Shown here: piece after piece, positions 1-64,000 of the stretch | How the letters are laid out: every line of letters begins with the position of its first letter | Position numbering within the stretch: position 1 is the stretch's first letter | Assembly: GCA_038046645.1 (NCBI GenBank) | Contig: JBBSVU010000016.1 | Coordinates: 652 to 64,651, forward strand | Reading direction: 5' to 3' | Length of the DNA: 64,000 nt | Origin: an archaeon | GTDB taxonomy: Archaea; Iainarchaeota; Iainarchaeia; Iainarchaeales; 0-14-0-20-34-12 | Notes under the pieces: model-generated | What the model saw: only the letters and a program-made list of their open reading frames with translations | Told to the model about the DNA's origin: nothing | Databases searched by the model: none | Position numbers and translations under genes: made by a program

Positions 1-1341
1 CAGCAAGTGAGTGATGCACAGCCAGGTCAAGATTTGCATCAGGCGGATATTGAAAAAGCATGTGGCAATAACTTGGTTGATGTGGGTGAAACATGCTCTT
101 CCTGCCCTGCTGATGTGAAATGCAAGCCAAATGAGCAATGCGAGAACGAAAAATGTTATATTAAAGCCCTTAAAACAGATTTGGATAAATATTCCTGTTC
201 AGGTATTTGTGCAAATGATGAATTCTGCAATTCTAAAGGGAAATGTGAAAAGGTTGAATTGAAAAATATGGATTATTGCGGAAATTTTGTTTGTGAGAAT
301 GATGAGAATTATTCAGGAAAAACATTAAAGACCGAGGATATGGGTTCGCAATGCTATCCAGACTGCCAAGCAGCTTGCTCTTCTGAATACTGCAATGATT
401 TTGTGGAAATACAGTGTGGTTGTCCTGAATATGACGCATTGGCAGAAAGGCATGGTTGCATTAATGATGCAGAACCCTGCACTGATTGCGGCGTTCAAGA
501 ATCATTATTCCCGGAACTTTTGAAAATACAAACTGAGATTTATAATTGCCTAGTGGATTATTTCAAGTTCAAGCCAAGCAGGTTAATTTACAAGGTTTTC
601 AATAATCCTAACTTGCCAAAATGTGAACAGCTAGATGGTTGTGAAGGCACAGAGGGCGGTGCTGGTGGTGCTGATTATGTAATGTTCCATAATCTTGATG
701 GTTTGCACCTTTATGGTGAACCCTACCCAACAAAGCCAGAACATTTGCAGGCAGATGTCCATGAAACAACCCATTATTTCCTTTACCAGATGCTGCACGG
801 CATTCCTTCGTGGTTCCATGAGGTTGTGGCAATCCAAACAAATGAGCGCCTGAATTGCTCAGACAAACAATCCTATTGGGGTGATGCATATCTGTCTTTT
901 AAGGAACAGGGCGGAGGCATCGAGATGGATGATGGCACACAGTTAAATGTTGATTTTTATAAAAGGTTAAAAGAAGGAAAGACTTCCTTGTCTGAAGAAG
1001 AAAAAAAGGACCATTATATTACTTCAGTATTATTCATAATCGGTTTGGAGAAGGAATATGATTGTGGATTTTATTGCATAAGGGATGTTGTTTTGAAGTT
1101 GCATGAATATGAACTCAAGGAATGTGCGGCAAGTGATAAAAATTGTGCAATCCAAAAAGTTCTTGATAAGTTTTTTACTGCTTACCTAGCTGGCAGCCAA
1201 GAAGCTGCAAATGACCGCATAAAAATGACGTTTGATGAAGTCACAGGAAAGGATACTTCTGAGTTATTTAATCTGCTTGAAATAGGGAAATATGAACCTT
1301 TGCCTTCTCCCTGCGGCCCAACAAGTACATGCACGAAATAA
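1..1341 (+). CDS. Secreted cysteine-rich protein with HExxH metallopeptidase-like region (5' end cut by window edge)
   Basis: Frame is open from base 1 (track ORF 7..1341). N-terminal ~170 aa contain many Cys motifs, e.g. 'CGNNLVDVGETCSSCPADVKC'. 'HETTH' at nt 760-774 matches HExxH, with further His/Glu just downstream ('QMLHG','WFHEVV'). Confidence 0.6.
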   Translation, partial: QQVSDAQPGQDLHQADIEKACGNNLVDVGETCSSCPADVKCKPNEQCENEKCYIKALKTDLDKYSCSGICANDEFCNSKGKCEKVELKNMDYCGNFVCENDENYSGKTLKTEDMGSQCYPDCQAACSSEYCNDFVEIQCGCPEYDALAERHGCINDAEPCTDCGVQESLFPELLKIQTEIYNCLVDYFKFKPSRLIYKVFNNPNLPKCEQLDGCEGTEGGAGGADYVMFHNLDGLHLYGEPYPTKPEHLQADVHETTHYFLYQMLHGIPSWFHEVVAIQTNERLNCSDKQSYWGDAYLSFKEQGGGIEMDDGTQLNVDFYKRLKEGKTSLSEEEKKDHYITSVLFIIGLEKEYDCGFYCIRDVVLKLHEYELKECAASDKNCAIQKVLDKFFTAYLAGSQEAANDRIKMTFDEVTGKDTSELFNLLEIGKYEPLPSPCGPTSTCTK

Positions 1342-1423
1342 ATAAAGCAGATTTTGCTGTGCGAATATTGAGCTAATTTTTTGTTTTTTATTATTATTTA
1401 AATAAATCTGTTCATTATTTTGT

Positions 1424-2584
1424 ATGTTGAACTTACCAAAAAATCAATTTTTCTTATTGTTAATTATATTTCTGCTAGCATTATTCACAGGAACAGTTTA
1501 TTCAGCTTCAGCAGTTTCCTGTTCAAGTGTATTGCAATGTTTATCAATTATAGATTCAAAAGCATATGGCTTATTATTTGAAAATAAGTTTGAGCCTTTG
1601 TCTATATCTTCAAGCATTGCTGAGCCAATTGCAACAGCAGATGCTGATAAAGAAACAAAACAATTGGAAGAGCCTTTGCCCGATACTGTGGTTGCATCAG
1701 AAAATTTCTCTTTCGCAGTAGTTTCAGATACCCACATAGGTAGAAAATTGTCCGGAGGAAAGGTTTATCCGGAAGAATGGCTGGAAAAGACAGTTGCTTC
1801 AATTAATGCCCAAGAAATTCCTTTGGCATTTTTTACTGGTGATTTAACAAATGCGGGAATAAAAGAGCAATTTGATGAATTATTCTCAATAATTGATAAA
1901 TTAAACCCTGATGTTATTTTTGTTCCACTGATAGGAAACCATGATGGGAGCCTTTCCTCAAAGAAAGCTTTGTTTGCAAAATACTCATTAACTGGAAAAT
2001 CAGGAATAACAAATTTCAAGGGGGAATTTCCTTTATATTATTCTTTTGATTTTAAAGGCAGCCATTTTGTTGCACTTTCAATAACAACTAAAAATGTTTC
2101 AAGCAGTGCTTCTTTGGCGAATGCCCTTAAAACATGGTTTGAAATGGATTTGCAAGAGGCTAAGGGAAAGTACAATCATTTCCTTGTTTTTTCGCACTTT
2201 CCTTTAAAAAATACCGGCACAACCGGAACTGATATTGAATTGTCATCTTCAGAAAGAAGCTGGTTTGTTGAACGGTTAAAGCAGGTGAATGCAGTATGGG
2301 TTTCAGGTCATAGGCATGTTTATTATAAAGGAAATGTTTTAGGTATTCCGCAGGTTGCGGTAGCAACCAACGTAAAAGGGCTTATTGATAAGCTTCATAT
2401 GCTTGCAGGAACAATAAGGCAATCCAATTCCTATGTTGTTGTTGATGTTGCAAAAAACAGCCTTAACATTAAAGCATTGGACGGAAGCACTGATTTTGCT
2501 TCAATCATGGAAGAACCCACTTCCAAAATATCCGGGTTTGATTCCTTTAATTATAAGCAAACCACAATGGTTGCAAGCAATTAA
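1424..2584 (+). CDS. Calcineurin-like metallophosphoesterase, N-terminal signal/anchor
   Basis: Motifs 'VVSDTHIG', 'GDLTNAG', 'GNHD', 'GHRH'. Hydrophobic N-terminus 'FFLLLIIFLLALFTG'. Confidence 0.8.
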   Translation: MLNLPKNQFFLLLIIFLLALFTGTVYSASAVSCSSVLQCLSIIDSKAYGLLFENKFEPLSISSSIAEPIATADADKETKQLEEPLPDTVVASENFSFAVVSDTHIGRKLSGGKVYPEEWLEKTVASINAQEIPLAFFTGDLTNAGIKEQFDELFSIIDKLNPDVIFVPLIGNHDGSLSSKKALFAKYSLTGKSGITNFKGEFPLYYSFDFKGSHFVALSITTKNVSSSASLANALKTWFEMDLQEAKGKYNHFLVFSHFPLKNTGTTGTDIELSSSERSWFVERLKQVNAVWVSGHRHVYYKGNVLGIPQVAVATNVKGLIDKLHMLAGTIRQSNSYVVVDVAKNSLNIKALDGSTDFASIMEEPTSKISGFDSFNYKQTTMVASN

Positions 2585-2595
2585 CTAATTGCTTT

Positions 2596-2886
2596 TTATG
2601 GCAAAGTAAAAAGCTGGTCATCTTCTGCTTTAAACACTTTAGCTCTTACGCCAGCATCTAACCAGGCATGTGCATATGAAAAAGCAGCCAATGCAGTAAG
2701 AAGATCACCTTTTTCCTGAAAATGCTTTGCATCATTGAAATAGTTTTTTGCCATTGAAAGGAAATCGGCTGCAATTTTATCCTCATTTTCAGAATTCTTT
2801 TCATTAATTTCAATAACCTTCAGGGCTTTTTCTGTCAATTTTCGGTATTTCCCAACCTTTTCTTCCAATCCCTTAATTTTATCCAT
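2596..2886 (-). CDS. Small archaeal DUF357-like protein
   Basis: 96 aa, helical. The 'LAAFSYAHAWLDAGVR' motif resembles the archaeal DUF357 family as I recall it. Confidence 0.5.
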   Translation of the reverse strand: MDKIKGLEEKVGKYRKLTEKALKVIEINEKNSENEDKIAADFLSMAKNYFNDAKHFQEKGDLLTALAAFSYAHAWLDAGVRAKVFKAEDDQLFTLP

Positions 2887-2919
2887 ATTTTTTCACAAAT
2901 TTTATTTTTTTGCAACCTA

Positions 2920-3627
2920 TTAACCTTTAGGCCTTGTAATCCTTATCCTTTGTTTTATCCTGCGTGGTTTCCATGTTTTTCTTACAATTTTTTTCTTTGC
3001 CTTAGGGGTTAATTCTTCGGTTCCTTCTTTTACAACCGAACATCTCTTTTCATTTATGTCAAACATCTCGCCAAACCGTTCCAGATTTGTTTTAACACAA
3101 GAGCCACTTATCTCTCCATAACCAAAAATCCTTGCCCCATTATTTATCTTAAATCCTCTTTCTCTTAATCCCCTTTGTATTTCATAAAAACTTCCACTTA
3201 TTGTATCCTTAGCTACAATTAACCTGTTGCCCAATGTTCTTTCTGCAAATTCAAGCAATTTTCCTTGTTTATGCCTTAACCTTCTAAAGCTTTCTCCAAT
3301 TTTTCTAAGATTCATTCCCCTTCTTTCCACCGAATGCTCTTCCATTGCCTCTTCTTTTCTTATCCTTTCAATTGGTTCAAGAAACTTATTAGTTTGTTGC
3401 ACAATCACAACAATCTGCCCCTTTTTCCCTTTTGCTTTATTTATTACACTGCCCCAGTAATCACCAAGCCTTTTAGCATAACGTTCAGAGTTAGCATTTG
3501 TTAAACCAGAATATCCCTGTGTTTCATAACTTGTACCGGCTTTTTGACCTCTTGCGGACCTATATATAAAAGGGTGAAACCCAAAATAAGGGTGCACAAT
3601 TAGGTCTACCCTGAATATTTCTTCCAT
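2920..3627 (-). CDS. Hypothetical protein with strongly basic C-terminal tail
   Basis: 235-aa ORF overlapping the dph5 stop by 22 nt. No motif recognised. C-terminus 'KKKIVRKTWKPRRIKQRIRITRPKG'. Confidence 0.5.
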   Translation of the reverse strand: MEEIFRVDLIVHPYFGFHPFIYRSARGQKAGTSYETQGYSGLTNANSERYAKRLGDYWGSVINKAKGKKGQIVVIVQQTNKFLEPIERIRKEEAMEEHSVERRGMNLRKIGESFRRLRHKQGKLLEFAERTLGNRLIVAKDTISGSFYEIQRGLRERGFKINNGARIFGYGEISGSCVKTNLERFGEMFDINEKRCSVVKEGTEELTPKAKKKIVRKTWKPRRIKQRIRITRPKG

Positions 3628-4373
3628 AATTCTAAAGCCTCTTTTTCCTTTTCATCCAGCTGCGCGCAAACGATCAGGCAAGCAGGGGTATCAAATTCCA
3701 TTTTTATCAAATCCTGTATTTTCCCAAAAACAATCTTTTCATCTTCAGCGCCGGCTTTTGAAATTATTCCAATCAAGGTATTGTCAAAGATATGCCCGCT
3801 TCTTTCCTTTGCAATCCCCTGAAGAATCTCAAGTGCTTCCTTTGGTTTCATCAACCTTTCTTCCTTTGCTTCTTTTTTTATGTCAAGCAAACATAGTGTG
3901 TGCATGCTGTTTGAATAATTGTCCAATATTTTATCATAAAAGCTTTCTGGCTTATAATTTTCCTGCCAGAAAACTATGCTGACTGTTCTGCCAAATTTAT
4001 ATTCGCTTAATCCGGTTTTTCCCAAAAAGCTGAATATTGAAATTCCAGGGATAGTTTCAACAATAATATTTTTTTCTTTGGCATCCAGCAAAAGTTGCAC
4101 ATGGGTTGTTGCAGAAAAAACATTCCCATAAATCAGCAAGGCAATATCCTCTTTTTTTGCTTCAGTTAGGGCTGACTCAAAGCCTTCTTCAACAGCCTTT
4201 CTCCCTAATTCAACCAGTTTTGCCCCAATGATTTTCTCCAATTCTTTAACACTGCCTTCAGCATATTTGCTGGTATATGCCTCAAGATAAATTTTCTTGC
4301 ATTTTTTTATTGCATTCAATGCTTCAAGCGTAAGGTGTTCTGGTTTTAATCCAATTCCTATCAAATATAGCAT
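3606..4373 (-). CDS. dph5: Diphthine synthase
   Basis: N-terminus 'MLYLIGIGLKPEHLTLEALNAIKKCKKIYLEAYTS' and the length (255 aa) are typical of archaeal/eukaryotic diphthine synthase (tetrapyrrole-methylase fold). Confidence 0.85.
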   Translation of the reverse strand: MLYLIGIGLKPEHLTLEALNAIKKCKKIYLEAYTSKYAEGSVKELEKIIGAKLVELGRKAVEEGFESALTEAKKEDIALLIYGNVFSATTHVQLLLDAKEKNIIVETIPGISIFSFLGKTGLSEYKFGRTVSIVFWQENYKPESFYDKILDNYSNSMHTLCLLDIKKEAKEERLMKPKEALEILQGIAKERSGHIFDNTLIGIISKAGAEDEKIVFGKIQDLIKMEFDTPACLIVCAQLDEKEKEALELWKKYSG

Positions 4374-4374
4374 A

Positions 4375-5220
4375 TTATGCCAATCCTATTTTTAGCAGGC
4401 TAGCCCCGCCTGTTGCAAAACCTAAGATTATTAGGAATATTTTGATAAATCCCTTAAGGTTTTCATCCATTATCTCCTTTTCCACATAATGTAAAATCAG
4501 TAAAATTAATATGATTTTTACAAAAATAAAAATCAAAGGAGTATTGTATAGGATCATGCTGCTCAAAACATGCTGTTCCCCAAATCCAAGGTAACTTATT
4601 GCATAATATGCAGTAAAACCGTCAATTGCTTGGCCAGCTAAAGCAAAGATATTCATTTTATCCCTTAATATTTTTATTTTTGCAATATTATTTGCAATCA
4701 GCACAACAAAACCAGTTATGGCTAAAATTGCAATAACATTAATGCCAAAATGGTCAAAGCTTTTGAAATTTGAAAATACAATAAATGCAGGGATAATTGC
4801 GGCAAGTATTCCCCAGCCAGCAATTGCTTTATAAAAATCAATTTTCTTATTCTTCTCAAGCCATTTTGCAAGAAGCAGGCCAATTACCACAACCGCAAAT
4901 ACCAAAAACCAAACGCCAGGGGTATATGTCCAATAGCCTAATTCAAAAGGATTCATTGTTTTCTTTACTAAATCTCCTAGTAGTTCAAATGCATTTATTG
5001 CCCTTAATGCCGTGCCTAATAATATGTAAGGCATTAAAGCCAAGGCAAATTTGTAATTGAATTTAATGCCTCTTTTATCCAGCTGCGGATATACTACAAA
5101 AAAAGAAATCACCAGAAGCAGAATCCCATAAACTGCGGTATTTACAAGGTTATAACCCTGTACTTCTGGGTTGTAAACTGGCTTGACAAAATATTCATTA
5201 ATCATTTCTGCTAAATCCAT
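4375..5220 (-). CDS. Polytopic membrane protein (DUF63-like)
   Basis: 281 aa with about 7-8 hydrophobic segments. Archaeal DUF63-like size and layout. Start lies 2 nt from the dph5 start region. Confidence 0.55.
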   Translation of the reverse strand: MDLAEMINEYFVKPVYNPEVQGYNLVNTAVYGILLLVISFFVVYPQLDKRGIKFNYKFALALMPYILLGTALRAINAFELLGDLVKKTMNPFELGYWTYTPGVWFLVFAVVVIGLLLAKWLEKNKKIDFYKAIAGWGILAAIIPAFIVFSNFKSFDHFGINVIAILAITGFVVLIANNIAKIKILRDKMNIFALAGQAIDGFTAYYAISYLGFGEQHVLSSMILYNTPLIFIFVKIILILLILHYVEKEIMDENLKGFIKIFLIILGFATGGASLLKIGLA

Positions 5221-5388
5221 ATTATTATTCTATTAATTCAGTTTAAAACCTTTATTTGGGTCAAAAAGGGTTATACTTCCCTAACTGTATATTTATAAAG
5301 CATTATTAAACAAGCAAGAGAAAATAAACCAATCAGAAATACGAGCAGCAAATCATTTAAAATCCTGTCTGGCTGATTATTTCTTATT

Positions 5389-6450
5389 ATGCCACAGAAA
5401 TTAGCACTGAAAATTGCTTTAAGAGAAGCAGAGAAAATCCGTTTATTTTTATTATCGAATAACCTGCTTGATACTGCTTTTGAATTGAATAAGGATAAAA
5501 CAAACATATATTTCCCATTAAGTAGCCTGCCAAAAGGGAAAAAACAGGAATTAAGAAAGAAATTCCCAAATGCAGTTTTTGTCAAAGCAGGATTCAGAAG
5601 CAGGAATTTAAAGCCAAGGTCCCTAAAGGATGCATTGAAAGGAAAGCTTACTGGGGAGGAATTCAATTCTTTTATTTCTTCTTATGATACTGTTGGGACA
5701 ATTGCAATCCTTGAAATTCCTGAGGAATTAGAAAAAAAAGAGAAATTAATTGCAGAAACATTGCTTGATTTGCATCATAACATAAAGACTGTTTGCAAGA
5801 TTACAGGATCGCACCAAGGCCCATACCGGATTCAGCCTGTTGAAATCTTGGCAGGCCGGAAAACAACTGAAACATTGCATAAAGAAAAAGGCTGTTTATT
5901 CAAGACAGATGTTTCTAAAGCGTTTTTCTCCCCGCGCTTGTCGCACGAGAGGGAAAGAATTGCCAAGTTGATAAAAAATGGTGAAATTATTGGCGCTTTC
6001 TTTGCTGGTGTTGGCCCATACCCCATCATATTTGCAAAACATTCAAAAATGAAGAAAGCCTATGCGATTGAATTGAACAAAACGGCAGTTAAATATATGA
6101 AAGAAAACATTTCTTTGAATAATGTTGAAGGCAAGGTTGAGGCTATTTTAGGTGATGTCAATAATGAAGCAAAGAAATTCCCTAATTTTTTTGACCGTAT
6201 AGTAATGCCTCTTCCTAGGGATGCAGAGCATTTCCTTGATGCTGCTCTCTTCTCAATAAAATCCGGCGGGGTAATACATTTCTACCAGTTTGTAGATAAG
6301 GATGATCCATATTCCTTGCCATTGAAAAGAATAATGGAATCGGCAGAAAAATTCAAGAAGAAGGTGAAAATATTAAGAAAAGCAGAGGTAAGGAGCTTCT
6401 CTGCTTCAAAGATTCAGGTTGTGGTTGATTTTGAGGTTTTACATTTTTGA
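5389..6450 (+). CDS. trm5: tRNA (guanine37-N1)-methyltransferase Trm5/Taw22 family
   Basis: Met-10+ like SAM-methyltransferase signature 'FSPRLSHERERIAKLIKNGEIIGAFFAGVGPYPI', and C-terminus '...VRSFSASKIQVVVDFEV'. Confidence 0.8.
   Translation: MPQKLALKIALREAEKIRLFLLSNNLLDTAFELNKDKTNIYFPLSSLPKGKKQELRKKFPNAVFVKAGFRSRNLKPRSLKDALKGKLTGEEFNSFISSYDTVGTIAILEIPEELEKKEKLIAETLLDLHHNIKTVCKITGSHQGPYRIQPVEILAGRKTTETLHKEKGCLFKTDVSKAFFSPRLSHERERIAKLIKNGEIIGAFFAGVGPYPIIFAKHSKMKKAYAIELNKTAVKYMKENISLNNVEGKVEAILGDVNNEAKKFPNFFDRIVMPLPRDAEHFLDAALFSIKSGGVIHFYQFVDKDDPYSLPLKRIMESAEKFKKKVKILRKAEVRSFSASKIQVVVDFEVLHF
6375..6439 (+). repeat. trm5 3'-end repeat, copy 1 (functional gene end)
   Basis: Sequence 'aagaaaagcagaggtaaggagcttctctgcttcaaagattcaggttgtggttgattttgaggttt' encodes RKAEVRSFSASKIQVVVDFEV. 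Confidence 0.9.
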
Positions 6451-6473
6451 TTTCTATTGGCCTTATTTATATA

Positions 6474-7736
6474 TTATTCACTTTCTAGCAGTAACCATTT
6501 CCATATTGGAATATATTCTATTTCAATATTTTCTTTTATCTCCCTTTTTTCAATATCTTTGGTTATTATAATAGCTTTATTTGATTTCAATTCTTGTGTT
6601 ACTTTTATGGCACCACTTATATTTGGCATATTATCCTGATATTTTACCTCAATAGGCATATTATTGTGGAGAATGTCTATTTCATAATATTTTCTCCAAA
6701 AGAACTTAGCATCTAAATTTGCTGCCACAATGTTTTCTACAATAAATGGAATGTTACTATATATTCCAGCCTCATTTGATAAAAATGCAGATGCGAGACA
6801 ATGTGTTCCCAGGTAGATTTTTTTTGATTTCCTTGCCCTTGCTATTGGGCTACCGCGGTAGTTATACAAAAGCCTTATTAGGAATGATTTTTCCAAGTAG
6901 CTTACATACTTCGAGGCTGTTTGATATGTAATTTTGAACGCAGTTGCAATCTTCTGGTATTCTATTATTGCCCCGGGCTTTAATGCTAGTGTCTTAAATA
7001 TTTCATAGAGTGTTTCTGATTCTTCTATTTTATATATTTTTGGGATATCATAAAGAATTATTTTCTCTATAATCGATTTTATGTATTTGTTTATTTTTTC
7101 AAAATTTTCTTCCCAAATAAGTTCTGGAAAACCACCTTTTACAAAATAATTAGATAACTCTTTCTTGATATCCCCTGCTTGTAGGTTGATATCCTTTATT
7201 TCTATTCCGCGCAGATAAAGAAATTCCCTGAAGTTCAATGGCGTTAGTTCAAAGTCAAATAGTCTGCCTGCTAAACTTTCTTTAGTTTTCTTTATAAAAA
7301 GACTTGATGATCCACTCACAACAAATTTTATTTTTTTATCCAGATCATAATATCTTTTTAAGATTACCTGCCAGTCTGGAATATTATTTATTTCATCTAG
7401 AAAAACATAGGTTTCTTTTAATTCTGTTTTGAGTATTTCATTCTCATACACATTAAGTAGCTTGTCTATTATCTCTGGATCCTTGCCCATTATCTCATCA
7501 AATGAGAAATAAAGTATCCTTTTTGCATCGGTCTTACTTAATAGGCCCTCAATAATATGGTGCATTAGTATTGTTTTTCCAACCCTTCTCAGCCCAATAA
7601 TCGCTATAATTTGCGGATTGTCCAAATACTTTACTATCTCTTGTGTCAAAAACCTTTTTTTTAGTCCTTTAACCTTTTCAATCTCCTTTCCAATCCACCA
7701 AGGGTTGTTTTTTATTGCCTCAGCTATGAGATCCAT
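6474..7736 (-). CDS. AAA-type ATPase with DUF4143-like C-terminal domain
   Basis: Walker A 'GLRRVGKT' and Walker B-like 'YVFLDEIN'. Same architecture as the paralogue at 61728..62996, with shared C-terminus '...WKWLL'. Confidence 0.8.
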   Translation of the reverse strand: MDLIAEAIKNNPWWIGKEIEKVKGLKKRFLTQEIVKYLDNPQIIAIIGLRRVGKTILMHHIIEGLLSKTDAKRILYFSFDEIMGKDPEIIDKLLNVYENEILKTELKETYVFLDEINNIPDWQVILKRYYDLDKKIKFVVSGSSSLFIKKTKESLAGRLFDFELTPLNFREFLYLRGIEIKDINLQAGDIKKELSNYFVKGGFPELIWEENFEKINKYIKSIIEKIILYDIPKIYKIEESETLYEIFKTLALKPGAIIEYQKIATAFKITYQTASKYVSYLEKSFLIRLLYNYRGSPIARARKSKKIYLGTHCLASAFLSNEAGIYSNIPFIVENIVAANLDAKFFWRKYYEIDILHNNMPIEVKYQDNMPNISGAIKVTQELKSNKAIIITKDIEKREIKENIEIEYIPIWKWLLLESE

Positions 7737-7847
7737 ATGACCTATATCATATATTCAATTTATAAATAGTATACTTAACATACTTCCAATTTTATATTAA
7801 TTATAATTAATATATTGCTAATAACTATTAATCTAGTAACTAACATA

Positions 7848-7912
7848 AAGAAAAGCAGAGGTAAGGAGCTTCTCCGCTTCAAAAATCCAGGTTGTTATTG
7901 ATTTTGAGGTTT
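7848..7912 (+). repeat. trm5 3'-end repeat, copy 2 (orphan fragment with its own stop at 7921-7923)
   Basis: Reads RKAEVRSFSASKIQVVIDFEVCPV* in frame. It differs from copy 1 by 5 substitutions over the aligned codons, and 4 of them are synonymous. Confidence 0.85.
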
Positions 7913-7973
7913 GTCCTGTATGACTCAAAGTGCATGGCTTGCATAAGCCTTTGTTGCTTTAGCTGTAAACTAT

Positions 7974-8933
7974 TTACTTAATATATCTAAGGTAGCCTGC
8001 AAAGAAGTTCTCAAATGTTTTTTTGTATTTTTCCAGGAAAAACCTCTCAAGATTTTTTGTATATCCTCTGTGAAAATCTTCTAGCGACTTAATATAAGAA
8101 TCCCTTTGTGTTTTTCTGATAATTAATGGGGGATAATTCTCATTAACCAACATAGCTAGGGCAATGAATCTGCCTACCCTGCCGTTGCCATCTGAAAATG
8201 GGTGAATCTTTTCAAAGTTCCCGTGGAATAATGCCGACAATTGTAATGGATGGATATTTTCGGTTTTTTCATATATTTCAATTAAGGCATTCATTTCATC
8301 ATGGACTTTTTCCGGCAGTGTTAGTTCTATCTGTGACCCAATTATCTCATTTGGAAATTGCTTATACCCTACCCTAGTGTCAATGTTTTTCATCAGCATT
8401 TTGTGCATTTTTATTATATCCTTCTCAGATATTTTAAACTTTTTTTTGAGGATTCTCTCCAGTACCTCTCTTGAATTTTTTGTTTCATATATCTCCCTTA
8501 AATCCTTGCCTTCTAATGACTTGCCTTCAAACATAATAATAGCAACATCTTTCAGTGTTAAGGAACTGCCTTCAATTGCATTTGATTCATATGTGAAGTT
8601 TGCAGTAAATCTGTCAAAAACATCCCTGAGCTGCTCTTTGGAAAAATTTTTTAATAATTCGCCGTAGTCTACCTTAATTCCTTCAATCTTTTTAATCTGG
8701 TCTTCTGAGAAAATTTCATCATTTTTATACATATTTACTGCATATGAAGCATTTGCCATCTTTTGCTTCTCAATAAAAAAAGATTTATTTTCTTTTGCCA
8801 ATTCATCAATGCTCTTATTTTTTGCATCAACAAGCTTCTGGAGTGAAATAACCTTGCCATTAGGCAAGCGTATCGATTTCATCAAATATGTGTATTCTTT
8901 GCCTTTAACTTTCTTAACTGATAAATAGGTCAT
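7974..8933 (-). CDS. Fic-family protein (AMPylase-type), class II-like with internal inhibitory motif
   Basis: Fic motif 'HPFSDGNGRVGR'. Upstream 'SNAIEG' fits the (S/T)xxxE(G/N) inhibitory-helix motif. Confidence 0.85.
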   Translation of the reverse strand: MTYLSVKKVKGKEYTYLMKSIRLPNGKVISLQKLVDAKNKSIDELAKENKSFFIEKQKMANASYAVNMYKNDEIFSEDQIKKIEGIKVDYGELLKNFSKEQLRDVFDRFTANFTYESNAIEGSSLTLKDVAIIMFEGKSLEGKDLREIYETKNSREVLERILKKKFKISEKDIIKMHKMLMKNIDTRVGYKQFPNEIIGSQIELTLPEKVHDEMNALIEIYEKTENIHPLQLSALFHGNFEKIHPFSDGNGRVGRFIALAMLVNENYPPLIIRKTQRDSYIKSLEDFHRGYTKNLERFFLEKYKKTFENFFAGYLRYIK

Positions 8934-8941
8934 AATATATA

Positions 8942-8986
8942 GTTAACGTTACAATTTAAAAGCATATCATTTTATGTAACGTTAAC
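8942..8986 (-). promoter_or_regulatory. Putative operator: 12-bp perfect inverted repeat flanking the Fic TATA-like box
   Basis: gttaacgttaca (8942-8953) and tgtaacgttaac (8975-8986). The 21-nt spacer contains 'tttaaaa' about 25 nt from the Fic ATG (8933). Confidence 0.45.
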
Positions 8987-9024
8987 CTGCTTGTTCTGTC
9001 CTATTTTCTCTATTGCTAATTAGT

Positions 9025-9075
9025 AAAAAAGCAGAGGTAAGGAGTTTCTCTGCTTCAAAAATTCAGGTTGTGATT
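9025..9075 (+). repeat. trm5 3'-end repeat, copy 3 (orphan fragment with its own stop at 9091-9093)
   Basis: Reads KKAEVRSFSASKIQVVIYFTLY* in frame. Differences from copy 1 in the shared part are agc>agt and aag>aaa (both synonymous) and gtt>att (V>I). Confidence 0.8.
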
Positions 9076-9128
9076 TATTTTACTTTGTATTAATTTTTTT
9101 TGATTACTCTGCTTTTTTATTAATTTTT

Positions 9129-12100
9129 TCAGTCCGTAGAGAGTTTATTTTCTCCACCAAAGTCAGGGTCTTTAGTAAGTTTCATCGTTTCCCAATTTAT
9201 TTCACAATACCTTTCTTTTTTGCCTGTAGCAATATAGCAGGAATACCCTGTACAGCATTGGCTATTTGCTGTGCATTGTTCATTATTACCTTTACATGTA
9301 ATCTCCATTCCTGCAAAGTCCTCATCTTTTTCAGGATCTTTAATTTTCATATCTTCGCCAAAGTCAGGATCATTTTCAGTAGGTATCTTCATTCCTGCAA
9401 AGTCCTCATCTTTTTCAGGATCTGGTTCAATAGATTGGCAATTTCCTTCAGCATCGCAACTCTGTAAAGGCCCTGCAGATTCTAAGTCCGTTGTAGCTGC
9501 AGGTGCATTCCCTTTTTCAATGTCCTGCATTAATTGTTCTGAATTCCATACAAGGCTAAATTCAGCTTCAGAAGGAATGACGCAAACGTGTTTTGTTTGT
9601 ATTAAGTCAAGGTGTTCTTTCAGGCTATTGACTTTCTTTGGTTCAGCTGTTATTAGTTTTACAATGCCGCCTTGTGGATCTTTTCCCTGTGCTTCACTTT
9701 TTTCTTTGCTGCCCCAAGATTGTGAGCTTAGGTATAACATCTCTTTTGCGCAGGTTATCTCTAACTTAGATGGAAAATTATTCTCCCAATCTGGCATGAA
9801 CAATACTGTTTTATGCATTCCCTGTTCCCCTTTCTTTAAATGTAAAAATGGTGCTTCAAAGCTTTCACAAGTTAATCCCTTGAACATGCCCTTGTCCTGT
9901 GATTTATTCAACCTAACTGTTTTTCCGCTGGGTGAAAGCCAATTTATAAATCCAGGGACATAATCCGCAGGCAATGGGCTATTGGCTGTTCCTAATAACC
10001 TTAATGCAATATCCTGCTTATTTGTATTTATGTTTAGCAATGTAGGAATAAATCTTTTCATCCTTATCACAAAGTCATTGCCCTCTAGCAGGTTTGTTAT
10101 CTTAATTAAGTCGCTTCCAGCAAATAGCGGAATACGGCTGTTATCAAAGGAACTGGCTCCATCTATCAGATTATTTACTGATTTATTGTCTTTTCCAGTT
10201 GCTTTTTTTAAATTAACAGTTGGGGTAAGAGGCACAAGCTGGCTTTCATCTATTCCAGTTCCGTATCCTTCTCTTTTATTGCCCATTTCTGTTCCTACAA
10301 ATCCGTCAAAAGGTATCAGCAATAAAGGATTCTTTGAATAGGATTTTTTCCCTGCATTGTCAATCTCGCTCAAATTATTGATTTTTCCATAGTATAAATC
10401 AATTACTGCATTTTCACCCCTAGTTATTTTGTTGTCCTTTGTTTTTTCGACCGCGAAATTAATCAACCTTAAATAGGTTCCACTTTCTATTGCATTCTTA
10501 ACCTCTTGGCTGAAATCTAGGTAATTATATGTTTTCTCTGCAGCCACTTTCTTTTGGTATGTTGAATAAACTTCTAAATCTATGTTATATGTGTTTTTGA
10601 AATCTGCCTTGAAATCAGCAGCTTCAAAATTATCGCCTATAAGATAAACTGAATTAAGCGGATTTATGGTTGCCCCATTAATTACTAAATCATCTGCATC
10701 AGCCCATAATTTGTTTTTTCCATTATCGCTTTGAAACTCAATATTGCTGGCATTCTTTGCAACAGTTATCTCTACAATATTTTTATTTAATTGTTCAAAG
10801 AAGCCTTTCCAGGGTGAGCCATAATCCTTTGTGCTGCAATTGCCACTTGTTGTGTTATTTTCAGTTATTGTTATACCCCCCACTGTTATATCATAGTTAT
10901 TTGGGTCCATTGAATAGCATCCGTTTGCAGCCCTTGTCTTGTTAATTGTAGACAATTGTAATGTTATTTCATAGAAATCATCCATTGACATTACAAATAT
11001 GCCTTCCTTGTAATCTGTGCTGAATAACCCTAAATCAATGAATTGCATTACAATTTTATTATTGCTTTTTTTAATGTCTTTTTTAATTATTATCAATAAA
11101 TCATTTTCGTTGTTATTTCCGCCATAACATTTATTTGCGTAATATTGCAATCTGCCTATGTTTAATGAGGGTATTGCAACGCTTGTAGTTGGTTTGGCAT
11201 ATTCTTTTTCATATTTATTACTGCTAAAGTTTCTGACCTGTTCCCAGTCAATATCCTCTATTACCTCTCTGCTTACATCACTAATTGTTTCTTTAATTGC
11301 TTCTGTACCTTTATATGCTGCTACCTTATCATATGTTAGGGCACATGAATTATTTTCACTTAATACTGCGGTTCCTTTTACATAATAGAGCCTTTTTTCA
11401 TTGGTTTTATGGTTCTGAATTATAACAGTGTTCTTCACAATAGGCACCAATTCAAGCAGAGTATCCATTCCTGTGCAATCTAAAGCCTCACAAATTGCTT
11501 TTACATGCTCTGCAGGAATCTTGCTTAAATTAGCCTGAAGTTCCTTTTGTTTTTCAATTGTGCTTAACATGAATTGTGCTGCATCACAGAAATAGTTGTT
11601 GCAAGTATCTGCATTTATATTCTTAACATCCCAATCCCACAATATTCTGTCTAACCCATATTTCTGATAAGCATCTTGGCCGGTTTCTGCAGTCTCCATG
11701 CCTGCACAGAACAAAGCGCTTTTTTTGACTGCTGGTTCACTGGCTGCAGCTGCAGCTTTAACCACAGCTTCTTTCCTTTCATCTAAATCAGCTTTTGCTT
11801 CTTCTTTCACTTCTTTCTTTATAATGCATTTGAAATCCTTGCATTCTTTTTTATCATCTGCACAGTCCTCATTAGTTATGCACTGCCCCTTTTTGCACAT
11901 TTTTTCATAACATACTTCGTCTGTTTTACATTCTGCTTTTTCTGTACAGCTGCCTCTTTTTTTGCAAAAATTATTTACACAGTTTTCGCCTGCAGGGCAA
12001 CAATTGTTGTTTGAACATTGAGTTCCCGGAGCTACTAAACAATATTTTTTCCCGCCTTCTTTGAATGGTTCGCAGATGTTTGATGCACATTGAGCTGCTG

Positions 12101-13415
12101 TTAAACAATTAGTTCCACATTGTAATTTTGGCACACATTTCTGTTTAGAACAGAAGTATCCTGCCTCACACAATTCATCCTTTAAGCATTCTACACACTT
12201 CAGTTTTGCACTGCAAACCCCAACCTCTATTGTTTCTGATTGTGTGCCCCAATATTGGCAACCATCATTCTCTTTTTTGCCTTCACATGGCTCTTTTGGT
12301 TTTTCTTTAGCTTTTTCAATACAACTGCCATTATCACATTTTTCAGTTTCCTTACAATGTGCATCCCCCAAACAAAGCACGCATTGCAGTTCAGCATCGC
12401 AGTATCCAGTAATTTCTAGTTCTTTATTTATTTCACAAACATTTCCTGCGCTGACACAAGGGCTTGCGGTTTTTTCCCCTAAATATCCTGCCTGTGCAAG
12501 CCAATCATCAGCAAGTGCTTCTGATACATAAGTATTAAGCAAAAGAAGCGTTGATGGCTGCCCTGATTTTTGATAAGCAGTTTCATCCAACCTTTTGAAA
12601 AACATTCCCATGACATAATCATATTTTTTGCAGAATAGCCTGCTTTTTCTGATTATGGTTTGTTCCTCAGGGTATTTGAATTCAGTGTCATTCCTTACCA
12701 AAAGCCCGTCATATACTATGCCTTCTCCATTTCTATTCCAGCAATTAAACATATACCTTACCGAATCTTCATAATTTGGGCCAGCCATATCCTTATTTTC
12801 TTCAACCTCGCTCTTGTCTGGTTTTGTTTTTAAATAATCATAAAACGGGATTGTGAAATTTATTGCTGTATCAGTGCCATTTTTATTTACTGCGGCAGTC
12901 ATTGAATATTGTGAAACAGATGCTTTTACAAACCTCAATACTTTATCTTTTGGGTTTGTTTCATCAGCAGCACAAGCCAGCATCTTTATTTCTTCCTTTT
13001 TCTTTCCTTTTACTTCAGCAGCATGCTCTGTTTTGTACTGTTCAATAAGGCTTTCTACATAGGGATCATACTTTCCGCCACTTTGGGCTCCCATTTCGCA
13101 AAAATCAAATATAATTTCCTGTACCTTCTGTTGATTTAGCGTTAACAATACCAAGGAAAGTTCCTTGCTAGCCTTGTCTGTAATTGATATTTTAACCGTG
13201 TTATCAATTTCATATCCTAAATTGCTTGGATTGACAATTGAATAGGTAGGCAATAACCTGCTCTCTCCTTCTACTAATTGGCCAAATTCAGTAGGATATG
13301 TATTGCCCGCATTTACGTTAACTAATGCTTTTATCTGCCCTCTGCCGTAAACATCCCCAATAAATACACTAAAAAATAGTACTAACAATAACCCAATCCA
13401 AACCTTATTCTTCAT
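9129..13415 (-). CDS. Giant secreted cysteine-rich surface protein (1428 aa), paralogue of 53291..57223
   Basis: Signal peptide 'MKNKVWIGLLLVLFFSVFIGDVYG'. Cys-rich EGF-like tract at about aa 330-545. A ~720-aa core is co-linear with the other giant protein ('FCAGMETAETGQDAYQKYGLDRILWDWD', 'NKREGYGT', 'LVWNSEQ'). Confidence 0.8.
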   Translation of the reverse strand: MKNKVWIGLLLVLFFSVFIGDVYGRGQIKALVNVNAGNTYPTEFGQLVEGESRLLPTYSIVNPSNLGYEIDNTVKISITDKASKELSLVLLTLNQQKVQEIIFDFCEMGAQSGGKYDPYVESLIEQYKTEHAAEVKGKKKEEIKMLACAADETNPKDKVLRFVKASVSQYSMTAAVNKNGTDTAINFTIPFYDYLKTKPDKSEVEENKDMAGPNYEDSVRYMFNCWNRNGEGIVYDGLLVRNDTEFKYPEEQTIIRKSRLFCKKYDYVMGMFFKRLDETAYQKSGQPSTLLLLNTYVSEALADDWLAQAGYLGEKTASPCVSAGNVCEINKELEITGYCDAELQCVLCLGDAHCKETEKCDNGSCIEKAKEKPKEPCEGKKENDGCQYWGTQSETIEVGVCSAKLKCVECLKDELCEAGYFCSKQKCVPKLQCGTNCLTAAQCASNICEPFKEGGKKYCLVAPGTQCSNNNCCPAGENCVNNFCKKRGSCTEKAECKTDEVCYEKMCKKGQCITNEDCADDKKECKDFKCIIKKEVKEEAKADLDERKEAVVKAAAAASEPAVKKSALFCAGMETAETGQDAYQKYGLDRILWDWDVKNINADTCNNYFCDAAQFMLSTIEKQKELQANLSKIPAEHVKAICEALDCTGMDTLLELVPIVKNTVIIQNHKTNEKRLYYVKGTAVLSENNSCALTYDKVAAYKGTEAIKETISDVSREVIEDIDWEQVRNFSSNKYEKEYAKPTTSVAIPSLNIGRLQYYANKCYGGNNNENDLLIIIKKDIKKSNNKIVMQFIDLGLFSTDYKEGIFVMSMDDFYEITLQLSTINKTRAANGCYSMDPNNYDITVGGITITENNTTSGNCSTKDYGSPWKGFFEQLNKNIVEITVAKNASNIEFQSDNGKNKLWADADDLVINGATINPLNSVYLIGDNFEAADFKADFKNTYNIDLEVYSTYQKKVAAEKTYNYLDFSQEVKNAIESGTYLRLINFAVEKTKDNKITRGENAVIDLYYGKINNLSEIDNAGKKSYSKNPLLLIPFDGFVGTEMGNKREGYGTGIDESQLVPLTPTVNLKKATGKDNKSVNNLIDGASSFDNSRIPLFAGSDLIKITNLLEGNDFVIRMKRFIPTLLNINTNKQDIALRLLGTANSPLPADYVPGFINWLSPSGKTVRLNKSQDKGMFKGLTCESFEAPFLHLKKGEQGMHKTVLFMPDWENNFPSKLEITCAKEMLYLSSQSWGSKEKSEAQGKDPQGGIVKLITAEPKKVNSLKEHLDLIQTKHVCVIPSEAEFSLVWNSEQLMQDIEKGNAPAATTDLESAGPLQSCDAEGNCQSIEPDPEKDEDFAGMKIPTENDPDFGEDMKIKDPEKDEDFAGMEITCKGNNEQCTANSQCCTGYSCYIATGKKERYCEINWETMKLTKDPDFGGENKLSTD

Positions 13416-14040
13416 TAGGTAATCCCTCCCCTATTGCTAAGCAATTTTCTTCTATTGTAACTATATAATCTTTTAACTCATAATAGTTAATAAATGCTTC
13501 GTCTTCATCTTCTAGGTAATTTTCAAGCCCTAATTCCTGATTTTCTGTAGGGTGCGCTACTACATATTCTTCTAATTTTTTATTGTTCTCAAGGACTAAA
13601 TTATAGGCATTTTCATTATCTTGGATGGTGTTATCTAAAAGATTAAGGTTCTCGCATAATCCTTTGCTGCTTAATTTCAGCAATGTTTCTTCACCCTTTT
13701 TCAGCTTTGACTGCACTTTTAATTCATCAAGCAAAGCAACATACAAATCAACCAAATCAGCCAGTGCTTTATTGTCAGCGTTTTTTGCCTGCAAATCCAG
13801 CAAGTCTGCCTTTGCTGTTTCCACTTTTTCTTCACTTAACACAGCCAATTTGGATTCGCTGACTGTTTCAAAAGCTACTTCATTGCTTGCAAGAATATTA
13901 TTTGCAGAATTTGCCAATGCTGCAAACCCTTTTTTATCCGCAGTCTGCCCTTTTGGCAGGTTCCACAAAACATAAACTGCGGCAATAACCACAATTATTG
14001 CCAATATCCCATATACAAATCTTTTTTCCATATATACCAT
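13405..14040 (-). CDS. N-terminally anchored coiled-coil protein
   Basis: Single TM segment 'FVYGILAIIVVIAAVYVLW' followed by a helical acidic region. Overlaps the giant gene start by 11 nt. Confidence 0.6.
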   Translation of the reverse strand: MVYMEKRFVYGILAIIVVIAAVYVLWNLPKGQTADKKGFAALANSANNILASNEVAFETVSESKLAVLSEEKVETAKADLLDLQAKNADNKALADLVDLYVALLDELKVQSKLKKGEETLLKLSSKGLCENLNLLDNTIQDNENAYNLVLENNKKLEEYVVAHPTENQELGLENYLEDEDEAFINYYELKDYIVTIEENCLAIGEGLPNEE

Positions 14041-14079
14041 CCTTCCTTGAGAATTGTTTAGTTGTTTTATATATTACTT

Positions 14080-15231
14080 TTATTTAATATAAATATATTT
14101 GTTTCTCAGCATAATGAGTTTTTTGATTAAACTGGCAGTATATAACTTGTTTTTTGGCTTATTGACCTTAAGCTTAGTTGTTTTGCTTTTTTGTGCTTGC
14201 CCTGACCCTGCGGTATTGTTATTCTTTTGTGTTTGATTATTGCCTGCAATAGTTACCAGACCAGTGCTATTCTGTGCTGAGTTTGTAGAAGTAGTTGCAG
14301 TGTTTTGTGTTGAGCTTGAATTAGAATTAGTTGCATTTGCCGTAGTGCTGCTTTGTGTTGAAGCTGAATTATTATTTGCCGTATTTGTTGTACTACTATT
14401 ATTTTGAGCCAGTGTAGGATTTGAAGTATTTTCAGTATTTTGAGTTTGGGTATTATTCCCAGTATTTACATTAGCATCATTTGTTTGATTTCCAGTATTT
14501 GAATTATTATCCGTATTTTGTGTTTGCCCTGATGTGTTATTATTTACATCATTGTTAGTTGCACCATTATTTACATCGGCGTTATTTGCATTATTGTTTG
14601 TATCTTGAGCAGGGTTTTCTGGTTGTGCAACTACCGAATTTTTATAACTTGCATAATGCCCGACTATCACCCTATCAATATAGGTATTGGAATAAGCATT
14701 AACCGAACCAGCATCAACATCCTGCCAGCCGTATCTGTATGCACTGGCTGTTTTGTATAAATCATTTGAATAATAAGTCAATAGGGATTTCAAATACCAG
14801 CAGCCTCGGTCGATATTTTCTTGAGCATTGTATGCATCATTCATAATAGGGGCATCTTCATATTTTGCTGTTGAGGGCATATTCCATTGCCAATCCACTG
14901 TTGACACTGTTGGAACCCCGGCAATCCATTCGCCTGTCAATTGGAATAAACCTTTTCCATAATATTGCCCAAACCAGTTGGTTTCCCCTACCTCGTATGA
15001 TGTTTTTTCAGATTGATTCACTGCATTTGGATTGAAGTCAGACTCCAGTTTTATGATGGCAGCGATAAAATAAGGGTCATCTATGCCATATTTTTCTGTG
15101 CAAATACTTACTATATCATTCCAATATACTTCAATAGGTTCGCTTTCAATCTTTGCAGGTATTTGATAATCATAAGCAAATCCGCCTGAAAGCAATGCCA
15201 GCAGAAAAATGGCCGTTATATATAGTTTCAT
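14080..15231 (-). CDS. Secreted SLT-type lytic transglycosylase-like protein with N/T/S-rich C-terminal stalk
   Basis: Signal peptide. SLT pattern 'LESDFNPNAV' ... 'GKGLFQLT' ... 'AYNAQENIDRGCWYLKSLL' ... 'ASAYRYGW'. Confidence 0.7.
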   Translation of the reverse strand: MKLYITAIFLLALLSGGFAYDYQIPAKIESEPIEVYWNDIVSICTEKYGIDDPYFIAAIIKLESDFNPNAVNQSEKTSYEVGETNWFGQYYGKGLFQLTGEWIAGVPTVSTVDWQWNMPSTAKYEDAPIMNDAYNAQENIDRGCWYLKSLLTYYSNDLYKTASAYRYGWQDVDAGSVNAYSNTYIDRVIVGHYASYKNSVVAQPENPAQDTNNNANNADVNNGATNNDVNNNTSGQTQNTDNNSNTGNQTNDANVNTGNNTQTQNTENTSNPTLAQNNSSTTNTANNNSASTQSSTTANATNSNSSSTQNTATTSTNSAQNSTGLVTIAGNNQTQKNNNTAGSGQAQKSKTTKLKVNKPKNKLYTASLIKKLIMLRNKYIYIK

Positions 15232-15341
15232 TTATCGCACCATATTTAACAAAATAATACTTGTTTTAATATGTTTTGTGCTTTACTAATGTGTTACATA
15301 ATTTTTTAATTGTGTAGCAGTTTAGCAAGAATGTGAATTAA

Positions 15342-15995
15342 ATGCCGTTAAACCTTATTTTTTTAGGCGCACCAGGATCTGGAAAAGGTTCGGTTGCAAA
15401 GCATTTAACCTTAGATTTAAATATTCCTCATATTTCAACCGGCGATATCCTGCGTGAAGAAATAAAAAAAGGTTCAGATTTGGGGAAAAAAGTCCAAAAT
15501 ATTGTTTCAAGCGGAACTTTGGTTGACGATCAGACTGTTGCAGATATAATAGATAAAAGAATTTTGGAAAAGGATTGTTCGCAGGGCTTTATGCTTGATG
15601 GCTATCCTAGAACAATAAATCAAGCGAAATTGTTGCAGGAAATAATGGAAAAGCAGAAAAAGAAAATTGCTGCAGTTATTTCCTTAAATGTCCCTGATGC
15701 CACAATAATAAAAAGGCTTTCAGGAAGGTTCTCCTGTTCAAAATGCTTATTGCAGTATAATATTTACACGCTAATGCCGCCAAAGAAATCCGGCATTTGT
15801 GATTCTTGTGGCGGACAATTAATTCAAAGGGCTGATGACAATCCTGAAACAGTGAAAAAAAGGCTTGAGATTTATAAAAAGGATACTCAGCCGTTAATTG
15901 ATTATTACAAAAAGATTCATTTATTGAAGGAAGTAAATGCAGACGGTTCTATTGAAGAAAATGCTGTTGCAGTAAAGAAAGTCCTTAAGTTATAA
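15342..15995 (+). CDS. adk: Adenylate kinase (bacterial-type, Zn-lid)
   Basis: P-loop 'GAPGSGKGS', 'GDILR', and a lid with 'CSKC...CDSCGGQLIQRADD'. Confidence 0.9.
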   Translation: MPLNLIFLGAPGSGKGSVAKHLTLDLNIPHISTGDILREEIKKGSDLGKKVQNIVSSGTLVDDQTVADIIDKRILEKDCSQGFMLDGYPRTINQAKLLQEIMEKQKKKIAAVISLNVPDATIIKRLSGRFSCSKCLLQYNIYTLMPPKKSGICDSCGGQLIQRADDNPETVKKRLEIYKKDTQPLIDYYKKIHLLKEVNADGSIEENAVAVKKVLKL

Positions 15996-16003
15996 TTATA
16001 AAC

Positions 16004-16022
16004 AACAGAAACATTCTGTTTT
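16004..16022 (+). terminator. Small hairpin after adk
   Basis: aacagaa-aca-ttctgtt (7-bp stem) followed by 'tt'. Weak. Confidence 0.3.
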
Positions 16023-16036
16023 GTGTGGGTACTAAT

Positions 16037-16552
16037 ATGTTAATTTTGGTTTGTGGATTGCCTGGTTCTGGGAAAACTGTTTTTTCGAAGAAATTGGCGA
16101 ATAAAATAAATTCAATTTATTTGAATACTGATATTGTGAGGAAACGCTTGTTTGAAACCCCTGCTTACTCAAATGAGGAAAAAGAGAAAATTTACTCGCG
16201 GATGCTGGACATGGCGGATTTTGCATTAAAGCAAGGAAAGGATGTTGTCCTTGATGGCACTTTTTATAAAGAATCATTAAGAAAAAGCGCAGTTTCAATT
16301 GCAAAGAACAATTCAGAGAAATACCTTATCATAGAGTGCATTGCAGCTGAAAAAACAGTGAAGCTTTGGCTGCAAAAAAGGGCAAAGAAGAAATCAGCAA
16401 GCGATGCCGATTTTTCAGTTTATGAAAGAATCAAAAAAGAATATCATCCAATAAAGGAAAAACACTTCATATTTAAAACAGACAAGACATTTTCAACCCA
16501 ATTCAATAAACTTTTAGCTGAAATAAAAAAACTAAAATCAGAAAAGAAATAA
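16037..16552 (+). CDS. P-loop kinase (AAA_33-like)
   Basis: 'LILVCGLPGSGKT' lies immediately after ATG 16037. The track ORF starts at GTG 16025. Confidence 0.7.
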   Translation: MLILVCGLPGSGKTVFSKKLANKINSIYLNTDIVRKRLFETPAYSNEEKEKIYSRMLDMADFALKQGKDVVLDGTFYKESLRKSAVSIAKNNSEKYLIIECIAAEKTVKLWLQKRAKKKSASDADFSVYERIKKEYHPIKEKHFIFKTDKTFSTQFNKLLAEIKKLKSEKK

Positions 16553-16624
16553 TTCGTTGTTTAACAATATAAAATAAATTTTGATACTGGAAAATAAATG
16601 ATTGATTTTTGAAGGTAGAAGCAA

Positions 16625-17629
16625 ATGATTTCTGATTCTAATTTGGATTCGCTTCTGAGAAAAGATGCTTACCCCCATGAAATCTCAACGATCTCGCGCA
16701 TTGATACCCATATTTCCTGGATTTTTCTTACAGGCTCTTTTGTTTACAAAATAAAAAAACCAATGAAATTCACTTTTTTGGATTTTTCCACCCTTGAAAA
16801 AAGGAAATTTTTTTGCGAAGAGGAAATCCACTTAAATAGGAGGCTTTCCCCTGAAATTTATTTGGATGTTGTCCCACTTTGTGAGCAAAACGGATTTTTG
16901 AATTTCAAAAATCAGGGAAAAGTTATTGATTATGCCGTTAAATTAAAACAGTTGCCTTCTGAGAAAAAAATGGATTTGCTTTTGAAAGATAAAAAAGTAA
17001 AAAAAGAGCATATTGAAAAGCTTGCAGGGATTATTTCAGAATTCCACAGCAAGGTTGATGCAATAAAAGATCCAAAATACGGAAATCCTGAAATTGTAAA
17101 ATCGCAGATTGATGATTTAAGCACAGTAAAGCCAACAATAGATAAGGAGCTTTCTTTAGGAAGCAAGATTGACAGTATTTTGGAAAAATGCGATTCCTTT
17201 ATTGATAAAAACAAATCGCTGTTTGTAAAAAGGCAGCTTTCTGGCAAAATAAAAGACTGCCATGGTGATTTGCATTCAGCAAATATCTTTATTGCTGACA
17301 AAATTTATGTTTTTGACTGCATTGAATTCAACACTGATTTCCGCTATATTGATACAGCAAGCGAGATAGCATTTATGTGCATGGATTTGGATTATTTCAA
17401 GCAGGAAAAATTGTCAAAAGCATTTGTTGATTCTTATGTTTCACAAACAGGCGATTCAGAATTGCTAAAGCTTTTGGATCTGTACAAAAGTTACAGGGCA
17501 AATGTCCGCGCTAAGGTTGCTTCTTTAGAACTTCTGCATCCAATTTCAGAAAAGCAGAAAAAATCAGCTTTGGAAAGAATTGCCAAGTATCTAGATTTGG
17601 CTGAAGGATATAGTAAACGCCTAAGTTGA
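16625..17629 (+). CDS. Aminoglycoside-phosphotransferase-fold kinase
   Basis: Catalytic loop 'CHGDLHSANIF' plus 'VFDCIEF'. Pairing with a P-loop kinase resembles proteins annotated as bifunctional APH/ATP-binding proteins. Confidence 0.7.
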   Translation: MISDSNLDSLLRKDAYPHEISTISRIDTHISWIFLTGSFVYKIKKPMKFTFLDFSTLEKRKFFCEEEIHLNRRLSPEIYLDVVPLCEQNGFLNFKNQGKVIDYAVKLKQLPSEKKMDLLLKDKKVKKEHIEKLAGIISEFHSKVDAIKDPKYGNPEIVKSQIDDLSTVKPTIDKELSLGSKIDSILEKCDSFIDKNKSLFVKRQLSGKIKDCHGDLHSANIFIADKIYVFDCIEFNTDFRYIDTASEIAFMCMDLDYFKQEKLSKAFVDSYVSQTGDSELLKLLDLYKSYRANVRAKVASLELLHPISEKQKKSALERIAKYLDLAEGYSKRLS

Positions 17630-17710
17630 TTAAATACATTTAAAAAAGGTTTTAGAAATCTATTATTTATAGCTAAGATTAAGCGTTGTAATAAAACAGA
17701 ATTGGTTACT

Positions 17711-17842
17711 ATGCCCAGAGAAGAGTATGAAACACTAGTTGAAGCATTACAGTTATTGTCTGATAAAGGCCTGCTTAGTGAATTGACCGAGAGGGAGAAA
17801 ACTATCCTTGAAGGCAAGTATCTTTCTTTGAAAGATTTGTGA
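17711..17842 (+). pseudogene. Possible Phd/YefM-type antitoxin remnant (43 codons from the only ATG)
   Basis: '(..TELVT)MPREEYETLVEALQLLSDKGLLSEL' resembles the central/C-terminal part of Phd/YefM antitoxins. The frame is open upstream to 17630 but has no ATG there, and no partner toxin is adjacent. Confidence 0.3.
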
Positions 17843-17939
17843 TAATTCCTTATGTATAAAATATAAAGTGCAAAAAGCGTTTATCTGCCTAAGCAAACCT
17901 TTATAATTGGTTTTGCCTATTTATTTAGTGTGATGTACG

Positions 17940-18137
17940 ATGAGCATACGTATTACTTTAACCTTGGATGAAACAGTCATAAAAAAAATAAAGGAGCTTA
18001 GCCCGCACAATATTTCTTCCTTTGTTAATTCTCATTTGAAACACTGTTTGTTTGAGAAAAAGGAAGGGATGGCCGGAATTTTAGCAGGCAAGGTTTCAAC
18101 AAAAGATATATCCGAGGATGACGAGCATGCAATTTAG
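17940..18137 (+). CDS. vapB: RHH-type antitoxin (VapB-like)
   Basis: 'MSIRITLTLDETVIKKIKE...' beta-strand/helix pattern. Overlaps the downstream PIN gene. Confidence 0.6.
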   Translation: MSIRITLTLDETVIKKIKELSPHNISSFVNSHLKHCLFEKKEGMAGILAGKVSTKDISEDDEHAI

Positions 18138-18498
18138 ATATATTGCAGATACCTATGCCTGGATTGCATATTTTAACAAGAAAAAATTTAAGGGCATAAT
18201 AGAGAAAGAGATTGTTGATACCCCTACAGTAGTTATTGCTGAACTTATGAGAACCTTGGTTAAAAAAAATGTGAGTACAAAGGTTATTGAAAATATTATG
18301 GCCTATGTATCCAGCAAAGGTTTGATTTTGCCTTTAACTATTGAAGAAGCAAAAAAATCAGGGATAATTGCACAAAAGGAATCACTTCCTCTTTTTGACG
18401 CTATAGTGTACTCATATGTTGTTGAAGAAAAAGATAGGCTCTTAACCGGCGACGAGCATTTTAAAAACAAGAAGCAAGTCATATTTGAAAAGGAATAA
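18118..18498 (+). CDS. vapC: PIN-domain toxin (VapC-like)
   Basis: 'RYIADTYAWIAYF' N-terminal acidic site, internal 'FDAIVYS' and 'LLTGDEHF'. Alternative start at ATG 18127. Confidence 0.7.
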   Translation: MTSMQFRYIADTYAWIAYFNKKKFKGIIEKEIVDTPTVVIAELMRTLVKKNVSTKVIENIMAYVSSKGLILPLTIEEAKKSGIIAQKESLPLFDAIVYSYVVEEKDRLLTGDEHFKNKKQVIFEKE

Positions 18499-18511
18499 TT
18501 GCGGTGGTAGG

Positions 18512-19762
18512 ATGAAAGATTACAATGTAAAGGATATGAAGTTAGCAGATCAGGGTTTAATGAATATTGAATATGCAGAATCGCAGATGGGTGCATTATT
18601 GCAAGTGCAAGAACGTTTTAAAAAAGAAAAGCCATTTAATGGGATGAAAATCGGGATGGCTTTGCATGTTACAAAAGAAACTGCTGTTTTAGTAAAAGCC
18701 CTTATTGCAGGAGGGGCAAAGGTTGCCATAACTGGTTGTAATCCTTTATCAACACAAGATGATGTCGCAGCTGCGCTCGCAAAGCTCGGGGTAAATGTTT
18801 ATGCCTGGAAAGGGGAATCTACCAAAGAATATTATGAAAATTTAAATGCTGTCCTTGATTTTGAGCCGAATGCAACAATTGATGATGGCTGCGATTTAGT
18901 TACGGAAATCCACCTTAAAAGGCCGCAATTGATTAAGGATATTGTTGTCGGGACAGAAGAAACTACAACCGGAGTAATAAGATTAAGGGCAATGGAAAAA
19001 GACCATGCTTTGAAATATCCAGTTGTTGCTGTCAATGACAATAAAACAAAGCATTTAGTAGATAACTTCTACGGAACTGGACAGAGTACTATTGATGGTT
19101 TATTAAGGGCAAGCAATACTCTTTTTGCAGGCAAGAATTTTGTTGTCTGTGGCTATGGTGATTGTGGCAAGGGATTAGCGCAAAGGGCAAAAGGCATGTC
19201 CTCAAATGTTATTGTCTGTGAGGCAGATTCTTTCAGGGCATTGCAGGCTTCTTTAGACGGTTTTAGGGTAATGCCTATTTTAGAAGCTGCTGAATTAGGT
19301 GATATTTTTATCACAGTTACAGGAAATAAAAATGTCATTCGCTGGGAGCATATGAAAAAAATGAAATCCGGTACAATTTTGGCAAATTCCGGTCATTTCG
19401 ATGCAGAGATTGATGTTAAAGCATTGAAAGATAATGCAAAATCCTGCAGAAGAATTAGGCCTCAGTTTGATGAATATGTTTTGCCAAACGGAAATAAAAT
19501 ATTCCTTGCAGGAGAAGGCCGCTTAGTGAATTTAGCTGTAGCAGAAGGCCATCCTTCAACAGTCATGTCTTTAAGTTTCTGCGGTCAGGCTTTAGCTGTT
19601 GAATACGGTGTGAAAAATAAATTAACACCAGCAGTTCACACATTGCCATTATCAGTTGATGATATGATTTCTGATTTGCAATTAAAAGTAATGGGAATTA
19701 GAAAAGATGTTTTGACTGAAGAGCAGAAAAAATATTTAGGTTCATGGAAGGAAGGGACATAA
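18512..19762 (+). CDS. ahcY: Adenosylhomocysteinase
   Basis: 'MKDYNVKDMKLADQGLMNIEYAESQMGALL', NAD site 'VCGYGDCGKG', and 'GHFDAEID'. The track ORF starts 27 nt earlier. Confidence 0.9.
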   Translation: MKDYNVKDMKLADQGLMNIEYAESQMGALLQVQERFKKEKPFNGMKIGMALHVTKETAVLVKALIAGGAKVAITGCNPLSTQDDVAAALAKLGVNVYAWKGESTKEYYENLNAVLDFEPNATIDDGCDLVTEIHLKRPQLIKDIVVGTEETTTGVIRLRAMEKDHALKYPVVAVNDNKTKHLVDNFYGTGQSTIDGLLRASNTLFAGKNFVVCGYGDCGKGLAQRAKGMSSNVIVCEADSFRALQASLDGFRVMPILEAAELGDIFITVTGNKNVIRWEHMKKMKSGTILANSGHFDAEIDVKALKDNAKSCRRIRPQFDEYVLPNGNKIFLAGEGRLVNLAVAEGHPSTVMSLSFCGQALAVEYGVKNKLTPAVHTLPLSVDDMISDLQLKVMGIRKDVLTEEQKKYLGSWKEGT

Positions 19763-19844
19763 GCCCTTTCTTTTATTTTTTCCTTCATTTTAGGGTAAAG
19801 TGTTAATTCTTTTTATCTGTTTCCGGATAACGTGCCAATTCTTT

Positions 19845-20387
19845 TTATTTATTTTCCCTATTTAACCTTGCCTTTTCTTTCCTTAACCATTCTTCAAATC
19901 TTTCATCATCCTTTATTATTTCTTCAAGAATTCCACTTACTATTTCATAATGTTTTTTGTTTTTCCCATCAAGCCTGAAATAAAGAGGCCCTTGCGAACT
20001 GGTTGAACCGCCAGAGCCAACCTTTAATATTAGGCTTATTGGCTTTGGATTTTCCAGAAAAGCACTCATTGCTTCTTTCGGTTTCAGGTATTCCGGATGT
20101 TTCTCAAGGTTTTTTATTGGCAAGCATACCTGGACAGAATCAGTTGCCCTCACATTTAGGAATCTTTTTAGCCCAGCATTCCTGCTTATGCCCACATTCC
20201 ATTTTTTATTAGACCTTTCATAATGCCCAGCATATTTTATTGGGCAATTGTAATGCATGTGCATATCTTGGGGCGATGCACCAAACCTGTTTCTCTTGAG
20301 TATCTGCCATACAATGCTCCTCTGAGCAGGCCCATGGTCTGCTTTCCGTCTTTCCCTTTTCATTCTAAATGGTTTTTTTGTAGGCAT
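19845..20387 (-). CDS. Hypothetical protein, paralogue A (basic N-terminus)
   Basis: Shares 'MPT.KKP..KRERRK..GP..RS', 'LNVR.TD.V.VC.PI.N..K.P.YL' and 'FRLDG' with 20445..20927. Confidence 0.55.
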   Translation of the reverse strand: MPTKKPFRMKRERRKADHGPAQRSIVWQILKRNRFGASPQDMHMHYNCPIKYAGHYERSNKKWNVGISRNAGLKRFLNVRATDSVQVCLPIKNLEKHPEYLKPKEAMSAFLENPKPISLILKVGSGGSTSSQGPLYFRLDGKNKKHYEIVSGILEEIIKDDERFEEWLRKEKARLNRENK

Positions 20388-20444
20388 ATCTGAACATAGA
20401 ATATTGTGTTCAATTAGAAATAAAAATAGAAGGGATTATATTAT

Positions 20445-20927
20445 TCACGTTTTTTTCATATCCCTTTGCGCTAATGTTTCAAGCACTTTGCCCACTATTT
20501 CAGGGTGCTTTGCCCCATCCAACCTAAAGAAAAGCGTTCCAAAAAAATCATTGCCCGGAACCTTTACAAGCAGGGTTATTTCTTCTTTATTTTCCCTAAA
20601 AATTTCCAAAGCTTTTTCAGACTCTAAATATGCCGGATTCTTTCCAATATTATATATTGGTGAGCATACCTCAACTTTATCAGTTTCCCTTACGTTTAGC
20701 ACTTCTTTTAATTCATCCAACCCTTTGAGATTATATTTGCTTGGCGCTCTCGCAAATATCCCGGAAAAATGTGTTGCACTGCTTTTTTTTGTAAGTACAC
20801 TTTGATATGGTGCGCCAAACCTGGCTTTTTTTGAAAAAAATCTGATAAGTTTGCTTCTTGAATTAGGCCCGTAGTTTACTTTCCTTCTTTCCCTTTTTCT
20901 TGCAACAGGTTTTTTTATAGTAGGCAT
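20445..20927 (-). CDS. Hypothetical protein, paralogue B (basic N-terminus)
   Basis: Tandem paralogue of 19845..20387. No known motif recognised. Confidence 0.55.
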   Translation of the reverse strand: MPTIKKPVARKRERRKVNYGPNSRSKLIRFFSKKARFGAPYQSVLTKKSSATHFSGIFARAPSKYNLKGLDELKEVLNVRETDKVEVCSPIYNIGKNPAYLESEKALEIFRENKEEITLLVKVPGNDFFGTLFFRLDGAKHPEIVGKVLETLAQRDMKKT

Positions 20928-20977
20928 AATAATAGCTATAATCCATAATTAAAAATAAAAAACAGATGGGCGTGCGG

Positions 20978-21205
20978 TTAAATTAATTTTCCAAATTCTT
21001 CTCTTGTTATTTGCAGGTCTTTTTTGATTATTTTGAGCAATAATCCGGGCCCAATTGGTTCATTTCCGTGAATTGGGATTGTGGTTTTTCTTCCATCAGG
21101 ATGCGCAAATCTATGATGGCTTCCATCAATTCGTGTTTGTTCAAAACCAAGCTCTTTCAGGATTTTAATTAACTTACCTGCTTTTATTGCTTTTAATTTG
21201 CTCAC
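20978..21205 (-). CDS. hicA: HicA-family mRNA-interferase toxin
   Basis: 'LIKILKELGFEQTRIDGSHHRFAHPDGRKTTIPIHGNEPIGPGLLLKIIK'. The start codon is GTG (21203-21205). Confidence 0.8.
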   Translation of the reverse strand: MSKLKAIKAGKLIKILKELGFEQTRIDGSHHRFAHPDGRKTTIPIHGNEPIGPGLLLKIIKKDLQITREEFGKLI

Positions 21206-21328
21206 TCATAACGTCTGGCTTGCGGAAGCCATTGCCTTCAGGCAATGGTATCGTATTTTTTCTTGAAACATTAACAGTATTGTTCCGCAAGCCCACGCCT
21301 TTAGGCGTGGGTTCCCAGACGTTATGAC
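21203..21328 (+). repeat. Structured palindromic element E1 (126 nt)
   Basis: 13-bp outer stem 21206-21218/21315-21327. 9-bp inner stem 21219-21227/21283-21291. 8-bp tetraloop hairpins at 21229-21248 and 21292-21311. GC-rich relative to flanks. Confidence 0.65.
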
Positions 21329-21540
21329 TATACCACAATCTTTTGGATTCCAATTAAAGTAGTGTTAGTAATTTCTTCTTTCTCTTTGAGACAAAGCTTG
21401 ATAGCTTCTTTGGTCCTTTTCATTAATTCATCAAGGGTTTTTGCTTGCGTATGGCATCCTTCTAATTCTGGAACATCAGCAATAAGCCAGTTATCTTCAT
21501 CCTTTTCTATTATTACAGTAAATTCTCTTTCCATAAGCAT
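21328..21540 (-). CDS. hicB: HicB-family antitoxin (UPF0150-like)
   Basis: 'FTVIIEKDEDNWLIADVPELEGCHTQAKTLDELMKRTKEAIKLCL'. TAG stop at 21328-21330. Confidence 0.75.
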   Translation of the reverse strand: MLMEREFTVIIEKDEDNWLIADVPELEGCHTQAKTLDELMKRTKEAIKLCLKEKEEITNTTLIGIQKIVV

Positions 21541-21600
21541 CTTCTTGTTTAATTATTATTTTAAACTTATCCAATTATCAAAAATAAAAAATAGATGGGA

Positions 21601-22314
21601 TTATTTGATTGAATCCCACATGACCCTGTCTTTTGGGTTTATTGTTACTCCGCTGCCTGTTATTTCAAACGGATGTATGTACTTTGACTGGTTTGTGCCC
21701 CTCATTTTTTTGACAAAAATGCTCCTGTTTGGCGGGCTGAAGTATAATGCGACAATTCCATCAACAACAAATTCTTCTACTCCCATTGATGAATATTCTG
21801 TTTTCAATCCAGTGGTTTCTGTTGTCAATAATGTAGTACAGTCCAAATCCTTCAATTTGTCCGTAAATCTGTACAACATATTCCTGACCCTTGCCTGCTC
21901 AGGCATCCAGATGGCTAAAGCTGTAATACTATCAATCACTAATCTCTTTGCGCCTATTTCTTCAACAAGTTTGGATATTACCTTTAATTCATCATCTATT
22001 TTTTTCTGCATTTCTTTCGTATCTGAAGTATCACTCAAATTTAACCTATAAATTCGCATCATGTTCTTTTCTTGCAGGCTTCTTATATCCCACCTGAAGC
22101 TTTCCATGTTCCATACAATATTCTTTAGGTTTGTTTCAAGTGTGACAAATAGCCCAGGCTCTTTATTTTCCAAAGCGCCTCGGTATAAATATTGCATTGC
22201 AAAGATTGTTTTTCCTGTTCCCGACCCCCCAGAAACCAAGAAAGAAGACCCTTTTGGAATCCCTCCTTCTACTAGGTCATCCAAGCCAGTAATTCCACTT
22301 TTTACCCTTTCCAT
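21601..22314 (-). CDS. KaiC/RecA-superfamily ATPase (single domain)
   Basis: 'SGITGLDDLVEGGIPKGSSFLVSGGSGTGKTIFAMQYL', and Walker B 'RLVIDSITAL'. Confidence 0.75.
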   Translation of the reverse strand: MERVKSGITGLDDLVEGGIPKGSSFLVSGGSGTGKTIFAMQYLYRGALENKEPGLFVTLETNLKNIVWNMESFRWDIRSLQEKNMMRIYRLNLSDTSDTKEMQKKIDDELKVISKLVEEIGAKRLVIDSITALAIWMPEQARVRNMLYRFTDKLKDLDCTTLLTTETTGLKTEYSSMGVEEFVVDGIVALYFSPPNRSIFVKKMRGTNQSKYIHPFEITGSGVTINPKDRVMWDSIK

Positions 22315-22460
22315 TAAATCACCTAATCCTTGTTAAAGAAATGATTATATTAATATAAATTTACTTTATATAATTCTTTCTCTTGCCAGGGCATGCTTAT
22401 TTTTAGCTATCTTGCGATAATGTTTAATTCATATATTGTTCTGCCATTATTATTTATTTG

Positions 22461-22483
22461 GCATAAAGCAACTTGCTTTATGC
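22461..22483. promoter_or_regulatory. 10-bp perfect inverted repeat upstream of metF
   Basis: gcataaagca-act-tgctttatgc, about 100 nt upstream of the metF ATG. Confidence 0.3.
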
Positions 22484-22585
22484 TTAAATTTAGCTTAATT
22501 TTAATATTCCTATATGAATAATCTATTCAGTAAAATATTAATATGGGAATATTGAATATATTTAGGCAAGAGCTAAGCAGAATTT

Positions 22586-23581
22586 ATGGAGTTTAACGAT
22601 ATTATGCGATTGTTTGATTTGCGCGGAAAAAAGATAACTGACATACTGGCTGAAAATAAATTCACGCTTTCAGTTGAAATTGTGCCATTAAGGAATGGCA
22701 AGAGTTATAGTGAAATTTTATCTGCAATTGAAAAGCTTTCCGAGTTAGGCGTAGATTTTGCTAGTGTGACTAAGGGGGCTGGCGGCGGTTTAAGAGGGGG
22801 TTCTTTGCCTTTGAGTTATTTTATTACGCAAAGATTCGGGATTAATTCAATAGCTCATTTCACCTGCATGGAAAGGACAAAAGAGCAGATTGAAACAGAA
22901 TTGGTTGATTACCACCTTTTTGGCATAAAGAATATTTTAGCATTGAGAGGGGATCCACCAGTGGGTATAAATAACTCTAACCTAAAATCAGATTATGATT
23001 ATGCTTGGCAGCTTGTTAGGCAGATAAATTCCATGAATAATGGAATCTATCTTAAGAGGGCTGAAACAGAAACTGGCGCAGGGGAAAAAACTGATTTTTG
23101 TATTGGGGTAGCAGCCTATCCTTCAGCACCTGATATTGATAAACAAATAGGGTATTTGGCAAAAAAGGTTGATGAAGGCGCAGAATATGCCCTAACCCAA
23201 ATGATTTTTGACAGTTCTGTTTATTTTAATTATTTGGACAAGTGTAAAGATTCTGGAATAAACATCCCAATAATTCCAGGAATAAGGCCAATAGTGAATA
23301 AGGCGCAATGCGAATTCAGTGAAAAATTCTTTGGTTTAAAGGTGCCTAATGAGCTTAAGACTGCTGTTTCTGTCAATGACCCGGCAATTGCAAGGGAGCA
23401 TGGTTTGAAATATGCAATAGACTTATGTGATGAATTGAAAAAAAATGGAGCCCCAGGCATGCATTTATTTGTGATAAATGACATTAATGCAGCATGTGAA
23501 ATAGTAAATTCGATGAAAAAAAAGGAAAAAAATTCGCAATTTTGCAGGGATTTTTATAGTAATCCCCCTAAAATAAATTAA
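22586..23581 (+). CDS. metF: Methylenetetrahydrofolate reductase
   Basis: 'LSVEIVPLRNG', 'FASVTKGAGGGLRGGS', 'ALRGDPP', and 'YALTQMIFD'. Confidence 0.85.
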   Translation: MEFNDIMRLFDLRGKKITDILAENKFTLSVEIVPLRNGKSYSEILSAIEKLSELGVDFASVTKGAGGGLRGGSLPLSYFITQRFGINSIAHFTCMERTKEQIETELVDYHLFGIKNILALRGDPPVGINNSNLKSDYDYAWQLVRQINSMNNGIYLKRAETETGAGEKTDFCIGVAAYPSAPDIDKQIGYLAKKVDEGAEYALTQMIFDSSVYFNYLDKCKDSGINIPIIPGIRPIVNKAQCEFSEKFFGLKVPNELKTAVSVNDPAIAREHGLKYAIDLCDELKKNGAPGMHLFVINDINAACEIVNSMKKKEKNSQFCRDFYSNPPKIN

Positions 23582-23606
23582 TAACCTGTTCTTCAAATAT
23601 TTTTCT

Positions 23607-24185
23607 ATGACCAAATTGCCCAATTTTAAAATAACTGTTTCCACAAGTGAAATTCTAAAACAATTGCGCGATGAAAAACCAGATGAAAGGACAAAAAGAA
23701 TGATTGCCAGTTTGATAAATAAAAGCAAAGCCCTAATTAATCCTAAAGCAATTGTTAAAGAATTCAAGATAACCAGAAAAGGGAAAGATTCTGTTGAAAT
23801 AGGCAAAAAATTAAAAATAAAAAGCAGCAATGTTGCATTCTTGCTTAAGGATTGTGAAACTGTAACTTTTTTTGCCTGCACGCTTTCCTCAGATTTCCAG
23901 GAAAAATCCGAAAATCTTTTAGTTTCCATAGTTGTTGACGCTATTGGCTCAGTTGCTGTTGAGAAACTTGCTGAAAGGGTAAACAAAGTAATTTTTGAAA
24001 AGGCAAAGAAAAAAGGCTTTAAAATCACCCAAAGGTACAGTTGTGGGTTTGCAGACTGGTCTCTGGATGACCAGCCAAAGATATTGAAAATGCTTGATGC
24101 TTCAAAGATTGGATTGAAGGTGAATAAGGCAAATATCTTGATTCCGAGAAAGTCAATTACTGCAATAATCGGGTGGCATAAGTGA
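23607..24185 (+). CDS. Stand-alone methionine-synthase activation-domain-like protein
   Basis: C-terminal 'RYSCGFADWSLDDQPKILKMLDASKIGLKVNKANILIPRKSITAIIGW' resembles the MetH reactivation domain. Overlaps the metH start by 4 nt. Confidence 0.65.
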   Translation: MTKLPNFKITVSTSEILKQLRDEKPDERTKRMIASLINKSKALINPKAIVKEFKITRKGKDSVEIGKKLKIKSSNVAFLLKDCETVTFFACTLSSDFQEKSENLLVSIVVDAIGSVAVEKLAERVNKVIFEKAKKKGFKITQRYSCGFADWSLDDQPKILKMLDASKIGLKVNKANILIPRKSITAIIGWHK

Positions 24186-26518
24186 ATATCCTAAAGGAAA
24201 TGCAGAATAGAATCCTTATTTTGGACGGGGCAATGGGCACAATGATTAGCTCATTAGGCTATGCTGAACCTTTGAATGAATTGCTTAACCTGAAAAAGCC
24301 CGAGGTTATAGAAAGCATACATAAAGCATATTTGGATGCAGGCGCAGACATAATTGAAACAAATACATTTTCCGCCAACCGAATAAAGCTTTCTGAATTC
24401 AATTTGCAGGATAAAATAAAAGAAATAAATGAAAGCGCTGTTGAGATTGCAAGGAAAGCTGCAAAATCAAAAGCTTTTGTTGCTGCAGATATTTCCTTTT
24501 CAGGGAAATATATTGAGCCATTAGGCAATCTGACCTTTGACCAAGCATATGAAAATTATGCTGAACAAATCAGCTATTTGAAAAAGGCGGATTTGCTTTT
24601 GATTGAAACCCTTATGGATATCAAGGATTTGAAAACTTCATTGATAGCTGCACAGCATAATTGGAAAAAGCCGATATTCTGTTCAATGACCTTTGATAAT
24701 GATAGAACTTCTACCGGGACTGATATTAAGAGTTATTTAACGGTTGCAGAATCTTTTGATGTTGACGCTGTTGGTGTTAATTGTGGAGATCCAAAATTGC
24801 TTATTAAGATTGTGGAGAAGATGTGCAAGAATACAAACAAGCCTGTTTTAGTTTATCCTAATGCAGGCATCCCAAAATTGTTAAACGGAAAAACAGTTTT
24901 CAATGTCAAGCCAAGAGGAATGGTTCCCTATGCCAAAAAATTTGCTTCATTTGGTGCCAACATTATTGGCGGATGTTGCGGCACTACGCCTTTACACATA
25001 AAAGAGATTGCAAATGCAGTCAAGCAGCTTAAACCCAAAAAAAGAGATAATGAAATAGCTTCAAGGGTTTGCTCTGCAAGCAGGACAGTAGAATTTGACA
25101 AGAAAATAATTATTGGCGAGAGCATTAACCCTACAAATAAAAAAGATTTGGAAAAAGAGATTGAGGAAGGCAAGACTTCTTTAATAAAAACTATTGCATT
25201 AAGCGAAAAAAAGGTAGGTGCAGATATTCTTGACGTGAATGTTTGCACCCCTATGGGCAACGAAGAAAGCATGCTGCAAAAGGCAGTTCTTGATATTCAA
25301 TCAGCTGTTGATTTACCTCTTTGCCTGGATTCCAAAAACATAAATGCATTGGAAAATGCACTCAAAATGTGCAGCGGAAAGCCAATAATTAATTCTGTTG
25401 ATGGTGAAAAAAAGCACCTAGAAAGCATATTACTCTTGGCAAAGCGCTATGGTGCATCAGTTATTGCCCTGACCCTTGACAATAAAGGAATACCTAAAAC
25501 TGCAAATGAAAGATTAAAAATCGCAAAAAGGATTTTGGGCGAAGCAAAAAAAATCGGTTTAAGCAGCAATGATATTTTATTCGATACCTTAACAATTACT
25601 CTTGCAGTTGATGAAAATAATGCGAAAATTACTTTGGATGCACTGAAAAAAGTAAAAAAATTAGGGCTAAATACAGTCCTTGGCGTTAGCAATATCTCCC
25701 ATGGATTGCCAAATAGAAGGCAGATTAATTTTTCATTTTTGGTTGATGCATTGAATGCAGGGTTGGATGCCGCTATCTTGAATCCTTTTGACAGTGTAAT
25801 GGTTGAAGCAATGCATGATGTCAAAAGGTTCAGCGATAAAAAATCCATTGAAAAGTATATGCGGGCATTCAAGGAGAAAAAAACATTAAATAAAAAGCAG
25901 CCGATTAAGGAACAATTGAAGCAGGCAATTATTGACGGCCTGGATGACAGCATTGAATCATTGGTGCAAAAAGCCTTGGGAGAATTTTCCCCGCTTGAAA
26001 TAAATAATTACCTGATTGAAGGCATGGAAGTTGTCGGTAAAAGATTCAAGGACAAGAAAATATTTTTGCCAAGTGTTTTAATTTCTGCATCTGCAATGAA
26101 AAAAGCAACAAATTTCCTGAAGAAAAAAATTGGAAAGAAACAGGATAACAAATCAAAGATTGTTTTTGCCACTGTGAAAAATGACATACATGATTTGGGG
26201 AAAAATATTGTAATAACACTTTTGGAAAGCCATGGTTTTAATGTGATTGACTTGGGTGCGGATGTTTCAGAAAAAAAGATAGTTGAGGCAGCAATCAGGG
26301 AAAATGCAGGCATGGTTTGTTTAAGCGCTTTAATGACCACAACAATGGTTGAAATGCCGAAAGTGATTGCAGCATTAAGGAATGCAAATTTTAACAAGCC
26401 AATATTGATTGGCGGAGCAATTGTAAACCAGAAATTTGCCGAGCAATGCAACGCCTATTATGCCAGAAATGCGGTAGAAGGCGTTGATAAAATAAAGGGA
26501 ATTTTAGCTAGGAAATAG
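24182..26518 (+). CDS. metH: Cobalamin-dependent methionine synthase lacking the activation domain
   Basis: Hcy domain 'ILDGAMGT' and 'GGCCGTTP'; a pterin-binding middle domain; B12 motif 'DIHDLGKNIV', 'SALMTTT', 'GGA'. GTG start at 24182, with an alternative ATG at 24200. Confidence 0.9.
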   Translation: MNILKEMQNRILILDGAMGTMISSLGYAEPLNELLNLKKPEVIESIHKAYLDAGADIIETNTFSANRIKLSEFNLQDKIKEINESAVEIARKAAKSKAFVAADISFSGKYIEPLGNLTFDQAYENYAEQISYLKKADLLLIETLMDIKDLKTSLIAAQHNWKKPIFCSMTFDNDRTSTGTDIKSYLTVAESFDVDAVGVNCGDPKLLIKIVEKMCKNTNKPVLVYPNAGIPKLLNGKTVFNVKPRGMVPYAKKFASFGANIIGGCCGTTPLHIKEIANAVKQLKPKKRDNEIASRVCSASRTVEFDKKIIIGESINPTNKKDLEKEIEEGKTSLIKTIALSEKKVGADILDVNVCTPMGNEESMLQKAVLDIQSAVDLPLCLDSKNINALENALKMCSGKPIINSVDGEKKHLESILLLAKRYGASVIALTLDNKGIPKTANERLKIAKRILGEAKKIGLSSNDILFDTLTITLAVDENNAKITLDALKKVKKLGLNTVLGVSNISHGLPNRRQINFSFLVDALNAGLDAAILNPFDSVMVEAMHDVKRFSDKKSIEKYMRAFKEKKTLNKKQPIKEQLKQAIIDGLDDSIESLVQKALGEFSPLEINNYLIEGMEVVGKRFKDKKIFLPSVLISASAMKKATNFLKKKIGKKQDNKSKIVFATVKNDIHDLGKNIVITLLESHGFNVIDLGADVSEKKIVEAAIRENAGMVCLSALMTTTMVEMPKVIAALRNANFNKPILIGGAIVNQKFAEQCNAYYARNAVEGVDKIKGILARK

Positions 26519-26687
26519 CTAATTTTGCCTTTTTTGGCCTAATTTATTAATTCAACAAACGGAAAAGCTTTGGCGCAACGCTTAAATAGTTCTTTTTGTA
26601 TTTATTCTATTGCCTTATGGCACTGGCAATGGTGGTTAGGGACATCATTTGCTGAAGATTTGCCATGCAAAGTTCCACTGTGAGTTT

Positions 26688-27401
26688 ATGGAAGAAGAAA
26701 TTGTAGATGAAATCCAAATAAATAAGGAAGACGACTTAGTTGATTTAATCTACATGCCAGCATGGAAGATGATTCTAATAGATGTAATAAAAAATGAGAA
26801 ATTTGACATCTGGAATATCGATATTTCACTTTTGGCTGAGAAATATCTGACTAGAATAAGGGCTTTGCAGGATTCAAACCTAAGGATTCCGGCAAATGCA
26901 ATCCTTGCTTCTGCATTGCTTTTGCGCTTCAAGAGCAAAACAATAAAAATTTCTTCGATTGAAGAGGAAGATGAGGATCTGCTTGCACAGCAGCAAGCTA
27001 ACCTGTATCAGTTTGACGGTTTTATTCCTGAATTAACATCAACAGGAAAGATGAGGACCGGCAATATTTCACTTGATGAATTGGTGACATCAATTGAAGA
27101 AGTCCTTGAAAAAACCTCGAGGCGTGCAATGAAAGTTCCTGTTGATAAGCCAGAATTTTTATTAAATTTAGGGTCTGTTGACTGGGACAAGAAAATGGAT
27201 GAGGTTTTGGCATTAATCCTGCAGAATGTTGATTCCCAAGGCATGGTCTTATTTTCTTCATTGGCAAATGCTGAAAATGTTGACCATCTGATTGAAACAT
27301 TTATGTCATTGCTTTTCTTGGCAAACAAAAAGAAGATTTCATTATTCCAAGAAGAATTTTTCGGCGAAATTTTTATTAATGTCTTGCAGCAGGCAAGCTG
27401 A
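26688..27401 (+). CDS. scpA: Segregation and condensation protein A (kleisin)
   Basis: 'FDIWNIDISLLAEKYLTRI' and 'NLRIPANAILASALLL'. The track ORF begins at 26649; ATG 26688 is more plausible. Confidence 0.7.
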   Translation: MEEEIVDEIQINKEDDLVDLIYMPAWKMILIDVIKNEKFDIWNIDISLLAEKYLTRIRALQDSNLRIPANAILASALLLRFKSKTIKISSIEEEDEDLLAQQQANLYQFDGFIPELTSTGKMRTGNISLDELVTSIEEVLEKTSRRAMKVPVDKPEFLLNLGSVDWDKKMDEVLALILQNVDSQGMVLFSSLANAENVDHLIETFMSLLFLANKKKISLFQEEFFGEIFINVLQQAS

Positions 27402-27454
27402 TTAAAAAATAGCAGGCATTTTCCCAACAAGTTATTCGCAAATGTTGTGCTTGT

Positions 27455-28117
27455 TTAATCATACTTTATTGCAATTGCCTGGATAACATCTGCGATTTCC
27501 TTTCCTTTGTCGAAAACATCTTCTAATTCTTCATGCAAATCCTTGTATTTTATCAAATCAGTTGCCTTCAATTTTTCATCCCTGAATAGGGCTGAGATAG
27601 CTTCTTCATATAAGGAATCGCCCTTGTTCTCAATTAGATATAAGTGCTCGCACAGCCTTTTTGCCTCAGGCAATTTTCTTAAATTATTCATTATTGAATG
27701 TATTTTCTTGGCAAGCTCATAAGCTAATTCTGCTTGCCTGATCATTAATGGGTTAACGTTTTCAATCCTGTACATTTCCATTTTTCTTGATGTGCCATCC
27801 ATTAAGTCAAGGATATCATCCATATACACAGTCAAATGGTGTATATCTTCCCTGTCAAACGGCGTTACCAGTTTTTTATTCAGCAGTTCAATAATCTCGT
27901 ATGTTTGCGTATCCCCTTTATCCTCTGCCTTTTTTATTTTTTCAATAATCAGCATTCGTTTCTGCTCATCTAAGGAATTATATTCCTTTAAAAAATTAGA
28001 AAATTCTTCTGCAGCCCCAAGGACTATTTCGCTTTGCTTGCTTAACATATCAAAAAATTTTGCCTCTTTTGGCATAAAAAAATTTATTATCTTGCGCATG
28101 ATTATTTTGCACCTCAA
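27455..28117 (-). CDS. DUF47/PhoU-like protein
   Basis: 'PKEAKFFDMLSKQSEIVLGAAEEF' and a helical-repeat layout. The true start may be an internal Met (28099 or 28075). Confidence 0.6.
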   Translation of the reverse strand: MRCKIIMRKIINFFMPKEAKFFDMLSKQSEIVLGAAEEFSNFLKEYNSLDEQKRMLIIEKIKKAEDKGDTQTYEIIELLNKKLVTPFDREDIHHLTVYMDDILDLMDGTSRKMEMYRIENVNPLMIRQAELAYELAKKIHSIMNNLRKLPEAKRLCEHLYLIENKGDSLYEEAISALFRDEKLKATDLIKYKDLHEELEDVFDKGKEIADVIQAIAIKYD

Positions 28118-28194
28118 AAGGTTTATAAATATTAAATTGCTGTTGAACCGCCCTGTGCTTTTGAAACTTTTTTATAAGGGAGATTTTTTATAGT

Positions 28195-29106
28195 TTACAA
28201 AAAATATAGTGCAACAAACCCAACAATAAAAAGCAGCAAGTGAATGTAAATTATCCTGTACACCTTTGCCATATCTATTTTTTTTGGGTCTTTCAAAGCT
28301 TGCCTGTAGAGCGGAAATGTTAATAATGAAAGCACAATTAGCCAGTTATATTTCAATGGCAAATAACCCCAATCTTTTAATCCTTGTAGGTATTCCAGCC
28401 CAGTTAAAGTCATTAATATAAAAGAAATTGCTCCCAAAGTGATTGCAATATATGAAAGAATCATTAAATTTTTTTCTCCGAATAAAACAACACTGCTTCT
28501 ATACCCTAATTCATCCTCTAAATTTTTTGAGGACATCCGGTATAGGCAGAATCCGCCAAACTGCAATCCGACAATAAACACTAAAGGCAATAGCGGAGCA
28601 TTAAATGCTTGTGTCAATAAAACCCAGCCAGAGTAAAACCTGAATATTGGATTAATTGCCGAGCCAGAGATTAAATCTACAATAGGCCTTTTTTTGAAAT
28701 TAAATGGTTTTATTGTATATAACGTTTGGTTTGTTACCATGACAATTAGGCATATGAGAAATAGGGTCCCAAGATTAAAACCAATCCAGAAAGAAATTGC
28801 CAACAATACTGCAACAAGCAATTTTGCCAAATTTATGCTTACATCTCCGCTTGGCAATGGCCTTTTTTTCTTTATGGGGTGCAAGGCATCCACCCCTTTA
28901 TCGAATATGTCATTTACAGTGTAAAGGGCAGACCACAGGAAACAAACAGAAACCATTCCGTAAAACAGGTTTAAGAAATCTATATCTAGGTTGAACATGT
29001 AATGCGCCACAATGACGGCAATTAACATGTTCCCTATCGATTTTGTCCATTCTGCAGGCCTCATCAAATAAACAAGCCCTGCTGCCTTTGTAAATAAGTC
29101 TGACAT
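28195..29106 (-). CDS. UbiA-family prenyltransferase
   Basis: 'NDIFDKGVDALH' (NDxxDxxxD) and about 8 TM segments. Confidence 0.75.
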   Translation of the reverse strand: MSDLFTKAAGLVYLMRPAEWTKSIGNMLIAVIVAHYMFNLDIDFLNLFYGMVSVCFLWSALYTVNDIFDKGVDALHPIKKKRPLPSGDVSINLAKLLVAVLLAISFWIGFNLGTLFLICLIVMVTNQTLYTIKPFNFKKRPIVDLISGSAINPIFRFYSGWVLLTQAFNAPLLPLVFIVGLQFGGFCLYRMSSKNLEDELGYRSSVVLFGEKNLMILSYIAITLGAISFILMTLTGLEYLQGLKDWGYLPLKYNWLIVLSLLTFPLYRQALKDPKKIDMAKVYRIIYIHLLLFIVGFVALYFL

Positions 29107-29212
29107 GAGTAATTATTCAGTAATCTTATGGGTTAAAAAGATTACTATCTTTAATAAAAACATAAAATATTAGCCAATTGTGCTGATAAAGAAATAAATA
29201 AAGAATAGATGT

Positions 29213-29755
29213 ATGGTGAATATGCAGGATGCAAAAAAGGTTCTGGAAGCAGCATTGTTTATGGCCCCCCGGGCTTTGGATTTTAATTATTTCAAAAAGC
29301 TTTTAAATTTTGAAACAAAGGAACAGGTTATCCAAACCCTGCGCGATTTAAAGGCAGATTATGATGCAAAAGATTCTGCACTGGAAATTTTCATCAATTT
29401 AGATGATGAAAAAGCCATGATGCGCGTTAAAGGAGATTATCTGCAGAATGTTAAGGAATTGGCAACAAATTCCGAGTTCCATGAAGGCTTGCAGAAAACC
29501 CTGGCTTTAATTGCATTCAAGCAGCCTGTGAAGCAGAATCTGATTGTAAAATACCGAAATGTTAAAGCCTATGACCATATTCACATTTTGGAAGAAAAGG
29601 GTTTCATAAAAAGAATTCCTGCAGGCAAAACATTTATCCTGCATACCACAAAAAAATTCTCAGAATACTTCAACATAGATGCAACAAAAAAGGAAATGGT
29701 CCAGAAGACCGCAGAAAATCCACTTGCCGAGGTTTCTAACCCAAATCCAAGCTGA
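29213..29755 (+). CDS. scpB: Segregation and condensation protein B
   Basis: 'VLEAALFMAPRAL' N-terminus and two winged-helix-like halves ('LEEKGFIKR'). Confidence 0.7.
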   Translation: MVNMQDAKKVLEAALFMAPRALDFNYFKKLLNFETKEQVIQTLRDLKADYDAKDSALEIFINLDDEKAMMRVKGDYLQNVKELATNSEFHEGLQKTLALIAFKQPVKQNLIVKYRNVKAYDHIHILEEKGFIKRIPAGKTFILHTTKKFSEYFNIDATKKEMVQKTAENPLAEVSNPNPS

Positions 29756-29888
29756 TTATTATTTTTAATGGCAATTTTTTATTGTAGAATATCTTCTGCT
29801 TGTTCCAAACATACTTGTTCTATTTGTTTTTTGCCCTAATATTAATATATTTAAACAGCTTAGTCTTAATATTAAAAGAAAGTAAAAT

Positions 29889-29928
29889 GGTTTTTTTGAA
29901 TGGAAAATAATAAGGTTTTTTTGAATGG
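29889..29928 (+). promoter_or_regulatory. 15-bp perfect direct repeat upstream of the esterase gene
   Basis: ggtttttttgaatgg occurs at 29889-29903 and 29914-29928, 10 nt before GTG 29938. Confidence 0.25.
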
Positions 29929-29937
29929 GGTGTTTTT

Positions 29938-32721
29938 GTGAATAAGAATTTTAGGTTTTTGGTTTTGTTGGCAGCTTGTCTGGTACTTTTAATGCCATTA
30001 ATATCAGCAGGGCAATTGCTTGAAAAGCACGTAACTGTTAACAACAAGGACAGGCTGTATTTAATTTATGTCCCGACAGGCTATGATGCTTCAAAGTTTT
30101 ATCCTGTTTTGTTTATGTTCCATGGAATAGGTTCAGATGCAGCAACTGCTTCTGGCACTTATTATGGCTGGAATGCATTAGCCGACCAGAAACAATTTAT
30201 TGCTGTTTACCCGGATTCAAGGAATGATTTGGAACCTAAGGATATTGTTGACCCAAACACCGGCCAAGTTTTATATGACAATTATGATGTTTTTCCAATC
30301 CCGGGATTAAGCCAATACAAGCGCTGGGATATTGCAAATGTTTTAGACCCTAATAAAAAAACCCAAGACATTCTTTTTATAGAAAGCATTCTTTCTTTCC
30401 TGAAATCAAATTATAAAATTTCAGAAAACCATGTTTATTTTACCGGGCATTCTTACGGGGCATTGTTTTCATACTATGCTTCAATGGTTTTGCAGGATAA
30501 AGTAACTGCTGCAGGAGGGCAATCCGGCGGATTAGTGACAATGCAGTCACAAGGAACAAACTACTATTTCCCTGTTGAAGCAGTAAACGCTAATTCAAAT
30601 CCTTCATTGAAAGTGCCTTATATAATTCTCCATAGCTCAAATGATGGAATTGTTCCATACTCCTGGAGCCAGACATTGCAGCAGCATTTGACTGCAAAAG
30701 GCCATCCAAATAAATTAGTTACATTAAATGTAAGCGTTTTCAATCTTTTAGGGCATGGTTGGGATAAAAGCAAAGATATTGAGCAATGGAACTGGTTTAT
30801 GCAATACTCTGCACCATTGCCTCAGCCAACGATTGCCTGCTATAAAAATTCAGACTGTGGCACAGACACTGTTTTGAATAATTATTGCTCAGGCAGTGCA
30901 GTAAAGCAAGACGTTAAAGTATACCAATGCTTAAATGCAGGCACAGCAAATTCATCCTGCACAAACAGCACCCAGACAAATACGCTGCAAACATGCACAG
31001 CTTCACAGGTTTGTGAAAATGCCCAATGCAAAAATGTTGCGTGCTTTTCAAATTCAGACTGCGGTGTAAATGGGCTGATAGGGAATAAATTCTGCAAAAC
31101 AGGGGATGTTTTCCAGCAGTTCAAAACATATGCTTGCAATAATGCAGGCACATCAAGTGCTTCTTGTTCAAATTCAGTTGCTGACAATTTAGTAAAAGAT
31201 TGTTCAGCAAACGAACTTTGCAGCAATGGTGACTGCAAACCAGTTGCCTGTTTCAAAGATTCTGATTGCGGTTCATCAGAGATTCTCAATACTTATTGTT
31301 CAGAAAATGCAGTAAAGCAGGATGTCAAGAATTATTCCTGCTTAAATGCTGGAACTTTAAATGCCGCGTGTTCAAATGCAGTGCAGACAAATCTTTTGAC
31401 ACAATGCACGCAAAAGCAGGCATGTGAAGATACGCAATGCAAGGATATTACTTGTTTTGCAGATTCAGAATGCGGCTCAACTGAGTATTTGGATTTGTTC
31501 TGCTCTGCAAATGATGTGTTCCAGAATTTAAAAAATTATTCCTGTTCAAATGCAGGTACAACATCATCAAAATGCTCTTCTTCACTAACCTCATTTTTGA
31601 AGGAGGATTGTGCATATGGTTGCAATAACAACAGTTGTTTTACTCCGGCATGCACAAAGAATTCAGACTGCGGAGCAGACGGTTTTGTGGGAGAGAAATA
31701 CTGCAAGGATTCATCAGTATACCAGCAGCATAAAACATTCCAATGCTTAAATGCCAGCAATTGGGATGCTTCTTGCTCAAATGCACTAACCGAACAATTG
31801 GTTGAGCAATGTTCATATGGCTGCACAAACGGAGCATGCAACCCTAAACCAGAGGTTTCAGTATGGAATGCACGTTATTTAACCTTGCTTGGAAATTACA
31901 CAAGCATACAGTGGAACAATACTTCAACAAATGATTGGTTTGTGCAGTTTGATTATGGAAATTCACGGCCATTAGTTGAACTGTTATTCTCACTTTACCC
32001 AATATATGACATAAAAGGAGTGGATGTTACGCAAACCTCGCTGAATTACTGGTGGGCAGTATGGGACAACCCGGATGGAAGGGTAGGTGTATACAGGCAG
32101 GATTCCTATGGAAATAACAAACTCACTAAGCAGGTGTGGAACAGCAAGGAAATAAGGATGAAGGGCTTAGCCTTATTGCAGAATAACCCGTATTTGCTTT
32201 TTGAATACAAAACTTATCCAAAAATATTCCTTGCAAAGTTTAATGCAAATGGGGTATGGACACAGGGGAAAGTCCTTGATTCACCAAATATAACTGAAAA
32301 ATGGGCCTCAAAAGCAATTGCCTCAAACTATTCAAATAAGCTTTTGGTTTTATGGGAGAAGGATGATTCATCCATACAAGTATGGGGCATAAATCCAGTT
32401 ACATTGGCAAAGCAGAATTCATTTAGTTTCAAAGCTCCTGCTGGTTATGCAGCAAAGGATTTGGAAGTAAATGGCTTTACTTATGTATTGCTGGCAGATT
32501 CTTTAGGAAATGCAAAGATATGGAAGATTTCTTCATCTGGTGTAATCATCTCAACATCTGACCTTCCAGTTTCTGATAATTTCAAAGCTCATAGCATTGA
32601 AATAAGGGCAGACGGCAAGCTTGATCTCATGGTAACAAATGATTTCGGCAAGGCACAAGTATGGGTAATAAACCAAAATACAGGTGCCAAAGAATCTTCT
32701 AAAGATTACGCAGCGAAATAA
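29938..32721 (+). CDS. Secreted esterase (PHB-depolymerase/feruloyl-esterase-like), then five Cys-rich modules, then a C-terminal repeat domain
   Basis: Signal peptide. 'YLIYVPTGYDASKFYPVLFMFHGIGS' and nucleophile elbow 'GHSYGA'. Five ~68-aa repeats 'C..(N/D)S(D/E)CG...YC......Q..K.Y.C.NAGT....CSN'. Confidence 0.75.
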   Translation: MNKNFRFLVLLAACLVLLMPLISAGQLLEKHVTVNNKDRLYLIYVPTGYDASKFYPVLFMFHGIGSDAATASGTYYGWNALADQKQFIAVYPDSRNDLEPKDIVDPNTGQVLYDNYDVFPIPGLSQYKRWDIANVLDPNKKTQDILFIESILSFLKSNYKISENHVYFTGHSYGALFSYYASMVLQDKVTAAGGQSGGLVTMQSQGTNYYFPVEAVNANSNPSLKVPYIILHSSNDGIVPYSWSQTLQQHLTAKGHPNKLVTLNVSVFNLLGHGWDKSKDIEQWNWFMQYSAPLPQPTIACYKNSDCGTDTVLNNYCSGSAVKQDVKVYQCLNAGTANSSCTNSTQTNTLQTCTASQVCENAQCKNVACFSNSDCGVNGLIGNKFCKTGDVFQQFKTYACNNAGTSSASCSNSVADNLVKDCSANELCSNGDCKPVACFKDSDCGSSEILNTYCSENAVKQDVKNYSCLNAGTLNAACSNAVQTNLLTQCTQKQACEDTQCKDITCFADSECGSTEYLDLFCSANDVFQNLKNYSCSNAGTTSSKCSSSLTSFLKEDCAYGCNNNSCFTPACTKNSDCGADGFVGEKYCKDSSVYQQHKTFQCLNASNWDASCSNALTEQLVEQCSYGCTNGACNPKPEVSVWNARYLTLLGNYTSIQWNNTSTNDWFVQFDYGNSRPLVELLFSLYPIYDIKGVDVTQTSLNYWWAVWDNPDGRVGVYRQDSYGNNKLTKQVWNSKEIRMKGLALLQNNPYLLFEYKTYPKIFLAKFNANGVWTQGKVLDSPNITEKWASKAIASNYSNKLLVLWEKDDSSIQVWGINPVTLAKQNSFSFKAPAGYAAKDLEVNGFTYVLLADSLGNAKIWKISSSGVIISTSDLPVSDNFKAHSIEIRADGKLDLMVTNDFGKAQVWVINQNTGAKESSKDYAAK

Positions 32722-32733
32722 AATTATAATCCG

Positions 32734-32778
32734 TTGAAACCGCTTTTTTTGCGGTTTCAATTCCTTTTTTTATTTTTT
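32734..32778 (+). terminator. Hairpin plus T-tract terminator
   Basis: ttgaaaccgc-ttttttt-gcggtttcaa (10-bp perfect stem) followed by 'ttcctttttttatttttt'. Confidence 0.6.
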
Positions 32779-32890
32779 GTTCCAATTTCTGTTTTAAACA
32801 GAATTTTTCTCTTCTTTTAAGCAACCATTCTTCTCTGCATTCTTTTTGGCTGTTTTTTGACATTTCCCAAAAATGCCAAAATTGCAGAAT

Positions 32891-32924
32891 CAACCAAACA
32901 TATACTTTAATATAAGTTTGGTTG
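32891..32924 (-). terminator. Hairpin downstream of the MFS gene
   Basis: caaccaaac (32891-32899) pairs with gtttggttg (32916-32924); 9-bp stem, 16-nt loop. Confidence 0.3.
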
Positions 32925-32932
32925 ATTGATGG

Positions 32933-34081
32933 TTATTTTTTGCTAAGCATCACAAATGGAATAGCAATCAGTATCAACGCACCGGAAATTGCCAAAGGAA
33001 TCCCATATCCAAAGGATTCTCCAACTGGCCCAAAGATTACCGAACCTAAAAATTGTGCACATAATGACAGGGTAGTTATTGCGCTTGAATGCCCTCCAAT
33101 CTTTTCTTTTTCAAAGAGTTTAGCGGTCCAGAATATTATTGCAATCATTGCTAAGCCATCCCCAATTTCATGCATTACCCTGAAGAAGAATGAGACATAT
33201 AGGTTAGGGTAAATCATTAAGATATGCCCTATGCCTGAGATTAATATTGCAAACAAAAACATTTTTTTGTAAGCCCCTTTTTTGTCTATCCATTTGCCCC
33301 CAAAATATGAAACAATAGCTAAGCATATCACAGGTATTGACATGTAAATGCCCATCATTCCAGTATCTAATGAAAATGCCTGTTTCAAGAATAAGGCATA
33401 GCTCGTTGTTTCAGCCCCCCAGTGGAATGTGAAGAGTAAAAGCGGTATTAAAAACAACAAAACTTTTTTTGTCATGAAATCTTTTTTATATTCTTCAACA
33501 TGTATCTGTGAGGTTTTTGAATCATTCAAAAATAATGCTAAAATTGCTATGCAGAATAATAAAATCCCTGCTGCCTGAAAGAAAGATTGGAAATTTATAA
33601 ACGTTAAGGTAATGCCGCCAAGCAAAAATCCTGTTGCAGATCCTAAGTAAAGGAATAGGTTGAATTTTCCAAGTTTTTTACCTTCCTCATTTTTTTTGTG
33701 CTCTCCCTTAAGCACTATGCTTTGCAAAGAAACCGAACTTATGTTATAGCCAAATCCGCCAATTAGGAAACACGGCAGCAATAATAAGAATTCCCTGAAA
33801 AAAGCCATTCCAAACAGGGAAATGCCCATAGCTATTAACCCTAAAATAAGGCTTTGTTTTGTTGATAACCGGTCGTTTGCTATGCCTGTTGGCAGGCTTA
33901 TAAACAAGCCGGCAATAGCATATGTTCCAATTAAGGTTCCAATCTCTATCCCTGATAATTTTATTGCAAAAAGGTACAAAGGAAGGAAAAAATTTACTGC
34001 ACCAGTAATCAGCTTTGTCAGGAAAATAAGAATATTTACCTTGCCTAAATTTGAAATTCCCATTGCATTAATGATATTCAA
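32933..34081 (-). CDS. MFS transporter
   Basis: 382 aa, about 12 TM segments, with the loop motif 'GIANDRLSTKQ' after TM2. Confidence 0.8.
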   Translation of the reverse strand: MNIINAMGISNLGKVNILIFLTKLITGAVNFFLPLYLFAIKLSGIEIGTLIGTYAIAGLFISLPTGIANDRLSTKQSLILGLIAMGISLFGMAFFREFLLLLPCFLIGGFGYNISSVSLQSIVLKGEHKKNEEGKKLGKFNLFLYLGSATGFLLGGITLTFINFQSFFQAAGILLFCIAILALFLNDSKTSQIHVEEYKKDFMTKKVLLFLIPLLLFTFHWGAETTSYALFLKQAFSLDTGMMGIYMSIPVICLAIVSYFGGKWIDKKGAYKKMFLFAILISGIGHILMIYPNLYVSFFFRVMHEIGDGLAMIAIIFWTAKLFEKEKIGGHSSAITTLSLCAQFLGSVIFGPVGESFGYGIPLAISGALILIAIPFVMLSKK

Positions 34082-34086
34082 TTGGT

Positions 34087-34614
34087 TTAAATAGCTTTAT
34101 TGCCGGGCAAAGGTTCTTTGTCTTTTAATATAAAAACAAATCTGTCTTTCTGAAGGACAAAGAGCTCTTTGCCATCTTTTTCATATAAATTGCATAAATC
34201 CTTGTAATCAACCCTTCCCTTGTAATCATATCCTTCATTTTCAAGTTGGGAATTCATCTGCACAACAAGGGTAGCTGCAGAAGTTGAATCTCCTGAGTCC
34301 ACAATAAACATCTTTTTTGAATCAAACCAAATCAAGCCAACATTTCCAGTCATGGTATTATTGTATTCCATTTTAATGTTTGCTGTACCATATATGTCAA
34401 ATATCTGGTCAAAAGATTCAAGTGTTTTATCCTGCAGCACATCAAAATAACTGATTGATTTTTTCTGCTTTTCAATGCCTGCATCTGCTTTTATGAACTC
34501 TTGCGCAATAACTTCTCCTTGGACTGTTGCTTTTGGCAAAAAGGAACAGCCGCTTAACAGCAATGCCCCAAAAAGCAAAGAAATCAATAAAATCAAACTT
34601 AGGGTATTTTTCAT
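34087..34614 (-). CDS. Putative lipoprotein
   Basis: Lipobox-like 'ALLLSGCSF'. Overlaps the stop of the upstream giant gene by 4 nt. Confidence 0.5.
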   Translation of the reverse strand: MKNTLSLILLISLLFGALLLSGCSFLPKATVQGEVIAQEFIKADAGIEKQKKSISYFDVLQDKTLESFDQIFDIYGTANIKMEYNNTMTGNVGLIWFDSKKMFIVDSGDSTSAATLVVQMNSQLENEGYDYKGRVDYKDLCNLYEKDGKELFVLQKDRFVFILKDKEPLPGNKAI

Positions 34615-37600
34615 TGCAGCTCAACCCCGTAACTTTTCATCATATCATCAACATTCTTTTCCATTATGTCATACATTTTTGTCATTTTATCTGCATCAGC
34701 CTTGCTCTCTGCTATCTTTTTGTTTATTTCATATTCACCTTCAACAAAGGTAAAGATTTTTGTAAGTGCATCAGGATTATCCTTATATATTGAGACATCA
34801 TCCCTGTACCTTAATGCAACCTCCATTTTTTTTAATTTTAGGAATTTTTTTATGCTGTAAAAATAACTTTTAGTATCATTAATTGTTGGATTTTCCTTTT
34901 CAGCCATTTTTTGGGCAATATCTGCCTGTATGCTTGCAAACATTCCAAGCTCCCCAACCTCTGTTTCATAAAGTATGGATTGTTTTGCATTATCCCCGTT
35001 TAATGCATTTGTTGCATCAACTACCAAAGATAATCCACCAGAAGAAATTGTGCCAGCAGTCCAAAATGCTGCATCCTTTAATGCATTGAAAAATTTATGA
35101 TCCTCTGCCGTGATTTTTATCCCTAAAGCATTTGTGCCTGCGCTTACTACTTCACTTACCGAACCCATGCTGTCAGTAAATTCAATCAAAAGCGGAGCGT
35201 TATTCTTTAACTCTTCAACAGTTTTTATATTCGCTAGTTTATCAAGCTGTTCTGGCAGGTTCTTTATTGTTTCAACAAAGCCGATTGTCTTATACACTGC
35301 ATTTAATCCGCGGCCAACAACATTAAAAATCCCAATTTTTTTGGAATTTTGCAAGCTTCTTTTTCCTTTCCTTAATTCATAATCTGCAATCTCTCTCCAG
35401 TTGTGCGCATTTTCAGTATATCCTGTTAAATTCAGCCCGAAATAACTCAGCAAAGAATTATCATTATCATATTGCAAGACTGCATCAGCAGTCATTCCAG
35501 TAACATCAAGCCCTAAAACTTCCTGAGGGTTTATGCTTAATTTTTTTGATGTGCAGGTTTGCCCTTTTGGGATAAGGTTTCCAGCGCAGCATGTGCTGCT
35601 ATTTGGTGAATAAATTGTTCCAGTGCATTCAGGTTTGTCCATGCACTCCCCGCCAACACAATATGTGTTTATTGAACAATCATTATCAGTGCTGCAACCA
35701 GCTGAAGTCACACATAACTTAATCTCTGTAGCTCCGTACATTTCGCTAACACAATTTTGGCCTGAAGGGCAATCAGAATTTACGCAACAAGCATCTGTTC
35801 CCTGCCCGCCTATTTTTCCTTCGCAGCAGAATACCCGTTCTTTTTCATATTCCCAGACAATATCTCCGGAATTTGCACAGCCTGTCGGACTGTCTGAATG
35901 CATGATAGAACTATCTGAGATACAGCATTGCCCTGCACCAGTGCAACCGCAATCCTTCTGGCAGGTAGAACAATTTTCACCAGCATCAACATTACAAGTA
36001 CCATCGCCACAGTTTACTTCTTTTTGTGGTCCTTTTTCAATAATTTCATCTGCCTTTTTTTGGGCATCTCCGCCATATTCTTCCTTGTATCTTTGGCATT
36101 TTACATTTGTAGTTTGCCCTTCTTTTATGCTTGGATATAGCCACTTGTGAATTATTTCATCCAATACCACAATATTTTCAGTCATTTCGGTTGAATTTAC
36201 CTTTATTATTATATCTGATTCATAAGCAGAATATTTTACTGCCCCCCCAGGAATAAACAGCATGACCCTGCTGCCATCCTTTATCCATGCAGCTGCTTTT
36301 GTATCCTTAATTTTTATAATTCCCAAACTTACATCATTTTCACATTCCACTGCATTCAATCCATCAACCGAAAGCCAGAATGGGGCAGTTTCAGTATATT
36401 TCTCTTCCTTGCTTACACAATAATATTGTGAGTTATCGCACACAGCATCTGGCATGCTATTTTCCCCCAATACACAATCAAGATCCATGTTGCAGCATTT
36501 CTTCCCTGCTTGGCAGCAAACATAATTGCAATTCCCAGAACCGCATTCAGGATTTGATGTGCAGGATTCTCCATTTGATTTCAATATTGTTTCTTCTGTT
36601 TCCTTTTCATTAACACATTTGTGATTTACACATTTTTTTGTCAATAATGCACCTTGCGCATCTGAGCAATAATCACAGCAATCAACACCGTGCTGGAAAT
36701 TTTCTATATAAAACCCATCAGGGCAGCAATAGGTATCTACATTAGGATTTGCGCATTTTTTTCCACCTGTGCCAAAATCTCCACAATATACTGAAGAGCA
36801 TTCGTTATCATTTGAACATGCTTGGCAATATTGTTTTGTTCCGCTTGATGCAGTGCAATAATGCAAGTTAGTATTGCATGCTTGCCCACTAGAACAATCC
36901 GAATTATATTCACAGCAGGTTTTTCCTGCTTCACAGCAAACATAATTGCAGTTTCCTGAAGAACATTGCGAACCTGAGGAACAGGTTGCACCATCTGATT
37001 TTAATGTTACAGGACAGCTTCCGCAATCACCTGCACAAGAAGAGCAGGTTTCTGAACCATTGCATGAGCCATCTCCGCAGTATGTTGTAGGTGCAGATGT
37101 TACACAATAATGGTAAGAAGTATTGCATGTCTGCCCAGCAGAGCAATCCGAATTATATTCACAACAAGTCTTTCCAGCCTGGCAGCAAACATATCTGCAA
37201 TTTCCTGAACTGCATTGTGAATTTGATGAACATTGCGAGCCATTTGCTTTTTTTGCTTCCTGGCAAGCCCCGCAATCCGAAGGGCAATTGCTGCAAGTTT
37301 CCGTTTGTTTAGTTCCATTAACACAGGTCCCTTGGTCATATGCCTTTGGGCCACATTCTCCGTCTCCACAGTAACCATACTTCTTGAAATTATATTTCCA
37401 GCCACAGCCTGCACAAGAGGAATCTCCATTAAAAACAGCACTGATTGTTTCTCCCGCACTTATTGATACCTCACAGGTTGTTTGGTTGTTGCAGCTTTTT
37501 GCAGATGTAGTAATATCGCAATATCCACATTCAGGGTTTTCTCCATATTGGGTATATCCTCCATAAGTGTCATCAGCATATATTTTCAAGAAGCATCCTT

Positions 37601-37760
37601 GGTAATCTGAAGGTGCAGTTGTTTGATATATGTCATCAAAGGAATATCCGGCACCATCATTGCTGCCCCAAGGCAATGTCATTGTTTCTGCTGAACTAAA
37701 AATAGATAAAAATACAAGCAGAATAAAAGTTAAAATTATCCTAATTGCAGCCTTTCCCAT
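34611..37760 (-). CDS. Giant secreted cysteine-rich protein with helical Cys-free C-terminal ~320 aa
   Basis: Signal/anchor 'MGKAAIRIILTFILLVFLSIFSSAE' from ATG 37760 (track start 37817 is a TTG). Three 'C.S..QCSSGNC.YVCC.AGK.CC' modules and 'CGDG.C....E.CS.C..DCG.C' motifs. Confidence 0.75.
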   Translation of the reverse strand: MGKAAIRIILTFILLVFLSIFSSAETMTLPWGSNDGAGYSFDDIYQTTAPSDYQGCFLKIYADDTYGGYTQYGENPECGYCDITTSAKSCNNQTTCEVSISAGETISAVFNGDSSCAGCGWKYNFKKYGYCGDGECGPKAYDQGTCVNGTKQTETCSNCPSDCGACQEAKKANGSQCSSNSQCSSGNCRYVCCQAGKTCCEYNSDCSAGQTCNTSYHYCVTSAPTTYCGDGSCNGSETCSSCAGDCGSCPVTLKSDGATCSSGSQCSSGNCNYVCCEAGKTCCEYNSDCSSGQACNTNLHYCTASSGTKQYCQACSNDNECSSVYCGDFGTGGKKCANPNVDTYCCPDGFYIENFQHGVDCCDYCSDAQGALLTKKCVNHKCVNEKETEETILKSNGESCTSNPECGSGNCNYVCCQAGKKCCNMDLDCVLGENSMPDAVCDNSQYYCVSKEEKYTETAPFWLSVDGLNAVECENDVSLGIIKIKDTKAAAWIKDGSRVMLFIPGGAVKYSAYESDIIIKVNSTEMTENIVVLDEIIHKWLYPSIKEGQTTNVKCQRYKEEYGGDAQKKADEIIEKGPQKEVNCGDGTCNVDAGENCSTCQKDCGCTGAGQCCISDSSIMHSDSPTGCANSGDIVWEYEKERVFCCEGKIGGQGTDACCVNSDCPSGQNCVSEMYGATEIKLCVTSAGCSTDNDCSINTYCVGGECMDKPECTGTIYSPNSSTCCAGNLIPKGQTCTSKKLSINPQEVLGLDVTGMTADAVLQYDNDNSLLSYFGLNLTGYTENAHNWREIADYELRKGKRSLQNSKKIGIFNVVGRGLNAVYKTIGFVETIKNLPEQLDKLANIKTVEELKNNAPLLIEFTDSMGSVSEVVSAGTNALGIKITAEDHKFFNALKDAAFWTAGTISSGGLSLVVDATNALNGDNAKQSILYETEVGELGMFASIQADIAQKMAEKENPTINDTKSYFYSIKKFLKLKKMEVALRYRDDVSIYKDNPDALTKIFTFVEGEYEINKKIAESKADADKMTKMYDIMEKNVDDMMKSYGVELQ

Positions 37761-37803
37761 GCCAAATTTAAGTGCTTTGTAATATATATTTTTTTGCAAT
37801 GGA

Positions 37804-37974
37804 TTATTGCAAAACAAAGGTTATTTCATTCAGAAAAAACCCAAACATTATCAAAAAACCCAAAGGTTGGAATATTATTTCTTCCATTATGCGGTCTGCA
37901 AGCAGCGGGACAGCAGCAAAATAAAAAAATGCAGTGATAAATGCAGCCAAGGTTATCCTTTTTATTATTCCCAT
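37804..37974 (-). CDS. Possible 56-aa two-TM membrane peptide (not in ORF track)
   Basis: Manual translation: MGIIKRITLAAFITAFFYFAAVPLLADRIMEEIIFQPLGFLIMFGFFLNEITFVLQ*. A G-rich stretch precedes the ATG. Confidence 0.3.
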   Translation of the reverse strand: MGIIKRITLAAFITAFFYFAAVPLLADRIMEEIIFQPLGFLIMFGFFLNEITFVLQ

Positions 37975-37988
37975 GAAATCTTTTCCCC

Positions 37989-38195
37989 CTATCTTACAAG
38001 TTCTTTTATTTTTTCTTCAATATGCTTCAGTTTATTCTCTTCAAATTCATCAGCCTTTATTACAATAGTCAGGGTTAATCCTGAACCAAATGGCCCAATT
38101 AAATATTCGTGGTTTTTTTCCAAGAAGCCGCCCCTATGGTTAGCTGCAAAAGGGCCTTCCCCATTTCCTGAGATGTGTGCTTCTAGTATTCTCAT
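37989..38195 (-). CDS. Small hypothetical protein (68 aa)
   Basis: Overlaps the upstream membrane gene by 4 nt (ATGA). No motif recognised. Confidence 0.45.
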   Translation of the reverse strand: MRILEAHISGNGEGPFAANHRGGFLEKNHEYLIGPFGSGLTLTIVIKADEFEENKLKHIEEKIKELVR

Positions 38196-38641
38196 ATGAT
38201 CTTCACCACATCCCCTAATATAAAATTGAATAAAATTAACACAGTGAAAAACCAGCCTTCTTCAACCCAAATTAATTTATCCTTAAATTTAGGGTCATCC
38301 TCTGCAAATTTCATTAATGAAATTTCACCAAGATAATACAGTGAAAGAAATGCTGCAACATAGGTTACCATTCCAGAAACATTTGTCATGTCCATTGTAA
38401 ACCAAGGGACCAGCATCAATATGACAAATCTGCTTGCTACTTTCTTGCCTTCATAGAAGATATGCGCTAAAGCAAAGAATGCAAAACCCCAGCCTAAATT
38501 GTTTAATATGAATTCAGTGATCCAAGCACTGTCAAATTGCAAAAGATGATATGTAAATTCAACTATCATACATATATTGCGTGTTTGGCAGATATAATCC
38601 CATTTAGCATATTTTGAGCTAAAACTACAATTTTTAAACAA
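38192..38641 (-). CDS. Membrane protein (about 4 TM)
   Basis: Hydrophobic segments present. The real start may be the internal Met of 'MIVEFTY'. Confidence 0.5.
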   Translation of the reverse strand: MFKNCSFSSKYAKWDYICQTRNICMIVEFTYHLLQFDSAWITEFILNNLGWGFAFFALAHIFYEGKKVASRFVILMLVPWFTMDMTNVSGMVTYVAAFLSLYYLGEISLMKFAEDDPKFKDKLIWVEEGWFFTVLILFNFILGDVVKII

Positions 38642-38664
38642 ATTGTTACATATTTAGCTTATAT

Positions 38665-39759
38665 ATGTCTGAAAAATTGAGCCAAACTAATGAAAAATCA
38701 AGTAATGATTTACTTGCGCTCGATGCTTATGATCGAAAATTGATTTATTATTATTCAAAAAACTGCCGTTTGCCATTAAATAAATTAGCAAAGCTTGTTG
38801 GCAGGTCTAAAGATACAATAAAATATAGGATTGAGCGCTTTAAAAAAGAAGGAATATTGCAAGGAAGTACTATTGTAATAGACCCAATCCTTTTAGGCCA
38901 TGAATTCTTTCAGGTTTATCTTAAATTTCAAAATCTGACTTTAGAAAAAGAACTGGATATTGTAACTCATCTTTCAAATTTTCGGGCAAATAATGTTGTG
39001 ATGAAAACATCCGGTTTGTGGGATATGTATATTTTGCTTGATGCTGGGCACGCAATGCAGTTCGGTGATTTTTTGCAGCACATAAGGAATTACTGCGGAG
39101 ATTATCTGAAAGATTTTTTATTCTTGATTGAATCAAAAGAGTATTTGTTTACAAATATCCCAAAAATAATCTTCAAGGATTTGAAAATTGATAATTTTAT
39201 CTATGAAAAGGAAGATTCTTCTTTTCAGAAACAATTGCAGTACATAGGAACAGAATTTCAGCACGCAGAATCAGTCAAGGTAAATGATAAAGAACTGCAA
39301 TTATTTAAGGAAATGGACGATAACATTCAGATTGAACTTAAGGACCTTGCATCAAAATTAAGTCTGTCCTTATTCCAAACAAAATCCGTGATAAAATCCC
39401 TGATTGGAAAAAAAGCTCTTAATGCATTCTGGCCTACTTTTAATCTTTCAAGATTAGGGCTTGAATATTATATTGTTTTCATCCAGACGAATAATATTTC
39501 AAAAGAACTAGACAAAAAACTGAAAGAATATTTTATGAATCAACTGAATCTGATGCGCGCAGTTCGCACAATCGGGAATTATGACATTACTTTGTTTGTT
39601 GCTGTTTACAATCTTCCCGAGCTTTATGGAATAATGAAGGATTTAAGGTTAAAATTCCCGGATTTAATCAAAAATTATGAGTCATTTATTGTAGAAGAAG
39701 ATATTCATTTCAAGGCAGGTACAACATTCTGTGCTGTTGAAAAAGGTGAAGTTTTATGA
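38665..39759 (+). CDS. Tandem-duplicated Lrp/AsnC-like regulator
   Basis: Two HTH units ('DAYDRKLIYYYSKNCRLPLNKLAKLVGRSKDTIKYRIERFKKEGIL' and 'ELQLFKEMDDN..IELKDLASKLSLSLFQTKSVIKSL'), each followed by a RAM-like segment. Confidence 0.6.
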   Translation: MSEKLSQTNEKSSNDLLALDAYDRKLIYYYSKNCRLPLNKLAKLVGRSKDTIKYRIERFKKEGILQGSTIVIDPILLGHEFFQVYLKFQNLTLEKELDIVTHLSNFRANNVVMKTSGLWDMYILLDAGHAMQFGDFLQHIRNYCGDYLKDFLFLIESKEYLFTNIPKIIFKDLKIDNFIYEKEDSSFQKQLQYIGTEFQHAESVKVNDKELQLFKEMDDNIQIELKDLASKLSLSLFQTKSVIKSLIGKKALNAFWPTFNLSRLGLEYYIVFIQTNNISKELDKKLKEYFMNQLNLMRAVRTIGNYDITLFVAVYNLPELYGIMKDLRLKFPDLIKNYESFIVEEDIHFKAGTTFCAVEKGEVL

Positions 39760-39763
39760 TTGC

Positions 39764-40042
39764 TCAATCTTTACTTTGTTTGTACCATCTCTCATATTGT
39801 TTGTGATTTCCAACAAAATGTATTTCCTTTACTTTTTCTTTTTCATTTATTTTAATAACAATACGATATTGCCCTGCTTCAATAACATAAAAGTCTAATC
39901 CGTGCTTAAGATGCCTGGTTTTTGTTTCTTCTTTCTGTTTTTGTATTTTGTTCCAGATTGATTCTCTTGCTGTTTTATCCATCTTTGCAAAGTATATGTC
40001 CCAATCATGGAAAAAAGATATTTTGTATCCCATAGGGGTCAC
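39764..40042 (-). CDS. RelE/ParE-family toxin
   Basis: 'FAKMDKTARESIWNKI' and 'YVIEAGQYRIVIKINEKEKVKEIHFVGNHKQYERW'. Confidence 0.7.
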   Translation of the reverse strand: MTPMGYKISFFHDWDIYFAKMDKTARESIWNKIQKQKEETKTRHLKHGLDFYVIEAGQYRIVIKINEKEKVKEIHFVGNHKQYERWYKQSKD

Positions 40043-40288
40043 TTACTTGAATCCATACTTTTTCTTTACTTCTTCTTCTGTCAGATATTTTTGGTTTTTC
40101 TTTTTCATTTGTTTGTCCTGTTTTAAGATTTTCCTTGCAACCAGATCCAGTTCTGATGCACTTAAATCATCCAGGATATGATATTCTTTTCCCAATTCTA
40201 AAATTCCTGCCCTTATTGCTTCGGTTTTTGTCTTGAAATAACCTTTTGCAATTAAGATGCTGAGAACATCTTCAGGGACACCTTCCAT
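40043..40288 (-). CDS. RHH-type antitoxin
   Basis: 'YFKTKTEAIRAGILELG'. Directly abuts the toxin start. Confidence 0.6.
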   Translation of the reverse strand: MEGVPEDVLSILIAKGYFKTKTEAIRAGILELGKEYHILDDLSASELDLVARKILKQDKQMKKKNQKYLTEEEVKKKYGFK

Positions 40289-40319
40289 TTTGATTAGAGT
40301 TTCTATATTCCCACCTTAT

Positions 40320-40338
40320 TGTATATTTAGTATACAAA
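40320..40338. promoter_or_regulatory. Palindrome upstream of the antitoxin-toxin pair
   Basis: ttgtata-tttag-tatacaa, about 32 nt from ATG 40288. Confidence 0.35.
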
Positions 40339-40420
40339 AAATATATAAATAATACGGATTTGCCTGATAAGTACTCGTCTAAATCCTATATATACTTTTC
40401 CCTCAGCTATTACCATATAT

Positions 40421-40541
40421 CACTCACAACGTTTGGCTTGCAACGCCCATGTATTTATCTATAAATAAAGTGATATTTACAAATTTAATACTGTGATTTG
40501 CAAGCCTATGCCTAGAGGCATAGGTTCCCAAACGTTGTGAC
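40421..40541 (+). repeat. Structured palindromic element E2 (121 nt)
   Basis: 13-bp outer stem 40424-40436/40528-40540. 7-bp inner stem 40437-40443/40498-40504. 8-bp tetraloop hairpin 40505-40524. Same 'cac...ttc-stem-c' frame as E1. Confidence 0.65.
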
Positions 40542-40565
40542 ATAATTATTTGAAGGGGGATTATT

Positions 40566-41624
40566 TTGGCACAAAAAAAGAAACCTGAAAAAGTTGCACA
40601 TAAGAAAATTGACACGCAAATAAAGACATTGAGGAAAGGCCTTGAGAAAGAAGTGTCTTTTGCTAAAAAAGTCAGCAAGGCAACAAAAGAGCATGATGAG
40701 GAGCTTGAGGTATTGAAAAACGAGCTTGAAAAATTGAAAGCCAAGAAAAAGCGAAGTTATCTTTCTGATTATAACAAGTTTATGCGCTCCCAGATAAAAT
40801 CAGGCAAGACATTTAAGCAAGCTGTTGCTTTATGGAAGAAAAAGAAGAAAGATGATGAAAGGAAATCAAAAGGTTCAAAAAGAACAGCTTATAATATTTT
40901 CATTTCTTCCCAGCTTAAGCAGGGAAAAACAATGAAGCAGGCGATTGCAGCATGGAATGATTTCAAGAGTGGAAAAGTAAAGAAAAGGATTGTTTACAAG
41001 AGAATTTTATCAAAACCAAAGGTGGTATACAGAAACAAGGTAGTATATCGTAATAGAAATAAGCTTGTTTACAGAAACAAAATAGTGCCAAAAATAGTTT
41101 ATAGGAACAGAGTTGTAAAAACCGATGTTCCAAAAGTAATCCGCCGTAAGAAAACTATAAAACCGGTTGTTCCAAAAGTAGTTCATCGAAAAAGGATAAT
41201 TAAACCAGTGGAAAAACCAGAACCAAAACATGTTTCAAGGATTAGGGTTGTGAGAAGAAATGTCTTCCCTACCGAAGAATTGGAAAGGGTTTTTCTGAAG
41301 TACAAGCCGGAAACGCACATAGTTGAAAAGGAAGTGTTCCCAGCTGAAAAAATAAAAGAAGTGCTTGATTCAGTAATGCACTCAAAGCCTGAAACAGTTG
41401 TGCATTATGCAGATGATGTTTCAGATGAAGAAACCGCTTTAAGGATGCTTGAGATATATCTTAAAGAAATAGCTTGGTCAAACCATAAAGATAAGCTGGA
41501 TGTTGACCAAATTATAAACACATATTTCTATGCGCTTTCAAGGATAAAAAGAAAGGATATAGAAATGCATAAAATTTTAGAAGCTCTGAATAAGGAAAGG
41601 ATTAGAAAGGTTGAGGGTGAATGA
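40566..41624 (+). CDS. Lysine-rich repeat protein (possible nucleic-acid-binding)
   Basis: TTG start 7 nt after 'GGGGGA'. Duplicated '(S/T)(D/A)YN.F..SQ.K.GKT.KQA.A.W' motif. '(V/I)VYRN(K/R)' occurs five times, and 'VPKV..RK..IKPV' twice. Confidence 0.6.
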   Translation: MAQKKKPEKVAHKKIDTQIKTLRKGLEKEVSFAKKVSKATKEHDEELEVLKNELEKLKAKKKRSYLSDYNKFMRSQIKSGKTFKQAVALWKKKKKDDERKSKGSKRTAYNIFISSQLKQGKTMKQAIAAWNDFKSGKVKKRIVYKRILSKPKVVYRNKVVYRNRNKLVYRNKIVPKIVYRNRVVKTDVPKVIRRKKTIKPVVPKVVHRKRIIKPVEKPEPKHVSRIRVVRRNVFPTEELERVFLKYKPETHIVEKEVFPAEKIKEVLDSVMHSKPETVVHYADDVSDEETALRMLEIYLKEIAWSNHKDKLDVDQIINTYFYALSRIKRKDIEMHKILEALNKERIRKVEGE

Positions 41625-41625
41625 A

Positions 41626-41862
41626 ATGCTGTCAGATGAAGAAGTTGCACAAAGATTAACCGCAATCTATTTTGAGGAGATTGCAAGAAGGGGTTTCAAA
41701 AGAACGCTTGATTTGGATTCAGTAATAAACACATACCTTTACATACTCTCAAAGCTGCAGAAGAAAGAGGCAATTTGTTTGAAGGTGGAAGAATCAGTGA
41801 AAGAGTTAGAAGCTGATTTGCCAAATGAAACAAGCGATGAATTATTTCCAAGCATAAAGTAA
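41626..41862 (+). CDS. Small protein paralogous to the C-terminal domain of 40566..41624
   Basis: 'LSDEEVAQRLTAIYFEEIARRGFKRTLDLDSVINTYLYILSKLQKKE' aligns with 'VSDEETALRMLEIYLKEIAWSNHKDKLDVDQIINTYFYALSRIKRKD'. 'GAGGGTGA' precedes the ATG. Confidence 0.55.
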   Translation: MLSDEEVAQRLTAIYFEEIARRGFKRTLDLDSVINTYLYILSKLQKKEAICLKVEESVKELEADLPNETSDELFPSIK

Positions 41863-41904
41863 GGAAAAAATTCTTACTTTTTTCTATTTTTTTATTATTT
41901 TTGG

Positions 41905-42939
41905 CTATGCCATATTTTTCAATGCAGAAGCCAGTATTTTTTTTGACAATTCATATTCCTTCAATGATACTCTCTCCTCCTTTGTATGATCCAGTTTTGA
42001 GTCTCCGGCTCCATATGCAAGGATAGGGCAATTCCATTCCCTGGCAAATATATTCATGTCACAGCTCCCGGTTTTTATCTTGTAGCTTGGGTTTAAGCCA
42101 TGCGAGCGTATTGCTGAAATAAATGCTCTTGCCAAGAAAGAATTTTTATCGGCTTTTACTGCATGCAATTCTTCTGATATTTCAATTTTGCAATCATTTT
42201 TATTTTGTGCCATCATGAATTCTCTGAATTTCACATACGGAAAATCCAAGGAAGTCCTTATGTCAATTTTTGCACCGCATTCCTCATATATTCCATCAGA
42301 GCTTGAATTGATTGCAATCAGCGATGCATTTGAATTGTTGAATGAAAGCTCTTTTTGTGTAAATCCCTCTTTTATTTGGTTGTAAAAATTTATTGCCGAA
42401 TCGCAGGCATTTTCATTTGCATGCCCTGTATGGAAAACCCCTTTTTTAGTTTCATAAATTAAAGAAATTCTGCCCCTGTATCCTATTGTTATTGCTGAAA
42501 CCCCTGATGGTTCTCCAATGATGCATGCATTCGGCTTTATTTGTTTTTTAAAAAAATGCGCCCCTTTTGATTTCGATTCCTCGCCAACACAGGCAGCAAC
42601 AATTATTTGATAATCCCGGGAATCTAAAAAATCAGCCGAGGATTCAACAAATGCGCATAATGAAGCCTTTGCATCAACGCTTCCCCTGCCATATAAAAAA
42701 CCATCAGAGATTTTTACAGGTAACTGCCCTTTTACGGTGTCAATATGCCCTGCCAGCACTATTTTCTTATTTCCCTTCCCAGCAATCCCTATTGCATTCC
42801 CTGCTTTATCCCTTTTTGCATCCAATCCGAGTTTTTTCATTTCATCAATAAGAAATGAAACAGCATTATTCTCATTCCCTGATTCACTTGGGATTGAAAC
42901 TAATTTTTCCAATAATTCATTCCTAATGTTATGGCTCAT
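41905..42939 (-). CDS. lysK: [LysW]-lysine hydrolase (ArgE/M20 family)
   Basis: M20 motifs 'LAGHIDTV' and 'GRGSVDAK'. Last gene of the lysW cluster. Confidence 0.75.
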   Translation of the reverse strand: MSHNIRNELLEKLVSIPSESGNENNAVSFLIDEMKKLGLDAKRDKAGNAIGIAGKGNKKIVLAGHIDTVKGQLPVKISDGFLYGRGSVDAKASLCAFVESSADFLDSRDYQIIVAACVGEESKSKGAHFFKKQIKPNACIIGEPSGVSAITIGYRGRISLIYETKKGVFHTGHANENACDSAINFYNQIKEGFTQKELSFNNSNASLIAINSSSDGIYEECGAKIDIRTSLDFPYVKFREFMMAQNKNDCKIEISEELHAVKADKNSFLARAFISAIRSHGLNPSYKIKTGSCDMNIFAREWNCPILAYGAGDSKLDHTKEERVSLKEYELSKKILASALKNMA

Positions 42940-44104
42940 TTAATCCACTTCTTACTTTTTCTGCAACCACATTTGCATATTCCTTTGTAAATGTCAATGG
43001 CGGCAAGAATCTCACAATTGTTTTCCCTGTAGGCATTGCAAGAACTCCGTTCTGCATCAGATTATTTAAAAGCCCATCATTCTTAACTTTCAATTCAAGT
43101 GCAATCATTAATCCTAAGCCGCGTGCTTCCCTAATTTTCTGGTTTTCAATTCCTTTTAATAAATCAACAAAGTATTTTCCAACAATTTCCGCATTTGACA
43201 AAAGATTTTTTTCTTCAATATGCTTTAATATTGCTAAAGAAACAGCACAGGCAAGCGGATTTCCGCCAAAGGTAGAGCCATGTGTTGCCTTTTCAGGGAT
43301 AAAATCTTCCCGCATTATTGTTGCCCCTATTGGATAGCCACAGCCCAAAATTTTTGCGCAGGTCATTATGTCAGCTTCAACATTGAAATGCTCGGAAGCA
43401 AACCATTTTCCTGTCCTTCCAAGGCCTGTTTGCACCTCATCAATTATCAATAAAGCATCATTTTTCACGCATATTTCCTTTACTGCTTTCAAATAATCCT
43501 TGTGCGGAATGATTACCCCGCTTTCCCCCTGAATAGGCTCAAGGATTACTGCTGCGGTTTCTTTGTTTACTGCTTTTTCCATTGCCTCAATATTATTATA
43601 GGGGATGTGCTCAAATTCGGGAACCAAAGGCTCAAATGGTTTTCTGTAATTTGGCTTCCATGTTGCAGACAACGATCCAAAAGTCCTTCCATGGAATGCC
43701 ATCATTGTTGAGATTATTTTTTTCTTCCCAGTAAACATCCTTGCGAATTTCAATGCAGCTTCCACAGATTCTGTCCCAGAATTGCATAGATATGTCCTTG
43801 ATAATTTTCCGGGCGCTATTGATGCAAGCTTTTCAAGAAGTTTGGTGCGAACATCATTGTAAAAAAGCTCAGAGCAGTCTATCATTATTTGTGACTGTTC
43901 AATCAAGGCATTTGTTATTGCAGGATTGCATCTCCCTATTCCCACAGAACCATGGCCTGCAAGGCAGTCGATGTATTCTTTCCCGTTTGCATCATATACT
44001 AGGCAATCCTTTCCCCTTACGAGCGCAAGGTTCCTTTTAGGATAAACGCCAGAAGTATATTTTTCCTCCAATTTTATAATATCTTCATTGCCCAATTGAT
44101 TCAT
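42929..44104 (-). CDS. lysJ: [LysW]-aminoadipate semialdehyde aminotransferase (class III)
   Basis: 'LIIDEVQTGLGRTGKWFA', PLP-lysine region 'DIMTCAKILG', and 'THGSTFGGNPLA'. Confidence 0.85.
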   Translation of the reverse strand: MNQLGNEDIIKLEEKYTSGVYPKRNLALVRGKDCLVYDANGKEYIDCLAGHGSVGIGRCNPAITNALIEQSQIMIDCSELFYNDVRTKLLEKLASIAPGKLSRTYLCNSGTESVEAALKFARMFTGKKKIISTMMAFHGRTFGSLSATWKPNYRKPFEPLVPEFEHIPYNNIEAMEKAVNKETAAVILEPIQGESGVIIPHKDYLKAVKEICVKNDALLIIDEVQTGLGRTGKWFASEHFNVEADIMTCAKILGCGYPIGATIMREDFIPEKATHGSTFGGNPLACAVSLAILKHIEEKNLLSNAEIVGKYFVDLLKGIENQKIREARGLGLMIALELKVKNDGLLNNLMQNGVLAMPTGKTIVRFLPPLTFTKEYANVVAEKVRSGLNEP

Positions 44105-44113
44105 TTTTTCCCC

Positions 44114-44911
44114 TCACATTTCAATTACTGTTGCATTGCCAGCATATGCTTCACTGATTGGGTTTTTTACGGAAGCTGAGGCAATTATTACCCTTTTAAC
44201 GCCATTCTGCAGCGCTTCCTTTGCCCCCAGCAATTTTATCTTCATCCGGTCTTTTGCAAATTCTTTTATCACTTTATCAATCTCGTCGAATTTTATTTTT
44301 TTGATCAAGCTGCCCTTGTCATTAATGTCTTTCAAAACCCCGGGCACATCACTCATTATTATCAATTCATCAGCATTCATTGCAGCAGCCACGATTGCAG
44401 CTGCCCTGTCTCCATCCACATTGACAGCATAATTATCATGGCTTATTGCCGGCGGGGTTAAAACAGGCAAATATCCTCCTTCAAGAAGCATTTTTATCAA
44501 TTGAACATTTACCTTTTCAACTTTGCCAGTCAAATCCCCATGCAAAACCATTTTCTTTCCGTTCTCGATTATTTTTATTGAATCCTTCCTTTTTGCCTCA
44601 AAAATCCTTCCTGAAATTCCGCTTAACCCAACAGCATTTACCCCCAATTTCTGCAATTTTGAAACAATCATTGAATTCATTTTTCCAACATAGGCCATCT
44701 GGAACAATTCCATTGTTTTTTCATCAGTTGCCCTGCTTGTATATCCTGAAACAGATTCAACGAATTTTGGTTTATGCCCCAATGCATTTGACAATCTGTC
44801 AAGCTCATCAGAGCCTCCATGCACAAGGACAAAATTTTTATGCTGCACCAAATCCTGCAGGAATGAATCATAATCTATTTTGTCGCTTCCCCCTATTTTA
44901 ACCACAAACAT
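44114..44911 (-). CDS. lysZ: [LysW]-aminoadipate kinase
   Basis: 'MFVVKIGGS' and 'LVHGGS'. ATG 44911 is preceded by a G-rich RBS; the track ORF extends to 44986, overlapping lysY. Confidence 0.8.
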   Translation of the reverse strand: MFVVKIGGSDKIDYDSFLQDLVQHKNFVLVHGGSDELDRLSNALGHKPKFVESVSGYTSRATDEKTMELFQMAYVGKMNSMIVSKLQKLGVNAVGLSGISGRIFEAKRKDSIKIIENGKKMVLHGDLTGKVEKVNVQLIKMLLEGGYLPVLTPPAISHDNYAVNVDGDRAAAIVAAAMNADELIIMSDVPGVLKDINDKGSLIKKIKFDEIDKVIKEFAKDRMKIKLLGAKEALQNGVKRVIIASASVKNPISEAYAGNATVIEM

Positions 44912-44933
44912 TTTCTTGCCCCCTTCCATTGAT

Positions 44934-45965
44934 TTATATTGGATGCAGGCCCATAAAACCAAGCCCTGTTTTTTCATTAAAGCCATGCATTATATTCATG
45001 CATTGCACAGCTTGGCCTGCCGAGCCCCTGCAAATATTGTCAATTGCTGACATTACAATCAATCTGCCATTTATCATATCCTTTTCAAAGCCTATGTCAC
45101 AAAAATTTGTTCCGCTTAGGAATTTGGGCTCAGGATATTTATGCAAGGTATTTTTCTCCTTCACAAACCTGACAAAAGGTTCCTTCCCATATCTTTGTAT
45201 GTACGCCTTCCAGACATCTTTTTCTTCATATTCCCCCTCTATGAATATATGGCAAGTGCTTAATATGCCCCGAACCATTTCGATTGCATGCGGCGTAAAT
45301 GATATTTTCTTGCCCTCTACATTTAATTCCTGAATCATTTCTGCAGTGTGCCTGTGCCCATATGGTTTGTAGCTTCTTACACAATCTCTTCTTTCTGGAT
45401 GGTGTGTTCCCAGATTATGGTCAAGGCCTGATGCAGCCGAGCCTATTTTTGAATCAATAATGATATTTGAAATCTTGAAATTCTCCACAATCGGCTTAAG
45501 CCCCAAAATTACAGATGTAGCTAGGCAGCCAGGCCCTGCAACATAGTCTGCTTTTTTTAATTCCTCGCGGTGCAATTCAGGCAAACCATAAACAGCATTC
45601 TTCAATCTTTCAGGAACAGGATGCTCATAATTATACCACTTAGGGTAATCATCCTTATTTTTTAATCTGAAATCAGAGCTCAAATCAATTATTTTATTTG
45701 CTTTATCCAAAAAAGTTTCCTGAAAATTCAATCCAATGCCGTGCGGCAATGCTGAAAATAAAACATCAGTTTTAGGAAGCTCATTTATTGAGGTAAATTT
45801 TAATGTTGTAGCTCCCCTTAAATTCGGGTGAATCTTCTCAACAGTTTTCCCTACCTCATCCTTCCCGCTTATCCCTATTACTTCAACCTCGGGATGCGCG
45901 AGCAATATTCTTAATAATTCTCCCCCGACATATCCCGAAGCCCCAACAATGCTAGCTGTAATCAT
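44934..45965 (-). CDS. lysY: [LysW]-aminoadipyl-phosphate reductase (ArgC family)
   Basis: 'IVGASGYVGGELLRIL' and active site 'VAGPGCLATS'. Confidence 0.85.
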   Translation of the reverse strand: MITASIVGASGYVGGELLRILLAHPEVEVIGISGKDEVGKTVEKIHPNLRGATTLKFTSINELPKTDVLFSALPHGIGLNFQETFLDKANKIIDLSSDFRLKNKDDYPKWYNYEHPVPERLKNAVYGLPELHREELKKADYVAGPGCLATSVILGLKPIVENFKISNIIIDSKIGSAASGLDHNLGTHHPERRDCVRSYKPYGHRHTAEMIQELNVEGKKISFTPHAIEMVRGILSTCHIFIEGEYEEKDVWKAYIQRYGKEPFVRFVKEKNTLHKYPEPKFLSGTNFCDIGFEKDMINGRLIVMSAIDNICRGSAGQAVQCMNIMHGFNEKTGLGFMGLHPI

Positions 45966-46798
45966 CTTTTCCCCTTCGCGATTAAATATTCAATAATTTT
46001 TTCAGGTATGTTTACGCCGGTAGGCAAAATACTATTCTTGAATTCCATATTGTGGTTTACCTCGTGCACAAGCAACCCATTTTCTGATTCCATTACATCA
46101 ATTGCCAATATTCCTGAACCAACTGCTTTTGCAGCCTTAATGCAAATCTCATTCAATTCATCATCAACCATGCAGTTTTCAGTCTTTCCGCCTCTTGCAG
46201 TATTTGTTATCCAATGGTCAGATTTTCTGTAAATTGCATAGATTGTTTCCTCGCCGATAACGCATGCCCTTATATCCCTGTCAGGCTTTTTTATCAATTC
46301 CTGAATGTAAAAAATTGAGTGAAGGTAATTTCCCAATGTTTTTTTGTGTTCAATCAATGCTTCTGCAGCATTCCTGTCATTTACTTTTGCCAGCAATCTC
46401 GCCCATGACCCAATAACCGGCTTCATTACACAAGGATAGCCGATCTCTTCAATAGCATTAAGTGCACTTTCCTCAGAAAAAGCAATAATTGTTTTTGGGG
46501 TTGGAACGTTGTTTTCTTTTAATGCTATTGAGGTCAATGCCTTGTCTCCGCATATCCTTATTGTGTCAAATGAATTCACAGTTTTTATTCCATAACTTTC
46601 AAGAAACCTGCTTGCATATAAGCTCCTTGAGAATGAAACATCCCTGTCCAGGACTATGTCATAATCCAATGATTTTTCAAGAGAGAACATCAACCCATCG
46701 GAATTTACATTCTCCAAAATGACATTCTTCCTTTTTGCTTCATCAAAAAGCAACATTTCCTCTTTCCTCAATTTTGACAACAACATTCCAATCTTCAT
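45962..46798 (-). CDS. lysX: LysW-alpha-aminoadipate ligase (RimK/ATP-grasp)
   Basis: ATP-grasp motifs 'YPCVMKPVIGSWARL' and 'GLLVHEVNHNMEF'. Lies adjacent to lysW. Confidence 0.85.
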   Translation of the reverse strand: MKIGMLLSKLRKEEMLLFDEAKRKNVILENVNSDGLMFSLEKSLDYDIVLDRDVSFSRSLYASRFLESYGIKTVNSFDTIRICGDKALTSIALKENNVPTPKTIIAFSEESALNAIEEIGYPCVMKPVIGSWARLLAKVNDRNAAEALIEHKKTLGNYLHSIFYIQELIKKPDRDIRACVIGEETIYAIYRKSDHWITNTARGGKTENCMVDDELNEICIKAAKAVGSGILAIDVMESENGLLVHEVNHNMEFKNSILPTGVNIPEKIIEYLIAKGKR

Positions 46799-46799
46799 T

Positions 46800-46964
46800 T
46801 TATTCCCCCCAGTCTTCTTCCTCTTTCGGGGCTTCTTTTAATGCAATTGGGTTTATGCTTGCAACTTCCAATTCTGTTCCGCATTGCGTGCATGTTACCA
46901 ATTCGCCCTTCAGTGTATTTTCACCTAACTCTATCCCACTGCTGCATACCGGACATTCTGCCAT
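46800..46964 (-). CDS. lysW: Amino-group carrier protein LysW (54 aa; below the ORF-track cutoff)
   Basis: Manual translation: MAECPVCSSGIELGENTLKGELVTCTQCGTELEVASINPIALKEAPKEEEDWGE*. Zn-ribbon CPxC...CxxC and the signature C-terminal 'EDWGE'. Confidence 0.9.
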   Translation of the reverse strand: MAECPVCSSGIELGENTLKGELVTCTQCGTELEVASINPIALKEAPKEEEDWGE

Positions 46965-47963
46965 TTACAACACCTCCATTTCTTGTATTATTGAATTTAG
47001 CATTTCATTTGTTTTTGATTTTCCGCCAAGGTCTGGCGTAAGGCTTTTTCTGCCAACAATCACGCTTTCAACAGCAAGCCTAACCTTATTTGCCCCTTCT
47101 TTTTCCCCAAGGAAATCAAGCATCAGGGCTGCAGACAAAATTGCCCCGCACGGATTTGCAATGCCTTTTCCTGCAATATCCGGAGCAGAGCCATGTACGG
47201 GCTCAAATAATCCAATTTTTTCACCAATGTTTGCAGAAGGGCATAATCCAATGCTTCCGGCAATTCCAGCAACCAAGTCAGACAATATGTCACCATACAG
47301 GTTTGGCGCAAGTATTGTCCTGTATTTTGCAGGATTTACCACTAATTTCATCGCAAGCGCATCAACTATTTCAGAATCAAATTCCTTCCCCAATTTTTTC
47401 AGGGTTTCTGATGCAACACTCAGAAATAAAACATCACTAGGCTTTACGACATTTGCCTTGTGCGTTATTGTTATTTTTCCATTTGCAAACCTTGCCGCTG
47501 CATTCGCAATCCTTTCTGTAGCCTTTTTTGAGATTATCCTCTGGTTAATTGCAATTCCCAATTTTTCATCCATTTCCCCAATCCCGGAATATAAGCATTC
47601 GGTGTTTTCCCTCACAATAAGGATGTCCACATTTTCATCCCCATATCTTCCCAATCCCTTATAAGTCCTTGCAGGCCTTATGTTTGCAAACAAATCAAGG
47701 TTCTGCCTTAATGAAAGTATTGCACTCTTGGCTTTCATGTCTTTTGAAGGGGTGGTGACAGCCCCGAATAATATTGCGTCTGATTTTTTTGCCATTTCGA
47801 TTGTTTCTTCGGGAACCGGAACACCAGTTTTTTCATGGCATGCAAACCCGGCATATGCTTCTTCATATTTTGCATTAAAATTCAGGGCATTTAATACTTT
47901 GATTGCCGCTTCAGTTACTTCTGGGCCAATGCCATCTCCCTTGATTACTAAAATTTTTTTCAT
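46965..47963 (-). CDS. Homoisocitrate (isocitrate/isopropylmalate-family) dehydrogenase
   Basis: 'ILVIKGDGIGPEV', 'NLYGDILSD', and 'GSAPDIAGKGIANP'. Operon context favours homoisocitrate as substrate. Confidence 0.8.
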   Translation of the reverse strand: MKKILVIKGDGIGPEVTEAAIKVLNALNFNAKYEEAYAGFACHEKTGVPVPEETIEMAKKSDAILFGAVTTPSKDMKAKSAILSLRQNLDLFANIRPARTYKGLGRYGDENVDILIVRENTECLYSGIGEMDEKLGIAINQRIISKKATERIANAAARFANGKITITHKANVVKPSDVLFLSVASETLKKLGKEFDSEIVDALAMKLVVNPAKYRTILAPNLYGDILSDLVAGIAGSIGLCPSANIGEKIGLFEPVHGSAPDIAGKGIANPCGAILSAALMLDFLGEKEGANKVRLAVESVIVGRKSLTPDLGGKSKTNEMLNSIIQEMEVL

Positions 47964-48052
47964 AAGAATACTCCTTCTATTCCCTTATTATTTTTTATGA
48001 CCGAAATCCGACATAATAAAACATTTTTGTCTGATATAAAACAAAACCAAAT

Positions 48053-48193
48053 CACTGACGCCCCATGGGTGCGCGGAAGCCGCACCCCTTGGGGTGCGAA
48101 GGATCGCACCCATTTCATTCCTTTCTGTATTTGGCTTCCGCCTGAAGCCCACTCTACTAAAGACGCCATGGGCTTCAGCCTATGGAGCGTCAC
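48053..48193 (+). repeat. Structured element E3 (141 nt), divergent relative of E1/E2
   Basis: Outer stem 48056-48066/48182-48192. Twin hairpins share the identical stem gggtgcg/cgcaccc (48067-48087 and 48092-48111). gcggaagcc (48073-48081) pairs with ggcttccgc (48133-48141). 10-bp hairpin 48142-48178. Confidence 0.55.
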
Positions 48194-48684
48194 AATAAGC
48201 CCTCCAATGATTTTTTCCTGTTCAAATATGGAATAATTCCGCCAGCTTTGATTATTTTCTGCATGTTCTTTGATGTTTTCATTATCCCTGCTTTTTTGTT
48301 TTTGCCCTTATTATTTAAAATCCCATTTTTTTCATCAAAGCCAGCTTCATCCCCATCCTCAAACTCAGCTGAATTTTGAATAAAATATGCCGGAAGCCCT
48401 ATGTTGATTGCATTTCTGTAAAAGATCCTTCCAAATGATTCTGCAAACACTGCTTTTATTCCCGAGGCTTTTATTGCCAATGCAGCACTCTCCCTGCTTG
48501 AGCCGCAGCCAAAATTTTTTCCAGCAACAATGAAATCGCCTGAAGAAACCTTTGCTGAAAATTCAGGCCTGTATTCTGCAAAGCATATTTCCCCCAATGC
48601 CTTTCCATCAACAGTAAGGTTCATCCTTCCAGGAGTTATTAAGTCAGTATTTATATTTTCACCAAATTTCCATATCCTTGCCAT
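48190..48684 (-). CDS. hacB: Homoaconitase/isopropylmalate isomerase small subunit
   Basis: 'GENINTDLI' and '[11 protein letters not shown]'. Confidence 0.8.
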
Positions 48685-48708
48685 TCTTTCACCAAATAAA
48701 TATATTGC

Positions 48709-49944
48709 TTAACAAAGCTCCCCTTCAATTGCGCTCAATGCAGCAGTTATTGGCGATCCCAAATAAATCTCAGAATTTGGGGATCCCATCCTTCCGCAGA
48801 AATTCCTGTTTTGTGTAGATAAACAAACTTCTTTGTCCCCCAAAACGCCAGAGTGCCTTCCCAAGCAAGGGCCGCAGCCAGCATTGCATACAATTGCCCC
48901 GGCATTGAGGAAAATATCCATAAGTCCTTCACCCATTGCTTTCTGATATTCCTGAACTGTTGAAGGAACAACAATCAATCGTGCATTTTTGTGCACACTT
49001 TTTCCCTTCAATATTTTTGCAGCCAATTCCAAATCCTCCAACCTTCCATTAGTGCATGTGCCTATTACAATTTGATCCAATTTTATCCCCTTAGCTTCTG
49101 AAACAGCCTTAACATTTTTAGGTTCATGCGGGCAGGCAACAAGCCTTTCCAATTCATTTAAGTTTATTTCAAATAAAGATTCATATTTTGCATTTTCATC
49201 TGCTTTCATCTCCCCAACATTTTTTCCTTTTTCTTCAAAGAACTTCTTTGTTATGCTATCCGAAGGGAATAACCCGATTTTGGCACCGCATTCAACGCTC
49301 ATGTTTGCAATTGTTATCCTGTCTGAAATTGCCATGTCAGCAACAGCGTTTCCTGAATATTCTACTGATTTATACGCAGCGCCATTTGCCCCTAATATCC
49401 TGATTATTTCAAGCGCAATATCCTTAGAAACAATATCTTTTCCTACTTTTCCATTCATTTCTGCCTTAATTGTTTCAGGAACCATGAACCAGTTTTTCCC
49501 AGTTGCCCAAGATACCGCAATGTCTGTTGAACCCATTCCAATTCCCAGGGAAGAAACAGCACCAAATGTGCAGGTGTGGGAATCTGCCCCGGCAATTAAA
49601 GTATTTGGCAAAGCAATGCCTTCATCTATCAGCAAATGGTGGCAAATGCCCTTCCCATAGAAAATGTCCAATATTGCATGTTTCTCTGCAAATCCCATTA
49701 TTTCTTTCTGCATGTTTGCCGCCTGCACGCTTGCTGCAGGGACAACATGGTCAAAAACAAAAACAACTTTTTCCGCCCTGATTTTAAATCCCTTTAATTC
49801 ATTGAATGATTTTATTGCAAGTGATGTAGTAGCGTCATGGGACATTATTTTGTCAACGTTTGCAATTACTGTGTCGCCAGCAAAAGCCATCCTGCCTGAT
49901 TTTTCTGAGAATATTTTTTCAACAATGGTTTGCCCATTATCCAT
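48709..49944 (-). CDS. hacA: Homoaconitase/isopropylmalate isomerase large subunit
   Basis: 'DKIMSHDATT', 'GADSHTCT', and 'GTCTNGR...NAGCGPCLG'. Confidence 0.85.
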   Translation of the reverse strand: MDNGQTIVEKIFSEKSGRMAFAGDTVIANVDKIMSHDATTSLAIKSFNELKGFKIRAEKVVFVFDHVVPAASVQAANMQKEIMGFAEKHAILDIFYGKGICHHLLIDEGIALPNTLIAGADSHTCTFGAVSSLGIGMGSTDIAVSWATGKNWFMVPETIKAEMNGKVGKDIVSKDIALEIIRILGANGAAYKSVEYSGNAVADMAISDRITIANMSVECGAKIGLFPSDSITKKFFEEKGKNVGEMKADENAKYESLFEINLNELERLVACPHEPKNVKAVSEAKGIKLDQIVIGTCTNGRLEDLELAAKILKGKSVHKNARLIVVPSTVQEYQKAMGEGLMDIFLNAGAIVCNAGCGPCLGRHSGVLGDKEVCLSTQNRNFCGRMGSPNSEIYLGSPITAALSAIEGELC

Positions 49945-51325
49945 TTAAAATCACCATTGTGTTTGTTTTCTGCACATTTTCCATGCTTCTTATTTTATCC
50001 ACAAGCAGGTTCAATTTCCTTACAGAATCGGTTTTTGCATGCAGGCATAAATCGTATTCTCCAGCTATTTCTAAGCAGTTTGTTATCTCAGGGTGCTTTG
50101 CAAATCCATTTTTCAAATCATTGATATAGCCGTCATGGTTTGCAGTTACAAATACCAATGCCTGTGCGTTCCTCGTATTCTCGCGTGATATTCCCAAAAC
50201 ATTCTCAATTATTTTTATTACATCAAACTCTGTGCAGAATTTCCTGTTCCTATTTTTTATTTGTGATATTATTTCCTTTATCTGCGCATCATTTGCTTTA
50301 TGCCCTAGCTTTGAAGTAAAATGCTTCACTGCAGCAGTCCCTGCAAATTTGTCCACGAGTATTGCCCTTTCCCTCCCAAATTCTTCAGGCCTTAGGAATT
50401 CATAAGTAAGTGGATTTTTCAATACTGCCGAAGTATGTACGCCTGCCTTGTGTGAAAATACATTTTTCCCAACAATCGGCTTGTGGTTCGCATTGAATAT
50501 TCCAGAATATCTTTCAACCATTGCGCTTAATTCAGGAAGCATTTCTATCTTCCAGCCATTTTTCACATTATAGATTTTTTTTAGGGAAACAGCCAATTCA
50601 TCCAATGTAGTAATTCCCGCCCTTTCCCCCAGCCCATTTACCGTAACATCAATCAAGGTTATTCCGGCTTCATATGCGGCAATTGCATTTGCGGTTGCTA
50701 ACCCCAAATCATTATGGCAATGGATATGCAAAGGAAGTTTTGTTGATTTTACCAGCCCTGAAACAAGTTCTGATGTTTTTCTTGGGGTTAAATTTCCTAC
50801 AGTGTCTGCAATGCTCCCTCTTGTTGCACCAGCAGCCTTTGCAGTGTTATATACTTTTGTTAAAAAATTAATATCAGTTCTGCTTGCATCTTCCGCAGTA
50901 AACCTTATCTTCAGCCCATAATTTGAGGCATATTCAATGACTTCCGTAATTTTTTCAAGAGCTTTTGCCCTTGGCATGTTGAATTTGTATTTCAGGCTTA
51001 TATCGGATGTGCCCCAAAAAAGGCCAATCCATTCTGTATTCATCTGTGCAACAAGGTCAATATTTTCCTTTGTTGCTAGGGAATGGCAAAGCAGCGGTGT
51101 TTTCAATCCAAGATTTGATACCTCTTTAATTGAGTTTTTTATGTCTTCGGAAACGCCAGGATTTCCTACCTCGATTATGTCAACACCAAATTTAGATAAT
51201 GCAGTGGCAATTTTTATCCTTTCATCGCTGTTGAATGAGACGCCTGCTGTTTGTTCCCCTTCCCTTAGCGTGCTGTCCAATATTTCAACCATAAAACCAC
51301 TTGCCAAATAGTGGCCCTCTACCAC
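49937..51325 (-). CDS. Homocitrate synthase (LeuA/NifV family) with C-terminal RAM-like domain
   Basis: 'ILDSTLREGEQTAGV' and 'HCHNDLGLATANA'. C-terminal ~78 aa 'ALVFVTAN...HPEITNCLEIAGEYDLCLHAKTDSVRKLNLLVDKI..MENVQKTNTMVIL' match the Lrp/AsnC ligand-domain pattern. Confidence 0.85.
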   Translation of the reverse strand: MVEGHYLASGFMVEILDSTLREGEQTAGVSFNSDERIKIATALSKFGVDIIEVGNPGVSEDIKNSIKEVSNLGLKTPLLCHSLATKENIDLVAQMNTEWIGLFWGTSDISLKYKFNMPRAKALEKITEVIEYASNYGLKIRFTAEDASRTDINFLTKVYNTAKAAGATRGSIADTVGNLTPRKTSELVSGLVKSTKLPLHIHCHNDLGLATANAIAAYEAGITLIDVTVNGLGERAGITTLDELAVSLKKIYNVKNGWKIEMLPELSAMVERYSGIFNANHKPIVGKNVFSHKAGVHTSAVLKNPLTYEFLRPEEFGRERAILVDKFAGTAAVKHFTSKLGHKANDAQIKEIISQIKNRNRKFCTEFDVIKIIENVLGISRENTRNAQALVFVTANHDGYINDLKNGFAKHPEITNCLEIAGEYDLCLHAKTDSVRKLNLLVDKIRSMENVQKTNTMVILNG

Positions 51326-51732
51326 TTTTTGAGGACCATAATAGTGTCTGTTGCCTTTATCTCTTTTTTTGCCCTTAATTCATCAATAAATGAGTTCATT
51401 TCATCGATTGCCTGGAATGAGCAAATTAATACGGCATCGAATTCACCCGAAGTTTCAAATAGCTCATTAATCTCAGATAATTGTTTTAATCTGGGATAAA
51501 ACTCAGTTGCATTTATTTGTGGTTCAACCTTTATGCTTACCAAGCATCTGATTTTATTATCATCGCGCAGGACTGCAGTATAGCCACGAATGTATTCCTT
51601 TTCAAGGTTCTTTATCCTGTATCTCACAGCAGATTCTGACAAGCCAAGTCCTTTAGCTATTTCAGTATTTGTTATTCTTGCATTCTTGGTCAAAAGCCCT
51701 ATTATTTTGCGATTTAGTTCATCCATAATCAT
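51319..51732 (-). CDS. Lrp/AsnC-family transcriptional regulator
   Basis: 'LNRKIIGLLTKNARITNTEIAKGLGLSESAVRYRIKNLEKE' plus a RAM domain. Overlaps the homocitrate synthase start by 7 nt. Confidence 0.8.
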   Translation of the reverse strand: MIMDELNRKIIGLLTKNARITNTEIAKGLGLSESAVRYRIKNLEKEYIRGYTAVLRDDNKIRCLVSIKVEPQINATEFYPRLKQLSEINELFETSGEFDAVLICSFQAIDEMNSFIDELRAKKEIKATDTIMVLKKW

Positions 51733-51865
51733 AATATTAACGAAAGTATTTAAATATTTAACTATATTTAGCGAATATCGCAGTATGGGATTGCGAATCC
51801 GTTTAATTTTGAGTTAAAAATAACCAAAAAATAAGCCTCTTTTTAGAGTATCTTCTATTTTTTAT

Positions 51866-52507
51866 TTATCTTAGCCTTGCCCTTACAAATCGTTTAAGCT
51901 CAGCTGCAAAAGGCCTTGCTTCTTTTTTTGGCCTTGTTAATTCTTCAGGGATGCTTACTCCTGGAACAACTTTTATTCTCCTTGCATTCCTTGCCTGTTG
52001 TGAAACCCTGAATAGCTTGCCCAGCTCCCCAAAATAACTCTCCCTACCATTTAGCTTTTTTGCGACATGTATGCTAAATGGTAGTTTTTCCAGTATATCC
52101 TCAGACCCAGGGCTGGAAAATAACGAGGTTAAATGCGGTTTTGACCCAAGCTCACTTAATGCAGTATGGAATGCTTCCATAGTTCTACCCCCTATAATTG
52201 ATTCATCAAATAGCATTACTTTCCCTTTTAATTTTTTATCCAGCCCTCTTTTTATCATGTGTTCTTTTATGAGCTCTGAAAGAGGCTTGTAGGTTACAGC
52301 TTTCCATACATGCCCTACTGACACATAAGAAGGATCTCTTTCTCTAGGGTATTTTTTGCCCCAAATTATTCTAAATAGCTAATAATACGGGCCAGCTTCT
52401 GCCCCGCCAAGGACAATTGTATCTATTCTATTCGCATGGGCATAGTCCACAAGATTTTCAACAGCTTCATAAATAGCCTGTTTTGCTTCTCTGCTTAGCT
52501 TGCTCAT
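51866..52507 (-). pseudogene. Phosphoribosyltransferase-like gene interrupted by one in-frame TAG (52379-52381)
   Basis: ATG 52505-52507 overlaps the TGA of the upstream MBL gene (ATGA). The frame reads 'MSKLSREAKQ...IDTIVLGGAEAGPYY*LFRIIWGKKYPRE...VMLFDESIIGGRTM'. The track shows only the 3' part from GTG 52324. Confidence 0.55.
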
Positions 52508-53124
52508 AAAATCTCAGTCTTTCCTTTATATTTCTTTTTGAATTCTTCCCCATTTTTTTCTGCCCCAGCAATTCCTGCATTGTAATGCATTGGAATTGCA
52601 ATCTTTGGTTTTATTATTTCTGCAGCTTTTGCAGCTTCCCCTGCATTCATTGTGTATGTCCCAGAAACCGGGAGAAAAGCAATATCAATTTTTCCTGCTA
52701 ATTCCTTCATTTCAGGGATTAAATCTGTGTCGCCTGCATGATAAATTTTAATTCCATCAATTTCTATTACAATTCCAATTCCTAGCCCTTTTGGGTGGAA
52801 TTTTTTGCCGATATTATATGCCTCAACCGCTTGAATCTTAACCTCAGAGCCATTTAACCTTTGCCCTACTTTAATTTCTTTACCTTCACCCAACTTTTTT
52901 ATTACTCCGCTAGGGCCAATTATTACAGTTTCATCCTTTCTTATTTTTTGAATATCTTGTGCAGAGCAATGGTCAAAATGTTCGTGTGTGCAGATTATAA
53001 TGTCTGCCCTGTCATTGCCATTTTCAATTTTGAAAGGGTCGATATAAATGATTTTCTTTTTTATTTTTATTTTTACTGTATCATGCTTCAATAATTCGAT
53101 TTCAAGATTTTCATATCTCATCAA
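52504..53124 (-). CDS. MBL-fold metal-dependent hydrolase (UPF0173-like)
   Basis: 'ICTHEHFDHC' (HxHxDH) and 'YHAGDT'. Confidence 0.75.
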   Translation of the reverse strand: MMRYENLEIELLKHDTVKIKIKKKIIYIDPFKIENGNDRADIIICTHEHFDHCSAQDIQKIRKDETVIIGPSGVIKKLGEGKEIKVGQRLNGSEVKIQAVEAYNIGKKFHPKGLGIGIVIEIDGIKIYHAGDTDLIPEMKELAGKIDIAFLPVSGTYTMNAGEAAKAAEIIKPKIAIPMHYNAGIAGAEKNGEEFKKKYKGKTEIL

Positions 53125-53290
53125 ATTCCCTCAAATGCAATTTTGTATACTCCCAATTTTGTGTATTAATATCCTTTAGGATACATATTCAATAACCTAA
53201 TCCATTATTAATATATTTCCGCAAAATAGTATGTATTCCATAAATATATAAAAATATAAAATGAAATAACCAAATCCTGCAGGGATTTTT

Positions 53291-56200
53291 ATGAAAAAAC
53301 TTTTGATTATCTGCATTTTGATGCTTTTTCCTTTAATTTCGGCTGAGCTAGGGGTTTTTGCCGAAAATACTTCAACAGCATCCAATGTTTCTGGATATAC
53401 TTTAATAATTAAGGGCCTGAATTTAGGGGATTTACCAAAAGATAATTCTACTTATGAATATAATTTCTATGAAAGCGTTATGGAACGTTTGGTAAAAGGT
53501 GCAGAAGGCAAAGAGGCAGCAATATGTGTTCCACATCTTTCCTGTGAAACTAAGCCTTGCACAATGAAACAAAGATGTGATAATAGGCTGTATGCTGTAG
53601 GTTTGGCAAAAAAAGAAATTAGTTCACACAAAACTATTTTTAATGCAATAAATGCTAAAAAAGGTTCATTGCAGCCTTATTTGAAGCATGATGCTTCTTC
53701 ATTCATAGCTGCGGTTGTAAGAAATGAATCCTATTTTGACCCGAATAATCATTCAGATAGAGGAGATACCTCCTGCGGATTGATGCAGGTTTCAATAGGT
53801 TATTATTGCCCAGAACGGCAGAAGCAGGGAAAGAAGTGTGCTGGCTGCAACTGCAAGGATCCAGAAATTGCAAAGGATTGCTGGAAAGGCTGGAATGACC
53901 CAGAAGAAAATCTTGATGTTGGAATTAATACTGCTTTGCTGACTTGGGCTAAATCAGCAGAAAGCAAACCAGGGTGTGAAAAAGTCCTTGATTCTTACAT
54001 TGCAGGGCTTGAAGATTATAAGATTACGTTAAGGGAAGTGATGATGGCTGCAGGCCATAATTGGGGCGGAGCCTTTATAACAAAATGTATTGTAGATGAG
54101 CCACAGAAAACAATTACCTTGATTTCAGACAAACTTTCTAGTGGCAGAAAATTAGCCTATGCTGGAAAATTGCAATATCCTGCAGGCATAATAAGTTCAA
54201 CTATATTATATCAGCTTGCAATGGCAGGCCTTGAATTCAATGCAGAAAAAATGGATGAAAAGCCGGCAAATTTATTCTGTTCCGGTTTTGACAATGCAGA
54301 AACCGGTGCATTGGCATATAAAAAATATGGTTTTGACCGCATATTATGGGATTGGGACTTTGAAAATATTACTTCAAATACCTGTGAAAATAAATTCTGC
54401 GATGCAACCCAATTTTTATTAAGCATGCTTGCAAAGGACGAATATGTGTCACAGGCTTTGAAAAAAATCCCCTCTGAACATATTAAAGGCATTCTGCAGG
54501 CAGAGCCTGATTTAGAAAATGCAACAATGCTGAGTGATTTACTGCCCATAACTAAAGAAACAGTTTTAGTTAAGGATAATGCATTGGGTGCTGATAAAAC
54601 ACAAATTTATTTCCTTTCAGAAAACAGTTTGCTTGTTCCAAGCAATGATTGTAATGTTCAAATATCTGACCCTAAAAATGGTTTGGTTAAAGAGCCATTT
54701 GAGGTAGCATCTGATTACCTAAGATCTTGTTTAACCCTAGACAAAGTGCGTTCTTTTGATGAATCAGTTTATCTGGCAAACACGGTTAAAGGTAAGGATA
54801 TAAAATTAGGTTCATGTTCACTTGCTGAAAGGCTTGGTTCCCTCCAGTATTCTGCAAAAAAATGCGGCAATAATGAAAATGATATTCTGATTCTTGTCAG
54901 GCCAAATGCAAATGACAATCCTGTTTTCAGCAAGCTTGTTGATTCCGGCGTATTCAATAGCATTTCAAGGAAGACTTCAGTTGTAGCTTATGTTTTTACC
55001 TTGCCTGAACTCGAGCTACTAATTTTCAATCTGTCAAATGCCTTAAAAAATAAAGATTGTGAAAATCCCAATCTTTTTGGCACAACAATAGAGCTTTCAG
55101 TAAATGCAAAGGATTGTTTCCAAGAGAAAGAACTGTTGATTAGTGATTTCTTTACTGCTTTGCAGACAAACATTACAGGCATTCAAAGGGCAGTTAGATA
55201 TGATGCCGCAGAACTTATGTTAGATAGCCAAGGCAATGCCCTTAAAAAATACATTGCAGAAAATGCTTCAAACCTTGCATTTTTAGGTACAGAAATAATC
55301 CCAAGTAGCAAGGTTTTTCTCATTGGCGATAATTTTACTTCAGAGGATTTCCTTTCAGATTTTGAATTAGCCTATCCTTCTTATGATTTGAACAGATATA
55401 AAATAATCAATGAAAATGCTGATTCAGCATCAGGCCAAGGTCCGGTATCAGGCCAATCTGTTGATTCAACATTGAATCAATTAGAATCAGGGCAATATTC
55501 TGCCAGCATTGATTTGCCTGTTAAAATAAAAGATAATTCAGTAGTTGAGCCTGATGCAGTATCTTTTAAAGAAATCAATTTTGCTCTCGAAAAAACACTG
55601 GCTCAAATTGATACTGGCAATGGGAATGAATCTGCCTATGCTTCAAACCCTTTCCTGAAACTAGCATTTGATGGCATGCTCGGGATAGGCAAGGGGAATA
55701 AAAGGGAAGGCTATGGAACATCCAGCAAAGGTTCACTCACGCTTACTGAATTATATTCAACTCCTGAAATAATTTCAACATCTGGATTTGCGGTTTCTTC
55801 AGAGGATAATCCTGATGCAGATTTAAGTGACATACTGTCAGGAAAGAAAATATTTTCTTTGGAACAGGAAGGCTCTAATTATAATATTTCTTTTATTGAA
55901 CAAATACCCACATTGTTTTCATTGGATACAAATGTTTCACAAACAATTGCATTAAGATTTTTGGAAGATTCTTCTGTATTTGAAAAACCGCTTAGCTTGA
56001 ATTTTTTAACGCCAAAAGGCACATCCATAACCCCAACTATTGGAATCCCAAATAAATATTCCTACTGCGGCAATGTGCAGGGCAATGTTTACCTTATGCC
56101 AACAAAAACTGTTGGTAAATATCAAACAATGTTTTATATTCCTACACAACAGTCAGCATCTTTGCCAAATAAGGTTGAGATAACTTGCGCAAGGGATAAA

Positions 56201-57223
56201 ATAAAATTAAGCACTTACTCCTTGGGAAGCCCTTTGGCTGCTGAGCAGAAAGCATTATCTGCAAGCCCGCAAGCAGGTACAATTAATTTAATCACCGCCA
56301 GCCCGCAAAAAATTTCCAGCCTTTTAAATTATTTTGATATGATTAAACAAAAGAAAACGTGCTTTGTTCCATCTGCTACTGGTTTTGCTTTGGTTTGGAA
56401 TTCTGAACAAATAATGGTTGAGATTGCAAATGCTTTCAAAAATGATGTTCAGTTAGCACAAGAATCTGCAACTGGTTCTGAAGCTTATCAGGAAAATATT
56501 TGTGATAGTTCAGGCAATTGCTGGTCATCTTATGTTCCAGGCATTATTGAAGTTGATTGTGCTGATGGTGTTGGACCTGACTGCATTTTAACTCTTAATG
56601 AAATGCTTAAAAATTGTCCAACAGCTGAAGAAATCGAACAATTTAATTCAGATTTTGAAATAACTTCAGATATTCCTTTTGAAGAATATGCCTGCGAGAA
56701 TGGCAAGAACCCAAAATATTTTGGTGTTGGGTTAGATTCACATTTAGTTCTCTATCAAATGTTGAGTTTAATGAACTATTTGGAATTCTCTAAGCCCTTG
56801 CCTTGGACAGATAAACAATTATATTACTGGTTCAGGGATAGCGTAGAAAATATTCACCTAGATAGCTCAACTGAGTATCCCTTCTATTTTGATGATTCGA
56901 TTCATTTTAGATTATCTGATATGGGGAGAAAATGGAATGGCCAATGGATAGATGAACAACTAGATGGAGGTATGGCAAACTTAATTATACTGGCAGCCCA
57001 TGAGGCAAGGCATGCCCAAAAAAATCATACCTGTGATTTTTTATCAGAAGTAAATAATTATATTCGTGATTTATCTTTGGGAGAGTTAGGTTCTTGGGGC
57101 GTACAATATTATCTCGAGAAATGGATGGCAGATTATTTATCTGAAAATCTGCAAACCTATGGTGCTAGAAAAAGTTTGGAATACCGTGCAAAGGATATTC
57201 TAAAAACAAGGTTTTGTGGCTGA
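53291..57223 (+). CDS. Giant secreted protein: N-terminal SLT-like lysozyme domain, conserved giant-protein core, C-terminal HExxH region
   Basis: Signal peptide. SLT pattern 'VVRNESYFDPNNH...SCGLMQVS...PEENLDVGINTAL'. The core is co-linear with 9129..13415. 'HEARH' at nt 56999-57013. Confidence 0.8.
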   Translation: MKKLLIICILMLFPLISAELGVFAENTSTASNVSGYTLIIKGLNLGDLPKDNSTYEYNFYESVMERLVKGAEGKEAAICVPHLSCETKPCTMKQRCDNRLYAVGLAKKEISSHKTIFNAINAKKGSLQPYLKHDASSFIAAVVRNESYFDPNNHSDRGDTSCGLMQVSIGYYCPERQKQGKKCAGCNCKDPEIAKDCWKGWNDPEENLDVGINTALLTWAKSAESKPGCEKVLDSYIAGLEDYKITLREVMMAAGHNWGGAFITKCIVDEPQKTITLISDKLSSGRKLAYAGKLQYPAGIISSTILYQLAMAGLEFNAEKMDEKPANLFCSGFDNAETGALAYKKYGFDRILWDWDFENITSNTCENKFCDATQFLLSMLAKDEYVSQALKKIPSEHIKGILQAEPDLENATMLSDLLPITKETVLVKDNALGADKTQIYFLSENSLLVPSNDCNVQISDPKNGLVKEPFEVASDYLRSCLTLDKVRSFDESVYLANTVKGKDIKLGSCSLAERLGSLQYSAKKCGNNENDILILVRPNANDNPVFSKLVDSGVFNSISRKTSVVAYVFTLPELELLIFNLSNALKNKDCENPNLFGTTIELSVNAKDCFQEKELLISDFFTALQTNITGIQRAVRYDAAELMLDSQGNALKKYIAENASNLAFLGTEIIPSSKVFLIGDNFTSEDFLSDFELAYPSYDLNRYKIINENADSASGQGPVSGQSVDSTLNQLESGQYSASIDLPVKIKDNSVVEPDAVSFKEINFALEKTLAQIDTGNGNESAYASNPFLKLAFDGMLGIGKGNKREGYGTSSKGSLTLTELYSTPEIISTSGFAVSSEDNPDADLSDILSGKKIFSLEQEGSNYNISFIEQIPTLFSLDTNVSQTIALRFLEDSSVFEKPLSLNFLTPKGTSITPTIGIPNKYSYCGNVQGNVYLMPTKTVGKYQTMFYIPTQQSASLPNKVEITCARDKIKLSTYSLGSPLAAEQKALSASPQAGTINLITASPQKISSLLNYFDMIKQKKTCFVPSATGFALVWNSEQIMVEIANAFKNDVQLAQESATGSEAYQENICDSSGNCWSSYVPGIIEVDCADGVGPDCILTLNEMLKNCPTAEEIEQFNSDFEITSDIPFEEYACENGKNPKYFGVGLDSHLVLYQMLSLMNYLEFSKPLPWTDKQLYYWFRDSVENIHLDSSTEYPFYFDDSIHFRLSDMGRKWNGQWIDEQLDGGMANLIILAAHEARHAQKNHTCDFLSEVNNYIRDLSLGELGSWGVQYYLEKWMADYLSENLQTYGARKSLEYRAKDILKTRFCG

Positions 57224-57272
57224 TGTTTAGTTCTGCTGCTGGTTTTATTAATATTTTTCCCCTAATTTTTTT

Positions 57273-57560
57273 ATGGCAGAGAAGAACCGAAAAGTTGATT
57301 CAGAAAAGAATTCCAAGCATTTGGAATTCCTTGCAGATGTAAATACTAGAAATTTCCTTTTGAAAACCCCGACAGAGGAGCTTGAGATTATTCTGAAATA
57401 TGTCCGGGATTTTGGTTTTACTGATGCAGAATTAAATAAAAACCCAAGGGTTCTTTACATTGCTGCATTAAACCTTGTAAACAAAAGCATTGATGAAATT
57501 AATCCTGCAGTAAACCAGAAGATGGTTAATTTGAGGAATAAAATAAGGAAAATGCAGTGA
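57273..57560 (+). CDS. Hypothetical helical protein (95 aa)
   Basis: ORF only. No secure motif. Confidence 0.4.
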   Translation: MAEKNRKVDSEKNSKHLEFLADVNTRNFLLKTPTEELEIILKYVRDFGFTDAELNKNPRVLYIAALNLVNKSIDEINPAVNQKMVNLRNKIRKMQ

Positions 57561-57686
57561 AAGAATAATGCATTCATGGCTAGTGCCTATTTTAGCCCTT
57601 TTGTAAAGACTTTTTAGAAAGTATGCTGTGCGTAAATAATATAAACAACAACTGAATAATCTTATAGAATAATTTGAGGTGATTAA

Positions 57687-57881
57687 ATGCCTGCAGAACC
57701 AGCAAGAAAATATAGGCCAGTGCATCATCTGGAACCAAGAACACCGCATGATAGATTGGCAAGGTTAGGTGTTACTATGGAAGAAATGAATCAGAACCCT
57801 CTGCTTGTTAGATTTGCAAAGAATGCTTCATCAGTTGCATTAGCAACTGCAGTAAATAGGATGCGCCAGAGACTTCATTAA
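57687..57881 (+). CDS. Small basic hypothetical protein (64 aa)
   Basis: Strong SD-like 'GAGGTGAT' lies 4 nt before the ATG. Confidence 0.5.
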   Translation: MPAEPARKYRPVHHLEPRTPHDRLARLGVTMEEMNQNPLLVRFAKNASSVALATAVNRMRQRLH

Positions 57882-57947
57882 AATTAAACAAGTAAATTAA
57901 AAAGAAATGCCATAAAATGATTCTTTTAATAATTAATTTAATTGACA

Positions 57948-58277
57948 CTAGGCAATAGTTATTTGTTCCTGTTTTTCTTCTTGCATATTTGAATAAGCTA
58001 CACTTAATGCTAGATCTAATTCAATCATCTTTTTTACTGATTCAGATTCTTTGTTGAGTGTGTATAAAGTAGCCCTTCCAATAGTTCTTGTTTTTTTTAC
58101 TATTCCTAATTTTATAAAATTTTCCCAAAAAGAATCCAGCGTTATTCTTGAAATTCCAGTTTCCCTGGCAATGTCACTTTTGCTGTAATCAAATGTTCTA
58201 TTTTCAATTAAAAAGTCCAATACTTTAATTACTGGGGAATTGCCCATTGCTTTGATGAAAAGAGATTTTTTGTTCAT
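57948..58277 (-). CDS. Winged-helix transcriptional regulator
   Basis: 'YSKSDIARETGISRITLDSFWENFIKLGIVKKTRTIGRATLYTLN'. Confidence 0.6.
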   Translation of the reverse strand: MNKKSLFIKAMGNSPVIKVLDFLIENRTFDYSKSDIARETGISRITLDSFWENFIKLGIVKKTRTIGRATLYTLNKESESVKKMIELDLALSVAYSNMQEEKQEQITIA

Positions 58278-58293
58278 TAATATAAATAATGTG

Positions 58294-59037
58294 CTATATC
58301 TCTATTAAATCCTTCTCTAAATATTTGTATATTTTTGCAACCATATCTGAGAACCTTTTATCTGCCCTATCTCTTGGCTTTGGCAGATTTATTTCATACT
58401 GTTTGATTATCCTTGCAGGCCTTTGGCTCATAATAAGTATTTCATCGCTCAAATAGACAGCCTCATCTAAATCGTGTGTTACTAATAATGCGGTGCTATT
58501 TTCTTTTTCTATTAGTTCTAATAGTTTTCTCTGCAGTTTATGCCTTGTGATTGCATCCAATGACCCAAAAGGCTCATCCAGCAATAGGAGATTTGGCATA
58601 TTTACAAGAGCCCTTGCCAACGCAGCTTTTTGGGCCATTCCTCCGGACAATTGATGCGGAAAATTACCAGAAAAATCCCCTAATTCCAATAATTCCAGCA
58701 ATTCATAAACAATATTTTTATTGTTTTTTTCTAGGCCAAAAGAGATGTTTTCCTTAACCGACATCCAAGGCATCAATCTCGGCTCCTGAAAGATTATGCC
58801 GCATTCTTTTGTTGGAGAGTTTATCCCCCTTCCATTTAATTTAATTAGGCCCTCATAATCCTGATCCAGCCCAACAATTGCTTTCAGCAGCGTTGATTTC
58901 CCGCATCCGCTTGGTCCGATTATAGTTGTAAATTTATTCTTTTCAATGATGAATGCCAAATTGCGAATGACTAAATTGTTTTTGCCAAATTGTTTTCTTT
59001 TTATGTTTACTTCTAATAGTCTTTTCAATTTATTCAC
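58294..59037 (-). CDS. ABC transporter ATP-binding protein (nitrate/sulfonate/taurine family)
   Basis: Walker A 'GPSGCGKST', signature 'LSGGMAQK', Walker B 'LLLLDEPF'. Confidence 0.85.
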   Translation of the reverse strand: MNKLKRLLEVNIKRKQFGKNNLVIRNLAFIIEKNKFTTIIGPSGCGKSTLLKAIVGLDQDYEGLIKLNGRGINSPTKECGIIFQEPRLMPWMSVKENISFGLEKNNKNIVYELLELLELGDFSGNFPHQLSGGMAQKAALARALVNMPNLLLLDEPFGSLDAITRHKLQRKLLELIEKENSTALLVTHDLDEAVYLSDEILIMSQRPARIIKQYEINLPKPRDRADKRFSDMVAKIYKYLEKDLIEI

Positions 59038-59848
59038 CTTGGAAACTATTTCTCCATATTAATGCTCTTTTTTCAAACAATGCGAGCAATCTGTTTGTCA
59101 AAAATCCAAGAATGCCTATTGCAAGCATTCCTACAATCATGTCATCCGCCCTTGAAAAATTCCTTGAATCCCAGATAAGCCAACCAAGCCCTTTGGATGA
59201 AGCAATTAATTCAGAGGCAATCAATAAAATCCAAGCAAGGTCAAGCGCTACGCGCATCCCTATTATAATATTTGGAGTTGCTGCAGGCAAAATAACTTTG
59301 AATAGCAGGTTCTTCTTATTTTTATTGAATGCTTTTGCAACTTCAACCAATTTTAGGTCTATTGCTCTGATCCCATGGAACGTATTTACATAAATCACCA
59401 CAAAAACAGCGAACGTTATTAGTGCTATTTTTGATGCTTCACCAATCCTGAAAACAATGATTATTAATGGAATCCAAGCGATTGGAGGTATAGGGGTTAA
59501 AAACTTCATAGTTGGTGAAACAAGTTTCTCTGCAGTTTTTGAAATTCCAACAACAATCCCTAATGCTATGCCTAATATTGTCCCAAGGCTGAATCCAAAC
59601 ACTAACCTATAAATGCTTATGGCTGAATGCTCTGTTAATTTTCCATTAAATAATAATCTAAAGAAATCCGTTGCCACTTGCAAAGGGCTTGCTATTAATG
59701 TGCTTGGCACAAACCCAAGCCTGACAGAAGCCTCCCAAAAGAATAAGATTAACGCAGGTATGATTAGTCCAATGATTAAATTCTTGAATCTGCTTTGCTC
59801 CAAATTATTCATTTTCTTGTCACTGTAAATCCACAAATTCTTCTGCAT
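59030..59848 (-). CDS. ABC transporter permease (SsuC/TauC-like)
   Basis: About 6 TM segments with the EAA-like loop 'VEVAKAFNKNKKNLLFKVILPAATP'. Confidence 0.8.
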   Translation of the reverse strand: MQKNLWIYSDKKMNNLEQSRFKNLIIGLIIPALILFFWEASVRLGFVPSTLIASPLQVATDFFRLLFNGKLTEHSAISIYRLVFGFSLGTILGIALGIVVGISKTAEKLVSPTMKFLTPIPPIAWIPLIIIVFRIGEASKIALITFAVFVVIYVNTFHGIRAIDLKLVEVAKAFNKNKKNLLFKVILPAATPNIIIGMRVALDLAWILLIASELIASSKGLGWLIWDSRNFSRADDMIVGMLAIGILGFLTNRLLALFEKRALIWRNSFQGE

Positions 59849-60761
59849 TTACCTTGTTTTTGATTAGGTTTATTTCAAGCAGGAAATCTGCCTTTGCCTG
59901 TATATCTTCTAACTCTTTCTTCCCGATCTTTGCTTGGAAATTGTGCTTTGGCCATGCTTCCTTTACCACTTCTAAAGATATGCCAAGTTCCTTGCTAACT
60001 ATTTCTTGCGCGTCTTTTTCATTTTCAGCAATCCATTTTTTGGTTTTTTCAATCTCAGCCAATATTTCTTTGAGTAATTCTGGATTTTTTTGGGCAAATT
60101 CATTTCTTACTGCAGTAATGCTCTGGATAAAAGCATCCCCGCCTTTAATGACTCTTCCTTTTCCTGAAACAGTCTGCTGCTCTACCCATGGAGGCCAGAC
60201 AGCCCATGCATCTACTTGGTCTGTTTCAAACGCGGCCCTGGCATCTGGCGGATTCATGTCAATAAGCTCAACATACTTGCTTGATAAACCATTATCTTTG
60301 AGTATTTTTGTTACTCCATAGTGTGAGCTTGTGCCGGAAAGGACAGCAATTTTTTTTCCTTTCAAATCTTTAATTTCTTTTATTTCACTATTTTTATGCA
60401 CCAATATTTCCTGCACAAGGCTTACTTCAATGCCTTTTATTGCAATGTCCATTCCTGCAGCTTTCCCAATTATTGCCGGTGCTTCTGCCTCAAACACAAT
60501 GTCAATATTCCCAGTTGCAAAGCTTTCATTTATTGCTGCTAATGATTGAAATTCTGCATAATCTATTTCTTTGCCATATTTTTTTGCTATATCTTTAAAC
60601 CAACCTTTGTTTTTTGCTATAATATAAGGGGCATAATCCACAGCCCTTGAAAAGCTGCCTATTCCAATTTTTTCATTATCCTGTTTTTGAGGGGATTGCA
60701 TAATGCAGCCGCTCATTACTATTAGAAGTAATACCAACAATGCGCTAATTAATCTCTCCAT
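59820..60761 (-). CDS. ABC substrate-binding lipoprotein (NMT1/SsuA-like)
   Basis: Lipobox 'IVMSGC' after Met at 60761 (track start 60794), and 'KGKKIAVLSGTSSHY'. Confidence 0.7.
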   Translation of the reverse strand: MERLISALLVLLLIVMSGCIMQSPQKQDNEKIGIGSFSRAVDYAPYIIAKNKGWFKDIAKKYGKEIDYAEFQSLAAINESFATGNIDIVFEAEAPAIIGKAAGMDIAIKGIEVSLVQEILVHKNSEIKEIKDLKGKKIAVLSGTSSHYGVTKILKDNGLSSKYVELIDMNPPDARAAFETDQVDAWAVWPPWVEQQTVSGKGRVIKGGDAFIQSITAVRNEFAQKNPELLKEILAEIEKTKKWIAENEKDAQEIVSKELGISLEVVKEAWPKHNFQAKIGKKELEDIQAKADFLLEINLIKNKVNAEEFVDLQ

Positions 60762-60885
60762 TTTTGTTGCCTCCATTCTTTTTAATATAGTCAATCCTTC
60801 TTTTGCATCTTGGGCATTCTTTTGGATTTCTTGCCCTTTTTATCCATTCATATTTGCAGTAAGGGCATAGTTTTTGTCTGCTCAT
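60745..60885 (-). CDS. Small zinc-ribbon protein
   Basis: 'MSRQKLCPYCKYEWIKRARNPKECPRCKRR' (CxxC...CxxC). Confidence 0.45.
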   Translation of the reverse strand: MSRQKLCPYCKYEWIKRARNPKECPRCKRRIDYIKKNGGNKNGEIN

Positions 60886-60971
60886 AATAATAGTAGTATT
60901 AAACTGGTTTATGGTCTTGTGTGGTATTGTAAAACACCACATATTTAAATATTTGGGCTCTTTAGATAATT

Positions 60972-61727
60972 ATGGAACTTTCTGAGCTAAAAGAAATAGG
61001 GTTAAGCGACGGCGAAGTAAAGGTTTATACTGCTGTTTTGGAATTAGGCATAGCATCAATTAACAAGATTCATGAAAAGGTTGGCATTGAGCGGAGAAAC
61101 ATCTATGATATTCTCAATAAACTGATTGAAAAAGGCCTTGTTAGCTATACCCTCGAAAAACAGGTTAAGGTGTATCAGTGTACATATCCAGGCAAAATAG
61201 CCGAGGAGATAAAGAAAAAGCAACTCTCCTTAAAAGAGCTTGAAAAGAAAATTCCGCAGGTTAAAAGTTTATTTAATGCTTCAAAGCCAGAGATAAGGGC
61301 AGAGGTTTATAGAGGAAATGAGGGCATAAAGGCACTTTTAGATGAGGTTATTGAATATAAAGAATCTTTTTGGCTTGGCGGGAACAGCTTTGAGGAATAT
61401 ACTGCAGTGCCAAAAAGCTTGGAGATTTGGTGGGAACACTGGATGAAAAGAAGAGTAGAAAATAAACATGTGATGCATGATTTGGTAAGTTATGGAACAC
61501 ATTTGCGAGGTTTAGAACCCTGGAAAAAAGAAAAGCATAAGAAGAATTATTATAAGTATTGTGCCTTGCCAAAAGGCATGCGTTCCCCGCTTGTAATAAT
61601 CCTATTTGGAACTAAAGTTGCCCAAATTATCTGGGGAAAGCAATCATTTGCCTTTGTGTTGGAATCTGAAAAAGTCAGAGACAGTTTTATGAAGTACTTT
61701 AATTATTTCTGGAAAAAGCCTTGGTAA
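60972..61727 (+). CDS. TrmB-family transcriptional regulator
   Basis: 'LKEIGLSDGEVKVYTAVLELGIASINKIHEKVGIERRNIYDILNKLIEKGLVSY'. Confidence 0.75.
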   Translation: MELSELKEIGLSDGEVKVYTAVLELGIASINKIHEKVGIERRNIYDILNKLIEKGLVSYTLEKQVKVYQCTYPGKIAEEIKKKQLSLKELEKKIPQVKSLFNASKPEIRAEVYRGNEGIKALLDEVIEYKESFWLGGNSFEEYTAVPKSLEIWWEHWMKRRVENKHVMHDLVSYGTHLRGLEPWKKEKHKKNYYKYCALPKGMRSPLVIILFGTKVAQIIWGKQSFAFVLESEKVRDSFMKYFNYFWKKPW

Positions 61728-62996
61728 CTATACTTTGTCTTCTTCTATGAGCCACTTCCAGAGTTTTTTATATGTTATCCTTTTCCCAGCTATATTTTCC
61801 TTAGCCTCATAATCTCTTGTAATTACAATCAATTCCTTCTTTTTCCCATCTAAGCCAAATTCTTTTGCAGCTTCAATCAATGCTTTAAGTTCACGATCTT
61901 TTGTTCTTTTATTGTCCAAAGCATATGTGACCTGCATGAGTTTCTTGACAGTTAACCCCTGTCTTATCACGAAATCTACTTCAAGATTCCCAGCTGATTT
62001 ATAATATGAAATTTGTCCTAAAGGGTTGAGTTTTCTTCTAAGTTGAATAAATACAGCATTTTCATACAGTTTTCCTAAATCTTTTTTTCCTCTTGATGCA
62101 TAAAAGAATCCAGTATCGCCAAAGTAAACTTTTCTTGGGTAGAGTGATTCGTCTTTTATTTTTGTTGAGAAAACTGGCACAAAAAAAGAAAGATAAGCAG
62201 TTTCAAATAACTGTTCCAGCTCAAGCAGTGTGCTTTTGCTTATTTTATGGCCTATGCTTTTCATGACATTCTCTGATTTAGTTGCCGAAAAAAACGTTGT
62301 CCCTATAAGTTGTGCTGAAAAATCAGATACTGTTTTTAGCGGAACTGTTGAAAGAGCAGCTATGTCCAAAGAAATTATGGAATTCATATATTCTTGGATA
62401 GTACTAACCTTGTTTTCTGATAAAGCAATTTCAGGGAATCCTCCATATACTAAAAATTCTTCTAAAGCATGCTCTACCTTTCCTATTTCCCTAGTTGTTT
62501 CTGGCAATTTTATATTTTTAAATTCTAGAAATTCTTTAAATGAAAGCGGAAAAAGTTCAAAGTATGAAATTCTGCCGCGCAATGCTTTTGGCGGAAATCT
62601 TGATAATTTATTGAGTGATGAGGTTGTTATTATGTGTACATTTTTCATTTCATTTATTCTATGTAGCCAGTGTTCCCAGTCCTTTGTAGTAGTAACCTCA
62701 TCTAACAACAGCCATTCTGCATCTGGTGTTTGTTTAAGAATTGTATCTAATGCTTGAGGAATCTGCAACCTATTATCTTCAAGATTTGCATACGAGGATT
62801 TTTTCCCAAGCGATATTAATTTTTTATATGTAAGCATTAGAACAGAGCTTTTTCCAGCCCTTCTTATTCCAGTAATTGACACAATCCTATTTTTAGATTC
62901 GGCTATTGCTTTATCTATGTTGAATATTCTGTCTTTAAGGGGCTTATTGATTGCAGTGTTTTGCCATTCAATAAGAGTATCTTTTATATCGTCCAT
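61728..62996 (-). CDS. AAA-type ATPase with DUF4143-like domain (paralogue of 6474..7736)
   Basis: Walker A 'GIRRAGKS' and Walker B 'WLLLDEV'. Its stop codon directly abuts the trmB-like stop (61727/61728). Confidence 0.8.
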   Translation of the reverse strand: MDDIKDTLIEWQNTAINKPLKDRIFNIDKAIAESKNRIVSITGIRRAGKSSVLMLTYKKLISLGKKSSYANLEDNRLQIPQALDTILKQTPDAEWLLLDEVTTTKDWEHWLHRINEMKNVHIITTSSLNKLSRFPPKALRGRISYFELFPLSFKEFLEFKNIKLPETTREIGKVEHALEEFLVYGGFPEIALSENKVSTIQEYMNSIISLDIAALSTVPLKTVSDFSAQLIGTTFFSATKSENVMKSIGHKISKSTLLELEQLFETAYLSFFVPVFSTKIKDESLYPRKVYFGDTGFFYASRGKKDLGKLYENAVFIQLRRKLNPLGQISYYKSAGNLEVDFVIRQGLTVKKLMQVTYALDNKRTKDRELKALIEAAKEFGLDGKKKELIVITRDYEAKENIAGKRITYKKLWKWLIEEDKV

Positions 62997-63049
62997 AATC
63001 GTTTTATTGCAAAACGATTTTTTAAATATATCGTTTTCTCATAAAACGA
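62997..63049 (-). promoter_or_regulatory. Twin palindromic operator-like sites flanking a TATA-like box
   Basis: aatcgtttt-attgc-aaaacgatt (62997-63019) and tcgtttt-ctcat-aaaacga (63031-63049), with 'ttttaaatata' between them. The first site abuts ATG 62996. Confidence 0.4.
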
Positions 63050-63090
63050 ATAAATTTAGGGTTTTGGCACTATCTCTCAGTAATTAATAA

Positions 63091-63122
63091 AAAAAGAAGA
63101 AAAGCAGCATTTGCTGCTTTCT
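63091..63122 (-). terminator. Hairpin plus T-tract after hppA
   Basis: aaagcagc-attt-gctgcttt (63101-63120). On the minus strand it is followed by 'ttcttcttttttt'. Confidence 0.45.
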
Positions 63123-63143
63123 TAAATCTTAATTAAAATTTCT

Positions 63144-64000
63144 TCAGATCAAATTCAATGCTATTGCTGTCAGCAATGGCGCAAACACCAATGCAACTGT
63201 GTTCAATACTTTGATCAAAGAATTTAATGCAGGTCCTGCTGTATCCTTGAATGGATCTCCAACTGTATCCCCTACGACAGCTGCTTTATGTGCATCTGAA
63301 CCTTTTCCTCCAAATGCTCCTTGTTCAATGTATTTCTTTGCATTGTCCCATGCTGCTCCGCCTGTGCACATTGTTAATGCAAGCAAAAAGCCTGAAACAA
63401 TTGAACCTGCAAGCAATCCTGCAACAGCCTGCACACCGAACAAATAGCCAACAACAATCGGGCTGAATACAGCAATAATTCCTGGAATCATTAATTCTTT
63501 CAATGCTGCCTGTGTGCTAATATCTACACAGCGCGCATAATCCGGTTTTGCTTTTCCTTCCATGATTCCTTTTATTTCTTTAAATTGTCTTCTTACTTCT
63601 TCAACAATTGCAAATGCTGCCCTTCCTACTGCGCCCATCAAGTATGAAGCAAACAGGAAAGGAAGCAATGCTCCAATGAATAACCCAATTGTTACTGCAG
63701 GATCTAAAAGATTTATCATGGTTAATTTTGCTTCTGCAGAAAATGCAGCAAAAAGAGCTAATGCTGATAATGCTGCCCCTGTTATGGCAAATCCTTTTGT
63801 TGTTGCTTTAGTTGTATTTCCTGCTGCATCAAGTAAATCTGTTACTTCTCTTACCTTTGCAGACATATTGCTCATTTCTGCTATTCCACCAGCATTATCT
63901 GTTATTGGGCCGTATGCATCCAAAGCAATAATTATTCCTGTAAAGGATAACATTGCTGCTGCAGCTAATGCTACACCATATAATCCTGCTAAACTATATG
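63144..64000 (-). CDS. hppA: Membrane-bound H+/Na+-translocating pyrophosphatase (N-terminal part lies beyond the window)
   Basis: '[13 protein letters not shown]' and '[18 protein letters not shown]'. The frame is open to base 64000. Confidence 0.9.

What the first reader, a model, noticed from the sequence alone, without database searches (positions are those of the whole stretch)
40421..40541. Second copy of the element: every stem difference from E1 is a compensatory double change
Aligning E2 to E1 gives these results:
- The outer stem differs at two positions on each arm (tcaTaacgtCtgg > tcaCaacgtTtgg and ccaGacgttAtga > ccaAacgttGtga). These are exactly the paired partners (T-A > C-G and C-G > T-A).
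- The 3' hairpin changes ccCaCgcc/ggcGtGgg to ccTaTgcc/ggcAtAgg, which are again two paired partners.
- That gives 4 of 4 stem differences compensated, while the internal unpaired regions are unalignable.
- The unpaired 'cac' 5' tag, the 'ttc' linker and the terminal 'c' are identical.

This indicates selection on pairing itself (RNA or ssDNA hairpin) rather than on primary sequence. Alternatively, sub-families may have co-evolved termini.

E2 sits in the divergent promoter region between a relE/RHH pair and a Lys-rich protein gene.
Basis: seen in the sequence. Interest (0 to 1): 0.7.

Follow-up and report, generated by a model that had tools for sequence, protein, structure and literature searches.

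The report
Miniature IS200/IS605-type hairpin transposon copy
The compensatory stem changes are real, and the element is a 118-base gene-less mobile DNA of the IS200/IS605 (hairpin-recognising, single-strand) transposon family in a DPANN archaeon, which makes it a new member of a known kind rather than a new RNA.

Summary
E2 (40424-40541) and E1 (21206-21328) share a three-way fold, P1/P2/P3. Across 5 distinct copies, 11 of 28 core pairs show double changes, none shows a one-sided change, and only one cell is unpaired.

It is mobile DNA:
- One copy sits in-frame inside a thioredoxin reductase gene, and an 83%-identical orthologue lacks exactly those 120 nt.
- E1 splits an overlapping hicB-stop/hicA-start (TAGTG).
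Every insertion lies 3' of T-N-A-C, and the element ends in TGAC.

The 3' hairpin with its AAGCC box is the right-end hairpin of tnpB/tnpA IS200/IS605 elements. There, the base before AAG pairs with the N of the terminal TNAC in 59 of 61 cases. The elements here obey this rule at the right end. At the left end the guide predicts the flanking target in 4 of 5 independent insertions.

The inferred mechanism is mobilisation in trans by a Y1/HUH TnpA through single-stranded DNA. No transposase was found.

Two points are unexplained:
- The outer stem P1 is absent from full-length relatives.
- E2's left end looks dead, yet its stems are invariant against an orthologue roughly 18-24% diverged.

The parts
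40420..40423 (+). Host target tetranucleotide TCAC (left cleavage site, not part of the element).
   Evidence: All 5 independent insertions have T-N-A-C here. An empty orthologous site was recovered for the L003 copy.
40424..40541 (+). Element E2, 118 nt, from TCA... to ...TGAC.
   Evidence: The covariance model scores it at 123.8 bits.
40424..40436 (+). P1 5' arm, TCACAACGTTTGG.
   Evidence: Pairs with 40528-40540. It is 13 of 13 Watson-Crick.
40437..40443 (+). P2 5' arm, CTTGCAA.
   Evidence: Pairs with 40498-40504. Positions 6-7 covary among copies as GG/CC, AA/TT and GC/GC.
40444..40497 (+). Variable interior. It holds a degenerate left box (AACGCC) and an A+T-rich hairpin, TATTTATCTATAAATA (40452-40467), in place of the G+C hairpin L of E1, L003 and L007.
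   Evidence: Against the orthologue it shows 8 mismatches plus a 3-nt indel.
40498..40504 (+). P2 3' arm, TTGCAAG. Its last four bases, CAAG (40501-40504), are the right-end guide sequence.
   Evidence: The guide CAAG predicts the cleavage site TGAC. This rule holds in 59 of 61 tnpB-linked right ends.
40505..40524 (+). P3, which is hairpin R (the right subterminal palindrome): CCTATGCC-TAGA-GGCATAGG.
   Evidence: 5 of its 8 pairs covary among copies. The same hairpin type lies at the 3' end of tnpB genes.
40525..40527 (+). Unpaired linker TTC.
   Evidence: Invariant in all copies of the E1 family.
40528..40540 (+). P1 3' arm, CCAAACGTTGTGA.
40538..40541 (+). Right cleavage-site tetranucleotide TGAC (the last 4 nt of the element).
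21206..21328 (+). Element E1, 123 nt, inserted 3' of TCAC (21202-21205) between hicB and hicA. Internal features: left guide GAAG 21225-21228; hairpin L 21229-21248; right guide CAAG 21288-21291; hairpin R 21292-21311; TGAC 21325-21328.
   Evidence: Removing the element restores the overlapping TAG/GTG (TAGTG).
48056..48193 (+). Element E3, 138 nt, a distant relative with the same plan. It is inserted 3' of TCAC (48052-48055), ends in TCAC, and both guides are GAAG. It lies between the aconitase-small-subunit-like gene and the isocitrate/homoisocitrate dehydrogenase gene.
   Evidence: The covariance model hit is 24.2 bits, E 0.002. Sequence and fold. Neighbouring genes.
40566..41624 (+). Lys-rich protein gene 25 nt downstream of E2. 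E2 probably lies in its 5' leader.
   Evidence: A TATA-like box at 40388-40395, conserved in position in L014, lies about 28 nt upstream of E2. This is read from the sequence and is an inference.

Best explanation
E2 is one copy of a small family (118-125 nt) of gene-less mobile DNA elements in Diapherotrites (DPANN) archaea. The family derives from, and is moved in trans by, an IS200/IS605-type element.

Shown:
- The copies are precise insertions 3' of a T-N-A-C tetranucleotide, with no target duplication beyond the shared AC.
- Each element ends in TGAC (TCAC in the relative E3).
- Each carries two similar G+C hairpins, both preceded by an (N)AAGCC box.
- The right hairpin, its box and the terminal TNAC are the same module that ends tnpB/tnpA elements.
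- The base before AAG is complementary to the N of the cleavage tetranucleotide at the right end. At the left end the same holds for the flanking target in 4 of 5 insertions.

Inferred:
- A Y1/HUH TnpA dimer binds the two hairpins on the single-stranded top strand.
- It reads the cleavage sites through the guide bases, excises a single-stranded circle, and pastes it 3' of a matching TNAC ('peel and paste').
- Hairpin shape matters to the enzyme and hairpin sequence does not, so stem changes survive only as compensated pairs.

The outer stem P1 and helix P2 are an addition peculiar to the miniature element. They may hold the two ends together, or make the insert a compact hairpin that is harmless when transcribed. 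This last point is speculation.

E2 itself has a degenerate left guide and left hairpin, so it is probably no longer mobile. Even so, its stems have been kept unchanged in situ.
For: Insertion and boundaries
- In L003 the thioredoxin reductase ORF reads through the element.
- The closest homologue, P0030, lacks exactly 40 aa, and its DNA (L026, 83% identical) lacks exactly 120 nt after ...TTGAC.
- The alignment to PDB thioredoxin reductase splits at the insert.
- The empty-site reconstruction for E1 gives TAGTG.
- The L007/L008 reconstruction restores a 67-aa ORF.
- The left flanks are TCAC, TCAC, TGAC, TTAC and TCAC. The element ends are TGAC or TCAC.

Link to the family
- The pattern AAGCCNNNGCCTTNAGGCNNNGGT found 98 viral-contig loci.
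- In those loci the motif overlaps the stop of ORFs that carry OrfB_IS605 plus the TNB domain, in 8 of 8 tested.
- L073 also encodes an IS200-type TnpA with the HVH motif.
- In 63 of 84 distinct motifs a TNAC ends exactly 7 nt after the hairpin.
- Guide NAAG against TNAC is complementary in 59 of 61.
- The same rule fits the elements here. Right end: CAAG-TGAC in all E1-family copies and GAAG-TCAC in E3. Left end: E1 GAAG-TCAC, L003 CAAG-TGAC, L007 AAAG-TTAC and E3 GAAG-TCAC. The chance of at least 4 of 5 is about 0.016.
- The two hairpins of each element are direct repeats, with alignment scores of 22-32 in E1, L003, L007 and L001 against shuffle means of 12-14. L007's score of 22 only equals its best shuffle, and E2 scores 18, inside its shuffle range.
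- The IS608 mechanism, its guide/cleavage pairing and the lack of duplication are described in PMC3201880 and PMC5934647. TCAC is a known target motif of the family (PMC10278001).

Covariation.
Against: - No tnpA or tnpB was found in the 64-kb window, nor in about 110 kb of related Diapherotrites loci examined by Pfam scans or precomputed Pfam labels.
- A perfect 13-bp terminal inverted repeat is not a feature of IS200/IS605 elements or of PATEs.
- In the fold, P1 pairs with three bases of the right cleavage site and P2 pairs with the right guide. This would compete with the active complex.
- A P2-like GGCTTG was seen upstream of only 5 of 51 full-length right ends.
- The E2/L001 left guide (AACG/AAAG) does not match its TCAC flank.
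- Only 5 distinct copies plus E3 were recovered, and two of them (E2 and L001) are orthologues.
Confidence: 0.75

Rival explanations
1. E2 is a classical double-strand MITE. The 13-bp P1 arms are terminal inverted repeats bound by a DDE transposase, the AC at both junctions is a 2-bp target duplication, and the 'compensation' reflects co-evolution of both ends with the transposase.
For: The terminal repeats are perfect, and AC is present at both junctions in all copies. SMR-A elements of Haloquadratum (about 110 bp, inverted terminal repeats, no duplication) show that such elements exist in archaea (PMC3119063).
Against: - It does not explain the invariant T at position -4.
- It does not explain why the left guide base tracks the flank (4 of 5).
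- It does not explain covariation in the internal hairpin P3.
- It does not explain the identity of hairpin, box and TGAC with tnpB right ends.
- With a 2-bp duplication the ends would read TCA.../...TG, which is not symmetric.
- The P1 sequence differs strongly in L003 while P3 is the same as in E1.
Confidence: 0.07
2. The selected entity is an RNA. On this reading E2 is an exapted cis-acting leader structure of the Lys-rich gene mRNA, or a stand-alone guide-RNA-like transcript built from a transposon right end. Pairing is then maintained at the RNA level.
For: - Between the window and the orthologous copy in L014, all 56 stem positions, the linker and the terminal C are identical. In contrast the interior has 8 mismatches plus an indel in 54 nt, the 5' flank 10 of 42, and the CDS 17-19%. 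At 18% divergence, 0.82^56 is about 1.5e-5.
- E2's left end looks inactive (sequence).
- A TATA-like box lies about 28 nt upstream in both genomes (inference).
- Related palindromic repeats are known to act in mRNA and to show compensatory changes (PMC3184786).
Against: - There is no Rfam match.
- The core helices have no G.U pairs or one-sided changes.
- Family members lie in both orientations relative to the host transcript: E1, L007 and E3 are antisense, E2 and L003 sense.
- The fold ends exactly at the insertion boundaries, so it is a property of the mobile unit.
- No expression data are available.
Confidence: 0.15
3. There is no selection on P1. Palindrome self-correction by template switching during replication copies a change in one arm onto the other, which gives apparent compensation.
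For: Only Watson-Crick pairs are seen and there are no intermediates. This is what templated correction would produce.
Against: Under this model orthologous copies should show paired double changes at roughly half the neutral rate. None is seen in 28 pairs between E2 and L014, for which the expected probability is about 0.004. L007 retains an A.C mismatch in P1.
Confidence: 0.08
4. E2 is an integron attC-like recombination site folded as single-stranded DNA.
For: The size falls within the attC range as recalled from memory, which was not checked against a paper here. P1 reads TCAYAAC...GTTRTGA, which resembles the R''/R' boxes, and toxin-antitoxin genes lie nearby.
Against: - AAC/GTT is absent in L003 and E3.
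- P1 has no extrahelical bases or central bubble.
- The copies are not in a cassette array, being 19 kb apart among housekeeping genes.
- No integrase is present.
- The copies interrupt genes at TNAC, not at G|TT.
Confidence: 0.02

Closest known systems
IS200/IS605 family insertion sequences (paradigm IS608) and their gene-less derivatives, the PATEs (palindrome-associated transposable elements)
   Same: - Insertion 3' of a specific tetranucleotide with no target duplication.
- The element ends in a related tetranucleotide.
- Two similar subterminal hairpins lie on the same strand.
- A 4-nt guide 5' of each hairpin foot pairs with the cleavage site.
- The end-to-hairpin distance is longer on the left (about 23 nt) than on the right (about 13-17 nt).
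- The right hairpin module is shared with tnpB/tnpA elements (PMC3201880; PMC3119063).
   Different: - It has a perfect 13-bp terminal inverted repeat (P1) and a second long-range helix (P2) that close the whole element into a three-way junction. PATEs are defined as lacking terminal repeats.
- Both hairpins are of the right-end type.
- The hairpin-to-end spacer is 13-17 nt, against 7 nt in most full-length relatives.
- No cognate transposase was located.
SMR-A small mobile repeats of Haloquadratum walsbyi (PMC3119063)
   Same: About 110 bp, prominent inverted terminal repeats, no target duplication, archaeal host, no transposase gene, and a mode of mobilisation that is described as enigmatic.
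   Different: There is no sequence relation. SMR-A elements target the palindromes of other elements. Here the target is a TNAC tetranucleotide in genes and operons, and the ends can be tied to IS200/IS605.
Bacterial palindromic repeats that fold in mRNA or insert in frame (ERIC, bcr1, Rickettsia palindromic elements; review PMC3184786)
   Same: About 100-150 nt, folding into a long stem, compensatory changes reported, found within operons, and sometimes inserted in frame in protein genes (as in the L003 thioredoxin reductase).
   Different: Those elements have TA or 5-bp duplications and no guide/hairpin module. Their constraint is thought to act on RNA.
REP elements and REPINs mobilised by RAYT (Y1 HUH) transposases (PMC2817692)
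   Same: Hairpins with a conserved flanking tetranucleotide, an inferred Y1 HUH partner, and pairs of hairpins that form larger folds.
   Different: REPs are 20-40 nt, intergenic and highly repeated, and REPINs are inverted pairs. Here the two hairpins are direct repeats and insertion is into a TNAC target. The Pseudomonas REPs caught by my scan (L006, L009-L013) share only GGCTTGC/GCAAGCC, by chance.

Membership tests
IS200/IS605-derived non-autonomous element (PATE-like) | Inserts 3' of a specific tetra- or pentanucleotide without target-site duplication. | tested here: met
   5 of 5 independent insertions follow T-N-A-C. The empty orthologous site in L026 differs by exactly 120 nt. Only AC is shared between the flank and the element end.
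IS200/IS605-derived non-autonomous element (PATE-like) | Subterminal hairpins at both ends, on the same strand and similar to each other. | tested here: met
   The box plus hairpin L and the box plus hairpin R are direct repeats in E1, L003, L007 and L001. In E2 the left one is degenerate.
IS200/IS605-derived non-autonomous element (PATE-like) | Cleavage sites are read by a 4-nt guide 5' of the hairpin foot, giving guide/cleavage-site complementarity. | tested here: met
   The rule was calibrated on tnpB-linked right ends at 59 of 61. All right ends here obey it, as do 4 of 5 left ends. E2/L001 do not.
IS200/IS605-derived non-autonomous element (PATE-like) | Ends are shared with an autonomous element that encodes TnpA (Y1 HUH) and/or TnpB. 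| tested here: inconclusive
   The right-end module is shared with tnpB/tnpA elements in viral contigs. No autonomous element with the same left end or P1 was found, and none from the host lineage.
IS200/IS605-derived non-autonomous element (PATE-like) | No terminal inverted repeats. | tested here: not met
   The terminal inverted repeat is a perfect 13 bp. This is the respect in which the element departs from the family definition (PMC3119063).
IS200/IS605-derived non-autonomous element (PATE-like) | A cognate Y1 transposase is present in the same genome. | not testable with these tools
   Only a 64-kb window was available.
Classical TIR MITE (DDE transposase) | Terminal inverted repeats flanked by a target-site duplication of fixed length. 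| tested here: not met
   The repeats are present, but there is no duplication beyond AC. The flanks are not symmetric, with T fixed at -4 on the left only.
Integron attC site | Conserved R''(..AAC)/R'(GTT..) boxes, extrahelical bases, cassette arrays and a nearby intI. | tested here: not met
   AAC/GTT is absent in L003 and E3. P1 is perfectly paired. There is no array and no integrase.
Archaeal bulge-helix-bulge intron | Two 3-nt bulges separated by a 4-bp helix at the exon-intron junctions. | tested here: not met
   P1 is 13 bp without bulges, and the flanks cannot pair. The L003 copy is kept in frame and free of stops, as expected if it is translated.
Described RNA families (Rfam 15) | A match at or near the gathering score. 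| tested here: not met
   There was no hit in the window or in the loci at gathering score. In E-value mode the best hit was 17 bits to unrelated miRNA models.

The most novel reading that the evidence does not exclude
E2 is a domesticated transposon end. Its left end is dead, but the right-end module and the P1/P2 closure have been held invariant over roughly 18-24% flank and coding divergence. On this reading the transcript does a job for the host or for a TnpB-like nuclease in trans. It could be a structured 5' leader controlling the Lys-rich, origin-linked protein gene, or a stand-alone guide-RNA-like molecule whose guide is the adjacent flank. More broadly, the terminal stem P1 might define a new sub-type of single-strand transposon in which the whole element must fold into a three-way junction to move.
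Probability: 0.15. Interest if true: 0.6.

Novelty: new member of a known kind. Interest (0 to 1): 0.4.

Why it matters
- It shows that the covariation is not evidence of a new RNA gene. It is the signature of a hairpin-reading, single-strand DNA transposition system.
- It documents such a miniature element in DPANN (Diapherotrites) archaea, and I did not find one reported there before.
- The guide-to-target rule (NAAG against TNAC) recovered here from sequence alone gives a simple way to recognise and orient such elements and to tell live copies from dead ones.
- The in-frame copy inside thioredoxin reductase, and the copy that splits a toxin-antitoxin pair, show how these elements reshape small genomes.
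- The invariant stems of a seemingly dead copy are a concrete lead to exaptation.

Tried and rejected
- **Known RNA and tRNA.** Rfam at gathering and in E-value mode, and tRNA and tmRNA scans, found nothing.
- **Six-frame peptide search.** A concatenated six-frame translation of four copies, searched against the 5.8-billion protein set to find ORFs that run through further copies, gave no hit even to the known L003 protein. That search was wasted.
- **Representative protein search.** The open frame of E1 gave only a spurious tandem-repeat protein.
- **Plasmids and phages.** blastn of E1 against both gave nothing.
- **Metagenome scan.** It returned mostly Pseudomonas REP sequences that share GGCTTGC...GCAAGCC by chance.
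- **Covariance-model scans.** About 160 kb of other Diapherotrites loci gave no new copies, only identical copies from the same population. The apparent variants in L033, L035 and L036 are homopolymer errors of low-coverage assemblies.
- **Extending the window.** The attempt through the look-up of encoding contigs returned only short contigs.
- **GC skew.** As a test of strand bias it follows gene orientation and is uninformative.
- **Other inverted repeats.** Those in the window, such as 46449-46531, lie in coding sequence and were judged to be chance.
- **Rejected readings.** A bulge-helix-bulge intron, an integron attC site and a replication-origin repeat were each considered and rejected on sequence features.

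Full report
**1. Observation**

The reference copy E1 is at 21203-21328. Both fold into the same three-way junction:
- an outer 13-bp stem, P1;
- a second helix, P2 (CTTGC../..GCAAG);
- an 8-bp hairpin with a 4-nt loop, P3;
- a TTC linker.

Folding energies are 7 to 10 standard deviations below shuffles on either strand, as RNA or as DNA.

The four compensated differences in P1 and P3 are real. It also has one uncompensated C.T at its inner end in E2.

**2. More copies**

One genome scan and one metagenome scan with degenerate patterns recovered three further copies:
- L001, identical to L014, is from Candidatus Diapherotrites CG08. It is the orthologue of the E2 locus.
- L003 is from an uncultured archaeon syntenic with Diapherotrites genomes.
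- L007, identical to L008, is from a metagenome.

The other hits were chance matches, including Pseudomonas REPs.

On the five distinct sequences (A1):
- 94.5% of cells are paired.
- 15 pairs carry double changes.
- 0 of 500 column shuffles reach any of the five measures.
- Slid registers give 27-38% pairing.
- In P1, P2 and P3 together, 11 of 28 pairs covary, none varies on one side only, and one cell is unpaired (A.C in L007).

The variants of P1, P2 and P3 assort independently among copies, so these are several separate events and not two sub-families.

A covariance model (R1) found a third, distant element in the window. This is E3 at 48056-48193, with 24 bits and E 0.002. It has the same plan.

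**3. It is inserted DNA**

*L003.* The element lies inside a thioredoxin reductase gene, and the 352-aa ORF reads through it. The closest homologue, P0030, is 85% identical and lacks exactly 40 residues. Its DNA (L026) is 83% identical and lacks exactly 120 nt...ATAATTGAC|AATGCA against ...ATTGTTGAC[TCA...TTTGAC]AGCGGC. The alignment to PDB thioredoxin reductases breaks at the insert.

*E1.* It sits between hicB and hicA (Pfam). Removing 21206-21328 restores a one-base overlap of the hicB stop and the hicA start, TAGTG.

*L007/L008.* The insert shifts the frame at the 3' end of a small gene. Removing it restores a 67-aa ORF.

*E3.* It lies immediately after the stop codon of an aconitase-small-subunit-like gene, inside a lysine-biosynthesis operon.

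*Junctions.* In all five independent insertions the left flank is T-N-A-C (TCAC, TCAC, TGAC, TTAC, TCAC). The element ends in TGAC, or in TCAC for E3. In E1 it is the GTG start codon of hicA.

**4. Which kind of mobile DNA**

Each element contains two direct copies of a module made of a box (N)AAGCC followed by a G+C hairpin with a TTYA loop. One copy lies inside the P2 loop (hairpin L) and the other is P3 (hairpin R). Alignment scores are 22-32 in E1, L003, L007 and L001, against shuffle means of 12-14; L007's score only equals its best shuffle, and E2 (18) is inside its shuffle range.

A scan of viral contigs with the hairpin-R pattern found 98 loci. In those loci:
- The motif overlaps the stop codon of roughly 390-430-aa ORFs that carry OrfB_IS605 and the TnpB zinc-ribbon (TNB) domain, in 8 of 8 tested.
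- L073 also encodes an IS200-type TnpA with the HVH motif.
- In 63 of 84 distinct motifs a T(G/C/T)AC ends exactly 7 nt after the hairpin.
- The base preceding AAG is complementary to the variable base of that tetranucleotide in 59 of 61 cases: CAAG-TGAC 42, GAAG-TCAC 14, AAAG-TTAC 3.

This is the arrangement established for IS608. There, a 4-nt guide 5' of each hairpin foot base-pairs with the cleavage tetranucleotide. The left cleavage site belongs to the flank and the right one to the element. Insertion is 3' of the target without duplication (PMC3201880, PMC5934647). AAAG/TTAC is the IS608 left-end pair itself, and TCAC is a known target motif in the family (PMC10278001).

The elements here obey the rule:
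- Right end: CAAG-TGAC in E1, E2, L001, L003 and L007, and GAAG-TCAC in E3.
- Left end, where the guide predicts the host flank: E1 GAAG-TCAC, L003 CAAG-TGAC, L007 AAAG-TTAC, E3 GAAG-TCAC.
- That is 4 of 5 independent insertions, with a chance probability of about 0.016.

I take this as strong evidence that the family is moved by a Y1/HUH TnpA through a single-stranded intermediate. It is a PATE-like derivative (PMC3119063).

The compensated changes in P3 then have a simple explanation: the enzyme reads hairpin shape. The NNN positions of the same hairpin covary across the viral set as well.

**5. What does not fit**

- IS200/IS605 elements and PATEs have no terminal inverted repeats, but this family has a perfect 13-bp one.
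- P1 pairs with three bases of the right cleavage site and P2 pairs with the right guide. The closed junction should therefore compete with the active complex.
- A P2-like partner was seen upstream of only 5 of 51 full-length right ends, so P1 and P2 are specific to the miniature element. Their covariation still calls for a reason. Candidates are end synapsis, stability of the excised circle, or making the insert an inert hairpin in transcripts. I could not test any of these.
- No transposase gene was found in the window, in L003, or in about 100 kb of related loci.

**6. E2 in particular**

Its left box is degenerate (AACG, or AAAG in the orthologue, against a TCAC flank). The G+C hairpin L is replaced by an A+T-rich one. 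By the family's own rule, the left end looks dead.

Against the orthologous copy in L014:

| Region | Differences |
|---|---|
| 56 stem positions, linker and terminal C | none |
| Interior (54 nt) | 8 mismatches plus a 3-nt indel |
| P3 loop | 2 of 4 |
| 5' flank | 10 of 42 |
| Downstream gene | 17-19% |

At 18% divergence the chance of no change in 56 positions is about 1.5e-5. Palindrome self-correction would predict paired double changes, and none is seen.

This points to constraint in situ. A TATA-like box about 28 nt upstream in both genomes suggests that E2 is the 5' leader of the Lys-rich gene mRNA. That is an inference from sequence only.

**7. Distribution**

The family is rare. No further copies were found in about 160 kb of other Diapherotrites loci, in plasmid or phage collections, or as ORFs among 1.84 billion representative proteins.

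**8. Verdict**

The element is a new member of a known kind, a miniature IS200/IS605-type element, found here in a DPANN archaeon. Two things remain unexplained: the terminal stem, and the invariant stems of a seemingly immobile copy.

Noticed in passing
window 48056-48193: A third, distant element (E3) with the same plan: P1 TGACGCCCCATGG/CCTATGGAGCGTCA, guides GAAG, inserted after TCAC and ending in TCAC. It lies right at the stop codon of the aconitase-small-subunit-like gene, inside the lysine (AAA pathway) operon. Its end, GCGTCAC, equals the right end of the tnpA-tnpB element in L073.
   Followed up: partly
window 6369-6450, 7842-7923, 9018-9099: Three copies (76-85% identical) of an 82-nt repeat containing a hairpin, AAAAGCAGAG...CTCTGCTT. 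Each lies just downstream of a consecutive minus-strand gene: an AAA_14 ATPase, a Fic-domain protein and a 1428-aa protein. It may be a shared terminator or another small repeat family.
   Followed up: no
window 40566-41624 and homologues P0001-P0028: The Lys-rich protein has no Pfam match. It carries two repeats of the form Y-N-x-F-x-x-x-Q-x-K-x-G-K-T-x-K-Q-A-x-A-x-W and a run of VYRN repeats. All named homologues are from Diapherotrites. In L016, L018 and L019 the gene directly follows cdc6/orc1, which hints at a chromatin or origin-associated role.
   Followed up: partly
window 19845-20387 and 20445-20927: Two tandem paralogous genes (180 and 160 aa, both starting MPTKKP/MPTIKKP...KRERRK) with no Pfam match, each preceded by a repeated 69-nt segment (20315-20383 and 20852-20920).
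   Followed up: no
L014 10790-10860 (minus strand), just upstream of the E2 orthologue: Two G+C-rich hairpins in direct order, CTGCG-T-GGTGC GAA GCACC-CGCAG and ATAGGGGC GGA GCCCCTAT, with fold z of -4.8. The first resembles the GGTGCGAAG..CACC segment of E3. This may be a remnant of another hairpin element, and it lies at a contig end.
   Followed up: partly
window 34611-37817: A 1068-aa Cys-rich, probably secreted protein with internal repeats of about 250-420 nt (repeat families D1/D2 at 36493-37277).
   Followed up: no
L040-L137 (viral contigs): In tnpB elements with the AAGCC hairpin, the tnpB reading frame ends inside the hairpin (C-terminus ...TSPCL*). The spacer from hairpin to element end is a fixed 7 nt, and guide/cleavage-site complementarity holds in 59 of 61. 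L063 carries three copies of the right-end module spaced 2.4 kb apart.
   Followed up: partly
L019 1-414: The CDC48-like AAA ATPase gene of a related Diapherotrites genome carries an intein with a LAGLIDADG domain, according to precomputed Pfam labels.
   Followed up: no

Follow-up and report, generated by a model that had tools for sequence, protein, structure and literature searches.

The window, the whole stretch of 64,000 nucleotides analysed here, harbors a lysine operon on its minus strand. It belongs to a genome assembly of 1.17 Mb (25 contigs, 36% GC, 89% complete). The operon is headed by an Lrp/AsnC regulator and runs through hcs, hacA, hacB and hicdh to the lysW, X, Y, Z, J and K genes (Table 1). 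All junctions are tight with the exception of that between hacB and hicdh, a gap of 226 nt, and the element E3 therefore occupies the only sizeable gap of the operon, as the sequence-only reading had stated. The same gap holds a native spacer, whose sequence occurs a single time in the genome and which, judged by its sequence, is a candidate internal terminator or promoter. The hacB stop codon (TGA, 48190-48192, minus strand) sits within the terminal GTGA of E3, and thus inside the outer stem of the element, where it had been placed before. The active (top) strand of E3 is the plus strand of the window. On the mRNA strand, E3 contains no T-run, and the T4 runs lie in the native spacer.

Table 1. 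Features of the E3 locus and the surrounding lysine operon, in window coordinates.
Feature	Position	Strand	Basis or remark
TCAC, target or transposon-adjacent motif	48052-48055	+	complement GTGA would have held the hacB stop before insertion
E3 proper, 138 nt, TGACGC...GCGTCAC	48056-48193	+	alignment of nine copies, sharp boundaries
Left terminal inverted repeat, TGACGCCCCATGGG	48056-48069	+	inverted copy of the right-end tail
Left-end module	48067-48111	+	outer stem GGGTGCG(C)/CGCACCC around GGAAGC, variable hairpin and AAGGAT
Box GCGGAAGCC	48073-48081	+	complementary to GGCTTCCGC
Variable hairpin, CGCACCC-cttg-GGGTGCG	48081-48098	+	inside the left-end module
AT-rich linker	48112-48132	+	T7 run in most other copies, absent in E3 (alignment)
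GGCTTCCGC	48133-48141	+	complementary to GCGGAAGCC
Hairpin CTGAAGCCC (48142-50) / GGGCTTCAG (48170-78)	48142-48178	+	overlaps the right-end hairpin
Right-end module, AGACGC, CATGGGC-ttca-GCCTATG, GAGCGTCAC	48161-48193	+	ends at a putative TCAC cleavage motif
Right terminal inverted repeat, CCTATGGAGCGTCA	48179-48192	+	pairs with the left repeat
Native AT-rich spacer, 88 nt, 5′ of hicdh	47964-48051	minus	T-runs (T4), TATA-like words, GGAG before ATG
Lrp/AsnC regulator	51319-51732	minus	NCBIfam/Pfam; head of the lysine operon
hcs (homocitrate synthase)	49937-51325	minus	NCBIfam/Pfam; C-terminal RAM (AsnC_trans_reg) domain fused
hacA	48709-49944	minus	NCBIfam/Pfam
hacB (homoaconitase small subunit)	48190-48684	minus	NCBIfam TIGR02087, 4.3e-52
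hicdh (homoisocitrate dehydrogenase)	46965-47963	minus	NCBIfam TIGR02088 / NF040626, ~1e-112; first gene downstream of E3
lysW, X, Y, Z, J, K	down to 41905	minus	NCBIfam/Pfam

Anatomy and folding of E3

E3 is the only stretch of the window that reaches at least 62% GC over 60 nt, which bears out its earlier description as GC-rich. All of the features that it had been said to have in common with two further elements, E1 and E2, are present as well. A CAC trinucleotide precedes the element (48053-48055), and the outer stem formed by TGACGCCCCATGGG and CCTATGGAGCGTCA extends over 14 bp, consisting of 12 Watson-Crick pairs, one G-T pair and one mismatch. The proposed pairing between the box GCGGAAGCC and the distal GGCTTCCGC is borne out by their complementarity; the 9-mer of this pair occurs three times in the window against 0.19 expected. 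A 3′ hairpin followed by a short tail is found in all three elements. The left-end module, which comprises GGAAGC, a hairpin and GAGGAGCGCAC, lies at a distance of 25 nt from the left end, and the stem GGGTGCGC/GCGCACCC surrounds it. Toward the right end, the hairpin CTGAAGCCC/GGGCTTCAG overlaps that of the right-end module, so that the two represent alternative folds.

E3 forms a much more stable fold than shuffled sequences: the mRNA strand folds to -73.3 kcal/mol with a z of -4.58, and the plus strand reaches a z of -6.38. In the left part of the element, GGGTGCG (48067-73), CGCACCC (48081-87), GGGTGCG (48092-98) and CGCACCC (48105-11) follow one another, and the two consecutive hairpins with identical stems noticed by the sequence-only reading are therefore real. 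Their mutually exclusive folds were also recovered in the computation: on the mRNA strand, the energy of the twin-hairpin fold, -27.9 kcal/mol, comes close to the -29.0 kcal/mol of the nested one. In all other copies of the element, the left module adopts a single nested fold. The twin identical stems are confined to E3 and its Hainich allele, and exist because the freely varying left hairpin happens to repeat the sequence of the enclosing stem. The window copy and the Hainich allele differ by two single bases, both of which weaken stems; these changes at the lysine copy look like neutral decay rather than maintenance. A search of Rfam with E3 gave no match at gathering thresholds, and the only matches with E up to 10 (HIV-1 SL4 and Clostridiales-2) were discarded as chance matches. 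Readings of the termini as C/D-box, K-turn or hammerhead were also discarded, the motifs being incomplete by eye.

Covariation was assessed over nine distinct family sequences. Pairs that changed on both sides occur in the outer stem (3/14), the left hairpin (5/7), the CTGAAGCCC/GGGCTTCAG hairpin (2/9) and the right-end hairpin (3/12), and the overall counts are 10/38 and 9/27 pairs. Paired cells make up 97.5-98.5%, against 25-49% when the partners are slid, and none of the shuffles reached the observed covariation score. In the GCGGAAGC/GCTTCCGC pairing, seven of eight pairs never vary and one varies on one side only; because the pairing is nearly invariant, covariation speaks neither for nor against it. 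The left and right subterminal hairpins of the family carry TTYA loops, and the left terminus, an internal third copy and the right terminus co-vary. Such joint change of the termini would be expected if single-stranded DNA hairpins or repeated protein-binding sites were needed for movement. Compensatory changes in the stems of E3 do not by themselves indicate an RNA function.

A dispersed family inserted after TCAC

The sequence-only reading had regarded E3 as a lone, divergent member of the E1/E2 group. The relationship itself holds, with the xxAC flank, the outer stem, the GCGGAAGC-hairpin module and the 3′ hairpin in common, but E3 belongs to a family of its own with nine full-length copies in the genome; only one of them lies in the window, hence the impression of a single relative. 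The copies are 142-146 bp long and 75-100% identical, and were found both by BLAST and by an independent nhmmer profile. Derivatives of the family comprise a copy with another small palindrome nested inside (C20:11435-11646), a right-end fragment (C14:9387-9430) and a 38-bp "solo" hairpin (C6:36222-36259). The element is gene-less: its length of 138-146 nt is too short for a transposase, and long open reading frames are overlapped only at their ends. Copies adjoin unrelated genes and lie downstream of genes or between convergent, divergent-start or co-directional ones. Their orientation to transcription is mixed, with the C8 copy in sense and E3 in antisense. An apparent intron-containing tRNA adjoining copy C5:41115 received no ARAGORN call. 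Four copies are identical to each other, which indicates a recent amplification of the family.

The flanks follow one pattern: (T)CAC precedes the element, which begins with TGACGCTCCATGGG and finishes with CCCATGGAGCGTCAC, and every copy ends in TCAC. Of 14 copies read, 13 have TCAC as the 5′ flank and one has GCAC, while positions farther upstream are variable; by chance, TCAC would be expected at a frequency of about 0.003. Insertion always occurs in one orientation relative to this word, and the same rule applies to copies in the sister species G001, in G086 (another family) and in metagenome contigs. The terminal inverted repeat of the family measures 14 bp (TGACGCTCCATGGG/CCCATGGAGCGTCA). 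Because the element ends in the very word that it targets, its sequence alone is compatible both with no duplication and with a 4-bp duplication of the target. The flanks of copy C18 (GCAC on the left, TCAC on the right) and those of E1 and E2 favour the absence of a target duplication. The plan of E1 and E2 is xxAC, a GCGGAAGC-hairpin, an AAGC-hairpin and TGAC; a variable left word combined with a constant right word argues against duplication. Three of about 14 copies (C6:87999, G001:C57 and C16:98109) are located within an IS605-type left end or adjoin one.

One of these, C6:87999-88136, interrupts a 52-nt mini-IS derived from the resident IS, and cutting out TGACGC..GCGTCAC restores the consensus left end CTTAACyGTGTGArCGAG. 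At three sites occupied in G000, the element is absent from the orthologous places in the sister species G001, with two of these three comparisons, as well as that of G001:C28 with G000:C15, falling in unalignable variable spacers. The solo-hairpin site aligns in G001 but with an extra 5-nt indel. At the lysine locus, deletion of E3 in silico (48056-48193) leaves ..GGC TTA TTG TGA with the hacB stop intact, and an empty junction would pass from ..AAATCAC directly to AATAAGCC... Insertion at a TCAC on the other strand, where it overlies the hacB stop, thus leaves HacB unaltered.

Four other assemblies, which stem from three or more sequencing runs, also carry the E3 insertion together with the 88-nt spacer; ERR3858128, ERR3858129 and SRR32696698 are among the runs in which this locus was assembled. 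A metagenome contig with the same lysine locus originates from a Hainich (Hain-H43) sample. In the population sampled, the insertion is fixed: all five assemblies carry it and no empty allele was seen among them, so this locus offers no presence/absence polymorphism that would reveal recent mobility. In five related genomes, the gap between hacB and hicdh is at most 25 nt and devoid of E3, compared with 226 nt here. The lysine operon is missing from genomes of the same genus and the same family, and a related-locus search of contigs for an orthologous operon returned only an unrelated Limisphaerales isocitrate-dehydrogenase-like match.

Relation to IS200/IS605 ends and known repeats

The genome contains a multi-copy IS of about 1.3 kb whose sole gene encodes TnpB, with the domains OrfB_IS605, Cas12f1-like TNB and HTH_OrfB_IS605. 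Its right end reads GGAAGC-CACAGCC-ttta-GGCTGTG-GAGGATGTCAC. The last 33-40 nt of E3, which have the family form AGAMGC-CAYRGGC-ttya-GCCYRTG-GAGCKTCAC, show the same plan and the same sequence. Local alignments between E3 and IS right ends score 30-51, whereas shuffled sequences average about 16 (sd about 3), and for the best copy 31 of 35 positions agree. An nhmmer profile of the E3 family matches TnpB-IS right ends throughout the genome, with both modules. Near the left end of E3 lies a second module of this kind, which resembles an IS right end and aligns with the right-end modules of IS200/IS605 elements. The resident TnpB IS was rejected as a source of both ends: its left end (TTAAC followed by CGTGTGAGCGGGAAATC..) differs, and only the right end is shared.

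An intact tnpA is present in 54 of 196 genomes of the same order, and several tnpA-bearing IS200 elements end like E3; in relatives, the right end of E3 matches five of them (L054, L055, L068, L069 and L078), of which those at L069 and L078 terminate in GTCAC. The left end of L078 shows the same enclosed-module arrangement as that of E3, a likeness of architecture only. Among the transposase-bearing elements examined, no sequence-level parent of the E3 left end was found, and neither 30 tnpA loci of the order, nor BLAST of E3 against these loci, nor a comparison of E3 DNA with the 196 genomes yielded an element that has both a transposase and E3-type ends. In G003, a multi-copy IS200 was considered as a parent and set aside, since its ends differ. 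Within the genome, there is no longer element with the E3 terminal repeats. Y1 TnpA (PF01797) is absent from the 89%-complete assembly, and the sister species G001 retains a tnpA fragment only, which has no E3-like ends.

E3 shares many traits with the PATEs of Haloquadratum walsbyi. Both are too short for a protein, possess subterminal hairpins and a conserved terminal oligonucleotide, are inserted after a fixed word of 4-5 nt and have ends like those of resident IS605-type (TnpB) elements. In both cases, terminal-only mini versions (38-52 bp) occur in the same genome, and the elements have apparently spread despite a missing or decayed tnpA. PATEs derive from IS605-type ends and shrink through core deletions, down to about 52 bp, and TnpA mobilises them in trans; they and IS605-type elements spread with little or no intact tnpA (PMC3119063; PMC10055086). 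By definition, however, PATEs have no terminal inverted repeats (PMC3119063), whereas E3 has one of 14 bp. E3 further differs from them in that the word flanking it on the left is identical to its own terminal word (TCAC), that its right end only, and not its left, matches a transposase-bearing element found, and that its host is a DPANN-type archaeon. Like the IS200/IS605 elements IS608 and ISDra2, E3 inserts in a strand-specific manner 3′ of a tetranucleotide (TTAC for IS608, TCAC for E3) and has hairpins, set in from the left end by about 25 nt and from the right end by 8-10 nt, in which the stem sequence varies and the structure is kept. Unlike them, it carries neither tnpA nor tnpB, its two hairpins differ in stem sequence and its termini are mutually complementary.

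The SMR-A repeats of Haloquadratum (HqIRS42/43/55) resemble E3 in length (about 110-140 bp), prominent terminal inverted repeats, the lack of a matching transposase and of an evident target duplication, and the presence of some copies inside IS605-type or PATE ends; they have been reported to be unrelated to any transposon, with an enigmatic mode of movement (PMC3119063). In contrast to SMR-A, compared here by description only, E3 has a recognisable IS605-type right end and a weak preference for IS ends. E3 is also comparable to REP/BIME sequences (e.g., at malE-malF), which are intercistronic GC-rich palindromes of mobile origin. REPs are GTAG-tagged units of 20-40 nt moved by RAYT, and in bacterial operons REP/BIME sequences are co-transcribed and can stabilise upstream mRNA. 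With the lysine riboswitch (L-box) and amino-acid attenuators, E3 shares a structured RNA in a lysine-biosynthesis transcript and alternative folds. It differs from the L-box in having no sequence or structure match, an intercistronic rather than a leader position, other copies without a link to lysine genes, and no counterpart in related operons.

Interpretation of the lysine copy

E3 is likely to be a non-autonomous, gene-less mobile element derived from IS200/IS605, PATE-like with an extra 14-bp terminal inverted repeat; because of this repeat it is filed as an IS200/IS605-derived variant and not as a textbook PATE. Movement would follow the "peel-and-paste" route, with single-stranded DNA as the mobile form: both subterminal hairpins would be recognised by a Y1 (HUH) TnpA acting in trans, which would cleave after TCAC at each end. 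At the lysine locus, E3 may have landed after a TCAC whose complement, GTGA, held the hacB stop, and its own end would then have recreated ..TTG TGA, leaving HacB unchanged. The stems of E3 would thus be transposition signals, not a lysine sensor, and the element a passenger in the operon mRNA, through which transcription can read since there is no T-run in this orientation. Control by lysine would more plausibly be exerted through the Lrp/AsnC regulator and the RAM domain on homocitrate synthase. E3 may still have a passive effect on mRNA stability or on the coupling of the operon halves. Several observations count against derivation from IS200/IS605: the assembly (89% complete) lacks Y1 TnpA, of which the sister species has a fragment; no transposase-bearing element with the E3 left end was found in the 196 genomes; the lysine-locus insertion is fixed in five assemblies; and TCAC on both sides formally fits a 4-bp duplication at a fixed site. 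Furthermore, the terminal inverted repeat is of the perfect type, and classical IS200/IS605 elements and PATEs have none (PMC3119063). A bolder version, to which we assign little weight, is that E3-type elements form a possible "fold-back" class of IS200/IS605 derivatives, in which an inverted copy of the right-end tail forms the left terminus and the element targets its own terminal word, and that the lysine copy may have taken on a role as an intercistronic RNA structure, uncoupling or stabilising the operon halves.

The sequence-only reading saw in the twin hairpins a terminator/antiterminator-like device tuned to the lysine operon, that is, a lysine-responsive cis-regulatory RNA setting the ratio of hcs-hacAB to hicdh-lysWXYZJK. 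Two near-isoenergetic folds, a very stable overall structure, the occupation of the sole large operon gap and fixation in five assemblies agree with such a switch. However, eight further copies of the element lie at unrelated loci, in both orientations, and its stems share homology with the transposition hairpins found in IS200/IS605 ends. The twin stems on which the switch depends are absent from every other copy. The two differences from the Hainich allele weaken pairing rather than keep it. Comparison with orthologs points the same way, the insert being absent from the five related hacB-hicdh junctions, and no Rfam family was matched. Archaeal termination uses T-runs, and the mRNA strand of E3 has none, while the operon encodes putative protein-level lysine sensors of its own (Lrp/AsnC and RAM). 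A lysine switch is therefore extremely improbable. An unlikely but less remote alternative accepts the mobile origin and supposes a passenger exapted for its RNA structure, which would passively protect the hcs-hacAB mRNA from 3′ decay or uncouple hicdh translation in the manner of REP/BIME, with the 88-nt spacer as an internal promoter. The mRNA-strand fold of about -73 kcal/mol, a junction of 226 nt where relatives have at most 25 nt, fixation in all assemblies, an orientation that avoids a sense-strand T-run and a spacer with TATA-like words and GGAG before the ATG are all consistent with exaptation; yet the lysine copy is accumulating stem-weakening changes, and selection is not demonstrable from a single locus.

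Two other readings concern the mode of mobility. If E3 were a conventional MITE, mobilised by a DDE transposase, its 14-bp repeats would be binding sites and TCAC a site-specific 4-bp duplication, which would account for near-perfect repeats that covary with an internal third copy and for TCAC on both sides. This is very unlikely: the tetranucleotides of C18 differ (GCAC vs. TCAC), the sister families combine a variable left word with a constant right TGAC, the target is non-palindromic and always faces the element in a single orientation, IS200/IS605 right ends, to which that of E3 is homologous, finish in TCAC without duplication, and the genome contains no longer element with E3 repeats. 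E3 might instead be an ωRNA cassette for the resident TnpB, its right-end transcript providing a scaffold and a guide to the empty site, antisense to the hacB 3′ end. PATEs often encode ωRNAs (PMC10055086), and the last ~40 nt of E3 share homology with the right end of the TnpB IS, the part that forms the ωRNA 3′ end. Only the terminal hairpin is shared, however, and E3 lacks anything that corresponds to the upstream scaffold of the TnpB IS. In addition, the TnpB IS is flanked by TTAAC-like words and not TCAC, so the nuclease would need a different adjacent motif, and a role as ωRNA cassette is highly improbable.

As an IS200/IS605-derived insertion, E3 is ordinary selfish DNA in a noteworthy position, and the regulatory reading is unsupported. 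A covarying, switch-like structure in an amino-acid operon can thus be selfish DNA, and E3 should not be annotated as a riboswitch or attenuator; compensatory changes in stems can reflect single-strand DNA transposition signals rather than RNA function. The E3 family, unannotated so far, combines an IS605-type right end with terminal inverted repeats in a groundwater archaeon, and has apparently spread in a genome that is rich in TnpB-only elements; the assembly of that genome (89% complete) revealed no TnpA gene. If true, the fold-back class would give duplication-free repeats of the SMR type, which bear inverted repeats, a concrete route of movement, by Y1 TnpA and single-strand hairpins. 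The lysine locus itself represents a natural experiment, in which a hairpin insert of 138 nt is tolerated at a tight gene junction, at the exact position of a stop codon, while the protein remains unchanged.

Resident insertion sequences and nested elements

The assembly that holds the window (G000) harbors a TnpB-only IS605-type element of ~1.3 kb. Counting complete and incomplete copies, there are about 10 or more of it, and it is where most of the contigs break off. No tnpA was found in this assembly, which is 89% complete. A short mini-derivative of the same IS, in which the start of the left end is joined to the right-end hairpin, is interrupted by a copy of the E3 family (E3 being the gene-less, probably IS200/IS605-derived element between hacB and hicdh). 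Some E3-family copies contain a distinct, nested AT-rich palindromic element, which separates GCGG from AAGC of the left module (a stem that encloses a GGAAGC motif and a variable hairpin). E1 and E2, two copies of a sister family, have a 3' hairpin (CCCACGCC-ttta-GGCGTGGG) that matches those at the right ends of IS200 elements carrying tnpA in related genomes.

Directly upstream of E3-family copy C5:41115, a sequence at about 40850-41060 of the same G000 contig (locus L003) resembles a tRNA gene whose two parts are separated by a long, repeat-rich intron; in its default mode, ARAGORN made no tRNA call there.

Locations of mobile elements and of candidate lysine-operon regulators
Feature	Location	Strand	Description
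E1	window 21205-21325		copy of sister family xxAC|TCAyAACGT...ACGTTrTGAC|
E2	window 40421-40541		copy of the same sister family
TnpB-only IS605-type element	G000 C14:31935-33214, C25:9282-10632, C16:98278-99289 and many contig ends		outside window
Mini-derivative of TnpB IS	G000 C6:88137-88190		'terminal-only', 52 nt; outside window
AT-rich palindromic element	within E3-family copies at G000 C20:11435-11646 and on sister-species contig G001:C28 (loci L004/L033)		GCACAGTGTGATAT...ATATCACACTGTG, about 80 nt
Homocitrate synthase	window 49937-51325	-	C-terminal Lrp/AsnC ligand-binding (RAM) domain, residues 393-461
Lrp/AsnC (LysM-like) regulator	window 51319-51732	-	137 aa

The lysine operon and its candidate regulators

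With hacB as marker gene, the LysW-type lysine operon (window 41905-51732) is patchily distributed, as only 7 of the 40 related genomes searched contain hacB; no hacB counterpart was found in G001 (same genus) or G002 (same family). Once the element is subtracted, the hacB-hicdh spacer consists of 88 nt (window 47964-48051) that are AT-rich and unique in the genome, far exceeding the corresponding gaps of relatives (<=25 nt). This spacer may contain an internal terminator or promoter. The regulator gene overlaps the start of the homocitrate synthase gene; at the protein level, the RAM domain of the synthase and the Lrp/AsnC regulator are each a plausible lysine sensor for the operon.

Follow-up and report, generated by a model that had tools for sequence, protein, structure and literature searches.

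Architecture of the 1310-aa gene

In the window, the whole 64,000-nt stretch of DNA analyzed here, an uninterrupted ORF of 1310 codons (53291..57223, + strand) encodes a predicted secreted multidomain protein. Its NCBI entry (MEK6973382.1) reads 'hypothetical protein [archaeon]', in a record marked 'MAG'. Archaeal markers in the window are dph5 (diphthine synthase, 228 bits), Trm5b, LysW, TrmB and DUF63, and the metabolic genes include lysine (LysW/AAA pathway) and methionine-cycle enzymes. A homoaconitase scan of GTDB genomes for taxonomic placement gave Omnitrophota with 45% identity as its best matches, which is an effect of the peptide-pattern method and says nothing about the lineage. The gene sits amid housekeeping genes, beside an ABC transporter operon. 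Sequence comparison divides the product into a lysozyme-like module, a core of ~750 aa and a C-terminal HEARH domain, with the core lying between the other two.

The N-terminus (MKKLLIICILMLFPLISA|E) is the sole hydrophobic segment of the protein (Kyte-Doolittle >1.6) and forms a predicted signal peptide (aa 1–19, MKKLLIICILMLFPLISAE; 53291..53347, + strand). This signal peptide is conserved in the ortholog on contig L001, where it lies upstream of the called start and was seen after start correction. A first-pass annotation, made from the sequence alone, had proposed an ORF with a signal peptide and a secreted, Cys-rich, modular product, and both proposals agree with the open frame, the lone N-terminal hydrophobic segment, a total of 33 Cys and purifying selection on every module (dN/dS 0.09–0.44 along the gene). 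The lysozyme-like module has the dN/dS minimum of 0.09. Evolution is faster in the C-terminal module, where dS is doubled compared to the remainder of the gene. The earlier wording 'surface giant' is unsupported because the hydrophobicity scan detected the N-terminal segment only and no membrane or cell-wall anchor was found in the protein. We also found no recognizable delivery system for it, and no LysM, PG_binding, SH3 or similar domain in Pfam (E ≤ 1).

Searching 5.8 billion clusters yielded a single ortholog, with 83–87% identity, on the syntenic contig L001. With SLT and core combined in one profile, a word-index homology search recovered the 1310-aa protein, this ortholog and one fragment, and nothing else. 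For the complete architecture, the first-pass statement that no such multidomain family was known is valid.

Downstream of the gene follows an ORF of 95 aa lacking a signal peptide (57273..57560, + strand), which is 85% identical and at the same position in L001 and had no match in Pfam. We considered a polymorphic toxin, with a variable C-terminal module and a small downstream gene, but dropped this reading because the downstream ORF has no recognizable immunity features and an archaeon would not need immunity against a wall hydrolase.

A lysozyme-like module with borderline similarity to SLT domains

The region of aa ~125–305 (53663..54205, + strand) is probably a lysozyme-like, sugar-cutting module with a Cys-rich insert. 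The peptides on which an SLT domain had been proposed, RNESYFDPNNH, CGLMQVS and PEENLDVGINTAL, are located at aa 144–217. The module contains the candidate catalytic residues E146-S147, followed by G163-L-M-Q166, D204-P-E-E-N208 and A254-G-H-N-W-G259. Glu-Ser, GLMQ and AYNxG-type motifs are hence all present and in order, a set which we take to be that of family 1 lytic transglycosylases. In an alignment of the four known family members, E-S, (L/I)MQ, N and A-x-x-N-W-G are invariant, the last of these reading AASYNWG in the member from contig L014.

The Pfam SLT profile scored 16.7 bits on the whole protein and 19.9–22.0 bits on isolated or spliced fragments, with a cut-off (GA) of 21.3. Whichever fragment was used, the alignment was confined to profile positions 13–43, that is, 31 of 117, and deleting the Cys-rich inserts in silico made the match no longer. 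Counting the 1310-aa protein, three divergent members gave a borderline match, each on the same profile segment (11.9–12.8 bits for P0036, 18.6 bits for the L014 protein). The SLT assignment finds partial support: the conserved motifs agree with it, and the profile score leaves it at the border.

The module is also similar to the window's own SLT protein described below (BLASTP E 3e-4, hhalign E 2.3e-4). Compared as a profile with the PDB, it matched c-type lysozymes (hen lysozyme) with an E-value of 0.012, which weakened to 0.18 once the fourth family member joined the profile. In the alignment with hen lysozyme, E146 lies opposite Glu35 and the position of Asp52 is occupied by Ser161, so the GH22 catalytic pair of Glu35 and Asp52 (hen numbering) is incomplete here. 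A peptide-pattern scan of JGI metagenomes found no relatives of the module. An AlphaFold2 model of aa 97–1085, computed from an 8-row alignment, had a mean pLDDT of 40, with the first 439 residues below 50.

The core module, its paralog and their neighborhoods

The core (aa 324–1079; 54260..56527, + strand) was delimited by BLASTP against a paralog in the window, a 1428-aa secreted giant (9129..13415, − strand). In this paralog, aa ~1–300 are unassigned, Cys-rich EB-like repeats extend over aa ~319–529 and the core occupies aa 564–1328. The co-linear similarity reported in the first pass was confirmed and lies far beyond chance (E 1e-85; 805 aligned columns with 31% identity), and all three peptide pairs quoted for it lie inside the alignment. 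The paralog has an ortholog (P0003) in contig L002, and the core is found C-terminally in two further proteins, P0013 (2998 aa) and P0017 (2653 aa), after Ig-like, CarboxypepD_reg and macroglobulin domains. Pfam and NCBIfam searches with the core gave no match, and peptide-pattern scans of GTDB species genomes, JGI metagenomes and IMG/VR found no relatives. The metagenomes in which the core and the lysozyme-like module have relatives are from groundwater (0.2-µm-filtered and aquifer samples). By sequence, the core is a rare module that recurs in the paralog and in a small number of giant proteins. Among its invariant residues, Cys, Gly, aromatic residues and Asp predominate, and no invariant motif looks catalytic.

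Directly upstream of the paralog gene lies a gene for a small acidic protein with an N-terminal membrane anchor (13405..14040, − strand). Its counterpart in L002 is 81% identical and the equivalent L014 gene matches with E 1e-12; on this similarity, core-bearing genes have it as a conserved partner. A stand-alone secreted SLT-domain protein, which NCBI names 'transglycosylase SLT domain-containing protein', is encoded two genes upstream of the paralog (14080..15231, − strand) and exceeds the Pfam SLT cut-off with 37 bits (E 2.8e-9). This gene is missing from the syntenic contig L002. In L014, two core-bearing genes flank a gene for a 1052-aa protein that has the lysozyme-like module of the 1310-aa protein (E 1e-12) and ends in a GDSL/SGNH esterase-like region. 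The core is accordingly linked three times with enzymes of the lysozyme-like or SLT type, once by fusion, in the 1310-aa protein, and twice by adjacency, at the paralog and in L014.

The C-terminal HEARH domain

The C-terminal part of the protein is a predicted zincin-like hydrolase domain (aa ~1100–1310; 56588..57220, + strand). Its HExxH motif, H1237-E-A-R-H1241, lies at 56999..57013 (+ strand), exactly where the first-pass annotation had placed it, and the surrounding ~200 aa proved to be a widespread domain conserved beyond the motif. An exhaustive search with the 1310-aa protein gave 364 matches, nearly all on the C-terminal 210 aa. The homologs are mostly stand-alone secreted proteins of ~300 aa with signal peptides or lipoboxes and six conserved Cys, and originate mostly from Chloroflexota and Actinomycetota, and from several archaea.

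HExRH followed by a third His was found in 247 of 250 homologs, the Arg being almost invariant and the third His spaced by 4 to 8 residues. The complete set is H-E-x-R-H...H...D, with little or no variation at H1246 and D1260. The metzincin motif HExxHxxGxxH is fitted exactly by 133 of the 250 relatives; the 1310-aa protein itself has HEARHAQKNH (HExxHxxxxH), one residue short and without the metzincin Gly, and does not conform to it.

The structural model of the domain is confident (pLDDT 89.2, pTM 0.88) and places the motif at the end of helix 148–160, after a small beta-sheet. At the level of sequence and model, the domain hence combines the two zincin features, HExxH on a helix and a third candidate metal ligand. 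Foldseek detected nothing at E ≤ 1e-3 or TM 0.5 in two libraries. The best matches were E 0.73 and TM 0.20 in the PDB and, in BFVD, an IrrE-like phage protein (E 0.017, prob 0.97, TM 0.38/0.41). The weak top neighbors are HExxH peptidases (IrrE-like, M1, ZmpB, MMP9, SprT-like and M10). Sequence searches of Pfam, NCBIfam and the PDB with the domain gave no match, peptidase profiles included, and the HEARH domain is covered by no curated family library searched. Judged by conservation and model, the last 210 aa form a genuine domain that is conserved and folds independently. Of the checks suggested in the first-pass annotation, HMM searches gave a borderline SLT match N-terminally and no Pfam or NCBIfam family for the core or the C-terminal domain, and structure prediction by segment worked for the C-terminal domain, while the model of aa 97–1085 was unusable.

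Among HEARH fusions, we never saw a wall- or peptidoglycan-binding domain; the partners are RTX, LamG, Calx-beta and Big_2, and a PDB sequence search with three larger family members matched only a Calx-beta domain. Nothing in the analysis backs the first-pass link between the HExxH region and murein breaching. Bacterial HEARH neighborhoods had no recurrent informative partner except an SdrD_B-domain protein next to P0160, on both carrying contigs. The closest stand-alone HEARH protein, in contig L008, is preceded by a giant gene, which proved to be unrelated to the core. A literature search on the HEARH motif returned nothing relevant.

A possible role in attacking bacterial cell walls

A role of the 1310-aa protein against cell walls is plausible. 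We give an even chance to the reading that an uncultured archaeon secretes it as a disulfide-rich enzyme of three modules that degrades envelopes. Under this reading, aa ~125–305 would take a lysozyme-like fold with E146 as the single catalytic Glu, a mechanism we favor because the Asp52 position of c-type lysozyme is Ser, and with a single Glu the enzyme would cut glycan strands in the manner of a lytic transglycosylase or goose-type muramidase. In the C-terminal module, H1237, H1241 and H1246 (or D1260) would bind zinc, and E1238 would act as the general base that lets the module hydrolyze an amide or peptide bond. The core would be a non-catalytic scaffold or a target-recognition module; that it mediates target binding is pure conjecture. 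Since archaea, to our knowledge, do not make murein, the likeliest substrate would be the wall of neighboring bacteria, and the purpose could be an attack on these bacteria or feeding on their wall material.

We regard it as unlikely that the target is not murein, the producer being an episymbiotic (DPANN-like) archaeon that attaches to and opens the surface of an archaeal host, or an archaeon remodeling its own surface. The substrates would then be a different beta-linked amino-sugar polymer for the lysozyme-like module and S-layer or other surface proteins for the HExxH domain. The E-S, GLMQ and AxxNWG motifs are those of murein-cleaving enzymes, but the C-terminal half of the module departs from canonical SLT and the HEARH family never occurs with a peptidoglycan-binding domain. 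Relatives of the core and the lysozyme-like module stem from 0.2-µm-filtered and groundwater samples, which are rich in small symbionts; the lysine and methionine-cycle enzymes of the window, however, do not match a strongly reduced symbiont repertoire. The occurrence of the core on giant Ig-like-rich proteins, which are typical of adhesins, and the conserved small membrane-anchored partner of core-bearing genes would suit attachment, whereas the canonical SLT gene in the paralog's cluster argues for murein. So does the L014 relative, whose pairing of the lysozyme-like module with an SGNH esterase-like domain suits O-acetylated murein, in line with Ape-type esterases.

Less probable still is that the protein serves scavenging and not killing, with bacterial wall debris (necromass) digested for amino sugars and peptides. 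An elaborate 750-aa core common to giant surface proteins would be odd in a simple digestive enzyme, and the faster C-terminal module with its doubled dS is more typical of modules engaged in conflict, even though the protein lacks an anchor, a recognizable delivery system and a wall-binding domain of the kind that defines weaponized archaeal hydrolases (PMC12352652), and its gene lies among housekeeping genes next to a transporter operon. A non-enzymatic surface or adhesion protein, with a degenerate glycan-binding lysozyme-like region and a structural metal site at HExxH, is improbable, given that the candidate catalytic Glu and the full HExRH...H...D set do not vary even among very divergent homologs and that purifying selection is strongest on the lysozyme-like module, although neither domain reaches a curated enzyme-family threshold over its full length and the core has no catalytic-looking motif.

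On a bolder view, the HEARH domain may represent a new secreted zinc metallopeptidase family with its own fold variant in Chloroflexota, Actinomycetota and several archaea, and the core with its small partner a new surface system by which uncultured groundwater archaea would breach bacterial walls with divergent lysozyme-like enzymes. We advance this combined proposal tentatively and with considerable doubt.

Comparison with known systems

The lysozyme-like module resembles Pfam SLT (PF01464, CAZy GH23) in the order of Glu-Ser, GLMQ, a DPEEN-like motif and the AYNxG-like A-x-x-N-W-G; the 1310-aa protein is likewise secreted and archaeal, and a canonical SLT protein is encoded near its paralog. 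In contrast to canonical SLT, only the first third of the profile is matched, with a score at the cut-off, the C-terminal half of the module is unrecognizable, and a Cys-rich insert follows GLMQ, resembling the beta-hairpin region of c-type lysozyme. With zincins (metzincins, IrrE/ImmA M78 and SprT-like proteins), the HEARH family shares the HExxH at a helix end and a third His 4–8 residues on. It differs from them in lacking a significant profile or fold match, in the near-invariant Arg and variable His spacing, and in being extracellular with six conserved Cys.

Bacteria-killing peptidoglycan hydrolases are secreted by archaea, and a protein was counted among them if it joined a known catalytic domain to a known cell-wall-binding domain (Strock et al. 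2025, PMC12352652). In Woesearchaeota MAGs, 'large lytic murein transglycosylases' (GH23) have been reported (PMC9723730). Like the hydrolases of PMC12352652, the 1310-aa protein is secreted and archaeal, has a putative wall-hydrolase module and a patchy distribution, and appears to share domains with bacterial homologs through shuffling, its HEARH relatives being mostly from Chloroflexota and Actinomycetota. Unlike them, it is far larger and has neither a catalytic nor a wall-binding domain above threshold, and it would therefore escape the survey of PMC12352652.

Evidence for archaeal attack on bacteria is recent and was built on already known domains; if the wall-attack reading is true, the archaeal repertoire extends to architectures of unannotated modules. 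The HEARH domain, with hundreds of sequence clusters, is a concrete target for biochemistry and for a new family model, and the recurrent linkage of the core with lysozyme-like enzymes offers a testable handle on opaque giant surface proteins in groundwater metagenomes. The gp13 protein of phage phi29 combines a lysozyme-like N-terminal domain with a C-terminal M23 metallopeptidase domain. The 1310-aa protein is predicted to join the same kinds of activity, a glycan-cleaving-type and a zinc-peptidase-like module, on one polypeptide, the combination already put forward in the first pass. It differs from gp13 in that its HEARH module shows no sequence relationship to M23 or any Pfam peptidase family, that a 750-aa core separates the two modules and that the producer is a cell and not a virion.

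Gene, host and distribution

The gene at 53291-57223 (+) comprises 1310 codons in a frame that is open throughout. Its product begins with MKKLLIICILMLFPLISA, the sole strongly hydrophobic stretch of the protein, contains 33 Cys residues and 15 N-x-S/T sequons, and has no C-terminal anchor. The same signal peptide is found in the ortholog on the syntenic contig L001 after shifting a miscalled start upstream. The deposited call for this ortholog (P0002) begins at an internal Met, truncating the signal peptide, and an ATG upstream of it recovers MKKLWIICILMLFPLISA (L001 5707-5737). The first-pass annotation had described a fusion of an SLT lysozyme domain, a core shared with a second giant protein and a C-terminal HExxH region. 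As an observation this was confirmed as a whole: every peptide string quoted is present, HEARH occupies aa 1237-1241 (nt 56999-57013), and aa 324-1079 align with aa 564-1328 of the paralog encoded at 9129-13415 (31% identity over 805 columns, E 1e-85). An ORF of 95 aa lacking a signal peptide follows 50 nt downstream of the gene (57273-57560 (+)); it occupies the same position in L001, is 85% identical there and matched no family.

Judged by its gene content the window is archaeal, because it encodes diphthine synthase (TIGR00522, 228 bits; cut-off 114), Trm5b, DUF63 and TrmB, together with a LysW/homocitrate-synthase lysine cluster directly upstream of the 1310-aa gene. The homocitrate synthase (49937-51325 (-)) has an Lrp/AsnC (LysM-type) ligand-binding domain at its C-terminus, and a separate AsnC-type regulator gene comes next (51319-51732). 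NCBI lists the 1310-aa protein as MEK6973382.1, "MAG: hypothetical protein AABW72_05065 [archaeon]", and names the paralog "EB domain-containing protein". The full architecture is very rare: besides the ortholog of the paralog, a search of 5.8 billion clusters recovered a single ortholog of the protein (83% identity).

Two other large ORFs lie at 34611-37817 (-) and 29938-32721 (+), one of 1068 aa with zero Pfam matches, the other of 927 aa matching only an N-terminal esterase/alpha-beta-hydrolase-like region. Two AAA_14/DUF4143 ATPase genes and a Fic-domain gene are located at 6474-7736 (-), 61728-62996 (-) and 7974-8933 (-); the equivalent region of L002, a contig syntenic around the paralog, holds several PIN, RHH and PemK toxin-antitoxin genes.

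A divergent lysozyme-like module

Membership of the curated SLT family comes down to a partial match of borderline score. The Pfam profile is matched only at positions 13-43 of 117, with 16.7 bits on the whole protein and 19.9-22.0 bits on isolated fragments (cut-off 21.3), and the match grew no longer when the Cys-rich inserts were deleted in silico. The module (aa ~125-305) is also similar to the window's own SLT protein (BLASTP E 3e-4, hhalign E 2.3e-4). A three-sequence profile matched c-type lysozymes in the PDB (E 0.012), pairing E146 with their catalytic Glu and GLMQV with GILQI; adding a fourth member weakened this match to E 0.18. In contrast to c-type lysozymes, the position of Asp52 is occupied by Ser.

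The family comprises four members, namely the 1310-aa protein, its ortholog, P0036 and a 1052-aa protein on contig L014. Invariant in all four are the Glu, S-C-G-(L/I)-M-Q-V, the Asn of a PEEN-like segment and A-A-x-x-N-W-G; in the L014 protein the last of these takes the form ASYNWG, near the classical AYNxG. No other part of the gene shows as low a dN/dS between the orthologs (0.09). A structure model spanning it was unusable (pLDDT 40). The module is probably a divergent, single-Glu domain of the lysozyme superfamily, nearest to GH23.

The core and its recurring gene context

Searches of Pfam, NCBIfam and the PDB with the core (aa 324-1079) gave zero matches, and an exhaustive search confined it to a handful of proteins. 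Two of these, giants of 2998 and 2653 aa, have it at their C-terminus, preceded by CarboxypepD_reg, Big_1, SdrD_B and macroglobulin-like domains. Cys, Gly, aromatic residues and Asp make up most of its invariant positions, which form no motif of catalytic appearance.

Three arrangements show that the core recurs in company with a lysozyme-like enzyme and a small anchor protein. In the 1310-aa protein, core and lysozyme-like module are fused. The apparent paralog cluster (9129-15231 (-)) consists of a secreted SLT-domain protein (14080-15231; Pfam E 2.8e-9), an acidic, N-terminally membrane-anchored protein of 211 aa (13405-14040 (-); its gene shares 11 nt with the next) and the giant of 1428 aa (9129-13415 (-)). 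On L014, a core-bearing giant is followed by the secreted 1052-aa protein (region 16982-22522), a homolog (197 aa, E 1e-12) of the 211-aa anchor protein and, directly downstream of the latter, a second core-bearing gene. The 1052-aa protein shares the lysozyme-like module of the 1310-aa protein (tblastn E 1e-12) and ends in a GDSL/SGNH esterase-like region (LGDSIT ... DQLHP; Pfam E 1.4e-4, below cut-off). L002 lacks the SLT gene but retains both other members of the paralog cluster, the 211-aa protein and the giant, beside adenylate kinase. We infer that the core may be a scaffold or target-recognition module.

A widespread C-terminal HEARH domain

The best-supported new element is the C-terminal domain (aa ~1100-1310). 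Almost all of the 364 matches from an exhaustive search fell on it. The homologs are mostly 250-500 aa long with signal peptides or lipoboxes and, where a source is named, come from Anaerolineae/Chloroflexi, Actinobacteria or a Hermodarchaeia archaeon. Among their conserved elements are CPT..E, PLPWT, CC, HEARH, H-T-C, D and GAWGVQYY. Of 250 homologs, 247 have HExRH with a later third His and 133 fit HExxHxxGxxH; the third His follows at a spacing of 4-8 residues (4 in the 1310-aa protein). The gene for the closest stand-alone homolog, P0009 on contig L008 (40% identity), lies immediately after that for a Cys-rich repeat protein of >1297 aa (L008 2-4844; Stig1-like match) unrelated to the core.

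Sequence searches of Pfam, NCBIfam and the PDB with this domain gave zero matches. Its structure was modelled confidently (pLDDT 89.2, pTM 0.88; 89-row alignment) as a three-stranded sheet followed by a helix ending in HExxH. Foldseek returned nothing significant from the PDB (best E 0.73, TM 0.20) or BFVD (best E 0.017, prob 0.97, TM 0.38/0.41); in both, HExxH peptidases recurred among the highest-ranking weak matches (M1, ecarin, ZmpB, aminopeptidase N, MMP9, IrrE-like, SprT-like, M10). We read the modelled domain as a putative divergent zincin-like hydrolase.

Between window 56588-57220 and L001 8941-9639, the module is 62% identical with a dN/dS of 0.44. This low identity, together with a dS of 0.60, roughly double the ~0.31 of the remaining gene, suggests that the module was exchanged or replaced by recombination.

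Proposed role and comparison with known systems

The 1310-aa protein contains one widespread and clearly undescribed domain family. Most likely it is a two-hydrolase secreted enzyme directed at bacterial walls, in which a large core, for binding or as a scaffold, would carry both predicted hydrolase modules; walls of bacteria would be the target because the producing archaeon makes none. The idea of a murein-breaching enzyme put forward earlier is in part supported. Elsewhere the HEARH domain is fused to RTX, LamG, Calx-beta, Big_2 and DUF11 but never to a wall-binding domain, and therefore the peptidoglycan-peptidase role also proposed for it lacks direct support. Action on a non-murein envelope, that of an archaeal host or the producer's own, is unlikely, and scavenging of wall debris is a still more doubtful reading. 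A role as a non-enzymatic adhesin is improbable.

The protein is relevant to research on archaeal-bacterial conflict and to peptidase classification. Phage phi29 gp13 is a dual-activity wall-breaching enzyme, and enzymes of this type offer a parallel to the two predicted hydrolase modules. The 1310-aa protein differs from gp13 and from the archaeal enzymes cited below in three respects: neither putative catalytic module is an established member of a curated family, a wall-binding domain is absent, and the central module is new. Peptidoglycan hydrolases secreted by archaea kill bacteria (PMC12352652), and "large lytic murein transglycosylases" were reported from Woesearchaeota (PMC9723730); the proposed attack on walls agrees with both.
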